Origin: Haliotis cracherodii
Lineage: Eukaryota
Assembly: GCF_022045235.1 (NCBI RefSeq)
Contig: NW_027266271.1
Location: forward strand, 26,970,001 to 27,034,000
Length of the DNA: 64,000 nucleotides
Direction: 5' to 3'
Position numbers and translations under genes: made by a program
In this document: positions 1 through 64,000 of the stretch, piece after piece
Layout: the number at the start of each line of letters is the position of its first letter
How positions within the stretch are numbered: the first letter of the stretch is position 1
The notes under the pieces: model-generated
The model's database searches: none
Told to the model about the DNA's origin: nothing
The model's input: the letters and a program-made list of their open reading frames with translations, nothing else

Positions 1-1687
1 AAGAAATATCTGTACATATCACGGTAGTTGTAGTATCTTTGAAATGAAATACGGTGATGTTGAATATGAAATATAAGATACTTTGAGCGATAAATCGCAA
101 AAAAAAAACGAAAAACGAAGCGTGGTTTATTTCACGATAAAATATTGTTCTATCACAACGTTTTTTCTGGGGATTTGAACACGCTCGCAACTTGATGACG
201 TCTTATTGGACGACGTTATAGTTTTAGAGGGAAGTGCCTAGTGAGTTGTTCCCCATAGATGTAGCTGGGCTAAGCAGATATACGCTATGGTCGAAACGAT
301 CGCATCAAAAAGTGAGCGAGACACGACAATCGCCATTGGGAGAAAAGGTGCAGATAATGACGTGAAAATTGTGAGAGTATAAAATCTCCTGTACATAAAA
401 TGGACATGTCCATGTCCATGTCCATGTGATTGTAATCAGAGAGTCACGTAAGAAAAAAAAGACTCGTGGACGTTGTTCATCGGACACCAAAACACAGTGT
501 TTTACTGTACGATAAACAACTCCAATTCGTCATTTATTCCGTAATTAAAATGACACTCGGCAGATTCTGCCATGTTCCCCTTGGAATACGCTCATCGTCT
601 CTCATATTAATATCATTGATGAGTACGGTTTCAACCTCTATATATAAGTAGTCCCTCGGATGTGATAGGAATATAGATTAAACCCTCAATTAATTCCGAA
701 ATCTCTCTCAACAATGTACTTCTTCTTTAAACAAAGTAAACACTGTTTACTGAGCAGGGGAATTTCACTCATCCACATCTCATGCTCACATCAATGAAGT
801 CAATGCAAACATAAAAATACAGATAACAAACATACCTCAGCCACCGTCAGTGCCACACATTCATCCTTATTCCAAATTGTGAAGATAACCGTCACCAAGA
901 TATACAGCCTATACATTTCCAATCGTAACCTCAAAGATGCTGCAAGCTCAGTTGCAAAATACTAATAGAGTAGGACAAATATTGATGCAATGCATATCTA
1001 ACACATTGACCAAACAATGCCATAGTATTCGCCTTTGTTATATGCTTGCGCACAGCCGGTAACTAATCATGAAACACACCAAGTGGCTCTTTTGCAACAG
1101 CTCAGTGAACTCACGCTATAATGATACGACACGAATTGTTCTCCTGTAAGTTGAAGTTTGTTTGGGATTCTGCTGCGTCACAGGAATGCTGAATGTTTGC
1201 ACGAGATTGTGCACTGCTATCTTCCGTCAGTCAATAACACAAGATTGTCACCCTTTTTGAAAAAAGAAAACCATAAATAGGTGGGAAGAGTAGGGCAGAA
1301 TCCACGGGCAGTCATTCACCATAGTCACATGTAGCGTATACCAGGGCTAAGTAGGCCAGTTGGGCGCAATCAGGACCGCTTCTCACTTTGGCTCATTCAC
1401 AACAGTAACTGTTTGCCCTGACCTTATTTTGTATCCACCACACAAGATCATTCCTCATTACAGAGGTGACACATGTTTTGGCTCATAAGTTGCCTTTTGC
1501 TAATTTCAAGGCCGAGATTTAAGCATTTATAAATTTCTGTAGTATAATGGTCCAAATGTCTCCCCTTGAAAACTGCTAACAAGCATGCCAACAACATGTA
1601 CGACTTCCTGAACGGTGGCTTTGGTTTTAGTCTGAAGCTCTGAGCAGGCATTATGAACAGCTAATGCCCTCCTCTCTCAGTACGTAG

Positions 1688-1856
1688 GGGGCGGTCGGGT
1701 AGCCTAGTGGTTAAAGCGTTCGCTCGTCACGCCGAAGACCCGGGTTCGATTACCGACATGGGTACAATGTGTGAAGCCCATTTCTGGTGTCCCCCGCCGT
1801 GATATTGCTGGAATATTGCTAAAAGCGGCGTAAAACCATACTCACTCACTCACTCA
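1688..1856 (+). mobile_element. tRNA-derived SINE family A, present only in copy 1
   Basis: A box TAGCCTAGTGG, B box GGTTCGAT, (ACTC)n tail, TSD CTCAGTACGTAG (1676-1687 / 1857-1868). Empty site in copies 2 and 3. Confidence 0.93.
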
Positions 1857-2262
1857 CTCAGTACGTAGAACTGTCATGTCAGTGAATTCAGACTCAATCC
1901 CAGAAATTCAATATCTTGAGATGGAATACATTTGACTATCCGAGTGCATAATGAACCCAAGCTGTTGCAACTGTGAAGTTGCCACAGACACATTGCCAGA
2001 GCATTCCTGAGTAAAGCAGTAGGGAACTACTGTGCAACCTCTATTGTACTGCTGAAGCTTGTAAATCCATACTGTGCCCATACTGGATGTTTTAATTCTT
2101 ACTGGATGTTAAACTCTTAAATATTTAAAATGAGCCTGTAAGAGTTAACCCTCTGTTTCCTTACAAATAGGGAGGATACACATCTCCCTCACACAGAACA
2201 GCCTCGACTGTTTCCTCTTTATCAAGATGTTTCAGTGTCTATGGCCCATTCCTCACTTGCAA

Positions 2263-2431
2263 GGGTGCGGTGGGGTAGCCTTGTGGTTAAAGTGTTCGCT
2301 CGTCATGCCGAAGGCCCTGGTTCGATTCCCATGGATACAATGTGCGAAGCCCATTTCTGGTGTCCCCCCGCCGTGATATTGCTGGAATATTGCTGAAAAC
2401 CATACTCACTCACTCACTCACTCACTCACTC
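2263..2431 (+). mobile_element. SINE family A, older copy shared by all three duplicates (10755-10923, 42837-43013)
   Basis: Same head, body and (ACTC)n tail as 1688-1856, with more substitutions. Confidence 0.88.
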
Positions 2432-4271
2432 CTCGCCCGCAGAAACATTAATGTCTCTAGGTACAGATCAAACCAAATCAGACTCTTGCCTTAAGCCTGT
2501 ATGACAACCAGATGCTGTATCTAATTCTGTGGCAATCCGATGTGATAGCCTGCCAGCTATAAGTGACATCTCTAGTTCTGCCTGCATATAAATCCGAATG
2601 AGGGAGACCGTTTGAAACCCTAAAACCACCAGTAATAGAAAACTAAGTCTGCTAACGAATTCCCAAAAAGCTTTCCTAGCTTTCCTAGCCCTGTTGCTCG
2701 AAGTCGTAGCTTTCCCCGATTCCGCCATATTTGAATTGCGTGGGCCATGTCCACTTAGTCCTAGAATCGCGTGCGGAACCTCTTTGTTTCTCATTCCTGC
2801 CATCCTTACGGCTGTCACCGGCCGACGTGTCCCTTTTGTTATAAGCATGCAGTAAGTGATCACAACAATCCGTAGAAAAACAAAGATAACGGCTATCAAT
2901 ATCCCGCATTAAGCCAGTGTCTACATCGCTGTGAATAAAGCCAGTGCTCACCACCTTGTGCTCTAATAAAGTTAACTTCCGTCAGTGTGGAAGTTCACCT
3001 GACTGACCATTGCGCACTGACGGAAGATAGCACTTCTCTTAAAAAAAACAGAAGCATTGTGACTAGCAGAGTTGGCGAAGTTCCGCACAAAAGTGTCGAA
3101 GGTGTGACGCCAAATTCTTCTTTAGGAAGTGTTTCAAATTTATTGGATATCTCAAGTTGTGTCACCCATTCTAAACGGAAACAAAGATACCGTTTAACAT
3201 ATAGGCAAATATTAGTTTTAAATCTGGCTGTTGATTAGGTATTAATAGGGATGTATATTACAAGGCTATCATATCTGATCTCAAAAGTTAGGTATTGTCT
3301 ATGGTTATACATTGTAATTATGTTTGAGTATTCTAAAAAAAGAAGCTTATATGATGGGGTGATTTTCGGATGAAAAATAATATAATTGTATTTCCTTGAC
3401 AAAAGTTTGATTAGATTTATATTTGTACTAATTCCCTTATGTTGAAATATTCTAAATCTCTGGTGGTGTGTAGGGTTGATTTTGGTCGGCCATCCAGGAA
3501 CATAGAGTTGAGGCCTGCCTCGCCTATTGTTTCGAAATGGCCCAAGATGGCGTCACGTCCGTTTCCTCCAGAAGTAGTTTGTTTTGCATATTCTTGAGGC
3601 TGAGGGGGAGGACTCATATATTTTGGAGAAGATTATTGATTCGCGAGATAATATAATAAAATTTAAACGTAGATCTACGTTGTAGGCTATTTGATCAGCT
3701 GGTTAAAGACAGGCCTCAATATATAAACAAAACTCGGGTTATCATGGTAATCAGAGGTTTTCTTTTTGTCCAACCTGCAAGGCGTTTATATTTTAATTTG
3801 CTGTAGTCGCCCTATCCAAGTTTAATTTCTCAACATCAATTATTGTTGTTTCTTCCTTTATTGGTATTGTTGGAGGAGGGAGGAAGTTTTTTGTTGTTGT
3901 GGTTGGTAGGCAAAGCAATGATGAAAGCGTTCTTTTGGGAGAGTGGGGTGGCCCTGGAAAGGGCTGTTGGAAACAAACTGGACAAGGCTTGTCTCTGTTT
4001 TACATTACTTTCCTTGATCTCGATACTAGATAATAATACGGTCCACTCCAACAGTCGGGTACGTCAATTCCGGTGTATCGAGACGACATGGTTGATCTCT
4101 CATTAAGTGCTAGGACTGTGACGATGTGCTCTGCTTCGCTCTTTTTTTTTTTATAGAAACGGCACTGAAACCCTGCTACCTGATTGGTCGAAAACGTAGC
4201 GCGCTGATTGGTCCGTTCCGGCGCCTGATCTGAGCCTCGGTTTTTCCAACCGGACAGACCCTTGTGATGGG

Positions 4272-4520
4272 TCAGTCTTACGGGGATGTACAGTCAGTCT
4301 TAGAGGGGTGTACTGTGACTCTAAAGGAGTGTACAGTCAGTCTTAATGGGTGTACAGTCAGTCTTTAGAGGTGTACAGTCAGCCTTACATGGGTGTACAG
4401 TCAGCCTTACAGGGATGTACAGTCAGTCTTATAGGGGTGTACAGTCACTCTAAAGGGGTGTACAGACAGTCTTAAGGGTGTACAGTCAGTCTTACAAGAT
4501 GTACAGTCAGTCTTATAGGG
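4272..4520. repeat. ~20-bp minisatellite (GTGTACAGTCAGTCTTA...); also 12762-13010 and 44844-45092
   Basis: About 12 degenerate tandem units read directly. Confidence 0.9.
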
Positions 4521-4564
4521 GTATTCAGGAATCCATCACGTCAGCCATGTTGATGGTCAAACCG

Positions 4565-4790
4565 CGTCTTTCTGTCTGTGGCCGTTGCCTTGTTCATTCC
4601 ATCTTCCACAAGTTCAATCGGGTATCCACGGGATTGTAGATATGATTTCAGTTCTGCAAGTCGTATGTTCCTTGTAGACATATTTGACAAAATCATGCGG
4701 ATGGAATGCTTCTTTTTGTATGACTCGGGTGACGAGATGAAAGATGTAGATACTGTTTAGTATATGTAGGCTTAAAAGTATAGATCTGTC
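4565..4790 (-). mobile_element. Penelope-like retroelement RT C-terminal fragment; also ~13055-13280 and ~45137-45362
   Basis: Minus strand with frameshifts: TDLYF/KPTYTKQYLHLSSRHPSHTKRSIP...RLAELKSYLQSRGYPIELV, matching the PLE pattern TDLYxKPT...YL..S.HP...RGYP. Confidence 0.75.
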
Positions 4791-4799
4791 TCTAGATCA

Positions 4800-5570
4800 C
4801 GTCCACATAGTTTAATATGTTATAAAGCTTGCATCTGGTTCCAGTGGCTATACTAGTGTTTGGCTTGCTTGGGAAAAGGTGACGTTGTCGGATAGGTGGT
4901 GTTTGTCGAAGGATGTTGGTCAAGAGTTGGCAGCTAATTTTGTTGGAAGATTTCAAGCAGTTTGTGCGTTCTGAGATTAAGACTTATTTGGATGAACAGA
5001 AGGTGGGTCAGTAACAAATATCTGCAACCTTGACAGATAATTCCTCGGTTACTCACAGGAGTAACCTTAGGAAGGATCAGCTAGGGTAATTGTACAGTTA
5101 AGACTTATTTGGGTAATTCAGGTCAGAATAGGTCAGCTACTTCTGTTCAGGCGTGTTCGATTACTATCAATTCAGGTAGTTCGTTCCCTAGGAAGTCAGA
5201 TTCCTTAGTTGGTTTGAAACAGGATTCAGGTTTGTCGTCAGGTGTTGTATGTAAATATTGACACAAGGCAGGTCATCTGATTTCAACGTGTCGTATACTC
5301 AAAGCCAAATGATGATCACAAACCACTCCCCATGCTTTTGTCCCAGTGTAATCTTATGTCATCAACACTGAGGATGAGTATGCGAGTGTCTCCTGCTGTT
5401 AGGGAGTAATTAACCTTTATTTCAAAAGGTCTGGCATTATTTCAACTGGATAAATCCACATTATGGCCAATTACTTTTCTGAGGGACACAGGGACACTCT
5501 ATTCGTGACTTTGGAGGGCGTCCTCTAGTTTGGGTAGTGGTTTCAATAGAGGGGATTGGAGGAGTAACTG
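4800..5570 (+). mobile_element. Decayed Gypsy (Gmr1-like) gag/protease remnant; also ~13290-14050 and ~45372-46140
   Basis: DRWCLSK...QLILLEDFKQFVRSEIKTYLDEQKV (SCAN-like capsid), zinc knuckle CKY*HKAGHLISTC and protease motif ITFLRDTG, all with stops or frameshifts. Confidence 0.75.
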
Positions 5571-6133
5571 GTGTGTTAGATGTTTGTGTCAATTACTACT
5601 TACGGGATGAAATAAAATCTTAGAAGCAAGGTTTTACCACCGTAGTTTATCAGTACTGTGAATGAGTTTTCCATTCAGAAAACAACGCGATCTTAGCACT
5701 AAGATGATTGTAACGCCCATACCTTGGCATAGACTTACCACAGTCGTAGCGCTAAGGTTCTTTGGAACAACGGCACCCAGGTCTCTTATTACCGCTGGGC
5801 CTCATGTTCTGTTGGAAGCTTGTTCAAAGGATAAGGGTCATTGCGCTTATTATAGGGAATACGTTACTTCAGTCAACATTATTAAGACCCGAGACTGTCC
5901 TCCTTCAGTTTTGTCCTCTATACCATGTGACATTTACCTCACAGTTAACGAGAAACGTTTCCTAAAAACATGAAACGCGGTGTGATTCACAGAATGCAAT
6001 TACCTTCAGCTTGAAATGTTTGGAAATGCGAACACCGCCGCCAACGCTCCATAGTTCTTTTTCGTCTGCGTTTTCCTAAGTATCGTCTGCTTCATTTGAG
6101 ACGAAGACGCGGAGGGTAGCGGATGATGCGATC

Positions 6134-6386
6134 ATGTCTCAAACTGTAACAGTTTCAATTTTACTATTAACCTGTTTGGGCTTTGTTTTGCAAGCACTGG
6201 CAGTGGACAGTGACAAATGTGTGCAAAGCTTTCTCAACGACGCCGGCGACCTTAACCCTGAGCGTTTCCAAGGTTACTGGTACGCCAGGTACTCTTACCT
6301 CCCGTACCGTCCAGGGTTCAGAGCCATTGATACTCAGTCCATCTATGTGTACATGCCAGGATCCAGGCGGTGGAACATAGCAGCGG
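6134..6386 (+). pseudogene. Lipocalin exon 1, orphan copy (its exon 2 is missing because the duplicate is truncated)
   Basis: Signal peptide plus lipocalin SCR1 motif FQGYWY, donor G|GTGAGT at 6386/6387. No exon 2 occurs before the junction at 8562. Confidence 0.8.
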
Positions 6387-7219
6387 GTGAGTAGGCTTGA
6401 CGCAGTAGTATTCAAAACTGGATACTTACGCTGACAGATCCATCACACGACATCTGTGGAAGTGACACTGTTTTCCTGAGAAGTAGCATGGGGTTTAATG
6501 TTCAAATCCAACAAAAAAGTTTCTGTTTTAAACTTATTTCTCTTATAAAAAATTTTCATTAGTTTTCAGTTTAAGCATTTTGTTATTTTCTCACGAGTTG
6601 ATTTCAAGATGATCATCAAGGTAATCATCTAAATTGATAAATAGTAGTTGTTAATAATTATGAAGAATAATCTGGTATAATAAATAATATATATCATCCT
6701 CTTGTCTTGATGACATATCAAATATCAAAAGACACGTGTGGGATCGACTGTATACCAACCCTCTCGGCAACACGTTTTGCAGATAATCAATAAGGATTTG
6801 GGTTAAATGACGCTTTTGGCAGTATTTCAGTCATATGAAGGGATGCACGCTTATTGTTTGGGGAAAAGACCAAAGTGGCGCAGATGGCGAAGGTCGACCT
6901 CTTTGCTTAACTCAACGAACACGAGTGTTGTATGCTGACGTGTATGCAGCTATCGATATATACACTTGAGTTTTAAATGAGCTTGGATGTTATCAAATAA
7001 GAAAAGTATGTTCTTTTACAAATATTGCTTTTGTACAAGATCAAACATGATGCATGATCCCTGTTCTATTCTGTATATACATACTAAAGATGAAAGGTAA
7101 ATAACAAAGCTGAATAAGACCATTTCCGTTGGTACACGTCGTCGTTTGAACCTCATGGTGGTGATCACAATGCAAACTGCACCTTGGCTGCATTGAACGG
7201 TGACGTGTGATGAAGTGAA

Positions 7220-7460
7220 GTGGGGCTTAACGTCGCACTCATATCGAGACGAGGGTACACAGGTGTGTTCCTGCTTGTAGTAGTGCTGTTTCTGTAGTGT
7301 TAACCAACCATGCCCAGCTTAACATTAATACCCAACCCAGACACATTATACTGACTCCGAGCTGACCACTCCTTTCTATCCCTTTAATATCAAGTACCTT
7401 CTGTTAATGTCGTTTAGTATCAGGCGGCCAGGGGGTCGAACCACCGATCTTCCGGGCTTA
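7220..7460 (-). mobile_element. Degenerate tRNA-SINE related to family D (intronic; repeated in copies 2 and 3)
   Basis: B box GGTTCGACCCC and GCTCGGAGTCAGTATA segment shared with 25591-25941; ends CGTTAAGCCCCACTTCACTTCA. Confidence 0.55.
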
Positions 7461-7474
7461 AATGATTTGTGTGT

Positions 7475-7882
7475 GTTTGTTTGTTTGTTGTTTAACACCA
7501 CACGCTATATGACAACGGTCTGAAAATAATCGAGTCTAAACCAGACAATCCAGTGATTGACCTCGATTCACGCAATTGGGATACGATGACATGCATCAAC
7601 CAAGTCAGCGAGCCTGACCACCCGATCCCGTTAGTCGCCTCTCACGACAAGCATATTCGCCTTTTACGTATAGAAACAAATACGATTTGTAACTGGTAGG
7701 ATTAGGAAAATGTTCACCGGATCGGGTGGTCGGGCTTGGTTGATGCATGTCATCTCAACCTAATTGCGTAAATCATTACTCATGATGTCAATCACTGGAT
7801 TGCCTGGTCCAACGTCATATATTTACAGGCTGTAATATAGCTGGGATATGGCTCTGTGCAGAGTCAAACATCAAACAAACAA
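7475..7882. mobile_element. Two partial SINE family C copies in inverted orientation (7475-7655 minus, 7717-7882 plus); repeated in copies 2 and 3
   Basis: Body CGGGTGGTCAGGCTCGCTGACTTGGTTGATGCATGTCATC and (CAAA)n tails. Confidence 0.75.
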
Positions 7883-7934
7883 TTAGTATGCCTTTAAGAG
7901 TTAATACTCAGCAAGGAAAACATTATTATATGTA

Positions 7935-8562
7935 TTCATCATGGACATATAGGATATCGTATGCTTTAAAAAAGCAATACATTCATCATGGACATATGGG
8001 ATACCGTATGCTTTAAAATAGCAATACATTCATCATGGACATATGGGATATTGTATGCTTTAAAAAAGCAGTACATTCATCATGGACATATGGAATATCG
8101 TATACTTTAAAATAGCAATACATTCATCGTGGAAATATGGGATATTGTATACTTTAATATAGCAATACATTCATCGTGGACATATAGGATATCGTATACT
8201 TTAAAATAGCAATATATTCATCGTGGACATATGGGATATCGTATACTGTAATATAGTAATACATTCATCATGGACATATGGGATATCGTATGCTTTAAAA
8301 AAGCAATACATTCATCATGGACATATGGGATATCGTATGCTTTGATATGGCAATTCATTCATCATGGACATATGGGATTTCGTATGCTTTAAAACAGCAA
8401 TACATTCATCATGGACATATGGGATATTGTATACTTTAAAATAGCAATACATTCATCATGGACATATGGGATTTCGTATGCTTTAAAATAGCAATACATT
8501 CATCATTGACATATGGGATATCGTATGCTTTAAAATAGCAATTTATTCATCGTGGACATATG
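7935..8562. repeat. 47-bp intronic minisatellite, ~13 units
   Basis: Unit ATACATTCATCATGGACATATGGGATATCGTATGCTTTAAAATAGCA. Confidence 0.95.
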
Positions 8563-11500
8563 AAGTAATGTCCACATGAAGTAATACACATTTTATCGTT
8601 ACCTGTTTCTCCTCCCCGCATACCAGATATTCCGATTCAAGTTATCAGTTTCGATGTGGATATAGTTTTACAGAAAGAAATAGCTGTACATATCACGGTA
8701 GTTGTAGGATCTTTGAAATGAAATACAGTAATGTTGAATATGAAATATAAGATACTTAGGCGAATAGTCGCAAAAAAAACAACGAAAAACGATGAGTGGT
8801 TTATTTCATGATAAAATATTGTTCTTTCATGACGTCATTTCTGGAGATTTGAACACGCTCGCAACTTGATGACGTCTAAATTGGACGACGTTATAGTTTT
8901 AGAGGGAAGTGCCTAGTGAGTTGTTCCCCATAGATGTAGCTGGGCTAAGCAGATATACGATATGGTCGAAACGATCGCATCCAAAAGTGAGCGAGATACG
9001 ACAATCGCTATTGGGAGAAAAGGTGCAGATAATGACGTGAAAATTGTGAGAGTACAAAAACCCCTGTACATAAAATCGACATGCCCGCATTGCCGAGGTC
9101 GGATTGTAATCAGAGAGTCACGTAAGAAAAAAAAGACTCGTGGACGTTGTTCATCGGACACCAAAACACAGTGTTTTACTGTACGATAAACAACTCCCAC
9201 TCGTCGTTTATTCCGTAATTAAAATGACACTCGGCAGATTCTGCCACGTTCCCCTTGGAATACGCTCATTGTCTCTCATATTAATATCATTAATGAGCAC
9301 GGTTTCAACCTCTATATATAAGTAGTCCCTCGGATGTGATAGGAACATAGATTAAACCCTCAATTAATTCTGAAAATTCTCTCAACAAGGTACTTCTTTA
9401 AACAAAGTAAATACTATTTACTGTGCAGGGAGATTTCACTCATCCACATCTCATGCTCACATCAATGAAGTCAATGCAAACATAAAAATACAGATAACAA
9501 ACATACCTCAGCCACCGTCAGTGCCACACATTCATCCTTATTCCAAATTGTTAAGATAACCGTCACCAAAATATACAGCCTATACATTTCCAATCGTGAC
9601 CTCAAAGACGCTGCAAGCTCAGTTGCGAAATACTAGTAGAGTAGGACAAATATTGATGCAATGCATATCTAACACATTGACCAAACAATGCCATAGTATT
9701 CGCCTTTGTTATATGCTTGCGCACAGCCGGTAACTAATCATGAAACACACCAAGTGGCTCTTTTGCAACAGCTCAGTGAACTCACGCTATAATGATACGA
9801 CACGAATTGTTCTCCTGTAAGTTGAAGTTTGTTTGGGATTCTGCTGCGTCACAGGAATGCTGAATGTTTGCACGAGATTGTGCACTGCTATCTTCCGTCA
9901 GTCAATAACACAAGATTGTCACCCTTTTTGAAAAAAAGAAAACCATAAATAGGTGGGAAGAGTAGGGCAGAATCCACGGGCAGTCATTCACCATAGTCAC
10001 ATGTAGCGTATACCAGGGCTAAGTAGGCCAGCTGGGTGCAATCAGGACCGCTTCTCACTTTGGCTCATGCACAACAGTAACTGTTTGTCGAGCCCTGACC
10101 TTATTTTGTATCCACAAGATCATTCCTCACTGCAGAGGTGACACATGTTTTGGCTCATAAGTTGCCTTTGCTAATTTCAAGGCCGAGATTTAAGCATTTA
10201 TAAATTTCTGTAGTATAATGGTCCAAATGTCTCCCCTTGAAAACTGCTAACGAGCATGCCAACAACATGTACGACTTCCTGAACGGTGGCTTTGGTTTTA
10301 GTCTGAAGCTCTGAGCAGACATTATAAACAGCTAATGCCTTCCTCTCTCAGTACGTAGAACTGTCATGTCAGTGAATTCAGACTCAATCCCAGAAATTCA
10401 ATATCTTGAGATGGAATACATTTTGACTATCAGAGTGGATAATGAACCCAAGCTCTTGCAACTGTGAAGTTGCCACAGACACATTGCCAGAGCATTCCTT
10501 AGTAAAGCAGTAGGGAACTACTGTGCAACCTCTATTGTACTGCTGAAGCTTGTAAATCCATACTGTGTCCATACTGGATGTTTTAATTCTTACTGGATGT
10601 TAAACTCTTAAATATTTAAAATGAGCCTGTAAGAGTTATCCCTCTGTTTCCTTACAAATAGGGAGGATACACATTCTCCCTCACACAGAACAGCCTCGAC
10701 TGTTTCCTCTTTGTCAAGATGTTTCAGTGTCTATGGCCCCTTCCTCACTTGCAAGGGTGCGGTGGGGTAGCTTTGTGGTTAAAGTGTTCGCTCGTCATGC
10801 CGAAGGCCCTGGTTCGATTCCCATGGATACAATGTGCGAAGCCCATTTCTGGTGTCCCCCCGCCGTGATATTGCTGGAATATTGCTGAAAACCATACTCA
10901 CTCACTCACTCACTCACTCACTCCTCGCCCGCAGAAACATTAATGTCTCTAGGTACAGATCAAACCAAATCAGACTCTTGCCTTAAGCCTGTATGACAAC
11001 CAGATGCTGTATCTAATTCTGTGGCAATCCGATGTGATAGCCTGCCAGCTATAAGTGACATCTCTAGTTCTGCCTGCATATAAATCCGAATGAGGGAGAT
11101 CGTTTGAAACCCTAAAACCACCAGTAATAGAAAACTAAGTCTGCTAACGAATTCCCAAAAAGCTTTCCTAGCTTTCCTAGCCCTGTTGCTCGAAGTCGTA
11201 GCTTTCCCCGATTCCGCCATATTTGAATTGCGTGGGCCATGTCCACTTAGTCCTAGAATCGCGTGCGGAACCTCTTTGTTTCTCATTCCTGCCATCCTTA
11301 CGGCTGTCACCGGCCGACGTGTCCCTAATGTTATCAGCATGCAGTAAGTGATCACAACAATCCGTAGGAAAACAAAGATAACGGCTATCAATATCCCGCA
11401 TTAAGCCAGTGTCTACATCACTGTGAATAAAGCCAGTGCTCACCACCTTGTGCTCTAATAAAGTTAACTTCCGTCAGTGTGGAAGTTCAACTGACTGACC

Positions 11501-14500
11501 ATTGCGCACTGACGGAAGATAGCACTTCTCTAAAAAAACAGAAGCATTGTGACGTAGCAGAGTTGGCGAAGTTCCGCACAAAAGTGTCGAAGGTGTGACG
11601 CCAAATTCTTCTTTAGGAAGTGTTTCAAATTTATTGGATATCTCAAGTTGTGTCACCCATTCTAAACGGAAACAAAGATACCGTTTAACATATAGGCAAA
11701 TATTAGTTTTAAATCTGGCTGTTGATTAGGTATTAATAGGGATGTATATTACAAGGCTATCATATCTGATCTCAAAAGTTAGGTATTGTCTATGGTTATA
11801 CATTGTAATTATGTTTGAGTATTCTAAAAAAAGAAGCTTATATGATGGGGTGATTTTCGGATGAAAAATAATATAATTGAATTTCCTTGACAAAAGTTTG
11901 ATTAGATTTATATTTGTACTAATTCCCTTATGTTGAAAACTTCTGAATCTCTGGTGGTGTGTAGGGTTGATTTGGATCGGCCATTCAGGAACATAGAGTT
12001 GAGGCCTGCCTCGTCTATTGTTTCGAAATGGCCCAAGATGGCGTCACGTCCGTTTCCTCCAGAAGTAGTTTGTTTTGCATATTCTTGAGGCTGAGGGGGA
12101 GGACTCATATATTTTGGAGAAGATTATTGATTCGCGAGATAATATAATAAAATTTAAACGTAGATCTACGTTGTAGGCTATTTGATCAGCTGGTTGAAGA
12201 CAGGCCTCAATATATAAACAAAACTCGGGTTATCATGGTAATCAGAGGTTTTCTTTTTGTCCAAACTGCAAGGCGTTTATATTTTAATTTGCTGTAGTCG
12301 CCCTATCCAAGTTGAATTTCTCAACATCAATTATTGTTGTTTCTTCCTTTATTGGCATTGTTGGAGGAGGGAGGAGTTTTTTGTTGTTGTGGTTGGTAGG
12401 CAAAGCAATGATGAAGGCGTTCTTTTGGGAGAGTGGCCGGGGTGGCCCTGGAAAGGGCTGTTGGAAACAAACTGGACAAGGCTTGTCTCTGTTTTACATT
12501 ACTTTCCTTGATCTCGATACTAGATAATAATACGGTCCACTCCAACAGTCGGGTACGTCAATTCCGGTGTATCGAGACGACATGGTTGATCTCTCATTAA
12601 GTGCTAGGACTGTGACGGTGTGCTCTGCTTCGCTCTTTTTTTATAGAAGCGGCACTGGAACCCTGCTACCTGATTGGTCGAAAACGTAGCGCGCTGATTG
12701 GTCCGTTCCGGCGCCTGATCTGAGCCTCGGTTTTTCCAACCGGACAGACCCTTGTGATGGGTCAGTCTTACGGGGATGTACAGTCAGTCTTAGAGGGGTG
12801 TACTGTGACTCTAAAGGAGTGTACAGTCAGTCTTAATGGGTGTACAGTCAGTCTTTAGAGGTGTACAGTCAGCCTTACATGGGTGTACAGTCAGCCTTAC
12901 AGGGATGTACAGTCAGTCTTATAGGGGTGTACAGTCACTCTAAAGGGGTGTACAGACAGTCTTAAGGGTGTACAGTCAGTCTTACAAGATGTACAGTCAG
13001 TCTTATAGGGGTATTCAGGAATCCATCACGTCAGCCATGTTGATGGTCAAACCGCGTCTTTCTGTCTGTGGCCGTTGCCTTGTTCATTCCACCTTCCACA
13101 AGTTCAATCGGGTATCCACGGGATTGTAGATATAATTTCAGTTCTGCAAGTCGTATGTTCCTTGTAGACATATTTGACAAAATCATGCGGATGGAATGCT
13201 TCTTTTTGTATGACTCGGGTGACGAGATGAAAGATGTAGATACTGTTTAGTATATGTAGGCTTAAAAGTATAGATCTGTCTCTAGATCACGTCCACATAG
13301 TTTAATATGTTATAAAGCTTGCATCTGGTTCCAGTGGCTATACTAGTGTTTGGCTTGCTTGGGAAAAGGTGACGTTGACGGATAGGTGGTGTTTGTCGAA
13401 GGATGTTGGTCAAGAGTTGGCAGCTAATTTTGTTGGAAGATTTCAAGCAGTTTGTGCGTTCTGAGATTAAGACTTATTTGGATGAACAGAAGGTGGGTCA
13501 GTAACAAATATCTGCAACCTTGACAGATAATTCCTCGGTTACTCACAGGAGTAACTTTAGGAAGGATCAGCTAGGGTAATTGTACAGTTAAGACTTATTT
13601 GGGTAATTCAGGTCAGAATAGGTCAGCTACTTCAGGCGTGTTCGATTACTATCAATTCAGGTAGTTCGTTCCCAAGGAAGTCAGATTCCTTAGTTGGTTT
13701 GAAACAGGATTCAGGTTTGTCGTCAGGTGTTGTATGTAAATATTGACACAAGGCAGGTCATCTGATTTCAACGTGTCGTATACTCAAAGCCAAATGATGA
13801 TCACAAACCACTCCCCGTGCTTTTGTCCCAGTGTAATCTTATGTCATCAACACTGAGGATGAGTATGCGAGTGTCTCCTGCTGTTAGGGAGTAATTAACC
13901 TTTATTTCAAAAGGTCTGGCATTATTTCAACTGGATAAATCCACATTATGGCCAATTACTTTTCTGAGGGACACAGGGACACTCTATTCGTGACTTTGGA
14001 GGGCGTCCTCTAGTTTGGGTAGTGGTTTCAATAGAGGGGATTGGAGGAGTAACTGGTGTGTTAGATGTTTGTGTCAATTACTACTTACGGGATGAAATAA
14101 AATCTTAGAAGCAAGGTTTTACCACCGTAGTTTATCAGTACTGTGAATGAGTTTTCCATTCAGAAAACAACGCGATCTTAGCACTAAGATGATTGTAACG
14201 CCCATACCTTGACATAGACTTACCACAGTCGTAGCGCTAAGGTTGTTTTGAACAACGGCACCCAGGTCTCTTATTACCGCTGGGCCTCATGTTCTGTTGG
14301 AAGCTTGTTCAAAGGATAAGGGTCATTGCGCTTATTATAGGGAATACGTTACTTTAGTCAACAATATTAAGACCCGAGACTGTCCTCCTTCAGTTTTGTC
14401 CTCTATACCATGTGACATTTACCTCACAGTTAACGAGAAACGTTTCCTAAAAACATGAAACGCGGTGTGATTCACAGAATGCAATTACCTTCAGCTTGAA

Positions 14501-14618
14501 ATGTTTGGAAATGCGAACACCGCCGCCAACGCTCCATAGTTCTTTTTCGTCTGCGTTTTCCTAAGTATCGTCTGCTTCATTTGAGACGAAGACGCGGAGG
14601 GTAGCGGATGATGCGATC

Positions 14619-14871
14619 ATGTCTCAAACTGTAACAGTTTCAATTTTACTATTAACCTGTTTGGGCTTTGTTTTGCAAGCACTGGCAGTGGACAGTGACA
14701 AATGTGTGCAAAGCTTTCTCAACGACGCCGGCGACCTTAACCTTGAGCGTTTCCAAGGTTACTGGTACGCCAGGTACTCTTACCTCCCGTACCGTCCAGG
14801 GTTCAGAGCCATTGATACTCAGTCCATCTATGTGTACATGCCAGGATCCAGGCGGTGGAACATAGCAGCGG
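14619..14871 (+). CDS. Secreted lipocalin (ApoD-like), copy 2, exon 1
   Basis: Hydrophobic signal peptide, DLNLERFQGYWY (SCR1 GxW), phase-1 donor G|GTGAGT that joins in frame to 17658. Confidence 0.9.
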
Positions 14872-16476
14872 GTGAGTAGGCTTGACGCAGTAGTATTCAA
14901 AACTGGATACTTACACTGACAGATCCATCACACGACATCTGTGGAGGTGACACTGTTTTCCTGAGAAGTAGCATGGGGTTTAATGTTCAAATCCAACAAA
15001 AAAGTTTCTGTTTTAAACTTATTTCTCTTATAAAACATTTTCATTAGTTTTCAGTTTAAGCATTTTGTTATTTTCTCACGAGTTGATTTCAAGATGGTCA
15101 TCAAGGTAATCATCTAAATTGATAAATAGTAGATGTTAATAATTATGAAGAATAATCTGGTATAACAAATACATTATCATCCTCTTGTCTTGATGACATA
15201 TCAAATATCAAAAGACACGTGTGGGATCGACTGTATACCAACCCTCTGGGCAACACGTTTTGCTTATAATCAATAAGGATTTGGGTTAAAAGACGCTTTT
15301 GGCAGTATTTCAGTCATATGAAGGGATGCACGCTTATTGTTTGGGGAAAAAACCAAAGTGGCGCAGATGGCGAAGGTCGACCGCTTTGCTTAACTCAACG
15401 AACACGAGTGTTGTATGCTGACGTGTATGCAGCTATCGATATGTACACTTGAGTTTTAAATGAGCTTGGATGTTATCAAATAAGAAAAGTATGTTCTTTT
15501 ACAAATATTGCTTTTGTACAAGATCAAAACATGATGCATGATCCCTGTTCTATTCTGTATATACATACTAAAGATGAAAGGTAAATAACAAAGCTGAATA
15601 AGACCTTTTCCGATGGTACACGTCGTCGTTTGAACCTCATGGTGGTGATCACAATGCCAACTGCACCTTGGCTGCATTGAACGGTGACGTGTGATGAAGT
15701 GAAGTGGGGCTTAACGTCGCACTCATATCGAGACGAGGGTCCACGGGTGTGTTGCTGCTTGTAGTAGTGCTGTTTCTGTAGTGTTAACCAACCATGCCCA
15801 GCTTAACATTAATACCCAACCCAGACACATTATACTGACTCCGAGCTGACCACTCCTTTCTTTCCCTTTAATATCAAGTACCTTCTGTTAATGTCGTTTA
15901 GTATCAGGCGGCCAGGGGGTCGAACCACCGATCTTCCGGGCTTAAATGATTTGTGTTTGTTTGTTTGTTTGTTGTTTAACACCACACTCTACATGACAAC
16001 GGTCTGAAAATAATCGAGTCTAAACCAGACAATCCAGTGATTGACCTCGATTCACGCAATTGGGATACGATGACATGCATCAACCAAGTCAGTGATCCTG
16101 ACCACCCGATCCCGTTAGTCGCCTCTCACGACAAGCATATTCGCCTTTTACGTATAGAAACAAATACGATTTGTAACTGGTAGGATTAGAAAAATGTTCA
16201 CCTTTGAAAAAATGGATGATTTAGAGACGATAGTAGAGACGATAGTGTAACATGTACCGTTCCGGATCGGGTGGTCGGGCATGGTTGATGCATGTCATCT
16301 CAACCTAATTGCGTAAATCATTACTCATGATGTCAATCACTGGATTGCCTGGTCCAACGTCATATATTTACAGGCCGTGACATAGCTGGGAGATGGCTCT
16401 GTGCAGAGTCAAACATCAGACAAACAATTAGTATGCCTTTAATAGTTAATACTCAACAAGGAAAACATTATTATAT

Positions 16477-17278
16477 GTATTCATCATGGACATATGGGAT
16501 ATCGTATGCTTTAAAAAAGCAATACATTCATCATGGACATATGGGATACCGTATGCTTTAAAATAGCAATACATTCATCATGGACATATGGGATATTGTA
16601 TGCTTTAAAATAGCAATACATTCATCGTGGAAATATGGGATATCGTATACTTTAATATAGCAATACATTCATCGTGGACATATGGGATATCATATACTTT
16701 AAAACAGCAATTCATTCATCGTGGACATATGGGATATCGTATACTGTAATATAGTAATACATTCATCATGGACATATGGGATTTCGTATGCTTTAAAATA
16801 GTAATACATTCATCATGGACATATGGGATATCGTATGCTTTGATATGGCAATTCATTCATCATGGACATATGGGATTTCGTATGCTTTAAAACAGCAATA
16901 CATTCATCATGGACATATGGGATATCGTATGCTTTAATATAGCAATACATTCATCATGGACATATGGGATATCGTATGCTTTAAAATAGAAATACATTCA
17001 TCATGGACATATGGGATATCGTATGCTTTAATATAGCAATACATTCAAAATGGACATATGGGAAATCATAAGCTTTAAAACAGCAATACATTCATCATGG
17101 ACATATGGGATATCGTATGCTTTAATATAGCAATACATTCATCATGGACATATGGGATATCGTATACTTTAATATAGCAATACATTCATCGTGGACATGG
17201 GATATCGTATGCTTTAAAATAGCAATACATTCATCATGGACATATGGGATATCGTATGCTTTAAAATAGCAATACATA
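16477..17278. repeat. 47-bp intronic minisatellite, ~17 units
   Basis: Same unit as 7935-8562. Confidence 0.95.
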
Positions 17279-17371
17279 GCATTCAATTTTGCACAATGCA
17301 TGTCAGGTCGATGTTCCGATCAACATACTGACTTTCCTGAAGAGAACACACTGAACGACTGCGTTACCTGT

Positions 17372-17491
17372 GGAGCCGCCTTGTGGTTGAACCGTTCGCT
17401 CGTCACGCCTAAGACCCGTGTGAAGCTCATTTCTGGTGTCCCCGCCGAGTCATTGCTGGAATATTGCTAAAAGCGGCGTAAACCTCACTCA
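17372..17491 (+). mobile_element. Degenerate SINE family A (counterpart at 48990-49117)
   Basis: GTTCGCTCGTCACGCC...CATTTCTGGTGTCCCC...AAAGCGGCGTAAACCTCACTC. Confidence 0.75.
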
Positions 17492-17657
17492 TAATCACCG
17501 TAACCTTGATCACATAGTTGTTAGATTGGGAAAACATTAGAACGCGAGTGAACCTTTAAAGGATCTGTGTCGAAAACATCGGATGTGGAAACTAAAATAT
17601 AAATTGTGAAAGAACTTCACATGTACTGAATGTCAGTATTTGATTTCCGTTTCCCAG

Positions 17658-18046
17658 GTTTGAGTATCATTGATGGACTGTGTTACCGACGCGTTGTCAA
17701 CGTCACTGTCGACAGCCCAGGCACCCGGCTGTTCAAGGACTTTACCTATTTCCACCACGTCGTTGCCACAGACTGCGACAATTACGCTGTGGCCCTTTTC
17801 TGCTGGGGGGTCAACCTCGCCGGCAAATGTGAGAACGGAGATATTCAAACCATCGTCCTCACCCGTTCCCCTCAAGACCTTAGGAAGACTAACGTCTGGG
17901 GGAAGGTCACCGCCGACGTCAAAGACTGCGCAGACCCATCACAGTTAACAGATGTTCTCCAAGAACACATCTGCGCATGTCGGGATTCCGATAATATCAC
18001 TCTGGGGGTGGGCAGCACGTGCCCTGACAGAGTGCCAAATGTTTAA
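17658..18046 (+). CDS. Secreted lipocalin, copy 2, exon 2 (spliced protein ~213 aa)
   Basis: Acceptor TTTCCCAG|GT completes a Gly codon. VVATDCDNYA (SCR2 variant), FCW...C, IVLTR (SCR3), stop TAA at 18046. Confidence 0.9.
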
Positions 18047-18120
18047 AAAATATCCCTGTCTTTGCTTGAATTTGTATCATCATAAATAAGGTTCTTCCTC
18101 CTTGACTGATCCTGATGAAA

Positions 18121-18348
18121 TTGATTGGTTGTTTAACGCCGCACTCAGCAATGTTGCAGCTATATGGCGGCGGTCTGTAAATAATCGAGTCTGGACCAGA
18201 CAATCCAGTGATTAATATCATGAGCATCGATCCACGCAATTGGGATCGATGACATGCATCATCCAAGTCACCGAGCCTAACCACCCGGTCCCGTTAGTCG
18301 CCTTTTACGACAAGCATGAATTGCTGAAGACCTATTCTACCACGGGTC
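18121..18348 (-). mobile_element. SINE family C, probably a recombinant of the two copies seen in copy 3
   Basis: Left part matches 50050-50324; right end and flank match 50565-50807. Confidence 0.8.
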
Positions 18349-19288
18349 TCCACCTTGATGAAACATACAAGAAATGTGTAAGTGATCAAATGGAGATGAA
18401 CCTCCGAGGCTGACACCAGTCTGCCAAAACTAGAGGTCAATAGTGTGAGCATCAATCCACGCCGTCGTCGTACACAACCCAAGGTCGATGATGAGGCATG
18501 TTCAGTCTGATCACCCATGATAAATACCACAACCAAATGAATCCGATCTTACCTTTATTTTGGACCTGCAAAAACGCAAAGCGGCGATTCTACTCCGTTG
18601 TGCTTATATCCTCATGGAGGATTCCGGGGCAAAGTGGGTCCCTCACATCTCAAGATCCGACGAAAGAGGATACTAGGGTGGTCAGAATCGATGACCTGCT
18701 GATAGCACGTCATTTTGTCTCGCGGGTTGTTGTTCATGTTTTGAGTCACTGGTTTTCCTGGTCCAAACTCTATCACACTACACAGGCCGATCCGACTATA
18801 CTGGAATATTGTTATAACCATCCAATCATCAGTAGACAAACTCCTTCGCAGTGCCCCCAGGTGGCGCTCGTGCCTCGCTCCCTTTACGTGCTAGCAAGAG
18901 ATGTACGAGTCTTTGTTTGTTGTTTAACGCAGTACCTAACAGTATTATGACGGCGGTCTGTAAATAATCGAGTCTGGCCCAGACAATCCATCCACTGACA
19001 TCAAAAGCATCGACCTACGTAACTGGGATACAAGTCATGCACCAATAAAGTTGGTCAATGGTCAACATGGGTTGGGCACCTGGATCTTCACGAGGCAGGT
19101 ACGAGCGACAATTGCACCGCTGTGTATGTGCTGCTGCGATGTGGGACTAAGGCCTGATCTGTCCAGGAAATATTGAAGTTCACAGACTAAGATGTTTTTT
19201 ATTTCGTCAGAATGTAGGCCAGCGGTCAAATACACAACATGCAATTGTGAAGAGAATATATGGATGTCAACTTCGTTATAATGAGGAA

Positions 19289-19328
19289 CACAACGTTTCG
19301 GAGTATATGCTTACTCCTTCATCAGGTC
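19289..19328 (-). ncRNA. Minimal hammerhead ribozyme-like motif (Penelope-type), copy 2
   Basis: CTGATGA + stem GGAGTA/TACTCC + GAAACGTT. Stem I is weakened by a 7-nt deletion relative to copy 3. Confidence 0.5.
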
Positions 19329-19593
19329 CAACATGGGATTGCCTAAAAGTCTGGCCAAGAAAAGTCGGGCCGGGCCGGGCCGGGCCGGGCCGGGCCGGGC
19401 CAGCGGGTAATACTAAAAATGGATTGCAGAATAATAAAACGAAACATGCATATCTAGGTAGATCTCAAATGTCCACAAACGTATAGTTTTGCTCATTTAA
19501 TTGAGTTTGAATCAAAATGCATCTTCAACAATGTAATAAACTGATAATTATGACTACGTACCGTCAGTCCTCGTAGAAAGTCAGTATCTTGAC

Positions 19594-20948
19594 GTTCGTT
19601 CGTTCGTTCTTTCGGGGATTTAACGTGCGCTTTCCGCATGTAATAAATTACATTTAGCGTATCTCGCACACGGGGAAGTACTTATACTAAATAGGAAAAA
19701 AAAGCGTAATGAATAAATAAGAAGTGCGACCCCCAAAAAATGTAAATTAAGTAAACCTAAAAATTTAATCTAGGGGGTTGGGTTTGGCTGGGTGGGGTGG
19801 GGGTTGTAAATGAAAAATAATAATGTGAAAAGGTGGGCTTGGGGGGGACCGGGGGGGGGGGGGGGGGGGGGCGGGGGTGGGTGTGTGGTCAAGCGTGGAA
19901 GGGAACGGCGTTGGCTGGAGAGCTGGTGTGGAGAAGGAAGTTACTGCTTCATCCCAGCCAGGGGCCTCCTGGCTAGGTCGAGCTCTCCTAGAGGAAGAGC
20001 TCGGAACAGTGCGGTGGTGAGGCGGGCGGCGGCGTTGGTGATGAAGAGCGGGCTGACTGGGAGATCACAGTCAACCAGGAACTCCGAGAGATCCTGGTAG
20101 CTGTGGATCTCGTGCTCAACCTTTCTTCACCACAGTACTGCACCAGCACCAAGGGTGGGCGTGGGCGGTTGCTTGGGTAAATATTGCCGCTCTCATTCTG
20201 GTAGCAGGGGTTAGGGTGGACCTTGTGCTGCTCCAGGATGAGGTCTGCCTCCTGTACAAGGTGGGCACGGACATCTACCTCAACATCTTGTACCGGAACC
20301 GGGTCGGTTTGGACTTGGCTGGTGTTGAGGGAGGGGCCTGGTGTTATGGCGGTCTGCGTTTCCGTGGTCTTGCAGGTTGGAGGTGTTGGGAGGGGGTGGG
20401 GGGTGGGGGGGGGGGGGGGGGGGGGAGGGGGGGGGGGAGAGTCAGGGGAGAAGACACTTTTCTTCTTTCTCTTTTTCCTCCCCTGGCCAGTCCCTACCGG
20501 CGTGCGAAAGGGCTCCTCCCCTCTTGATTCGAGAGGAGCGAGTTCCAGTGCAGCTGTCGGGGACGGAGGGGTGGTGGGAAGGCTCTCCTGGATCTCCATG
20601 GGGGCGATTGGTGGAGACTTCTTCACTGTAGGCGGCCTGGCCTTCTGTACCGGGCGTGGTGCAGCAGGGGTAGGGACCGGGGTCCTCATCTCCTTAGGCT
20701 TGGTGTTGGTCGGAGCCTTGACCAGAGGCCTTTTCCTTTGGCCTAGGTCAAAGGAGATGGAGAGGGTGGATGAGTTGGACTTGTACGAAGTCCGGAGGGA
20801 GAAGTCCCCAACCCTGTAAGCCAGCAAGGGCTCCAGGATGGCAACTAGCTCCCTAGGTAGCGATAGAGCGATATCTCTCATGGTAGAGCGTGGGTTGCGA
20901 GCGAGGAAGGACACGTCTGCACGGGGCGAGTGTCCAAGCCGAGATGTG
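19594..20948 (-). mobile_element. Non-autonomous single-ORF retroposon (no RT) with (GAAC)n tail
   Basis: 7-bp TSD TCTTGAC (19587-19593 / 20949-20955), 3' end CGTTAAATCCCCGAAA(GAAC)4, GC-rich body in an AT-rich context. Confidence 0.7.
19988..20881 (-). CDS. Pro-rich ORF of the retroposon (ORF1-like, unknown function); likely frameshifted near 20125
   Basis: ATG at 20881: MRDIALSLPRELVAILEPLL..., basic NLS-like RKKRKKK, poly-Pro. An alternative frame after ~20125 reads KVEHEIHSYQDLSEFLVDCDLPVSPLFITNAAARLTTALF. Confidence 0.55.
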   Translation of the reverse strand: MRDIALSLPRELVAILEPLLAYRVGDFSLRTSYKSNSSTLSISFDLGQRKRPLVKAPTNTKPKEMRTPVPTPAAPRPVQKARPPTVKKSPPIAPMEIQESLPTTPPSPTAALELAPLESRGEEPFRTPVGTGQGRKKRKKKSVFSPDSPPPPPPPPPPPTPHPLPTPPTCKTTETQTAITPGPSLNTSQVQTDPVPVQDVEVDVRAHLVQEADLILEQHKVHPNPCYQNESGNIYPSNRPRPPLVLVQYCGEERLSTRSTATRISRSSWLTVISQSARSSSPTPPPASPPHCSELFL

Positions 20949-21616
20949 TCTTGACTGTGTGTTTTCTTGGATGAGAAAGTTTCTCACCGACCTTAGCGTG
21001 GAGGTGCGTGATGTCCTGGGCAGGAAATCAAAGTGTTTTGACTGCTATTCTTTCATTAATTAACGAGTTAGGCATCCCTAATTAACGTGTACTAATTCAT
21101 GTTAAACCAACACAGGATGTTTACTGGAAGTGGATATTCGCTAATGTCATAGGGCTGACACGACACGTGTTAGTAACTGTCCTAGCACTTCTAAAGTTAC
21201 TGAACATTCTTTACACCTAAAGACTAGTATTATATCTACCTATATGCCACTTTAGTGTCTCATATTGCGGTAGTTAAACAAAACACGGTGCTCAAAGTGA
21301 AGCCCTTTTCCCTCTACATTATCAACATAGGCTCTATCAAAGGTGTTTGAATTGTGTTGGGTCCGACTTGGCCCGGGCTGTCAAAATTAACTTTAAACAC
21401 ATAGATGTATCAAGAAATGTGTTTACTTCTATAGATTGTTGTTGTTGCATAAGGTGTTTAAAGGGTCGCCTTCTGCCTAGGCAATTTCGGCTGACATGTC
21501 CCTCTTTGGGACTCCTGTGTGTGAGTAGGGTACACATATCTATTGTGAGTTTGGTGTTCACATAATTTCTGTTTTTGCATTGATATGATTTCTATTTTCT
21601 AACATTGATATGATTT

Positions 21617-23235
21617 CTTTCTATCCTTGACTGCTCTGTTTATATACGTTCGAGTAGCTGTCCATCTCTCTCTCTGAAATAGAGTAAGTTTGGCCTTCGC
21701 TATTGCATCTCTTGGCTTTAGGAGATCTATGACAGATAGTGGATCTGACTGCAATTCTTGTTTTAATCAAGCCAGGGCTGGGGCATGTTCTTGACATTCT
21801 AGTAACACGTGATCAATGGTTTCAGCCTGATTGCAAGCTGAACAAACCTTGTCATAGTGCTTTTTGTGACCGAGTCGAGGCGTGAGATAGCAACTTCAAT
21901 TTTCCTTTCTTTTGAGTATGAGTTTGGCTTTTGTTGGACCTTGGGTTGAATTTTGTATAGCCATCTACCGATCTTACTTGCGTCCCATTGGGCTTGCCAT
22001 CTTTCTGCTATGGAGGCTTTGATTTTGCTTTTTATCTCTAGTTTACTAAAGGGAATAGGCTGTATATCCGCTTTGTCTAGAGCTAGCTTCGCCAGTGAGT
22101 CTACTTTTTTCATTTCCATGAATATCTATGTGAGAGGGGATCCAAAACAGCTCCACCTGTTGCCCTTGGTCCGATAGTTTTGTATATTCGTATAGAATAT
22201 TGTTGACTGTGTTTGGCCTGGAGTTTCTGCCACTGATGGCCTGAAGTGCACTTAGCGAGTCTGATAGGACGACTGCCTTTGCTTCCGGAAGTTCCGGTAT
22301 GAGTTTGTGTGCATGATGAATTGCCTCCAATTCAGCCGTGAATACTGACTGACCATCAGGCAAGCGAACTGAATGTGCTTGGGGTTTGGAGCTGTGGATA
22401 TGGATCCCGTAACCAGCACTGTTGTTGATAGGATTCTTGGATCCATCAGTGTATATATGGGCCCAGCTCTCCCAGGTAGTTTGAATTTTAGTGATAGCTA
22501 CTGATCGTAGTAGGGTTGGGTTTTCTTTTTTAGTGACTTCTGATGTTAAAGCAGTGTCAACTTTGGGAGTTTTTGAAGTCCACGGAGGGTGTAACCCTTT
22601 GTAGTGACTTTCTGGAGGCTGAATGTCATCACAATTGTGACTTCGAATGAGTTCACGTACTAATATCCCAGATGGCTTTAGTGAGGGATTGTTTCGAGCT
22701 AGGGCTTAATCTCGAGCGTTTTTGTCTTGCCATATCTTTTTAACCAAAGGGTTTGATGTTCTTCCCCAGAACGATGATATTGCCTGCTCTCTTCTTAGTT
22801 TCAATGGGAGTTCTCCCGTTTCTACTTGTAGTGCTTCTAGTGAGGTGCCTGTTGCGCTTGTGGCCAGCATTAGGGCTTTGTATTGTATTCTGTCTAGGCG
22901 CCTCAAGACAGTATTTGATGCTGAATGAAAAGCCTCACAACCATAGTCAATTTTTTATCTGATAAGAGATTTGTAGAGGTCCAGCTGAGTGTCCCTCGAT
23001 GTGCCCCAAGATGTGCCTGAAATAGCCCGTAATACGTTCAGGTCTTTTTGACATCTGTTTTCCACATATTCTATATGTTTGCGCCAAGTGAGGCGTTGAT
23101 CAAGGATCGCCCCAAGAACTATTGCAGATTTTTCGAATTTGATAGGTTTGCCTTTTATGGAGGTATCATAGCATCTTTCCCCCGGCGTTTGAATAGAACT
23201 CAACATTTTTTCACTTGAAAGGGTGAATCCCCATT
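21617..23235 (-). mobile_element. 5'-truncated, frameshifted I-group (I/Nimb-like) LINE: RT C-terminus + RNase H
   Basis: LGAILDQRLTWRKHI...SGTSWG; SLEALQVETGELPL; SVFTAELEAI; SDSLSALQAI; WIPSHIDIHGNE; WQAQWD. Confidence 0.9.
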
Positions 23236-23858
23236 AATTCTATTTATTCTATAGATTAGTTTTATATCAACCTATAAAGCACGTTATAATGTCACAGTCC
23301 TTCGTATTTAAAGAAAACTAGGTGCTCAAAGTGTAGCCCTTTTCCCTCTACATTCTCAGAGACACTTTGGATTTCAGGATAAGCTTCTCCCTCAATCCTG
23401 CTTAATGTTTCTTAATTATATATGTGTGTGTTTAGGAAAACAGGAGACTGTTGTAATCTGCCATACCGCTAGAATACGTGCTGCATTTCCGAGCAGCCAC
23501 TTCCGACAAAGCTCGTAATGTGAAAACACACTATTGTCCTGATGGTCAAAAGACGCCGTCAATTAAAGTTTTTAACCACCCGGGCCAAGTCGATCCGACA
23601 GGTAGAATGATACGCAGGATGCAAAAGAAGGTACTGCTCGTAAAAAAACACAAGTACAGTACAGAAACTGAAGTAAGCTGTGCAGGTTTACCTATCTAGG
23701 TTTTCTGTATGCTTACACATCATCACGTCATACTGTGTTGAATTACTTTTTCTTATTCTAATATTGCTAATGTTTGTCAGGGGCCAGTGATGGTATGGTT
23801 TTATGGAATAGCAAAGGCAGCAATCAACAAATCTGTGGCACCATTTCTTCTACCATAC

Positions 23859-24143
23859 GGGGGCACGGGTGGCCCAGGCGTCTAAGGCGCCGCGATTCGC
23901 TGTGCAGAGTTGCGTCCCTTGGGCATGCCAGAAACCTATGATTGTGGGTTCGAATCCCGGTTCGCCCCGATTATGTTTCTAGGTTTGTCAGCACCATACC
24001 CATGCTCGTGGGTTTCACCGAAGTGGTAAACGTCTGAGACCTGCATCACTTCGGGCTTTCGTCCCACATTAAGCTGACACGCCGCGATATAACTGGAATA
24101 TTGTTAAAAGCAGCGTTAAACCCCAACTCACTCACTCACTCAC
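23859..24143 (+). mobile_element. tRNA-derived SINE family B
   Basis: A box TGGCCCAGGCGTCTAAGG, B box GGTTCGAATCCC, (ACTC)n tail, TSD TCTTCTACCATAC. Confidence 0.9.
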
Positions 24144-24198
24144 TCTTCTACCATACAGTGACTATAAACCTGTAATTAGATGTTATATCAAAAACCTA

Positions 24199-25114
24199 AT
24201 GCAGAAGAAGTGGGACACTCAAGTGGGTATAAATAAATTACATGCAATAAAAGCAAATATCGGTTACACCTACTTGGGCTGTCAGTCCAGATTTGAAGAG
24301 GTCATTATGCGATGATGTCGTATTGGCCATTCACGTTATACACATGAGTATTTGTTGGAAGGTGAAGATCCTCCATTCTGTGTCCCTTGTGATGAAAGAA
24401 TCACAGTCAAGCATGTCCTGCTTGACTGTATCGATTTTTCTAGCACAAGGGATAATTATTTCCAGGTTTCATCCATACAGGATCTTTTTAATGTAAGTTC
24501 TCGTTTAATTCTTGGATTTTTAAAAGATATAGACTTGCTTGATAAATTTTGATATGTATTGTTGTAAAAAGTATATTTTCTAATTAGGAAGAATGAATTA
24601 ATAATTGTGATTGTTAATGGCTGTACCTTCAAAGGGGGTTGAAGTAACGTAAAATAATTGTCCCCCTGAGAGGGTTCATAAGTCCTATTTCATTCAAAGT
24701 ATTTTTCATTTTCCTAGGTTTTAATCGCAGAATACTTGTTTGTTTTTAAATGCTTTGGCTTAAACTTTCTAACAATCACCAGTAGCCAGAGGGATGGTGT
24801 AAATCCTGCTGGGATAACACGCAGGAAGCAGATGTACCGTAAGTCCCCATGGTCCCTTGTGTGGTGGCTTTGGTTGCTGGTGATCACTAGCCAATTTCTA
24901 TAATGTATTGTACTGAAAAGTCAAAATGTTATAGTTACTTACTAGTTTTATATGTATAGCTGTGATAATCTAGCTCTTTTACTGTCCATTGACGACAGAT
25001 TTTATATATTTATAGTTATATTTATGTATTATTACTGTACAACTTCATTTAGTCACGATATGGCTGAAATATTGCCGATGTGACTATAAATGTTAACTCA
25101 CTCACTCACTCACT
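24199..25114 (+). mobile_element. 3' fragment of an I/Nimb-like LINE (CCHC finger + 3'UTR + (ACTC)n tail)
   Basis: MQKKWDTQVGINKL...RIGHSRYTH...PPFCVPCDERITVKHVLLDC, then 3'UTR ending GCTGAAATATTGCCGATGTGACTATAAA...(ACTC)n. Confidence 0.88.
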
Positions 25115-25199
25115 AAATGTTGATCTACCAAATAAAGAGTTGTGATCTTTGGTGCCGGACCTGCAAACAAATCGAAATTATGTTTCACTATTGACCCCG

Positions 25200-25530
25200 A
25201 CCCTATCGAAACTGTAGATTCATATAACTAACTACCTTGGCCTAAAACTACACAGGAATAGACGATGTATACAAGCAGTCAAATCTCGGTCAGAAAACGC
25301 AACTAAAGCCATGTTCAGCCTACTCATGAAGCCCCGAAATGTTACTTTGCCATTAGATTGCCTCTTATCTGCCTTTGATGAAATCGTCGTCCCTTTACTA
25401 TTATATGGTGTCGAGATCTGGGAATACGAGAATCTAACTATTATAGAAAGGGTTCATCTAAAATTTCCTAAATTAGTTACTAGACTGAAAAGCATAAGTC
25501 CAAACTTTATGTTGTACAGCGAATGGGGTA
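25200..25530 (+). mobile_element. Non-LTR retrotransposon ORF2 fragment (post-RT region), decayed
   Basis: FDEIVVPLLLYGVEIW...IERVHLKF...PNFMLYSEWG resembles the LINE LLYG.E.W...N..V.GELG region. Confidence 0.65.
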
Positions 25531-25590
25531 TTGGACACTGTTCCTGGCTCAAGTGCCCTCAACCACCAGATTACCTTCTTCCACCGACGT

Positions 25591-25941
25591 GACCGCCCCC
25601 GTGGTCTAGTGGTAGCGCGTCCGCCCGGGGAGCGGAAGTCCCGGGGTTCGAACCCCGACCGCGTCATACCAAAAGACGTTAAAAGATGGTACTTGTTGTT
25701 ATCCTGTCTGGCGCTCGGCATTAAGGGGCTAAAACAAGGACTCGTCGGCTCGGAGTCAGTATACTGTGTCTTAGTGGGGTATTCATGTTCAACTGCGGCA
25801 TGGTATCTCAGTGGGTTAGCTCTATAAATCGTCATCAGTCCGGATTAGTACAAGCAGCCACATACACACGTGCATGCACGTCGCAATATAATTATAAGTA
25901 CAATAATTTTTGACGCGACGTTAAACCCCATTCACCTCACC
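25591..25941 (+). mobile_element. tRNA-derived SINE family D (Meta/MESC-domain-like); degenerate copy at ~60840-61100
   Basis: A box TGGTCTAGTGG, B box GGTTCGAACCCC, core CATACCAAAAGACGTTAAAAGATGGTAC...GGCGCTCGGCATTAAGGG, flanking repeat TCCACCGAC. Confidence 0.8.
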
Positions 25942-27161
25942 GTCCACCGACATAGGGACGCAACCCACGACAAACACTTTACCCAATTATGTCGCCTCTT
26001 ACGACAAGCCATGGGGTGCCGAGGACACATTCTACCCCGGGCCCCAGGGAAGTCCAGGAACTCATCACATTTGGGTATCTAAATATATCTAAATATATCT
26101 GAGCAGAATTATTTATTATCGTTAATATCGTCATTACATATTTATAATCGTTAAAATCATACTTCAATCTGTTTCAGTTTAAACTTGTACTAACTTGTGT
26201 CTTAAGTGTACAATATACAGCTAACAAGCTCAATGACAGGTATTAGGGATGTCATTTGATTGTTACATCACGGTAACCGAAACGTCACAATGATCAGCAA
26301 AGCTGCAATCTCAATGTAGCGATGTGACCCGTGAAGATCCGGGGTTTAATAGGTCTTCAACGACCCATTCTTGCGGTAAAAGGCATTTTCCCGAGGCAAG
26401 AGAGTCAACTGACTATAAAAGTCCAGTTTCCACCCCATTCGTGACCAACTCGTGTTATTCCGGGACAAGCCGAATAGCGACTCGTGCCCCTCTCATGGCC
26501 ATTTCTGCGACCGGGTTCCGTCTTGGCGCAAACGGGCACACCTAAAACAGTTGTCAACTCGTTGCGTAATATTTCCCCATATATGACATATATTTCAAAT
26601 GCAATTTAAAGCACATCGGAATGTGTGGAAGTATACGGTATGATTGAACACATTTCACTATGTCTTGGGTATATTTTTAGATGCAAGACATATGTAAAGT
26701 AAAAAAAATATTGCTGTGGGATTCTTTGATGAAGAACGTGAAGCCATACGCGGATTCTGATTAGTTTGTAGTATTTTCACACATAACATTCATCGATAGG
26801 GGGACGAGTCTTCTTGAAGGTTACAGAAAGGGGCGAGTGGTGACGAATGTTTCCACCCTTCCTGAACAAGGCTGGTATTATGCAGTTAGATTTTGGCTGG
26901 ACTAACGAGTCTATGCATAGTCCAATCAAAATCGCCCAATGAAATCGAAATCCGGTTCGGAAACTGAAATGCAGATTTCTATTGATTGCAGGGTTTACAA
27001 AACATGTACACCGCCAACTCGTTGTCAACAGATATTTTCCAAATCTTTTCATGTTTTTAATCAAGGTGCTCAAGTGATTTGATGAACTTCGCGATGTAAG
27101 ACCCGTTGTATCACAATATAGACATTGATTTTTTATCAGATCGTCTTGACTGTAAGCCGCC

Positions 27162-27829
27162 AGTAGTTGTGTGCAGTAGTTTGGGGCCGATCCTGGCTTC
27201 TGATTGGTCGAGAGGATCTGTGACGTCACTTCCGGTTTCGGTGCGCAGGGCATGATGGGAGGTGCGTGTGCATCCAAGATGACGGCACATCCGTTTCCGG
27301 TGGCTTGCGCAGCTCCAAGAGGACGTCACATCCGTTTCCGGGAAGGAGGGAAAACCCGGAGAGGCGGTCGTAAAAGGTGAACGGATCAAAGGTTGAAAGA
27401 AGCGCGTCAAAAATCTTCTTTTTTTTTGTTGTTCTAAAAATAGACGTGTCGTCGGCGGCGGCGGAAGGGAAGGGAGGAGGAGGAAGGAGGGAGGAGGAGG
27501 AGGGAGGGAGGAGGGATTCAGGGAGGGAGGAAGGCGGGAGGAGAGTCGAGTTCTTTGTTTTGTTTTGTTTTGGTGTGTGTGTGGCGATGGCATGTGGAGA
27601 TGATAGTTCACTGAGACGAGCTTATCAAAGTTATCAAACACAGTCGACGACTCTGCCACTTTGTTGCTAGGTTGACGTCATATCGGCGAAGAATCTTGCA
27701 ACAACATGTCACAAATCATGTCATCGGGTATGGTGATGTGTTTGTCAACTTTGAGGTGTAAGGTTTCGTTCCACAAGGCGATCGTGTATTGTAGCCCACG
27801 ATGACAGTCGTTTGTCTAAGTTAAAAGTC
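27162..27829 (+). repeat. Maverick left terminal inverted repeat (668 bp)
   Basis: Reverse complement of 32190-33044 apart from small indels and the SINE insertion. Confidence 0.93.
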
Positions 27830-29133
27830 ACGCGATTATGCTACGAAGCCCATGAAGGTGAAACCATCAAGTACATCTCCATCAACCCCCTGTGGACACG
27901 TTGTTTGAACTGAAAGGACTGATCCAATGTCGTGTCCTACCTCCGAAACGACTCTACCATCCACTACTGCCTTACAGATCGGGTGACAAACTGCTCTGTC
28001 CTTTGTGCCGCACGTGTGCCGATACCCGGTCAGACTCCCCCTGCCAGCACATGGACGAAGAGAGGTCATGGGTGGGTACGTACGCCACCATAGAACTTCA
28101 GGAAGCCGTGAAGAAGTATGACTACCAGGTGCTTCAGATCTACGACGTTTGGCATTTTGACACCTTTGCACAGCATGACCCCGATACCCAGCAAGTGGGA
28201 CTCTTTGACACTTACATCGATCGGCATTTCAAGGAGAAGCTCGAAGCCAGCGGATACCCCGAGGGATGTACGGATCACGACGCTTACATCCAGGAAATCT
28301 ACGACAAAGAAGGCATTGTGTTGGACAAGGATCGCATCGAAAAAAATCCAGGACGTCCCACGATTGCCAAGATGCAACTGAATTCGCTCTGGGGCAAGTT
28401 TGGACAACGGCTTGACTACAGTCAGAACATCTATATGAACGATCCTGTACAGTACTTTCCCTTGTGGAGGGATGAACGCAATACCATCGAGGATGTCACC
28501 GTTGTCAACGAACACATGGTGGAAGTGACCTATACCCAGAAGAAAGAATACCAAACCCCTCATTCTCATTTCAACGTCGCCATCGCTGCTTGGGTCACCG
28601 CCCAAGCACGTCTCAAGCTGTACGAGACCTTTGCCCTGGTGGGTCGCAGGGCCTTGTACTTTGACACGGACAGCGTCATTTACATTCATCGACCACACGA
28701 CGTGAATCCAGAGCTGGGCCATTCGTTGGGCGAATTTACAGATGAACTGGACGGAAACACCATCAAGACGTTTGTGTCGGGAGGCCCCAAAAACTATGGC
28801 TACGAGTTAATGAACCCCAGACCCGATGGAACGCGCACGACCTGCAAAGTGCGAGGGTTCACTTTGAATTACCGAAACCAACAACATCTCAACTTTGACA
28901 CCATGAAAGGACTGATACTGGGACAACAGCCTGGGAAAGAGGGGGAGGAAATCAGTTTGGATTACCCTCATCAGATCATTCGAAAAGACCCTCGGCACGT
29001 AGATGCTCTTGTGACCCGACCCTCCCGAAAAGACTATCGTACCGTGTACGACAAGCGACGTCTCGTCTACGACGAAACCACAGGGCTGCCTGTAGACACG
29101 CTCCCCTTTGGGTACAGAGACGACTTTCTATAA
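27830..29133 (+). pseudogene. Protein-primed family B DNA polymerase (pPolB), C-terminal polymerase portion
   Basis: GLIQCRVLPP..LYHPLLP, LCRTC, motif B KMQLNSLWGKFGQ, motif C YFDTDS, GGPKNY, KVRGFTLN, YDKR, TLPFGY. The N-terminal/exonuclease part and motif A (DxxSLYP) are absent. Confidence 0.93.
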
Positions 29134-29199
29134 AATGATATACCATTGGGGTTTCATCAACGGATCGAAACTGAATCGACATGAAAAAAAACGGCTCGA

Positions 29200-29440
29200 C
29201 ATTGGACCAATCAGAAGCTTGGGTTTTTGACCCATCAGAGGCCGCGCTCGGACCAGTGTGGGCTCTGATGGGTCGAACTGAGGTTGTGCTTTCTCTCACG
29301 CTACAAGCCTAACCCTATGGAAAAAAAACACTAAGGACGTACCACACTGGTGGGTAGCGTGTGGGACAGAAACCAGCCAATCAGAAGGTCGGATTTTCCA
29401 CCAATCAGAAAGCAGAGTGTCAGTGTCTTTAAATACGACC
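29200..29440 (+). promoter_or_regulatory. Putative CCAAT/TATA promoter of the Maverick cargo gene
   Basis: Three CCAATCAGAA boxes (29207, 29377, 29401) and TTTAAATA at ~29428, about 60 nt before ATG 29493 (CATCATG context). Confidence 0.5.
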
Positions 29441-29492
29441 AACGTTCCCTGACCATCACTTTTCACTGAACGGTCCAAGCAACAACATCATC

Positions 29493-30957
29493 ATGTTCCG
29501 ACTACTACTACCGTATGAGAACAATGGCCACTACCGCATCATCATCAAACAGAAGAAGAAGAAGGAGAAGGGGGACAAGGACGAAGACGTTTTTAATAGC
29601 GAGCATTTCCGTCGTGCCATGGCGGACATCCTGGGGGTACAGCTAGTTCTACATTGGGAGATGATGAGAACAAGTCCCTTGTACAAAGCTTCCCATGACT
29701 GCATGCATGAGAAGTGAAAGAGTGTTGTGGACACATTTCTGCCTCCGGAGTATGGCATCTGCATCCCCAGCATGGAATTCTACGTGGAAAAGTCAACCCC
29801 AACACCTGAAGCAGCAGCACTCACAGCATCCATACTCAAAGCAGCCAAAAAAGCAGCAGCACCACACGTCGCAGCACTTACCGCAGTGGTAGCGGAGGGA
29901 ACGTTAAAAGAAACAGACGTACTCACCTCAGCACTCATTGCAGCGTCAGCAGCGGCAGAAGCAGCACCCATACTAACAACAACACCCTCAGAAGCAGTGA
30001 AAGCAGCACAACAACTCGACTCAGCACTATGGACAGCGATACTAGCATCAGCCGCAGCAACACCTGCAGCCATAGAAGCAGCAGCAGTAGCACTCGTTGA
30101 AATAGTGACCGCACATGCACCCATGCTGCAGCAGTACTCATCGCAGACAACACCATCAACAACACCTATAGCAGCAGCAGAAGCAGCCACCACACAGGAA
30201 GAAGAAGATGCAGCTGCAGACGCAGCAACAACACCCTCACTAAAAGTATTCATCAATGCGCTACAGATGGCGCAATGCGCGGCAGGTGTGAGGGCATCGA
30301 CGGGGACACCTCGAGAAGCAGCAGCAACAAGAAAATTCGCCTCAGCACTATCCTGGGCGGCAGCAACAGCCACAGCCGCCACACCTACAGCAGTAGAAGC
30401 AGCAACATCTGCACTCGTCGCCGTAGTAACAGGAGTAACTTCAGAGCAGTCATCATCACCACCACCTTCACCACCATCACCGATGGACACCTCAGATGCT
30501 GCAGCATCCACACCAAAACCAGTGGCAGTCACCACAGCACCCTCATCAACAGCACCCACACAAAAACCAGTGGCAGCAGCAATGGTAGCAGCAGTGGCAC
30601 CAACAGTGGCAGACACCACCCCCCACAGCCATAGAAGCACCAGTAGCAACACCCTCACCAACAGAACTCTTTGATGCACTTCACGCAGCAGCAGAAGCAA
30701 CCGCAGCAGCAACACCACCCTCACCAGCAGCAGCAGCACCAGAACTCATCTCAGCACTATACAGAGCGGCAGTAGCAGCCGCAGCAGCAACACCTTCACC
30801 AACAGAAGCACCAGCCACAGCAGCACTCGTTGCAACATTGAGCAGGTACCTGTGTGATGACGATGACAAAGGTTGTCATCCACTTTTTCGCATTATTAGC
30901 ATTATTTCACTTTGTTTGAAGGTATCTAAGTTGTTGTTCATTATTAAACAGGGATAA
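29493..30957 (+). pseudogene. Ala/Thr/Pro-rich Maverick cargo ORF (~487 aa reconstructed; one in-frame TGA at 29715, +1 frameshift in the C-run 30619-30624)
   Basis: ORFs 29493-29717 and 29727-30674 share one frame. Removing one C continues the same Ala-rich repeat style to TAA 30957. Confidence 0.6.
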
Positions 30958-31259
30958 ATTGAACTGACTCTTTGTGTCTTGTGCCGAACCAAGGGTAGAG
31001 GTTGAGTTGAGATGTCGTCTACGTTGTCTGTCTGTTTGTGCGTCTGTCATGTCAGTGCACACCAAAGGGATGAAATAAAATATTAAAAAATAGATAAAAG
31101 AAAAAGGCCATGCTTGAAAGATCAGCTGGCTGGTAAGACATGATGGAGTCCACATGGTGTTCAGACTAATTGACACCCACCCTGCTTGCTTTGCCAACAC
31201 AAAAAACAACAATCCAAAAGAACCCACATCCTCCCCCTCGTCCTCTTGAAGGCACACGC

Positions 31260-31644
31260 CTACGCGTGACACCACCATGGTACGTCTCAAAATAATAAAA
31301 TAAATATATATAAATAGAGACGCGTGAAACACCACGTGTGTCTGGAGACACGAGTCAAACACCACGTATGTCTATCGATCTCTCTCTCTCTCTCTCTCCT
31401 TATAATATACAAAATAGGATCAATAATCCCGTGGATCAACGTGTGTTTGAAGACACACACGCATGACATCACGACTGCATGGCAACATGGAGTACATTAC
31501 GTTTTGCATGACAACACACGACGTACATGACGTGTGCATGGAGACAAGAATGACAGTACGCCTGTCGACCTACACAAGTACCGACTCCTCGGCATCATTC
31601 ATGATAATAATCATCCTATGGATCAACGTCAACGTCTGTTTGAA

Positions 31645-31698
<54 letters not shown>

Positions 31699-31842
31699 TG
31701 ACACTATGTTTGCATGGCAACACACAAAGTACATGACGTTCACATCGCGACATGAAGTACATCTCGTGTACAAACGTCACGAAAGTGTATCGATCTTTCT
31801 CAATCCATCTAAATACTAAATAAATGTGTGTAGTCACACACG

Positions 31843-31888
<46 letters not shown>

Positions 31889-32110
31889 ACCACGTTTTGC
31901 CTGGCAACACGCGTGAAACACTACGGGTGCCTGGCAACACGAATGACAGTACACTTGCCAACCTACACGAGCGCCAGCACCTCGGTATCATGAATAAATA
32001 AATGATAATAATCATCCTATGGATCAACGTCAACGTCTGTTTGTTGTCACGCGTGGCACCACGTTTGCATGGGGGTGACATGAAGTACATCACGTAGGCA
32101 TATACCTACA
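31260..32110. repeat. Degenerate subterminal repeats with (CA)n and (GA)n tracts inside the Maverick
   Basis: GGATCAACGT...TGTTTG recurs at ~31433, 31620 and 32021; (CA)n 31645-31695, (GA)n 31854-31884. Confidence 0.8.
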
Positions 32111-32189
32111 TCACGTTCATGTCTGTGCCTGTCGATTCACCGTTAGAATTCAGCCAACACCTTTAGCACCTTTAAATTCGCCACTCACC

Positions 32190-33044
32190 GACTTTTAACT
32201 TAGACAAACGACTGTCATCGTTGGCTACAATACACGATCGCCTTGTGGAACGAAACCTTACACCTCAAAGTTGACAAACACATCACCATACCCGATGACA
32301 TGATTTGTGACATGTTGGTGCAAGATCCTTCGCCGATATGACGTCAACCTAGCAACCAAGTGGCAGAGTCGTCGACTGTGTTTGATAACTTTGATAAGCT
32401 CGTCTCAGTGAACTATCATCTCCACATGCCATCGCCACACACCAAAACAAAACAAAACAAAGAACTCGACTCTCCTCCCGCCTTCCTCCCTCCCTGAATC
32501 CCTCCTCCCTCCCTCCTCCTCCTCCTCCTCCTCCTCCTCCCTTCCCAGGGGCGGTCGGGTAGCCTAGTGGTTAAAGCGTTCGCTCGTCACGCCGAAGACC
32601 CGGGTTCGATTCCCGACATGGGTACAATCTTTGAAGCCGATTTCTGGTGTCCCCCGCCGTGATATTGCTGGAATATTGCTAAAAGCGGCGTGAAACCATA
32701 CTCACTCACTCACTCACTCCTCCCTTCCCTTCCGCCGCCGTCTATTTTTAGAACAAAAAAAAAAAAAAGATTTTTGACACGCTTATTTCAACCTTTGATC
32801 CGTTCACCTTTTACGACCGCCTCTCCGGGTTTTCCCTCCTCCCCGGAAACGGATGTGACGTCCTCTTGAAGCTGCGCACGCCACCAGAAACGGATGTGCC
32901 GCCATCTTGGATGCACACGCACCTCCCATCATGCCCTGCGCGCATGCGCAGTCACGTGACCAAACCGAAACCGGAAGTGACGTCACAAACCCTCTCGACC
33001 AATCAGAAGCCAGGATCGGTCCCAAACTACTGCACACAACTACT
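32190..33044 (-). repeat. Maverick right terminal inverted repeat (interrupted by a SINE)
   Basis: Reverse complement of 27162-27829. Confidence 0.93.
32547..32716 (+). mobile_element. SINE family A inserted in the right TIR only
   Basis: TSD CTCCTCCCTTCCC (32534-32546 / 32717-32729). Absent from the left TIR. Confidence 0.92.
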
Positions 33045-33894
33045 GCCGCCATTTTGTGTGAAGCAAAAGCAAGTGATACGAGAGGTGGAATCTAAATGGT
33101 CCATAGGAGAGGCATAGAGGGACATAACTCCTAATAGTCACTGGTGGCGCTACGATAGAGCCCAGGAATTCCAGCCTAGTTCGGCAAGGGTGGAAACTGG
33201 GATTTTAACGTCAGTTAGCTCTGTTGCCTCGGGAAGATAGTAAAAGGCGACTATGCTTGTCGGAAGAGGCAACCAACTGCATCGGATGGTCAGGCTCGCT
33301 GACTTGGTTGAAACACGACATCGATCCAAATTGGGTGGATCGATGCTGATGATATCAATCACTGGATTGTCTGGTCCAGACTCGATTATATACAGACCTC
33401 CGTCATATGGCTGGAATATTGCTGAGTGCGGCGTAAAACAACCAACCAACCAACCAATGTAGCGAGGTCTCTGAATGAATGAGATCAAGCGTTATCTCGT
33501 GTAGAAGTTGTAGGTCTTATTTATAGGTACTGCAGTCGGTGCTGAAAAAAGTACACCGACATTGGACATTCATACACTGAAGCAGAACAACGACACTGAG
33601 AACGAAATATTTCAGTGTTGAACTGATTTATTACTACAGTAAACAAATATGGAAAATTACAATTCTTTATCCATTTTGCAAACCGGAAAAAAGGTCGTTT
33701 TCAGGAGGTCCAACCATGTCCTTTGAATACAAAGATTGGTTTGCACTTTCGATGGCTGAAATATTAAAATAATAATTATAAAATATTACGGATGTACATG
33801 TGAAAATTAAACGCAAAAACGCAACGCGGTATTAATCCATACTTATATTATATATACTGAGACTTTCACCCTTTTGTACATGGTATTGTAACTT

Positions 33895-34127
33895 GTAGAG
33901 TTGTGTCTGCCGTGGAATCGCCAGAACCCTATAATCGTTGGTTCGAATCCCGGTTTTGCTCCGATTATGTTTCCAGGTTTGTCAGCACCATACCCGTATA
34001 CGCGGGGTTTACCGAAGTTGTAAACGTTTAAGGCCTTGATCACTTTGGGCCTTCCTCCAACATTGAACTGACACGTCCTGACTAAACTGGAATATTACTC
34101 AAAGTGTTAAATGAAACTCACTGACTC
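33895..34127 (+). mobile_element. Degenerate SINE family B
   Basis: GGTTCGAATCCCGG...GGTTTGTCAGCACCATACCCG...CTGGAATATT. Confidence 0.75.
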
Positions 34128-34259
34128 TTATTGTTGCCAAGCATATTCTACATGCATGAGCTGGTTTTAGTTCGGATATGACATCCAATAATTATCTCGA
34201 CGAGCATTGGGAGGAAAAGGTGACAGTCGTGACCGATATCAGAAATTGAACCTCATTTA

Positions 34260-35430
34260 CACTCTTCAAAAAAAGAAACGCACAGGTAGTATGTAGTTCA
34301 TTGAACCTGACTGCACAAAACATCCGGTATATAAATTAGATGTATGTTATTGGAAGCTTTGGTGGCCTGATATTCGACAAACGGTCCTTTCAAACGCAGC
34401 CATTGTCAATGTCTTAAACAGTACTGTTTTCACACTTGTTAAAAAATGTCATTGCGGAAAACAGTAAAGCAAAATACACGTGCAACTTATGGCATTCGTA
34501 ACTCGTGGTAGTGGCTTTAAAAAGGCAAGCATAAGCCAATAATTTGTCATTCAATTGTCAACATTTTTTCGAGTTGGAAAATGCTGAGACTCGGCGTTGC
34601 CGATCGGAACATCGCCGCAGGACATATCCGAAGAGGAGAATCGCAGTCTTCTGTTGCACGCCACTTCAACGTCCACCACAGCACAATTTGCCGCCTTTGG
34701 GGCCGATACACACAGTTCAATTCCACTGCAGACCAATCCAGAAGACCAGTTATCGTCCCTGTTTTGCAACAGATCCATCGACAGCGACGCATGCGTTGGT
34801 GCCATACCTTAAAGCCTTGGAATTTGAGAAACTGGAGATGAGTGTGGTTTAGCGATGAATCACGATTTTCTCTTCACCGGCGAGATGGAAGACAACGCGT
34901 TTATCGTCGTCGAAATGAACGTTTTTGGCCAAAATTGTGTACGTGAATTCGACAATTTCGGTGGCGGTAGTGTCATATCCTACACCACGAGATCTGACTT
35001 GGTTGTGGTTCAGGGACATTTGACAGCAAATCGCTACATGAATAAAATTCACCTTCTTCCAATCATTGATCGCCAGAGGGAGCTGTTTCAACAGGACAAC
35101 GCTCCAACAAACACATCTGGTGTCACGGTAGACTACCTTCATAATGCGTTAGAAGCAGAATGGCGCAGAATTCGTACACTTATCCAGTCAGTGCCGAGGA
35201 GATGCAGAGCCGTGATTGCTGCCCGGGGTGGTCACATGAGATACTGAGTTCAGCGCAACCTTCTGTGACATGACAATGAACAGTTTTCAATGCCTGTGTC
35301 CAACGACAACATGTGACTATCGAGCTCCAAAATTTCATATTTTTTTCTATGATATCAAATTACATATATCGACTTTATTAGGTACACAAATTTTCTTCCT
35401 CTACCTGCGCGTTTCTTTTTTTTAAGGGGG
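34260..35430 (+). mobile_element. Tc1/mariner transposon, internally deleted
   Basis: TA target dinucleotides and ~30-bp TIR CACTCTTCAAAAAAAGAAACGCACAGGTAG. Transposase pieces: VARHFNVHHSTICRL (HTH), WFSDESRF, QQDNAP, SVPRRCRAVIAARGG. Confidence 0.9.
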
Positions 35431-36051
35431 TATGTTAATTATTAAAAAACTTTGTCACTGACGGTCATGATGTTCACACTACTAGCGGAGGGATAAGTTG
35501 GTATGCGGTCTACGGTGAATCCTACAGTAACACTACTCAATTGCTACTTCATTTTGTGACGATTACCAAATAAGCCTCAAGTCCAATGCTTCCTTTGTAG
35601 CCTTTGTTATGAGCTGATGATGACTGAACCTCACACATCAAACTACACAATGGTATTAAGAGGGTTGCTGGTATGTTATTACATTATATGTGTAACTCGG
35701 GCCATCGCGGGTTTTTAAGGATATAGTCCATCTGACGCTAGTATGAAGTAACTGTTATTACAGACTAACATCTTAATAAAAAAAAGTGTTGTATATCAAA
35801 CAACATTTTAAGCAATTCCCATTTTACGGTAATCCACCAATTGCTTACGTACGGAAAACGAAAGCGAGTGGCCACTGATTTCACTGTATAAACATACATA
35901 AACTGGCCTTCCTTAGGGATTCCTTACATATGTTTGTGTTTCTCGTCGCCAAGGGTTGCCGGGGAGGGGGATGAGTGGCGGATGAGCAAAAAATAAAAAA
36001 ACCCAAGTAAAATAGGAGGTTCCCTATGGCCGAAGGTGGTCAAAGCTAACA

Positions 36052-36973
36052 GTGAGTGAGTGAGTGAGTTAAATTTTAAGTCACATGGGCAATATTTCAG
36101 CCATATCGTGACTAGCAATAGTTAAACACAATATATATATATTGAAAACTTGCATAAAAACCTGTCAACGAAGGACAGTAAAATTACTAGATTCATCACA
36201 GAAAAAGATATAAAACTGGTACGGAATTATAAAAGAGAAGAGCACTATACATAACGATACAAGATAAAAAGAGGCTATAGATCGCCAGGAGCTTATAGGT
36301 AGACCACCATGCTATGGTCCATGGGGACTTACAGTACTTTTGCTACCTGCATGGACCTCAGCCGGATTTACATCACTCTTCAGCTGTTGTCGATTATTGA
36401 TAAAGTTAGCATACATTAAAATAACACAGATGCTACGATTAAAAGTGTGGTACAAAGAAATATACTATGAAAGACGTGGTCTTACATATCCTCTCAGGGG
36501 GACAATAATTTTACACTACTTCAACCCCCTTTGAGGATACAGCCACTAACAATCTCAGTTATTAATTTTATTCAACCAATTTTAAAACAGACAAATTATA
36601 TACAGTAGATATTATTCAAAATGTATGTAACAATTCAATTTCCTTTAAAAAAACGATGATTAAATGATAACTAAGATTAAAAAGATCCTTGAAGAATGAA
36701 ACTTTGAAATAGTTATCCCTTGTGATGGCAAAATCAATGCAGTCAAGCAGGACATGCTTGACCTTGATTCTCTCATCACGAGGGATACAAAATGGAGGAT
36801 CCTCACCCTTTAACAAATACTCATGTGTATACCTGCTATGGCCAATACGACATCGTCGTATTATGACCTCTTCAAATCTGGACTGACAACCCAAGTAGGT
36901 GTAACCGATACTTGGTTTAATTTGATGTAATCTATTGATACCTACTTGGGTGTCCCACTTCTTTTGCATCAGA
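36052..36973 (-). mobile_element. 3' fragment of the same I/Nimb-like LINE family as 24199-25114
   Basis: LMQKKWDTQVGINRL...RCRIGHSRYTH...KHVLLDC, (ACTC)n tail, 15-bp TSD TGGTCAAAGCTAACA. Confidence 0.9.
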
Positions 36974-38570
36974 TGGTCAAAGCTAACAATGTGAAACCAA
37001 AGGGTTTTGACGATGTGTGCCAAATATCAAATTAAACATATGTCTGGTCTACTATTGAGCGCAAGTTGAAACCGAAAATACTCAACGTAAAAACATTTCG
37101 GAAAAGGATCTAAGAGGAAAGCACATGCAGATATAAAACAACAAGCACATGAAGTCATATTGTAATTAAAAACATTCTTTCCCTTGACCTATTTCAAGTC
37201 ATAAAAACTGCACACAAAAAAGTTCGAATCAGTTCAGAAATCATCCTAATTTTAAAATAAATATGTATCGTCTGACATGAAGTCTCGGGCGAACTGAAAC
37301 GGGATACTTTTGTCTTGAAAATCTTTTTACACGGGTTTACATCTTGATAGATCATTCAATATGTTTATATTTATTAGATTAGAATGGCAGATGAGCACGA
37401 TCTCCCTAATTCAATAAAGTTTAAATTTTATAACAAAGAAATGCAAAATATCCCTTCCAAAGGGGAACCGATTTCATATTTGAAAAGCATTCATACAATA
37501 AATTCCTACCATATTTTCATGGAAATTTATATTAATCGTTTCCCAGAATTTCACAGATGAGCGAAAATAGGACAACTCAGCTGTTTATTATTACAAGCAC
37601 TGATTCAACTTAGGTTTCTGCAAAGAAATATTTAAATCAGAATGTCTTGTATCTTCTTGTAATGAGACAGTAGATCGAAGTACGCACTTGTCTATAGTTT
37701 AACAGTGAGAAAGTTTTGACTACCCTGACGGTTTCGATTATATATATTTGTATGAAGTACGGAATAACAAAATATACGTACAAATAGACGAAATAATAGT
37801 AAATGTTATCAAATTGGCTCACTGCAAGAAAACTATCCGTACAGGATGATGAAGGGAAGCTTGGACAGGATGTGATGGTTCAGAGGCAAGCTGTTTGAGG
37901 TACAAAGTTACTTTAACTCTCTTATCGCTCAGTGAATCACCAAAGATAGTAGGCCGGAGGGTTTCAAAATTGGTAGTAAGTTATGTCTACTTTAACGGAC
38001 AAGGTAGCACCACCCTCAAACTTCACAAATATGACAGAGGCCCGCCTGTGTGATTGCCAGACCCAGGTGCTTTCTCAAACATCAACACCACTCCCTGCTT
38101 TATATATGAACTAGAGTGGAAGCGAATTCTATTTGACAAAACACGGAAAAAAATGCAGCAAAGAGTTGCTTCCATTTCAAGTTTCAACTGAGCAGTTTAA
38201 GAACGCATACTGCCCCTCATATATACGAAGGTGGGTTTCAAAACACGCTTTAATTATAAACTTGATATTTGTTTTCAAGAATCGAGATAGAAATGCTGAA
38301 ATTTAGGAATATATAATATTTGTATTCTTTCTGCGGGAGGGAATTTTGCATGCGGTGGGACATGAGAAACACGACAATGACGCCTTTTAAAGAAATAGCA
38401 CATTTATATGTATCAGACATTAGTTTTTTTTAAATTAAAGTTTAATCCACACGCGGTAATATATTTTTAAACGTTAAATGCTATTAATGATTGTTTTCTT
38501 TCCCAAATGATTTGTCCATACACCTCAACAGTGAAAGTATTAATTTGAACACAAAAAAGCCACAAATTAC

Positions 38571-38763
38571 CTGTCGCCATGGAAAATCACTATTATAATT
38601 ATAGTTGAAACGAATTTCTTGACCAGTTGTGATGAATCTGTGAGCGAAAAAGGCAATGTGAGGTCGCCCGTCCGCAAAAAGTAATCTTGCCATAGCATTT
38701 GGGTTACGCCACTCATCATTCATGAGACGACCATAGGATCCATCTTCTTGGGAAGCATCGATC
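38571..38763 (-). CDS. SET-domain (PR-Set7/KMT5A-like) exon, C-terminal half
   Basis: IDASQEDGSYGRLMNDEWRNPN...DGRPHIAFFA...GQEIRFNY...FPWRQ. Acceptor AAAAG|G, donor CAG|GTAATT. Confidence 0.8.
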
Positions 38764-39078
38764 CTTTTAATATGAAAATACATAAAATTTTACAGCTTGA
38801 AAAATGATACTAGGAAGCATTGATCCGTCCAATAAGAAAACACGCAAACAGTAACAGATTGTGGCAGCATCAATTTGAATATGAAAATACACAAAATATC
38901 TTAGGCCGGACAATACACTTATACATCTGAGACGTTCTAGGATTAGGCTTACTTTTCATTATATAATGTAGAGCTGGTGCAATATACTGCCTTGCTTTGA
39001 TACAATCCATCTAGGGGCATTTTTAACTGAGATTTGTATTACTAGTTTTCAGAGGGGAAAGACAACTCAAACGCTTAC

Positions 39079-39211
39079 CAAAAGCTGCGACCGTCGCAAA
39101 GCAGTTCAAAGGTGTACTCGTCTATTATTGGCTTCTTTACACAATATTTACCATGGTAGTAGGTAATGAAATCGCTTGGGGCAAAATCCTTGCCAGCAAC
39201 TATCCCCCTTC
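39079..39211 (-). CDS. SET-domain exon, N-terminal half (too short for the ORF track)
   Basis: (G)KGIVAGKDFAPSDFITYYHG...YTFELLCDGRSF(W). Acceptor CTCAG|GA, donor TG|GTAAG; phase 2 joins in frame to 38763 giving W-IDA. Confidence 0.8.
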
Positions 39212-39269
39212 CTGAGAACAAACAATCAACTGTGTAGTGTAACATTAAACGTTACCTCATCAATTGATA

Positions 39270-39548
39270 GGGGTCACGGGTGGCCCACTCGTCTAAGGCG
39301 CCGCGATTCGCTGTGCAGAGTTGCGTCTCTTGAGCATGCTAGAAACCTATGATTGTGGGTTCGAATCCCGGTTCGCCCCGATTATGTTTCTAGCTTTGTC
39401 AACACCATACCCGTGCTCGTGGGTTTCACCGAACTGGTAAACGTCTGAGACCTACATCACTTCGGGCTTTCCTCCCACATTAAGCTGACACGCCGTAGTA
39501 TAACTGGAATACTGTTAAAAGCGGCGTTAAACCCAACTCACTCACTCA
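39270..39548 (+). mobile_element. SINE family B
   Basis: Full length; TSD CTCATCA(A/G)TTGATA. Confidence 0.9.
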
Positions 39549-42500
39549 CTCATCAGTTGATATACGATGGAGGCTTGTTTATCATGTCTAATGACGTAAC
39601 ATGACTATCTTCGTATGCCTTGTGTCATAACGTTTTCAAATCCGTGGACACGGGACAATAAGTCTTTTAGAGTCATGATTGCAAAGAGTTGAAAATAGTA
39701 CTTGAATAAAATTAATAAAGTAAATAGTCTCAACAACGCTACAAGTTCAGTGGGGCAAAATCGTATTCGTCTCCGAAAAACACTCAATGCAAAGTTTCGT
39801 GTTTGTCTTTTGGAAGACAGTAGGAAGATGCATGTTTTGATATACTTATATATGTTCAACAATAGTACAAGTACCCCAATAAATAAGATTTCTAGCAAAA
39901 CTTACACCATAATGTTACTGGAAAATACGTGGTAGCATTTTGGAACAAGCATAAATACAATTATGGTGGCACATCTATAATTACAGTTGTTACGACACAG
40001 GTACAGGCTGAACATAGCTTATCACTTCATTGCTTGGTGAATTAAACATTCCCCTAAACTTGTGACGCTACCTCTTATGCTATTATGTAATACTGTAGTT
40101 GTATACTGGTGAACCCTGCACCGAATAAAGTATTCATTTATTCAGTAGGCACAACATAGGTATAGTTTCAGTTGTCACAGAAAAAGACATAGTGACAGTT
40201 TTTTTACGACAAACGCTGTGAAGCGTACACCACAAAACCAAGCTACTGCAATGAAATACACTACCTATCGGCTGTCCAAGCAGTGTAATGCGAAGGTATG
40301 AAGGTGACATGTCGGATCGTCGGATAGCTGCCCTTGCTTCCTTGATCTGCTGTCTTGTATGCTGGGAGGAGGAAGGACAAGGATAATACTTGTGATACTT
40401 CAGGTCAAGCTCAAGTTCAGATTCAAGTAAACAGTTTTACAGGACGAAACATGAGCACAAAACACAATAGTTGTAGGATTATATGAACTTGGGTAATATT
40501 GCAACTAGTTAAAATGACAATCAGAAGATTCTGCAATGTTCCCCTTGAAGGGTGCTCATGGGCTCTGGTATGGATATTTATGAACGGAACGATGTTTAGC
40601 ATCTTTATATCGTCCCAAGGCGAGCTATGCGAAGGTATAAAGGCGACATGTCTGATCGTAAATCAGCTGTCTGGTATGCGGGGAGGAGAAACAGGTAACG
40701 ATAAAATGTGTATTACTTCAGTTCAGATTCAAGTTATCAGTTTCGATGTGGATATAGTTTTACAGAAAGAAATATCTGTACATATCATGGTAGTTGTAGG
40801 ATCTTTGAAATGAAATACAGTAATGTTGAATATGAAATATAAGATACTTAGGCGAATAGTCGCAAAAAAACCAACGAAAATCGATGAGTGGTTCATTTCA
40901 TGATAAAATATTGTTCTTTCATGACGTCATTTCTGGAGATTTGAACACGCTCGCAACTTGATGACGTCTAAATTGGACGACGTTATAGTTTTAGAGGGAA
41001 GTGCCTAGTGAGTTGTTCCCCATAGATGTAGCTGGGCTAAGCAGATATACGCTATGGTCGAAACGATCGCATCCAAAAGTGAGCGAGATACGACAATCGC
41101 TATTGGGAGAAAAGGTGCAGATAATGACGTGAAAATTGTGAGAGTACAAAAACCCCTGTACATAAAATCGACATGTCCGCATTGCCGAGGTCGGATTGTA
41201 ATCAGAGAGTCACGTAAGAAAAAAACGACTCGTGGACGTTGTTCATCGGACACCAAAACACAGTGTTTTACTGTACGATAAACAACTCCCACTCGTCGTT
41301 TATTCTGTAATTAAAATGACACTCGGCAGATTCTGCCATGTTCCCCTTGAAATTCGCTCATTGTCTCTCATATTAATATCATTAATGAGCACGGTTTCAA
41401 CCTCTATATATAAGTAGTCCCTCGGATGTGAAAGGAATATAGATTAAACCCTCAATTAATTCTGAAAATTCTCTCAACAAGGTACTTCTTTAAACAAAGT
41501 AAATACTATTTACTGTGCAGGGGGATTTCACTCATCCACATCTCATGCTCACATCAATGAAGTCAATGCAAACATAAAAATACAGATAACAAACATACCT
41601 CAGCCACCGTCAGTGCCACACATTCATCCTTATTCCAAATTGTGAAGATAACCGTCACCAAAATATACAGCCTATACATTTCCAATCGTGACCTCAAAGA
41701 TGCTGCAGGCGAAATACTAGTAGAGTAGGACAAATATTGATGCAATGCATATCTAACATATTGACCAACAATGCCATAGTATTCGCCTTTGTTATATGCT
41801 TGCGCACAGCCGGTAACTAATCATGAAACACACCAAGTGGCCCTTTTGCAACAGCTCAGTGAACTCACGCTATAATGATACGATACGAATTGTTCTCCTG
41901 TAAGTTGAAGTTTGTTTGGGATTCTGCTGCGTCACAGGAATGCTGAATGTTTGCGTGAGATTGTGCACTGCTATCTTCCGTCAGTCAATAACACAAGATT
42001 GTCACCCTTTTTGAAAAAAGAAAACCATAAGTAGGTGGGAAGAGTAGGGCAGAATCCACGGGCAGTCCATCACCATAGTCACATGTAGCGTATACCAGGG
42101 CTAAGTGGGCCAGTTGGGCGCAATCAGGACCGCTTCTCACTTTGGCTCATGCACAACAGTACCTGTTTGTCGAGCCCTGACCTTATTTTGTATCCACAAG
42201 ATCATTCCTCACTGCAGAGGTGACACATGTTTTGGCTCATAAGTTGCCTTTTGCTAATTTCAAGGCCGAGATTTAAGCATTGATAAATTTCTGTAGAATA
42301 ATGGTCCAAATGTCTCCCTTTGAAAACTGCTAACGAGCATGCCAACAACATGTACGACTTCCTGAACGGTGGCTTTGGTTTTAGTCTGCAGCTCTGAGCA
42401 GGCATTATGAACAGCTAATGCCCTCCTCTCTCAGTACGTAGAACTGTCATGTCAGTGAATTCAGACTCAATCCCAGATATTCAAAATCTTGAGATGGAAT

Positions 42501-45500
42501 ACATTTGACTATCAGAGTGGATAATGAACCCAAGCTCTTGCAACTGTGAAGTTGTCACAGATACATTGCCGGAGCATTCCTTAGTAAAGCAGTAGGGAAC
42601 TACTGTGCAACCTCTATTGTACTGCTGAAGCTTGTAAATCCATACTGTGTCCATACTGGATGTTTTAATTCTTACTGGATGTTAAACTCTTAAATATTTA
42701 AAATGAGCCTGTAAGAGTTATCCCTCTGTTTCCTTACAAATAGTGGGGATACACATTCTCCCTCACACAGAACAGCCTCGACTGTTTCCTCTTTGTCAAG
42801 ATGTTTCAGTGTCTATGGCCCCTTCCTCACTTGCAAGGGTGCGGTGGGGTAGCCTTGAGGTTAAAGTGTTCGCTCGTCATGCCGAAGGCCCTGGTTCGAT
42901 TCCCATTGATACAATGTGCGAAGCCCATTTCTGGTGTCCCCCCGCCGTGATATTGCTGGAATATTGCTGAAAACCATACTCACTCACTCACTCACTCACT
43001 CACTCACTCACTCCTCGCCCGCAGAAACATTAATGTCTCTAGGTACAGATCAAACCAAATCAGACTCTTGCCTTAAGCCTATATGACAACCAGATGCTGT
43101 ATCTAATTCTGTGGCAATCCGATGTGATAGCCTGCCAGCTATAAGTGACATCTCTAGTTCTGCCTGCATATAAATCCGAATGAGGGAGATCGTTTGAAAC
43201 CCTAAAACCACCAGTAATAGAAAACTAAGTCTGCTAACGAATTCCCAAAAAGCTTTCCTAGCTTTCTAGCCCTGTTGCTCGAAGTCGTAGCTTTCCCCGA
43301 TTCCGCCATATTTGAATTGCGTGGGCCATGTCCACTTAGTCCTAGAATCGCGTGCGGAACCTCTTTGTTTCTCATTCCTGCCATCCTTACGGCTGTCACC
43401 GGCCGACGTGTCCCTAATGTTATAAGCATGCAGTAAGTGATCACAACAATCCGTAGGAAAACAAAGATAACGGCTATCAATATCCCGCATTAAGCCAGTG
43501 TCACTGTGAATAAAGCCAGTGCTCACCACCTTGTGCTCTAATAAAGTTAACTTCTGTCAGTGTGGAAGTTCAACTGACTGACCATTGCGCACTGACGGAA
43601 GATAGCACTTCTCTAAAAAAAACAGAAGCATTGTGACGTAGCAGAGTTGGCGAAGTTCCGCACAAAAGTGTCGAAGGTGTGACGCCAAATTCTTCTTTAG
43701 GAAGTGTTTCAAATTTATTGGATATCTCAAGTTGTGTCACCCATTCTAAACGGAAACAAAGATACCGTTTAACATATAGGCAAATATTAGTTTTAAATCT
43801 GGCTGTTGATTAGGTATTAATAGGGATGTATATTACAAGGCTATCATATCTGATCTCAAAAGTTAGGTATTGTCTATGGTTATACATTGTAATTATGTTT
43901 GAGTATTCTAAAAAAAGAAGCTTATATGATGGGGTGATTTTCGGATGAAAAATAATATAATTGTATTTCCTTGATAAAAGTTTGATTAGATTTATATTTG
44001 TACTAATTCCCTTATGTTGAAATATTCTGAATCTCTGGTGGTGTGTAGGGTTGATTTGCATCGGCCATCCAGGAACATAGAGTTGAGGCCTGCCTCGCCT
44101 ATTGTTTCGAAACGGCCCAAGATGGCGTCACGTCCGTTTCCTCAAGAAGTAGTTTGTTTTGCATATTCTTGAGGCTGAGGGGGAGGACTCATATATTTTG
44201 GAGAAGATTATTGATTCGCGAGATAATATAATAAAATTTAAACGTAGATCTACGTTGTAGGCTATTTGATCAGCTGGTTAAAGACAGGCCTCAATATATA
44301 AACAAAACTCAGGTTATCATGGTAATCAGAGGTTTTCTTTTTGTCCAACCTGCAAGGCGTTTATATTTTAATTTGCTGTAGTCGCCCTATCCAAGTTTAA
44401 TTTCTCAACATCAATTATTGTTGTTTCTTCCTTTATTGGCATTGTTGGAGGAGGGAGGAGTTGTTTTTTTGTGGTTGGTAGGCAAAGCAATGATGAAAGC
44501 GTTCTTTTGGGAGAGTGGGGTGGCCCTGGAAAGGGCCGTTGGAAACAAACTGGACAAGGCTTGTCTCTGTTTTACATTACTTTCCTTGATCTCGATACTA
44601 GATAATAATACGGTCCACTCCAACAGTCGGGTACGTCAGTTCCGGTGTATCGAGACGACATGGTTGATCTCTCATTAAGTGCTAGGACTGTGACGGTGTG
44701 CTCTGCTTCGCTCTTTTTTTTTTTATAGAATCGGCACTGAAACCCTGCTACCTGATTGGTCGAAAACGTAGCGCGCTGATTGGTCCGTTCCGGCGCCTGA
44801 TCTGAGCCTCGGTTTTTCCAACCGGACAGACCCTTGTGATGGGTCAGTCTTACGGGGATGTACAGTCAGTCTTAGAGGGGTGTACTGTGACTCTAAAGGA
44901 GTGTACAGTCAGTCTTAATGGGTGTACAGTCAGTCTTTAGAGGTGTACAGTCAGCCTTACATGGGTGTACAGTCAGCCTTACAGGGATGTACAGTCAGTC
45001 TTATAGGGGTGTACAGTCACTCTAAAGGGGTGTACAGACAGTCTTAAGGGTGTACAGTCAGTCTTACAAGATGTACAGTCAGTCTTATAGGGGTATTCAG
45101 GAATCCATCACGTCAGCCATGTTGATGGTCAAACCGCGTCTTTCTGTCTGTGGCCGTTGCCTTGTTCATTCCATCTTCCACAAGTTCAATCGGGTATCCA
45201 CGGGATTGTAGATATGATTTCAGTTCTGCAAGTCGTATGTTCCTTGTAGACATATTTGACAAAATCATGCGGATGGAATGCTTCTTTTTGTATGACTCGG
45301 GTGACGAGATGAAAGATGTAGATACTGTTTAGTATATGTAGGCTTAAAAGTATAGATCTGTCTCTAGATCACGTCCACATAGTTTAATATGTTATAAAGC
45401 TTGCATCTGGTTCCAGTGGCTATACTAGTGTTTGGCTTGCTTGGGAAAAGGTGACGTTGTCGGATAGGTGGTGTTTGTCGAAGGATGTTGGTCAAGAGTT

Positions 45501-46705
45501 GGCAGCTAATTTTGTTGGAAGATTTCAAGCAGTTTGTGCGTTCTGAGATTAAGACTTATTTGGATGAACAGAAGGTGGGTCAGTAACAAATATCTGCAAC
45601 CTTGACAGATAATTCCTCGGTTACTCACAGGAGTAACTTTAGGAAGGATCAGCTAGGGTAATTGTACAGTTAAGACTTATTTGGGTAATTCAGGTCAGAA
45701 TAGGTCAGCTACTTCTGTTCAGGCGTGTTCGATTACTATCAATTCAGGTAGTTCGTTCCCTAGGAAGTCAGATACCTTAGTTGGTTTGAAACAGGATTCA
45801 GGTTTGTCGTCAGGTGTTGTATGTAAATATTGACACAAGGCAGGTCATCTGTTTTCAACGTGTCATATACTCAAAGCCAAATGATGATCACAAACCACTC
45901 CCCATGCTTTTGTCCCAGTGTAATCTTATGTCATCAACATTAAGGATGAGTATGCGAGTGTCTCCTGCTGTTAGGGAGTAATTAACCTTTATTTCAAAAG
46001 GTCTGGCATTACTTCAACTGGATAAATCCACATTATGGCCAATTACTTTTCTGAGGGACACAGGGGCACTCTATTCGTGACTTTGGAGGGCGTCCTCTAG
46101 TTTGGGTAGTGGTTTCAATAGAGGGGATTGGAGGAGTAACTGGTGTGTTAGATGTTTGTGTCAATTACTACTTACGGGATGAAATAAAAGCTTAGAAGCA
46201 AGGTTTTACCACCGTAGTTTATCAGTACTGTGAATGAGTTTTCCATTCAGAAAACAACGCGATCTTAGCACTAAGATGATTGTAACGCCCATACCTTGAC
46301 ATAGACTTACCACAGTCGTAGCGCTAAGGTTGTTTTGAACAACGGCACCCAGGTCTCTTATTACCGCTGTGCCTCATGTTCTGTTGGAAGCTTGTTCAAA
46401 GGATAAGGGTCATTGCGCTTATTATAGGGAATACGTTACTTTAGTCAACATTATTAAGACCCGAGACTGTCCTCCTTCAGTTTTGTCCTCTATACCATGT
46501 GACATTTACCTCACAGTTAACGAGAAACGTTTCCTAAAAACATGAAACGCGGTGTGATTCACAGAATGCAATTACCTTCAGCTTGAAATGTTTGGAAATG
46601 CAGACACCGCCGCCAACGCTCCATAGTTCTTTTTCGTCTGCGTTTTCCTAAGTATCGTCTGCTTCATTTGAGACGAAGACGCGGAGGGTAGCGGATGATG
46701 CGATC

Positions 46706-46958
46706 ATGTCTCAAACTGTAACAGTTTCAATTTTACTATTAACCTGTTTGGGCTTTGTTTTGCAAGCACTGGCAGTGGACAGTGACAAATGTGTGCAAAG
46801 CTTTCTCAACGACGCCGGCGACCTTAACCCTGAGCGTTTCCAAGGTTACTGGTACGCCAGGTACTCTTACCTCCCGTACCGTCCAGGGTTCAGAGCCATT
46901 GATACTCAGTCCATCTATGTGTACATGCCAGGATCCAGGCGGTGGAACATAGCAGCGG
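46706..46958 (+). CDS. Secreted lipocalin (ApoD-like), copy 3, exon 1
   Basis: Signal peptide, FQGYWY, donor G|GTGAGT. Confidence 0.92.
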
Positions 46959-48564
46959 GTGAGTAGGCTTGACGCAGTAGTATTCAAAACTGGATACTTA
47001 CGCTGACAGATCCATCACACGACATCTGTGGAAGTGACACTGTTTTCCTGAGAAGTAGCATGGGGTTTAATGTTCAAATCCAACAAAAAAGTTTCTGTTT
47101 TAAACTTATTTCTCTTATAAAAAATTTTCATTAGTTTTCAGTTTAAACATTTTGTTATTTTCTCACGAGTTGATTTCAAGATGATCATCAAGGTAATCAT
47201 CTAAACTGATAAATAGTAGTTGTTAATAATTATGAAGAATAATCTGGTATAACAAATACATTATCATCCTCTTGTCTTGATGACATATCAAATATCAAAA
47301 GACACGTGTGGGATCGACTGTATACCAACCCTCTCGGCAACACGTTTTGCAGATAATCAATAAGGATTTGGGTTAAATGACGCTTTTGGCAGTATTTCAG
47401 TCATATGAAGGGATGCACGCTTATTGTTTGGGGAAAAGACCAAAGTGGCGCAGATGGCGAAGGTCGACCTCTTTGCTTAACTCAACGAACACGAGTGTTG
47501 TACGCTGACGTGTATGCAGCTATAGATATATACACTTGAGTTTTAAATGAGCTTGGATGTTATCAAATAAGAAAAGTATGTTCTTTTACAAATATTGCTT
47601 TTGTACAAGATCAAAACATGATGCATGATCCCTGTTCTATTCTGTATATACATACTAAAGATGAAAGGTAAATAACAAAGGTGAATAAGACCATTTCCGT
47701 TGGTACACGTCGTCGTTTGAACCTCATGGTGGTGATCACAATGCCAACTGCACCTTGGCTGCATTGAACGGTGACGTGTGATGAAGTGAAGTGGGGCTTA
47801 ACGTCGCACTCATATCGAGACGAGGGTACACGGGTGTGTTGCTGCTTGTAGTAGTGCTGTTTCTGTAGTGTTAACCCACCATGCCCAGCTTAACATTAAT
47901 ACCCAACCCAGACACATTATACTGACTCCGAGCTGACCACTCCTTTCTATCCCTTTAATATCAAGTACCTTCTGTTAATGTCGTTTAGTATCAGGCGGCC
48001 AGGGGGTCGAACCACCGATCTTCCGGGCTTAAATGATTTGTGTTTGTTTGTTTGTTTGTTGTTTAACACCACACTCTACATGACAACGGTCTGAAAATAA
48101 TCGAGTCTAAACCAGACAATCCAGTGATTGACCTCGATTCACGCAATTGGGATACGATGACATGCATCAACCAAGTCAGTGATCCTGACCACCCGATCCC
48201 GTTAGTCGCCTCTCACGACAAGCATATTCGCCTTTTACGTATAGAAACAAATACGATTTGTAACTGGTAGGATTAGAAAAATGTTCACCTTTGAAAAAAT
48301 GGATGATTTAGAGACGATAGTAGAGACGATAGTGTAACATGTACCGTTCCGGATCGGGTGGTCGGGCTTGGTTGATGCATGTCATCTCAACTTAATTGCG
48401 TAAATCATTACTCATGATGTCAATCACTGGATTGCCTGGTCCAACGTCATATATTTTCAGGCTGTAATATAGCTGGGATATGGCTCTGTGCAGAGTCAAA
48501 CATCAAACAAACAATTAGTATGCCTTTAATAGTTAATACTCAACAAGGAAAACATTATTATATG

Positions 48565-48898
48565 TATTCATCATGGACATATGGGATATCGTATGCTTTA
48601 AAATAGCAATACATTCATCATGGACATATGGGATATCGTATGCTTTAAAAAAGCAATACATTCATCATGGACATATGGGATATCGTATGCTTTAAAATAG
48701 CAATACATTTCATCATGGACATATGGGATATCGTATACTTTAAAACAGCAACACATTCATCATGGAAATATGGGATATCGTATGCTTTAAAATAGCAATA
48801 CATTTCATCATGGACATATGGGATACCGTATGCTTTAAAATAGCAATACATTCATCATGGACATATGGGATATCGTACGCTTTAAAATAGCAATACAT
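48565..48898. repeat. 47-bp intronic minisatellite, ~7 units
   Basis: Same unit as 7935-8562. Confidence 0.95.
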
Positions 48899-49136
48899 AG
48901 CATTCAATTTTGCACAATGCATGTCAGGTCGATGTTCTGATCAACATACTGACTTTCCTGAGGAGAACACACTGAACGCGAACACACTGAGCGTTCGCTC
49001 GTCACGCCCAAGACCCGGGTTCGATTACCCACATTGGGTACAATGTGTGAAGCTCATTTCTGGTGTCCCCGCCGAGATATTGCTGGAATATTGCTAAAGC
49101 GGCGTAAACCTCACTCATCATCACCGTAACCTTGAT

Positions 49137-49403
49137 GACCCGTGAAGATTCAGGGGTAGAATAGGTTTTCAGCAACCCATGCTTGCCGTAAAAGGTGACT
49201 ATGCTTGTCGTAAAAGGCTACTAACGGGATCGGGTGGTCAGGCTCGCTGATTTGGTTCATGTATGTCATCGATCCCAATTGCGTGGATCGATGCTCTGAT
49301 ATTAGTCACTGGATTGTCTGGTTTAGAATCGATTATTTACAGACCGCCGTCATATAGCTGGAATATTACTGAGTGCGGCGTTTAACAACAAACCAACCAA
49401 CCA
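49137..49403 (+). mobile_element. Full-length SINE family C, present only in copy 3
   Basis: TSD ACCGTAACCTTGAT (49123-49136 / 49404-49417). Empty site at ~17497 in copy 2. Confidence 0.92.
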
Positions 49404-49564
49404 ACCGTAACCTTGATCACATAGTTGTTAGATTGGGAAAACATTAGAACGCGAGTGAACCTTTAAGGGATCTGTGTCGAAAACATCGGATGTGGAAACT
49501 AAAATATAAATTGTGAAAGAACTTCACATGTACTGAATGTCAGTATTTGATTTCCGGTTCCCAG

Positions 49565-49953
49565 GTTTGAGTATCATTGATGGACTGTGTTACCGACGCG
49601 TTGTCAACGTCACTGTCGACAGCCCAGGCACCCGGCGGTTCAAGGACTTTACCTATTTCCACCACGTCGTTGCCACAGACTACGACAATTACGCTGTGGT
49701 CCTTTTCTGCTGGGGGGTCAACCTCGCCGGCAAATGTGAGTACGGAGACATTCAAACCATCGTCCTCACCCGTTCCCCTCAAGACCTTAGGAAGACTAAC
49801 GTCTGGGGGAAGGTCACCGCCGACGTCAAAGACTGCGCAGACCCATCACAGTTAACAGATGTTCTCCAAGAACACATCTGCGCATGTCGGGATCCCGATG
49901 ATTTCACTCTGGGGTTGGGCAGCACGTGCCCCGACAGAGTGCCAAATGTTTAA
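49565..49953 (+). CDS. Secreted lipocalin, copy 3, exon 2 (spliced protein ~213 aa)
   Basis: Acceptor TTCCCAG|GT, canonical SCR2 TDYDNYA, SCR3 LTR, stop at 49953. Confidence 0.92.
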
Positions 49954-50049
49954 AACATATCCCTGCCTTTGCATGAATTTGTATCATCATAAATAAAGTT
50001 TTTCCTCCTTGATAGATCCTGATGAAATACGTGTTTGAACGTCAAATGG

Positions 50050-50324
50050 TTGGTTGGTTGTTTGGTTGGTTGGTTGTTTAACGCCGCACTCAGCAATATT
50101 CCAGCTATATGACGGCGGTCTGTAAATAATCAAGTCTGGACCGGACAATCCAGTGATTAATATCATGAGCATCGATCCACGCAATTGGGATCGATGACAT
50201 GCATCAACCAAGTCAGCGAGCCTGACCACCCGATCCCGTTAGTCGCCTTTTACGACAAGCAAAGTCGCCTTTTACGGCAAGTATGGGTTGCTGAAGACCT
50301 ATTCTACCCCGGAATCTTCACGGG
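50050..50324 (-). mobile_element. Full-length SINE family C
   Basis: TSD TTGAACGTCAAATGG; (CAAC)n tail. Confidence 0.9.
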
Positions 50325-50456
50325 TTGAACGTCAAATGGCACCATTCATTTGGATACAGTCATTTCTCCGTGTCTCTGATATATAAACTTTGTGATATAT
50401 GTAGCAACCTACAACAGTACATTGGGGTTCTGAGTTCAGATCAAAGAGAAAGATGT

Positions 50457-50518
50457 GTGAGTGAGTGAGTGAGTGAGTGAGTGAGTGAGTGAGTGAGTGA
50501 GTGAGTGAGTGAGTGAGT
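50457..50518. repeat. (GAGT)n microsatellite
   Basis: About 15 perfect units. Confidence 0.95.
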
Positions 50519-50564
50519 GGAGGATTAACGCAATTTCAAAAATCGATTCAGGTGTTTACCGGAT

Positions 50565-50807
50565 TGTTGTTTGTTTGTTGTTTAACGTCACACTCGGCAA
50601 TATTCAAGCTTTAAGACGGCGGTCTGTAAATAATCGAGTCTGGACCAGACAGTCCAGTGATGGACATCATGAGCATCGATTCATGCAATTTGGATCAATG
50701 ACATGCATCAACCAGGTCAGCGAGCCTGACCACCCGATCCCGTTAGTCGCCTCTTCCGGCAAGCATGGTTTGCTGAAGACATATTCTATCCCGAATCTTC
50801 ACGGGTC
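50565..50807 (-). mobile_element. SINE family C
   Basis: Family body, 5' end GACCCGTGAAG. Confidence 0.85.
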
Positions 50808-51742
50808 TCCACCTTGATGAAACATACAAGAAATGTTTAAGTGATCAAATGGAGATGAACCTCCGAGGCTGACACCAGTCTGCCAAAACTAGAGGTCAAT
50901 AGTGTGAGCATCAATCCACGCCGTCGTCGTACACAACCCAAGGTCGATGATGAGGCATGTTCAGTCTGATCACCCATGATAAATACCACAACCAAATGAA
51001 TCCGATCTTACCTTTATTTTGGACCTGCAACAAACGCAAAGCGGCGATTCTACTCCATTGTGCTTATATCCTCATGGAGGATTCCGGGGCCAATTGGGTC
51101 CTTCGCATCTCGCAAGATACGGCTAAAGAGGATAGGGTGGTCAGAATCAGTGCTGATAGCACGTCATTTTGTCTCGCGGGTTGTTGTTCATGTTTTCAGT
51201 CACTGGTTTTCCTGGTCCAAACTCTATCACACTACACAGGCCGATCCGACTATACTGGAATATTGTTATAACCATCCAATCATCAGTAGACAAACTCCTT
51301 CGCAGTGCCGCCAGATGGCGCTCGTGCCTCGCCCCCTTTAAGTGCTAGCAAGAGAGGTACGAGTCTTTGTTTGTTGTTTAACGCAGTACCTAACAGTATT
51401 ATGACGGCGGTCTGTAAATAATCGAGTCTGGCCCAGACAATCCATCCACTGACATCAAAAGCATCGACCTACGTAACTGGGATACAAGTCATGCACCAAC
51501 AAAGTTGGTTAATGGTCAACATGGGTTGGGCACCTGGATCTTCACGAGGCAGGTACGAGCGACAATGGCACCGCTGTGTATGTGCTGCTGCGATGTGTGA
51601 CTAAGGCCTGATCTGTCCAGGAAATATTGAAGTTCACAGACTAAGATGTTGTTTATTTCGTCAGAATGTAGGCCAGCGGTCAAATACACAACATGCAATT
51701 GTGAAGAGAATATATGGATGTCAACTTCGTTATTATGAGGAA

Positions 51743-51782
51743 CACAACGTTTCGGAGTATATGCTTACTCCTTCATCAGGTG
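51743..51782 (-). ncRNA. Minimal hammerhead ribozyme-like motif (Penelope-type), copy 3
   Basis: CAC-CTGATGA-A-GGAGTA-AGCATA-TACTCC-GAAACGTT-GTG: conserved core, 6-bp stem II, palindromic AACGTT, 3-bp stem I. Confidence 0.6.
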
Positions 51783-51799
51783 AATGGTCCAACTGTGCA

Positions 51800-52260
51800 C
51801 AGTAAACACGTGATATACAGAACAAATTTAAGAAATACAGCACATAGTTTGGTTTTATCCAAAGATTATTGGCATGATAAATGGATGTAGCAGGATTTTT
51901 AATTAACTTTACATTAGATGTATATAGTAACGAATTAAACTTAAACAGTGTTGGGAGAATAACGATTTTGTTTGGATCATGTCTTTCTCGTTACGTATTG
52001 TATGTAGAAAAAATCAATATATTCCCCCACCAACACATTAGTATTGCAGTACAGGCAAACCCTTGGATATTATCATGCCGTTGCGTTTCTATGCGTATAT
52101 TATGGGAAATGCAACGGAACTGTGACAAAGCTATTGTACATTTTGCAATGGTAATTTCTTTCAAATATAATTCAACATTAAGAAGAGGTTTAAAGGAGGA
52201 ATACATTTGTGTTTTTGAAATGTTTGAAAATGAGAAATGACAGTCCTGTTCAAGACCCCT
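51800..52260 (-). mobile_element. Decayed 3' region of a non-LTR retrotransposon ORF2
   Basis: NVELYLKEI...IALSQFRCISHNIRIETQRH resembles the LINE C-terminal FR.S.H.L.IETGR pattern. Confidence 0.55.
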
Positions 52261-52313
52261 TTAAGTCTCATAACACATTCTTGAATAAACGATTCTTTTA
52301 GTGAAACATTTGG

Positions 52314-52575
52314 TTTGGTTTGTTGTTTTACGCCGCACTCAGCAATATTCCAGCTATATGACGGCGGTCTGTAAATAATCGAGTCTGGACCAGACAATCC
52401 AGTGATTTACATCATGAACATCGATCCACGCAATTGGGATCGATGACATGCATCAACCAAGTCAGCGAGCCTGACCACCCGATCCCGTTAGTCGCCTTTT
52501 ACGACAAGCATAGTTGCCTTTTACGGCAAGCATGGGTTGCTGAAGACCTATTCTACCCCGGATCTTCACGGGTGT
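52314..52575 (-). mobile_element. Full-length SINE family C
   Basis: TSD GTGAAACATTTGG. Confidence 0.9.
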
Positions 52576-53249
52576 GTGAAACATTTGGAGCGTCCCATAC
52601 ATATCCAAATCCAAAGCGATATAACAAAGATTTAAGTTTAGAAGCCCATTTTATCTTACTATGGCCTGCACTTTGAATTAACATATTGTAACTGTTTCTA
52701 GGGTATCTTGTATCTGGCATTTCTATTAAGTTAAACCAGTATATAATTACACGTTTAGCTGCTAAATGATTCGCCTTTCTGTCGCGTTAAGTCACAGCAA
52801 GGCAACAGGTGGCGCCTGTAGGTGGGTCATGTGTCTGGGCGTATGCCTCATGTTGACCTATAGCGTTGCATGTGCCAAGTGTTATATCCACATACAACAC
52901 TCCAGTCCAAACACAGGTCACGTGCCTCGCAATCTGGACCGATTTAGGTGGACAGAAACACGTTTTAAAAGGAAAAGAGTGCCATGCGTAAAACTGCATA
53001 CTATCACTGCGGGAAGGTAAGTGTATTCTCTCTGGAAAGCCATGGGGAGTTTAACCAGAATAGTGCGCCTGGCCATTCTACTTGTGATTTAGGTTATTTT
53101 GTCAGTTACACTATGATTACATAATTCTATCCCGTAGTGATTGCTTTCACAAATATAACACTTCCTTCGTCCCTCTGTTGGATTCATGTCGTATGTAAAT
53201 TATATTGCTTCATTTTGAAAAAGAAGTAGTTTTCTTGTAGAGCGCGTTT

Positions 53250-53489
53250 CGTGAAGATCCGGGTAGAGAGTATCTCTTCAGCAATCCATGCTTGTCGTAA
53301 GAGGCAATTAACGGAATCGGGTGGTCAGGCTCGCTGACTTGGTTGATGCATATCATCCTATCACAGTTGCGTAAGTCGATGCTCATGATTTTAATCACTG
53401 GATTGTCTGGTCCAGTCTCGATTATTTACAGACTGCTGTCATATAGCTGGAATATTGCTGAGTGCGGCGTTAAACAACAAACAAACAAA
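53250..53489 (+). mobile_element. SINE family C
   Basis: Family body with (CAAA)n tail. Confidence 0.85.
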
Positions 53490-53550
53490 TAGTAAAACAC
53501 GGGTATTTATTGACACATAACCCGTGGCTAAACATTATCAAATCATGGCG

Positions 53551-53717
53551 AGGGGCGGTCGGGTAGCCTAGTGGTTAAAGCGTTCGCTCGTCACGCCGGA
53601 CCCGGGTTCGATTCCTGACATGGGTAAAATGTATGAAGCCCATTTCTGGTGTCCCCCGCCGTGACATAGCTGGAATATTGCTAAAAGTGGCGTAAAACCA
53701 TACACATTCATTCATTC
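53551..53717 (+). mobile_element. SINE family A
   Basis: tRNA head; flanking repeat TCAAATCATGG. Confidence 0.88.
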
Positions 53718-53825
53718 AAATCATGGTGAGTTGTGAAGGCTTCGTGTTCACCGTTGCAGTATAGCTACTCAAAGGCAGTTGTTACAGTGCCCACATAGAT
53801 ATATACGTTTTGATGACTGAAAAGT

Positions 53826-53989
53826 GGCGGTCGGGTAGCCTAGGGGTTAAAGCGTTCGCTCGTCACGCCGAAGACCCGGGTTCGATTCCCGACATGGGTA
53901 CAATGCGTGAAGCCCATTTCTGGTGTCCCCCGCCGTGATATTGCTGGAATATTGCTAAAAGCGGCGTAAAACCATATTTACTCACTCGC
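53826..53989 (+). mobile_element. SINE family A
   Basis: 14-bp TSD GATGACTGAAAAGT. Confidence 0.9.
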
Positions 53990-54599
53990 GATGACTGAAA
54001 AGTTATAAGAACTTAGTGGATTAGGATTATATAGGTTTCAGGCAGTTAAACCATCTAACTTTCTGCAGACCACTGGTTAAGATAGATTATGGCAACTTTG
54101 TGTACTAATATGATAAGTTTGAAAACGTTTCACATCACATTTTCCTTTCAAACTCTATATATCTCTAATTGACAACGAAAATAACTATACTCTCACCATA
54201 AATCCTGTGAAGAACAAAACAAATTTCCAGGCAAAATATGATTACATTTTCAATTTGTTTTATTCTTTAGAAAGTCTATTTTCCAGTTTAAAAACCGAGC
54301 CTTTATGACTTTGAAAACGTTTTTTATTATTATCACTGGCTTTCACAGCACACTAAGAACGTCTTTCAGTAACACGTGACTCTGCGTGTGCACGTTGCAC
54401 GGAGAGTACGTGGTTTGTGGAAACAAACAGCACGGAGAGTGCGTGGTGAGTGGAAACAAACACCCGGAAACCCACGTTAATTGTTGTACAAAGGCGTCAG
54501 TCCGTATTCACGTACGTGTCAAGTACGAATGTTATATTTTGGTTTTTAATGTCACAGTTAGGATAGCTTGACCAGTCCATCTTCTTATTCTGACCAGCC

Positions 54600-54903
54600 A
54601 TGCTGCCCCGATCTGGCCGTATTGAAGCAGGATATTTTGTCTGGTACTTGGCGACATTGATGTGCATCGTTGAGGGGTGTCTACGGTCTCCCTCTCTGGT
54701 GGACAGGGGCAGTGCGTGCAAAGTAAGATCTATCCAAACTCAGTCTGAGTTCGACTCTGCTAGACTTGAGGGTCTGTGGTACGCTATTGGAATGAATCGG
54801 TTCTGGGTGCACAGTCTACCGAAGTCCACAGTGATATCTTCAACCACAGACGTAACTGTTCGCTATAAGCTCTTGAAAGATGGACATCTTGAAATTAAAA
54901 CAA
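54600..54903 (+). CDS. Second lipocalin (retinol-binding protein/ApoD-like), coding exon 1
   Basis: Hydrophobic leader, CKVRSIQTQSEFDSARLEGLWYAI (SCR1), phase-1 donor A|GTAAGA. Confidence 0.9.
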
Positions 54904-55235
54904 GTAAGAATATATATTCATCCCTTACGCGAAAACGAAATGCACTTTTTAAATCCATTTTCAGTACATTTGTATATTTTGCAATTCTCAATTAAATGAC
55001 ATTGCACATGTTTTTCTACACTTTGATGAAGCAGGGGACCCAGTCGTCTACACGTTCTATCACGCTGCAATTTATTAAGCAGAGTTTTCTTCCTTATAAG
55101 TGTTGTGATCCGGTGATTGTGGGTTCGATTCCCAGATTAATTCCCATTATGATCCTTGGTTTGTCAAAACCATACCCGTACTAATGCAGGTTGGTTTTAC
55201 CTAAATGGTATATTTTTTATACCTCATTTCATCTA

Positions 55236-55510
55236 GGGGGGCACGGTTGGCCCAGTCGTCTAAGGCGCCGCGATTCGCTGGGCAGAGTTGCGTCCCTTGG
55301 GCACGCCAAAACCTTTGATTGTGGGTTCGAATCCCGGTTCGCCCCGATTATGTTTCTAGGTTTGTCAGCACCATACCCGTGCCCGTGGATTTCACCGAAG
55401 TGGTAAACGTCTTAGATCTGCATCACTTCGGGCTTTCCTCCCACATTAAGCTGACACGCCGTGATATAACTGGAATACTGTTAAAAGCGGCGTTAAACCC
55501 AACTCACTCA
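55236..55510 (+). mobile_element. SINE family B (intronic)
   Basis: TSD CTCATT(T/G)CATCTA; a partial older copy lies immediately upstream. Confidence 0.88.
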
Positions 55511-55956
55511 CTCATTGCATCTAACTTGATATATGATTGAAATACTGTTCAAAACAGCGTCAAACTTAAATTGCTGACTCGCTCAATATGAGGTTGAAAT
55601 AACCCCACAGCAATTTCATACTTCTCACGTAGGTGACCAGGGTTCGATTCCTCACTTGGGTACAATTCGTGACGCCGTTTGTCTAACCCAGCCATCTGAA
55701 TGTACTTCAGCTAACAAGTTAAAAGTGCAAATGTTACACGAGTCAGACAAAACCTGACATAGTATTGAATCAGCTTGACCCCGACGTTCATGACATTATT
55801 TGGCCGACCATGTTGTCAGAACGTGCACCTGAATGTCACAGTCCAACCCTTTTGTCCTACTCACATGCCACATTCCTTAAAAGAACAGAGCAATTACATA
55901 TACCAACATCCCCAGCTTCTGACTAGACTGATACATCGGCTCTATTTACCCTACAG

Positions 55957-56312
55957 GTGCGGCCTTGTTTGGCGTGGCTTGCACATCCAATATGGCGACC
56001 GGAAGACAAGACGACGACAGTCATCCGGGCAGGTTCACAGTGACCTTCAACTCACAAATTGGACGGTTGCTAGGCGACCGAGCATACTGGATATTAAGCA
56101 CGGATTACGTCAACTACTTAGTGATCTACAGTTGTTGGAAGGTTCTCGCTGATGGTTCCTGCAACATCCACGATACCTATGTTTGGGTTTTAAATCGAGA
56201 GCCCAAGCCAGTGAACAAACAGCTCCAGTCATTCATAGATCGTCAGATTGAACACGTATGTGTTACAAAAGACGAAATATTAGAAGTACCATTTGCAAAT
56301 AAATGTCAATAG
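55957..56312 (+). CDS. Second lipocalin, coding exon 2 (spliced protein ~219 aa)
   Basis: Acceptor CCCTACAG|GT in frame. YWILSTDYVNYLVIYSC...DGSC...VWVLNREP matches SCR2/SCR3 with RBP-like Cys spacing. Confidence 0.92.
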
Positions 56313-56639
56313 CTGCAATACAATGCACGGACTAGGAGTCTCATTTCATGGAACATGGCATAGCGTTAACTGGTGTCAAATGGTGTACAGTTCAGATGAA
56401 TACGATATACAATAATTATTTAAGGGTCTCGTTAATATATCTTAGGATCATTGAATCATAGGTACTAAGGGAGAAGATGAAAGTTCTGATGTCGGATAGA
56501 AAATAACCCAGGTTTTAAATCATAGCATCCCATTGAAGCATGTTAAGTGAATGAGTTGATAAGGATTAAGACAGCATTGAGAACAAATTGCGCGTTTTGA
56601 AGCAGTGACCGAGCGATCTGTAACTCCGTCTCAATAAGA

Positions 56640-57097
56640 TCGGGGATAATCTTAGTAAAACTAGAGATCGTCTCGGTTAGATCTGGATTATCTCAGTTCA
56701 ACGAGATCGTCTCGGTTAGACCTGGATTGTCTACGTAAAACAGGGGATCGTCTCGGTTAGATCTGGGTCATCTAAGTAAAACTGGGTATTGTCTCGGTTA
56801 GATCTGGGTCATCTTAGTAAAACTGGGTATAGTCTCAGTTAGATCTGGGTCATCTAAGTAATACTGGGTATAGTCTCGGTTAGATTTGGATCACCTAAAT
56901 AATACTTGATTTAGTCTCGGTAAGATCTGGGTCATCTTAGTAAAACTGGGTATAGTCTCGGTTAGATCTGGGTCATCTAAGTAATACTGGGTATAGTCTC
57001 GGTTAGATTTGGGTCATCTAAATAATACTTGATTTAGTCTCGGTAAGATCTGGGTCATCTTAGTAAAACTGGGTATAGTCTCGGTTAGATCTGGATT
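56640..57097. repeat. 41-bp minisatellite, ~11 units
   Basis: Unit TAGTCTCGGTTAGATCTGGGTCATCTAAGTAAAACTGGGTA. Confidence 0.92.
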
Positions 57098-57799
57098 ACA
57101 CTTGTCAGAGGGGTACACAAAGTACGTGATCTAGACTATCAGTTGTCGGACTTCCATTTTTGTTGAAGGGTCTGTTGCTGGGTGGGTTATATCGCTGACT
57201 TTGTGTGCCTCACTCTGGCAGTGTGGGTCCGAATTCCAGACGGGACTCAACCCCACAAAAATACTAGAATCTAGACCAGTGAGGTCTTGTGAAAAATGGG
57301 AGTTCAATTCCTCCTGTGGTTACAATGTGTGAAAACCATTCATGATAAACCTGGAGTTGACACCTGGTTGATTGTGTGACCTGACTGCCTGGATTGTTGC
57401 TCATGCTATCCAATCACTACTAAGATTTGATTATTAACGACCATCCTTATACAGAAGAAAATTGCCAATGGTGGCTCGCAACCTTCGCTCTCTTTGTATG
57501 ACTCATCAGGGTCATGGCATCAAATAAATAACAAGAAGGGTTAATTGGTTTACACTTTAATCATGTAAATGAAAAATAAACAATTTGTGTAGTAAACAAG
57601 ATATCAGCAGCCAAAACATCATACTTTAATTTTGAAACAATTATCTTGACAACAAATCACATTTCAAAGAGTCATCACATCCTAATTTGGCAGATCGATG
57701 CTCATATCAATCTCTGGATTGTCGGGTCCAGACGCGATTATTTACAGACCACCATCATATAGCTGGAATATTACCAAGTGATTCCTTACAAAATAACAA

Positions 57800-58365
57800 T
57801 ATGACATTACATGAGCCTTAATGACATTACTTGTGCTATCATGACATTACACGTGCCTAAATGACATTACAATACTAAAATGCCATTACACATGCCTTCA
57901 TAACATCACATGCATATGTATGACATTACATGTGCCTTCATAATATCACATGCATATTTATGACATTACACGTGCCTTCATAATATCACATGCATATTTA
58001 AGACACTACGTATGCCTTCATAACATCACATGCATATTTATGACATTACAAGTGCCTTCATAACATCACATGCATATTTATGACATTACACGTGCCTTCA
58101 TAACATCACATGCATATTTATGACATTACACGTGCCTTCATAACATCACATGCATATTTATGATATTATACATGCCTTCATAACATCACATGCATATTTA
58201 TGACATTACACGTGCTTTCATAACATCACATGCATATTTATGACATTACACGTGCCTAAATGACATTACACATGCCTTAATGACATTACATGTTTCTGTA
58301 TGACATTACACATGCCTTAATGACATTACACAAGCCTTCATTACATTACATGTACCTGTATGACA
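57800..58365. repeat. 20/40-bp minisatellite
   Basis: ATGACATTACACGTGCCTTC monomers at the flanks; 40-bp dimer with ATAACATCACATGCATATTT in the centre. Confidence 0.92.
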
Positions 58366-58979
58366 CATGTGGCTATGTCTATTGACACACCTATTGCTAC
58401 ACATGTGACTGATATGCTACAAGAAGATTCAGGTACAAGATTCAAGACTTGCAGTGACACCTGAAGCAGTTTGTCATAAAAAGGACAACAAAGGACAGAG
58501 ACAGTAAAAGTTGTGAATAAAATATTTGGAATGGTAATCAAAAGCAATAACCAATTTTGGTTCCTGGGAGTCTTCAGAGAAAAGATAAATCCAAGTAATC
58601 TAATATTTGTTGTCAGAGACACTAAAGCTGAGAACAGATTTGCAATGGTTTTCTTGGGACTATATTTTAAAAGCAATATTTATTCTACACACTATTTTAT
58701 TCAATCATGCATTTGCAAATCCTCCTTACAACTCTGTACTGTGACGCCTTGTTCCCTATAATAATGTTAACTTCTCAGTGAAATCCTTCTTCTACAGACT
58801 TGTTTTTGGTAAAGCTTGCATTGTGTCACCTTTCTGACCAAGGATGACGAAGCATTGCTGTCATGCTCATGCTGTCACTGCCAAAATTCTAAGAACTGAA
58901 CTGTGCCTGGAAAATGTTGCAATGGACCCCTTCTCATTCAGACTGGTTCTTGGTAGTTTTTACATTGCATCACCTTTAT

Positions 58980-59261
58980 GAGTGAGTGAGTGAGTTTGGT
59001 TTAACGCCGCTTTTAACAATATTCCAGTTATATCACAGCGTGTCAGCTTGATGTGGGAGGAAAGCCCGAAGTGATGCAGGTCTCAGACGTTTAACACTTC
59101 GGTGAAACCAACGAGCACAGGTATGGTGCTGACAAACCTAGAAACATAATCGGGGCGAACCGGGATTCGAACCTAGAATCATAGGTTTCTGGCATGCCCA
59201 AGGGACGCAACTCTGCCCAGCGAATCGCGGCGCCTTAGACAACTGGGCCACCCGTGCCCCC
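58980..59261 (-). mobile_element. SINE family B
   Basis: Full length; TSD TCACCTTTAT. Confidence 0.9.
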
Positions 59262-62200
59262 TCACCTTTATAAACAGTGTAGACTAACATTAACTGACTA
59301 AAGCACAAAACAGCATTCACACAAACTAATAGAATACACTCAGCTATCATTTTCAGAAGCTCTTGTTGTATACTTGGATACATAATTCATTTCATAGCTT
59401 GTTTGATTCTTGGAAACAGGACAAAATGACACTGACTTGAACTTTGAAACACAACAAAAAATAGACAACAAACAAAAGTGTAAGATAGTATTGTATATAT
59501 CGGTCATGTTTTGCTGAAGATATCTCTATCCTTTCACATGTTTCAAGAGGCTATTACCATGGTTACAGCTCTTGTACCTGTATAAAAAGAAAATCATTTA
59601 TCAAAACTTTGTTTTTCTGTCCTACATCAATCATTTTAGACTTTCATTTTTTAATAATTTGTGTTACAGATATGGCTACCCAATATGTGAAATAAAATAA
59701 ACATTTTGAGGAGAATAATGTGATATTGTTGAATGTGGTAAGTCATTTTAGTGATGTCAAAAACTTCAAGGTAATCAAATATGGTCAGGAAAGTGAAACT
59801 TGACTGGCACATTCTGCAAGCCATTTTCTATACCTCATTTATTTATTTCCACCAACCAACAAATGCTTCGAACATTGTATAAGGGATATAAAAAAAATCA
59901 TAAAATACTCATAAAATGTTACATTGTTTCCAAAAATCGATCCTACAGATTTGGAAAACAATCTGTAAAACAAACAATTATAAGAAAAACCCAGAAAACA
60001 GGAATCTAATTAACACAAATATAGAGGCCTCACAATTAAACAAGAAGTCTGAAGTCTCACTATGAACTATTCAGACAGATGCCTCACCATTAAACATACT
60101 GACAGAGGCCTTATTTAAATATCACAACATTCAATGCACAATTTCAAAGTATCAAGAACATGACAAACACTTGCAGACGTCCTTGTCAGGACAAGGAAAT
60201 GATATTTATTAATACTCTTGGGAGAAGTTCATGAAAATGATACTAACAGACCGTATGTATTGCTGCACTCTATTATTGAAAACATGAACTGTTATTTGGA
60301 TGCAAGAAATGAGAGTGAAGTGTGTATGTATGACAACGGTTTCTTACCTTGAGGGCACTGGGAGTGGAATCAAGAGGATGTTAATGTGAAGGGATTGTGA
60401 TCCATGCAGCTGACTAAACACTGGAAGCTGTAGTACATTCTTGTCAATGTGTCAGTATTCAGCAAACTCAAACACAAAACACACGTACAGCACGGTAGTC
60501 AAATCAGATGAAAATGAAGTCTTAATTCATGTACTGTTCATAACGTATGTGTCAAGGCACCAGTCCCTCCTAACAAGTTTCCACGGTTTTCATGGTTTAC
60601 TTAAAATACACGACCATAATTGAAGTGTTTAAGGGATATAACAGCCCTTTGAGTATGTCTCTACTCTGGAACTGTTTATAACTCCAATATGAAATATAAG
60701 CAACACTGAAATATGCATGACCAACAGTTCAAGCCATGAGGCCGTGATAACACACCATCAGACATGGTAACCATCCAATCCTCAATTAACTCTTTGGGCC
60801 ACCTCTGTAGTGGATTGAGTGGCTGTCCAGAGAGCTTAAGTTTGGTGGTTTGACCCCCGGCCGCATCATACAATATAGGCATCAAGGTGATAAAACAAAA
60901 ACTGGTTGGCTAGGAGTGGGGTATTCATGTTAAACTGCGGCATGATATCACAGTGGGCTAGCACTATAAAATCGGCAATGGTCCTATTTACTACAAGCGC
61001 TCACACGCACGCACACACGTGCATGCATGTCGCCATAAAGTGCAATAATCTTGAATGCGATGTTAAATGCCATTTCACCATACCTAACCTCACCTCACCA
61101 ATTAGCTCATGACAATTGTGGGGTAGTTTCTATACAGGGGATCTATACAGAACATGCACTATATGTCATTATTTCCCAGAACAATAGAAAGCAAAGCCCT
61201 CATAAAGCCATAAGTACAGGTAGTAATTAGAGTCAGGAGGCAACTTATTGTTTTATATTGAAATTTTTTTTAAATAAAATGTTCAAAGCATCTCATTATC
61301 TGTGTACATAACAGATGTGATTCACATTAAGTATGAATGTTTGCTTTGGTTTGTAGTTGTGTATTTCATCAAGTTTAAAAAAGAGAGAACACACACATAT
61401 TTGTCTGCAGGTTCATGGCTATTTGTGAGTGAGTGAGTGAGTTTGGGTTTATGCTGCTTTTCAAGAAGCAACATTCCACCCATATCATGGCGGGGACAAC
61501 AGGGATGGGTCTCTGGTGTTGCAAGACAACTCATAACTGGGTCAAATCTGGGATTCAGGGGCACAACTTTGCACAGCAATATTATCAGGGTATATCTGGA
61601 TATGAACCAGCAGATCCTGGCATTGCTAGGGGATGCAACTCTGTACAGCCAATATTAATGCCATCAATCTCATGGCCTCACATGTCCCTGGACATTGTTA
61701 TAAACATGTGAGAACATAGGGAAATACAGTGTTAACTGACTACATACAGATGTGATTGTACCCAGTGACCAGTATCCATGCACACAACATACAGTCAACA
61801 AAACTATGTCTGAAACACATGGTACTCTTAAGTATAAGGCTTCTCATACATTACATTTATTTAGGAAAATAGAATCACATAGATATACCCCTTATAAAAA
61901 TAGTCTCTCCCTAATTCTCTCAAGCCACAAAGTCCTTTTGTCATCAATGGATACATTAATCATATAGATGGTACCGACCTGTATAGACTACATGCTTGTC
62001 AATCAGGTCACATGTCATAAGGCGCAGATAAGGTTACATTTAACATGTTTTATTCAAAAGATATTCAACAACTTAGATTATTCCAATGATATAATGATCT
62101 TTTTCAAAAAATACATTTTAAATGTGTAAAAATAATTTAATATGTACATGATATATACAAGACATTGTGAACAAAATATGTTAACAATTTAACTAAGACA

Positions 62201-62725
62201 AAATTGTTATGGATGAGCAACTTCTTTTTTACAATTGGGTGACATTTCGGTGTAGATTCTAACACCGTTATCAAGCAAATGATAACAATTTGTCAAGTGA
62301 AATATGTCCGTCAGTCTACAGACACAATGGACTGGAAAGTTTAGAGCCAATATGTTCTGTGTTGAAGCTCCATAATACATACATACATGGATATTGACGA
62401 TTTAGAGCATGTACCAATTAGTAATTATTAAAGCACTGACACACTGAAATACTTAACCACAAACTTAGTTAATAAATCCCACATATTAACAAGAATAAGC
62501 AGTTGGAGCTCGCTATAGACAACAAACAATGTTCATGCAACGAGGTGAGATGACTGACGACTGTGAGGTACGTGAATGACGTGATGAAAAGTTGAAATTG
62601 ACGTCATGTGAGTTTTTTCACCTGAAACAAAAAAGGCTTCAGGTTAAATAATTGTCAGAGAATACTGAAACTAAGTGTTAAAACATATACACATTTATTC
62701 ACACAAGTAAACCTTCACATTAAGG

Positions 62726-62983
62726 TTGGTTGGTTGGTTTGTGGTTAAATGCCGCACTCAGCAATATTCCAGCGGTCTGTAAATAATCGAGTCTGGACCA
62801 GACAATCCAGTGATTGATATCATGAGCATCGATCCACCAAATTGGGATCGATGTCGTGCTTCAACCAAGTCAGCGAGCTTGACCATACGATGCAGTTAGT
62901 TGCCTCTAACGACAAGCATAGTCGCCTTTTACGGCAAGCATGGGTTGCTGAAGACCTATTCCACCCCGGAATCTTCACGGGTC
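62726..62983 (-). mobile_element. Full-length SINE family C
   Basis: TSD TCACATTAAGG; 5' end GACCCGTGAAG. Confidence 0.9.
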
Positions 62984-63357
62984 TCACATTAAGGAGATAA
63001 ACCTAGTGTGTTTTGAAATTTGATGTAGTACCACTGTTGGGTAGATAGCTCTCATTTTCATTTAGAACCAAGCACTTAAGCTATGGTTATGATAGCAGCG
63101 ACGGCGGTGTATCACTTGATTGAATTATTGATGCCTCATGATTGTCCATTGACAAATGGTAAAACATTGATGACAAGTAAATATCTCATGATGTCACTGA
63201 ACTGTCTGGTCCAGACTGCCATCAATTTGTTGAGTGTGGCATTAAACAACAAACAAACCAACATTGAAGACTGAAGTATTGATAATGTAGTCATAGACAT
63301 ACAAGATCACAATCAGCTCACAACATCAAATTCTATGCTTTGTGAGACACTGTATGT

Positions 63358-63550
63358 TTGAGTGAGTAAGATTGGGTGGGTGGATGGGTTTGTATGAGTG
63401 AGTGAGTGAGTGAGTGGGTGGGTGGGTGTGCTTGAGTGAGTGAGTGAGTGAGTGGGTGGGTGGGTGGATGTGTTTGAGTGAGTGAGAGTGGGTGGGTGGG
63501 TTTGTCTGAGTGGGTGGGTGGGTGGAAGGGTGTGAGTGACTGAGTGAGCG
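63358..63550. repeat. Compound (GAGT)/(GGGT) microsatellite
   Basis: Read directly; it explains the His/Ser/Thr/Pro ORFs in the track. Confidence 0.92.
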
Positions 63551-64000
63551 AGCATCTGGCAGCTTTGATTGCATGATTTTGTGTAAGATTTTTATGAACA
63601 TCCATCCAGTAATTAAAAGTGACCACATTTTTTTTTATAGTTAGTGCTGGCTTTTTTAACATCATGACTTTTGCTAAATGTGACTTCAGATATTTTCAAG
63701 AAAGTGACATTTAGAGCAGAACTTGGGGTGGTGAGTTTAACTTCCTGTCCTCGGAAAAGAAGCTGGCTAAGCTCTTCAATTTTTTTGTTTTTATTGCTGT
63801 TTTAAGGCCTGAAATGTTATAGCTGTTGACTGCTTAGTCAGTTAAAAATATAACGTTTCAAAAGGAGTCTATAGGAAAACACTGGGTTGTGTGTAACCTA
63901 TACCAGTTACCCATCCCCTCATATATTTCTGTGCCATCAATACTACGGCTGTGACGGGTCTAAATTTACTACCGGGTAACCACTCCACTAAAGTTTGACT

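Follow-up and report, generated by a model that had tools for sequence, protein, structure and literature searches.

Non-autonomous LINE derivatives that code for an ORF1 protein have been named in three lineages, HeT-A (Jockey), HAL1 (L1) and Ag-Sponge (CR1), each from a different LINE clade (PMC5786205), with HAL1 also being described in PMC5753468 and PMC3627910 (both in part). The non-LTR elements of gastropods are poorly characterised (PMC11203168, in part). In molluscs, Nimb LINEs have been given as the partners of Meta and V SINEs (PMC11481361, in part), and the ORF1s of the wider I clade are of the RRM plus CCHC type (PMC4120745, in part).

The element described here lies on the minus strand of a 64-kb stretch of Haliotis cracherodii DNA, the whole of which (64,000 nucleotides) is referred to below as the window. 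It had been predicted to be a protein-coding retroposon with no reverse transcriptase (RT). We consider it probable, with some reserve, that it is a decayed copy from a family of multicopy abalone retroposons. The family has a single gene of ~300 codons, no RT and likely an internal promoter, and is likely copied by an I/Nimb-type LINE enzyme recognising the 3' hairpin and tail.

An insertion within a high-copy repeat

The original prediction was of a 1355-bp unit within a 7-bp target-site duplication. The two copies of TCTTGAC do stand at 19587-19593 and 20949-20955 with 1355 bp between them, but the duplication is better described as 10 bp with one mismatch (GTATCTTGAC at 19584-93, GTGTCTTGAC at 20946-55), leaving an element of 1352 bp (19594-20945). 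Such a 10-mer, with up to one mismatch, occurs at 3 of the 64,000 plus-strand positions, and two of the three are the flanks themselves. Part of the stretch is contained in 17 public sequencing runs with four organism codes, none of which holds more than one third of its words. No RNA run is listed among them, and run X12 may be one. Contigs from four public runs were aligned to 19200-21400. The joint 19579->20946 was seen in contigs of all four (1, 1, 3 and 2 contigs, respectively), and the loose end of one contig is an empty target carrying a single GTGTCTTGAC, which fixes the limits of the element and shortens the 5' UTR, predicted at ~67 nt, to 64 nt.

The unit is a true insertion, and its flanking duplication is not the chance repeat that the prediction had named within an outcome against itself. 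The flanks are far deeper than the element in the four runs, so the element sits inside another high-copy repeat, and the empty targets could stem from copies of this host repeat elsewhere instead of the orthologous locus. Two contig pieces, 3 and 19, end at 20946 and continue into other sequence, in agreement with that boundary; the shared 5' and 3' ends of other copies are visible piecemeal, via contig fragments only. No terminal inverted repeats or long terminal repeats are present in the element, which ends 3' in a simple-repeat tail, and its layout is one of 64 nt of 5' UTR, a coding span of 941 bp, and 347 nt of 3' UTR and tail (Table 1).

Table 1. Features of the element and its flanks (positions in the window)
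Feature	Position	Strand	Remarks
Target-site duplication, 5' side of element, GTGTCTTGAC	20946..20955		Equals empty target; joint 19579->20946
Target-site duplication, 3' side, GTATCTTGAC, one mismatch	19584..19593		Last 7 bp are the duplication first predicted
5' UTR, 64 nt, starts (C)ATCTC	20882..20945	-	AGACGTG from +28 (20918); likely Inr + DPE internal Pol II promoter
N-terminal domain, ~50 aa	20732..20881	-	Helix and beta-hairpin predicted; best conserved region in the family
Basic Pro-rich linker with NLS-like RKKRKKK	20300..20731	-	Poly-C expansion 20388-20437, missing from P0003
C-terminal domain, ~114 aa	19941..20299	-	Predicted helix / three strands / three helices; one-base frameshift near 20117-20120
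3' UTR body, C-rich then U-rich	19676..19940	-	Without ORF2 remnant
Terminal hairpin CGTGTGCG...CGCACG, closing just 5' of TTAAATCCCC	19608..19675	-	Likely RT recognition signal
(GAAC)n microsatellite tail	19594..19608	-	Sequence
Host repeat, high-copy, left part	19409..19593		Run contigs
Host repeat, high-copy, right part	20946..21200		Run contigs

The host repeat follows a (CGGGC)7 array, and a short palindrome, AGTCA...TGACT, spans the insertion point. A unit of ~8.2-8.5 kb occurs three times at 94-98% identity (1-8630, 8630-16809 and 40722-48898), each holding two tandem arrays, one of 47 bp and one of 21 bp. A Polinton-type B-family DNA polymerase remnant (PF03175) is accompanied by an Ala/Thr-rich ORF (27862-29133 and 29718-30674, both on the plus strand), the two being flanked by long inverted repeats (24196-25114 and 36051-36972) that are 76% identical.

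The two ends and the putative LINE partner

The element begins with (C)ATCTC, which we take to be an Inr, and carries AGACG at +28 (AGACGT, counted from A20945). The consensus of the downstream promoter element (DPE) is RGWYG. In jockey, Doc, G, I, F, SART1 and TRAS1 the DPE is located at +28 to +32, with that of L1Tc being CGTG (PMC4748587, in part). This arrangement suggests that the 5' end is full-length and contains an internal Pol II promoter of the Inr + DPE type, for which the support is modest, the DPE motif being short and having been spotted after the fact. Folding of the 5' UTR shows nothing unusual (z 0.03), and Rfam finds no ribozyme in the element. It finds no tRNA-like match there either, its one match of this kind in the window being at 32553-32624, and a tRNA-derived SINE was rejected for want of such a head.

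Long LINEs that are 5'-truncated give a strong excess of depth at the 3' end. Here, summed contig depth in a 5' bin (20828-20901) and a tail bin (19644-19717) came to 1233/2602, 15327/13935 and 17664/8458, which is within about two-fold in all three DNA runs and, although depth is not copy number, is as expected from a short element inserting whole.

At the 3' end, a hairpin, a CGTTAAA-CCC motif and (GAAC)n follow one another in an order resembling that of nearby SINE tails, the tail itself reading CGTTAAATCCCCGAAA(GAAC)4. The terminal hairpin has a predicted energy of -17.5 kcal/mol (z -3.28), equalled by 1 of 200 shuffles in a window chosen once the stem had been seen; in longer windows z is -0.87 and -1.16. 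The motif CGTTAAAHCCC occurs three times in the 64 kb against 0.06 expected, and the other two occurrences end other repeats, one of which folds alike. The nearest structural parallel to the tail is a repeat at 25870-25940 (plus strand), ending in a hairpin (z -2.54), CGTTAAACCCC and (CACCT)-like repeats.

The tail had been predicted to share its style with both the SINEs and the I/Nimb LINEs of the window. The first half of this stands, the motif being common to the window's SINE-type tails, whereas the Nimb-like LINE remnant ends differently, in CCCTTTAAACACC...(CAA)n, and gives no blastn match to the element. This remnant, at 21440-22900 on the minus strand, is what is left, in decayed form, of the 3' portion of an I/Nimb-like LINE; it includes an RNase H domain (Pfam E 1.4e-10), and has been ruled out as the partner by its sequence and its unlike tail. 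No partner LINE was found in the 64-kb window or in viral and metagenome collections. We infer that the tail style belongs to I/Nimb, and this assignment stays at that level since the partner of MetaSINE is left unknown in PMC4824008 (part of the source).

The protein and its relatives

The ORF starts at ATG 20881 and, as it stands in this copy, encodes 297 aa. The predicted Pro-rich ORF is present from that ATG with all of its parts, namely the N-terminal segment (LPRELVAILEPLL...STLSISF), the NLS-like RKKRKKK run, and a C-terminal piece in a second frame. That the C-terminal segment is frameshifted was likewise correctly anticipated: P0003 and P0015 are continuous near 20117-20120 and contigs of all four runs have one extra base there, so the frameshift is private to this copy. 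Two relatives are intact, P0003 (299 aa) and P0015 (313 aa), which puts the intact family protein at about 300 aa, and the C-terminal ends of the full-length relatives (P0003, P0015, P0010 and the second unit of P0018) equal the second-frame end of this copy. The family plan combines an N-domain of ~50 aa with a Pro-rich, basic linker that contains an RKKRK-type run (residues 51-185 of P0003 are 24% Pro and 16% K+R) and with a C-domain of ~114 aa, for which subfamilies are 38-76% identical. The N-domain, the NLS and an acidic motif are retained across all subfamilies.

The predicted lack of RT and endonuclease is borne out. Neither was found in the unit, where the pattern [YF]xDD is absent from all six frames (the longest being 83-318 aa), and no relative found has an RT. 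Pfam gave nothing above cut-off for two pieces of the window and nine relatives, and RRM, CCHC, PHD, esterase and Tnp22 went unmatched in all nine of the relatives scanned. Profile searches of the PDB returned 0 matches for the N-domain and C-domain alike, and the ESM Atlas had no usable match for either. Structure prediction was poor for the full-length protein (AlphaFold pLDDT 51, best Foldseek E 1.3), and for the N-domain gave a helix and hairpin at modest confidence (pLDDT 65-69 over residues 11-50). The C-domain of P0003 was compact in two of five models, the best having pLDDT 70.9 and pTM 0.69. Fold searches with this model reached E 0.66 in the PDB and E 0.37 among viral structures, and a wider search (VIA wide) reached Z 4.8 and rmsd 4.6 over 81 aligned residues, which assigned no fold; such an absence of matches does not prove the fold to be a new one.

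Relatives comprise 14 Haliotis gene models, of which 13 belong to H. rufescens and one to H. cracherodii; they occupy 11 contigs, distinguished by their lengths, as expected of the multicopy retroposon originally proposed; a single-copy processed pseudogene, the other outcome named against the proposal, does not survive them. With residues 1-60 as the query, 7 proteins were recovered among 15 candidates, every one from Haliotis, and a search of 1.84 billion representative proteins returned 8 matches, none bearing an RT; cluster members completed the total. No second copy lies within the 64-kb window, and in protein searches named animals other than abalones yielded no orthologue. In the run contigs, depth over the element amounts to hundreds to thousands, compared with tens in single contigs, as would be compatible with tens to hundreds of copies, although this is not a count.

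Truncation or a frameshift affects most of the annotated relatives. The relatives are listed by NCBI as protein-coding under generic Pro-rich names, and at least 14 abalone gene models ('extensin-like', 'WIPF1-like', 'formin-like', 'proteoglycan 4-like') are wholly or partly copies of the element. The only long relative, P0018, consists of two element ORFs within one gene model. The accessions of P0018 and P0013 (XP_048244442 and XP_048244443) are neighbours, placing three element ORFs of three subfamilies on one 1.9-Mb contig, and clustering or tandem insertion is possible. P0012 (XP_048253951) is an MFS-type transporter gene model ending in ~100 aa of the element protein, by mis-annotation or exonisation, and P0014 was dismissed as a low-complexity match.

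More distant N-domains are those of P0013 (47% identical, H. rufescens) and P0011 (39% identical, the most distant relative), and as the latter is carried on a 706-bp ENA contig, members may exist outside the abalones that have been annotated. Scans for related loci in viral and metagenome contigs were without match. A 19-base tail pattern had 0 viral matches, and its sole metagenome match, L001, was discarded as chance, being inside bacterial genes. The element family is real, multicopy and apparently undescribed; the literature search found no description of it, and Repbase and Dfam lay beyond that search, where an entry is possible.

Origin, mobilisation and described counterparts

Under the favoured reading, that of a retroposon family copied by an I/Nimb-type LINE enzyme, Pol II would transcribe the element from its own Inr + DPE promoter inside the 64-nt 5' UTR, and the mRNA would be translated into the protein. 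An I/Nimb-type ORF2 protein would then bind the tail, and a copy would be inserted in trans by target-primed reverse transcription, leaving the 10-bp duplication. The protein may serve in the manner of an ORF1 product, binding the RNA that encodes it and delivering this RNA to the nucleus or to the partner's ORF2 protein. This role in RNA binding and delivery is the weakest step, and we would as readily doubt it as accept it.

A bolder version is possible, and is put forward tentatively: an independent, long-lived retroposon family, in which selection has maintained an orphan two-domain protein that was never a LINE ORF1, flanked by a promoter and a tail of I/Nimb type, and the protein helps to hijack a LINE ORF2. 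If true, this would be the first protein-coding non-autonomous retroposon that is not 'half of a LINE', and it would have more distant members beyond abalone, such as P0011.

It is unlikely that the ORF is instead the ORF1, of an unclassified 'type V', of an undescribed autonomous LINE still present in abalone, with the 1.35-kb unit being its internal-deletion derivative, either a strict HAL1-like 'half-LINE' or a minor deleted form. HAL1, HeT-A and Ag-Sponge are all of such origin (PMC5786205), unclassified ORF1s exist (PMC4120745, in part), and the promoter spacing and tail are of LINE type. In addition, some contigs (pieces 3, 12 and 19) match the 5' 150-215 bp only and continue into unlike sequence, and an ORF2 encoded as a separate protein would have been missed by protein searches. 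Set against these points, the stretch from stop codon to tail holds no ORF2 remnant, 5' and tail depth are similar, and the ORF1s typical of the I clade carry a CCHC pattern that is absent from all 18 proteins examined. Nor was an RT-fused gene model found: when longer forms were sought with a profile, 8 of 6371 candidates (106-2000 aa) matched, at lengths of 131-299 aa, and none of them was fused to an RT, which is weak evidence.

The element could also be mobile as a non-coding bipartite RNA, formed from a LINE promoter and a LINE tail, with the ORF as a passenger that contributes little or nothing to mobility, an explanation that we regard as improbable. Neutral change was simulated on the codons of the window down to the observed identities, with 400 runs per comparison. 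C-domains that are 38-44% identical are stop-free and nearly gap-free, which the neutral simulation equals in 6 and 7 of 400 runs, a result biased by annotated proteins being open frames by choice. Substitutions in these C-domains are no more conservative than neutral ones, with 166 and 72 of 400 runs reaching the observed BLOSUM mean, and the same is true of the N-domain compared with P0013 (132/400); compared with P0011, N-domain substitutions are conservative (0/400 simulations).

Three of the four domain comparisons thus look neutral, as a passenger would, and many relatives are broken. Furthermore, of 17 positions at which this copy departs from the run contigs (picked among 40 of 383), 13 change an amino acid, although a nonsynonymous excess in a single copy is to be expected after insertion. 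Frames that remain open and colinear at 56-62% amino-acid divergence argue against a passenger, as do the N-domain, NLS and acidic motif common to all subfamilies and the fact that AlphaFold made the C-domain compact in two models of five. Support for a functional protein is thus real but mixed.

Processed retrocopies of an abalone host gene are very improbable, for while annotation of the relatives as protein-coding genes and one ORF with UTRs and a duplication would be compatible, the tail is a microsatellite and not poly(A), a hairpin and SINE-like motif close the 3' end, a promoter motif lies within the unit, several subfamilies have diverged, and no other named animal yielded an orthologue.

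Among described elements, the LP-SINEs of Haliotis, Littorina and oysters resemble this one in being non-autonomous mollusc elements with a LINE-type head of ~70 bp, target-site duplications and tandem-repeat tails; they are short (Hmi_LP, 255 bp), with no ORF described (PMC4758252), in contrast to the 941-bp coding span found here. Their Nimb-17-like head, CCCCCTGCAGGTAGGGTG... (figure S2 of PMC4758252, in part), is unlike that of the element in a by-eye comparison, and on head and coding span an identity with LP-SINEs was rejected. Nimb and I-clade LINEs, together with the Meta and V SINEs, share with the element a stem closing before TAAA, a C run and a short tandem repeat, and the 5' end has DPE spacing like that of Drosophila I. 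It differs from I/Nimb-clade LINEs in having neither a type I ORF1 (RRM + CCHC) nor an ORF2 (APE, RT, RNase H), and in the lack of a sequence match to the window's Nimb-like remnant.

HAL1 proper is set apart by its poly(A) tail, where the element has (GAAC)n, and by the absence of a Tnp22 match here. With HAL1, HeT-A and Ag-Sponge as a group the element shares a single protein, no RT or endonuclease, LINE-type ends and presumed mobilisation in trans (PMC5786205). Belonging to that group would require its protein to descend from a LINE ORF1. It is, unlike them, only 1.35 kb long, and whereas they encode an ORF1 that can be recognised as that of their parent clade, the protein of the element matches no ORF1 domain in Pfam. 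Its ends point to I/Nimb, for which the section of PMC5786205 on such elements names no ORF1-only member. A fourth lineage with I/Nimb-type ends, subfamilies, and a protein outside known families and folds would indicate that the strategy arose again, would add a new ORF1-like architecture, and would offer a small system for testing how a protein encoded in cis serves an RNA that depends on a borrowed RT.

Follow-up and report, generated by a model that had tools for sequence, protein, structure and literature searches.

The Maverick/Polinton element at positions 27162–33044 of the window (the whole 64,000-nucleotide stretch of Haliotis cracherodii DNA analyzed here) is best explained, with a probability of about 0.65, as a single ordinary copy that was deleted internally and decayed in place, and not as a spreading mini-parasite. 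A sequence-only reading had offered two origins, an in-situ deletion or a non-autonomous element mobilized in trans by a helper. The evidence leans to the first, because (i) the two terminal inverted repeat (TIR) arms carry arm-specific lesions; (ii) the changes in the remnant of the polymerase PolB match the divergence of the arms; (iii) the letter that creates a stop in the accessory gene occurs in no aligned contig; and (iv) contigs cover the accessory gene at low depth.

Boundaries and insertion site

The element spans 5,883 bp, begins with AGTAGT, ends with ACTACT, and is flanked on both sides by GCCGCC, a perfect 6-bp target-site duplication; these termini and the duplication, reported in the first reading, were all re-found. 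The window contains exactly two occurrences of an 18-nt terminal motif, compared with 0.08 expected from shuffles, and a 22-nt terminal motif matched 0 stretches in viral contigs and 0 in metagenome contigs. The assignment to Mavericks/Polintons holds, with TIRs in the range of 100–1,500 bp that carry (AGT)2//(ACT)2 ends, a 6-bp duplication, and a homologue (a fragment only) of the protein-primed PolB. The parts of the element and its surroundings are as follows.

26385–33239, no strand: host element carrying the Maverick, a very high-copy repeat with inverted ends and a 9-bp duplication
27156–27161, no strand: left target-site duplication GCCGCC (sequence)
27162–27829, plus strand: left TIR arm, 668 bp, starting AGTAGT and ending abruptly at the deletion junction (arm comparison)
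27830–27876, plus strand: PolB island of 47 bp between two breakpoints, from the part directly preceding motif A, in a different frame from the long open reading frame (ORF) (tblastn with family PolB)
27877–29133, plus strand: 3′ portion of the gene for protein-primed PolB, with motifs B and C in about 418 codons (Pfam, family PolB comparison)
29134–29492, plus strand: intergenic stretch with three CCAATC boxes, putatively promoter-like (sequence)
29493–30957, plus strand: broken Ala/Thr-rich accessory gene, ATG at 29493, 3′ limit approximate (ORFs, H. rufescens relative)
30958–32189, no strand: right subterminal non-coding region with microsatellites and an internal repeat (sequence)
32190–33044, minus strand: right TIR arm, 855 bp including a SINE, ending ACTACT (arm comparison)
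32548–32719, plus strand: SINE-like repeat within the right arm (12-bp duplication around it)
33045–33050, no strand: right target-site duplication GCCGCC (sequence)

The host element has inverted ends of ~51 bp (84%) and a 9-bp duplication, GTAAAAGGC, and is probably a Mutator-like MITE; it itself splits a third repeat. The region around the element is very rich in repeats. In the sequencing-run contigs, the depth of the left flank was about 1e5–1e6, and the flanking repeat made up everything among the joints and loose ends listed; a further 744 joints and 2,671 loose ends lay beyond that listing. That repeat richness, together with the finding that no run covers most of the stretch (at most 0.39 of the sampled words in any of 15 runs), would suit a misassembly, or two insertions that ectopic recombination fused into a chimera. 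Such an origin is very improbable, since the 6-bp duplication is perfect and the sequences on either side, taken together, make up a single host element that has inverted ends and a 9-bp duplication of its own.

Remaining and missing genes

PolB-derived sequence begins at 27830, immediately after the last position of the left arm (27829), confirming that the TIR directly abuts PolB. A second break lies at 27876/27877, 47 bp past this junction, with the loss of about 22 codons that include motif A; all of PolB upstream of the 47-bp island is also absent. The remaining PolB ORF, first described as 413 stop-free codons, is indeed stop-free and has 423 codons from stop to stop, about 418 of which are in the PolB frame. 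It matches Pfam PF03175 (E 3e-9) and is 84–93% identical to PolBs of a Haliotis family over the aligned parts. With motif A and the 5′ two-thirds lost at two breaks, the earlier description of a dead polymerase stands, and the element, judged from its sequence, encodes no working polymerase.

The single unknown gene of the first reading was found, in broken form: it has an in-frame stop at 29715–29717 and a frame change near 30.6 kb, and it shares 83% identity across 354 aa with XP_046351345.2, an unbroken H. rufescens protein of 547 aa, of which the final ~210 aa find no counterpart in the window. This was the only relative in two protein searches, the first of which was limited to 8,000 scored candidates; neither a Pfam family nor a usable Atlas match was found for the accessory protein. 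The label "mucin-5AC-like" probably reflects composition only. As the sole relative is an abalone protein and the surrounding sequence occurs in contigs of other copies, "cargo" is probably the wrong word, and the gene is more likely a resident of the Maverick family. In the right subterminal region, an internal repeat of ~160 bp (31490–31642 and 31883–32043) is 76% identical between its copies.

We searched the window by tblastn with 532 ORFs from 80 distant Maverick-like loci. All 117 matches fell in the PolB stretch and no core-gene remnant matched outside it. The 42 query ORFs scanned with Pfam included 6 integrases and 5 A32-type ATPases and no confirmed capsid or protease. The reported absence of integrase and ATPase is thus borne out, and the loss of core genes is supported; for capsid and protease, no suggestive ORF or match was seen in the window, where the 4.4-kb interior leaves little room and no query was confirmed as either. 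In lacking integrase and packaging ATPase genes, and in its length of 5,883 bp versus about 13–25 kb, the element differs from autonomous Mavericks.

Divergence of the arms and of PolB

Under the established model, TIR arms are expected to be identical at the time of insertion. Here, the arms align over 652 columns with 15 substitutions (2.3%) and 7 gaps (22, 1, 11, 177, 2, 2, and 4 bp), the 177-bp gap being the SINE present in the right arm only. Of the ~670-bp TIRs with intact ends described at first, the termini stand, but the arms (668 versus 855 bp) are no intact matched pair, nor are they the near-identical arms of a recently inserted, mobile mini-Maverick; their divergence argues against recent, not past, mobility. 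The SINE is 97% identical to a copy at 1688–1859 of the window and, judged by eye, is of tRNA origin; ARAGORN found no tRNA in it. Since the arms have diverged and one of them contains a SINE with its own duplication, deletions and insertions demonstrably occur here in place.

With the divergence of the arms taken as a clock (1.15% per arm), 10.2 replacements would be expected in PolB. Among the 418 codons, 10 replacements were strictly private and 13 were private or near-private (Fisher p 1.0 and 0.56, respectively), and at this clock the probability of a stop-free PolB ORF is 0.53. With 2.4 private changes per 100 residues, the element ranks with the older members of its family (2.4–8.1; 7 of 23 scored copies) and above the young ones (0–0.9; 14 of 23). 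The match to both arm divergence and older copies gives no indication of a long life as a mobile mini-element. The clock fits a deletion in place and a deletion just before insertion alike and does not separate them.

The inner arm differs at 4 of 347 positions and the outer part at 11 of 305 (Fisher p 0.06; best-split permutation p 0.17). This lower divergence, examined as possible evidence that the inner arm was copied later, is not significant; the inner arm alone (0.58%) predicts 5.1 replacements in PolB compared with the 10–13 seen (p 0.14–0.29). The arms share one letter, at 27708/32311, that is carried by at most 0–17% of contig depth, which suggests that the inner arms were homogenized. 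The inner arm contains a frame of 45 codons that was considered as a gene remnant marking right-end sequence. This reading was rejected: a comparison with 1.84 billion proteins gave 2 hits, both of them sums of weak scores to repeat proteins in which the best single stretch reached 4.4 bits, and there was no Pfam match.

These observations bear on an unlikely alternative, in which the element was dead on arrival: template switching during extrachromosomal protein-primed replication, possibly with the right end copied back onto the left, would have produced a defective genome that a helper integrase inserted once and that then decayed. The intact origins at both ends, the two breakpoints only 47 bp apart, the left arm stopping exactly at the junction, and the rare letter common to both arms are all consistent with it, and the PolB clock fits equally well. 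However, nothing positive sets this history apart from an in-place deletion. The arm end is also explained if the TIR was naturally longer than 668 bp and the deletion removed its inner part, given the range of 46–1,447 bp for intact vertebrate Maverick TIRs (PMC8097293), and the inner arm has no coding evidence that would mark right-end-specific sequence.

For the preferred reading, deletion and decay in place, we propose the following course. A larger working copy would have been inserted by the family integrase into the high-copy MITE, making the 6-bp duplication, and purifying selection on PolB would have ended at about that time. One or more large deletions, probably through double-strand-break repair with little homology, would then have brought the left arm up against the final third of PolB, left the 47-bp island, and taken out the core genes; point mutations, small deletions, and one SINE would have accumulated afterwards. 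Two breaks separated by 47 bp are also consistent with template switching by the polymerase. The element is predicted from its sequence to be immobile without a helper, and no function is proposed for it. In vertebrates, 96% of Maverick loci are degraded (PMC8097293).

The Haliotis family and known elements

The element belongs to a multi-copy Haliotis Maverick family (84–93% protein identity) represented by XP_048249879.1 and XP_048243657.1 of H. rufescens and XP_071107581.1 of H. cracherodii. Among the family gene models, a sample biased toward long proteins in which 15 of 17 cluster members were listed, 25 of 26 extend upstream past the junction position, motif A is present in 19 of 26, and none of the 26 starts at the junction. 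Both species have young, near-identical, long PolB gene models, which makes a helper plausible. The TIR–PolB junction has one match in the window, and its 26-mer has 0 in viral contigs; among possible family PolB relatives in viral contigs, 60 stretches fit a pattern and 0 were confirmed.

Contigs from 4 of the 15 sequencing runs that carry the sequence were aligned to 26300–31300, a stretch ending before the right arm. In 4 of 4 runs, no aligned contig depth carried the window's letter at the accessory-gene stop, and summed contig depth over the accessory gene was 6.5–22 times below that over PolB; this low depth suggests that copies with this structure make up no more than a minority, although the contig evidence is weak, as contigs drop rare variants and contig depth is not copy number. 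At several PolB sites, up to 7–27% of the depth in some runs did not carry the other letter, so some differences appear to be common to a subfamily. One run had contigs with 0 differences over 29156–29309 and 30547–30684, which indicates a very close copy in that run.

It is doubtful on this evidence that the element belongs to a small non-autonomous family of several copies, for which a helper Maverick would supply replication and integration in trans. The "N" in the name of the zebrafish Polinton-1N1_DR stands for non-autonomous. In favor of such a family are the intact cis elements, the young near-identical PolB copies in H. rufescens and H. cracherodii, and two precedents, namely mobile polB-less polintons inferred in insects (10.1101/2025.02.07.637071) and Polinton-1N1_DR itself (PMC9341505). 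Against it, PolB decay is not above the arm clock, the accessory stop is in no aligned contig, accessory-gene depth is low, no family gene model starts at the junction, the retained dead PolB piece and broken gene show no sign of selection, and the copy sits with the older, not the young, family members. Similarly doubtful is a copy-back defective genome, for which the polymerase would have jumped two times inside the PolB gene during free protein-primed replication and afterwards to the right end, rebuilding a left end from right-end sequence; a helper integrase would then have inserted the 5.9-kb product at several sites as a defective-interfering-like abalone family.

The likeness to degraded animal Mavericks (PMC8097293) extends to the (AGT)2//(ACT)2 ends, the 6-bp duplication, a TIR length within 46–1,447 bp, and genes eroded by stops, frameshifts, and insertions; the difference is that here both ends and the duplication survive around an interior of only 4.4 kb, in a mollusc host. 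In C. elegans genomes, pPolB and TIRs without integrase were likewise seen at 10 loci (10.1101/2024.01.15.575659). Non-autonomous polintons (the polB-lacking insect ones and Polinton-1N1_DR) are likewise TIR-bounded and without genes for autonomous movement; their mobility is inferred from several related insertions, whereas here there is one known locus with arms 2.3% diverged and nothing intact. No study of abalone Mavericks was among the matches listed in the literature search; supplements may list mollusc elements.

As a decayed copy, the element matters little, being one dated fossil in an abalone Maverick family in which very young copies also occur. A multi-copy junction, or a left arm with right-end-only sequence, would be genomic evidence for Maverick replication and integration in trans, and likewise that Mavericks replicate as free linear molecules yielding defective genomes, like adenoviruses; the gain would be modest, because insects already provide inferred cases of mobile polB-less polintons. 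Within the Haliotis family, relatives of this PolB reach 1,291 aa, of which as many as about 960 residues precede the junction position.

Ends and genomic setting

By descent, this element belongs to the Mavericks; it does not qualify as an autonomous one. Its ends, 6-bp duplication and TIR size match those of animal Mavericks (PMC8097293). The features in and around the element are as follows.

1000–8700, 9700–17350 and 41770–48980 (approximate): a segment present 3 times, 90–100% identical over the 300-nt blocks shown, at spacings of ~8.5 and 32 kb; it contains tandem arrays of 47-bp and 21/22-bp units
19988–20983 (−): 331-aa Pro/Lys-rich frame
22046–22705 (−): 219-aa frame that by eye resembles the RNase H end of a non-LTR retrotransposon
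26323–33457: four-level nest of ~270-bp host repeat, high-copy TIR element, Maverick and SINE
26385–33239: host element (inverted ends of ~51 bp; 9-bp duplication)
27162–33044: the Maverick (5,883 bp)
27162–27829 and 32190–33044: left and right arms
27862–29133: long PolB ORF
29493: start of the accessory gene
32548–32719: SINE-like repeat

The element starts with AGTAGT, ends with ACTACT and has GCCGCC on both flanks, which bears out the termini and the perfect 6-bp target-site duplication described in the sequence-only reading; the window contains two copies of its 18-nt terminal motif, where 0.08 would be expected. The ~670-bp TIR length of that reading holds for the left arm (668 bp); the right arm measures 855 bp and contains the SINE-like repeat. 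The arm-versus-arm alignment (652 columns) contains 15 substitutions and 7 gaps (22, 1, 11, 177, 2, 2 and 4 bp), the 177-bp gap being the SINE-like repeat, which is bordered by a 12-bp duplication and shares 97% identity with a copy at 1688–1859. Therefore, the ends are recognisable, yet not pristine. Substitutions number 11/305 in the outer arm halves and 4/347 in the inner halves, a difference that is not significant once the choice of split is allowed for.

Both flanks are halves of the single host element, which itself interrupts a repeat that is found uninterrupted at 50058–50325 and 52310–52573. Because of these nested flanking repeats, a chimera of two insertions is unlikely. Present at very high copy number (left-flank contig depth ~1e5–1e6), the host element has TIRs and a 9-bp duplication and is probably Mutator-like.

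Polymerase fragment and accessory gene

The long ORF matches PF03175, which supports its earlier assignment to the pPolB C-terminus, and its length is corrected from 413 stop-free codons to 423 codons stop to stop. Among longer proteins, 594 of 3,426 candidates matched; the best were Haliotis gene models, drawn from one cluster of 17 (15 listed) and another of 10. Identity to these family proteins was 84–93% over the aligned parts, which makes an abalone host likely. Comparison with the family PolBs revealed two breaks: (i) at 27829/27830, where the left arm directly adjoins PolB as first noted, up to ~960 upstream residues are gone; and (ii) at 27876/27877, ~22 codons including motif A are gone and the frame is changed, leaving a 47-bp island. 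Motifs B and C are retained; with motif A and the sequence upstream of the junction missing, the polymerase is dead, as had been proposed. In a sample biased toward long proteins, the sequence upstream of the junction position is present in 25 of 26 family gene models (the remaining one is an N-terminal piece) and motif A in 19 of 26. One contig starts matching at 27876 after 15 unmatched letters, the pattern that a copy lacking the second break would give.

The H. cracherodii PolB gene models P0005, P0102, P0138 and P0140–P0144 are nearly identical to one another, suggesting recent activity. Full-length models carry 0–1 private changes, and several models skip catalytic motifs at recurring points, which may reflect real splicing or a gene-prediction artefact.

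The accessory gene has an in-frame stop at 29715–29717, changes frame near 30.6 kb, and received no Pfam or Atlas assignment. Its sole relative in the protein searches is an unbroken 547-aa H. rufescens protein (P0146; 83% identity over 354 aa), the final ~210 residues of which have no match within the window. The last ~70 residues of P0146 form a Cys-rich tail, RING-like by eye and without a Pfam match, that is missing from the window. Contigs from other copies span the interval between PolB and the accessory gene (from a listing of 32 pieces, with 121,756 further pieces beyond it; overlaps short), and 1 listed contig, again with short overlaps, joins the 3' repeat of the accessory gene to the right subterminal region. 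Because such contigs cover the surrounding sequence, we infer a resident gene of the family instead of the cargo originally suggested.

Missing core genes

When the ORFs of 80 distant Maverick-like loci (532 in all) served as queries, the window gave 117 matches, all within the PolB stretch, and no integrase or ATPase remnant. Scanning 42 of these ORFs, from 7 of the 80 loci, identified 6 integrases and 5 A32-type ATPases and confirmed no capsid or protease, so the absence of integrase and ATPase reported from the sequence alone stands. In 7/7 distant loci scanned, PolB is followed on its 3' side by an ATPase and/or integrase gene (distant relatives share 33–46% identity). If the abalone family has this PolB-5' gene order, a second large deletion would lie in the right half, perhaps close to 30557, the point at which similarity to the H. 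rufescens relative ends.

In the metagenome contig L035, a Maverick of 17.7 kb that looks complete occupies 209–17899; its inverted repeats measure 464 bp (94%), and its genes include PolB, an ATPase, an integrase-chromodomain gene and one with a PC4 domain. Maverick-linked ORFs at L031:3849–4724 and L071:14154–15305 have a protein kinase domain and CARD plus PC4 domains, respectively.

The name Polinton-1N1_DR denotes a non-autonomous element. It occurs in PMC9341505, and general Maverick/Polinton definitions are given in PMC10748475, PMC6431247 and PMC5499653. Of the known systems, 96% of vertebrate Maverick loci are degraded (PMC8097293), C. elegans genomes contain 10 loci with pPolB and TIR and without integrase (10.1101/2024.01.15.575659), and polB-lacking insect polintons are inferred to be still mobile (10.1101/2025.02.07.637071).

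Timing and origin of the decay

On the model that the two arms are identical at insertion, 15/652 gives 1.15% per arm. From this arm clock, 10.2 replacements are expected across the 884 replacement sites of PolB, and the probability of a stop-free ORF is 0.53. Strictly private replacements number 10/418 (Fisher p 1.0 against this expectation), and private or near-private ones 13, with 4 out-of-frame positions dropped (Fisher p 0.56). Because these match the arm clock, PolB would have ceased to be under selection roughly when the element inserted; the inner arm taken alone speaks against this, with 5.1 replacements expected and 10–13 observed (p 0.14–0.29). The window copy has 2.4 private changes per 100; among 23 family copies with at least 100 scored columns (3 shorter copies dropped), 14 have 0–0.9, 2 have 1.5–1.7 and 7 have 2.4–8.1. 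In the tree, the branch of this copy measures 0.039 (median 0.012) and arises from an unresolved fork.

We favour, with a probability of about 0.65, a working copy that underwent internal deletion and neutral decay in place: the family integrase would have inserted a working Maverick, in which deletion and then neutral decay would have followed. A template-switching deletion during free replication, with a single helper-driven insertion afterwards, is rather unlikely. Template switching fits both the 47-bp spacing of the two breaks and the fact that the left arm stops at the junction, but so does the repair of a break within a natural TIR of greater length; the clock itself is equally compatible with deletion in place and deletion just before insertion. 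By contrast, the clock argues against a long-lived mini lineage, and both a small multi-copy non-autonomous family and a multi-copy copy-back defective Maverick family are unlikely.

Part of 26300–31300 was found in 15 of 18 listed runs (maximum share 0.39 of 511 words). Four runs were compared with this interval, all as contigs, which weigh little because they lose rare variants and their depth does not equal copy number; the listed joints and loose ends involve the flanking repeat only. Among 40 listed of 226 differing sites, the window's letter at the accessory stop is carried by 0% of contig depth in 4/4 runs (contigs drop rare variants), while at 7 of 13 listed PolB sites no covering run shows the window's letter above 1.5%, and at the other 6 it reaches 7–27% in at least one run. 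Contig depth, which is not copy number, is 6.5–22x lower over the accessory gene than over PolB. An assembly artefact is highly improbable. In one run, two contigs (29156–29309 and 30547–30684) are without any difference from the window; thus, a very close copy is present there, perhaps this locus itself.
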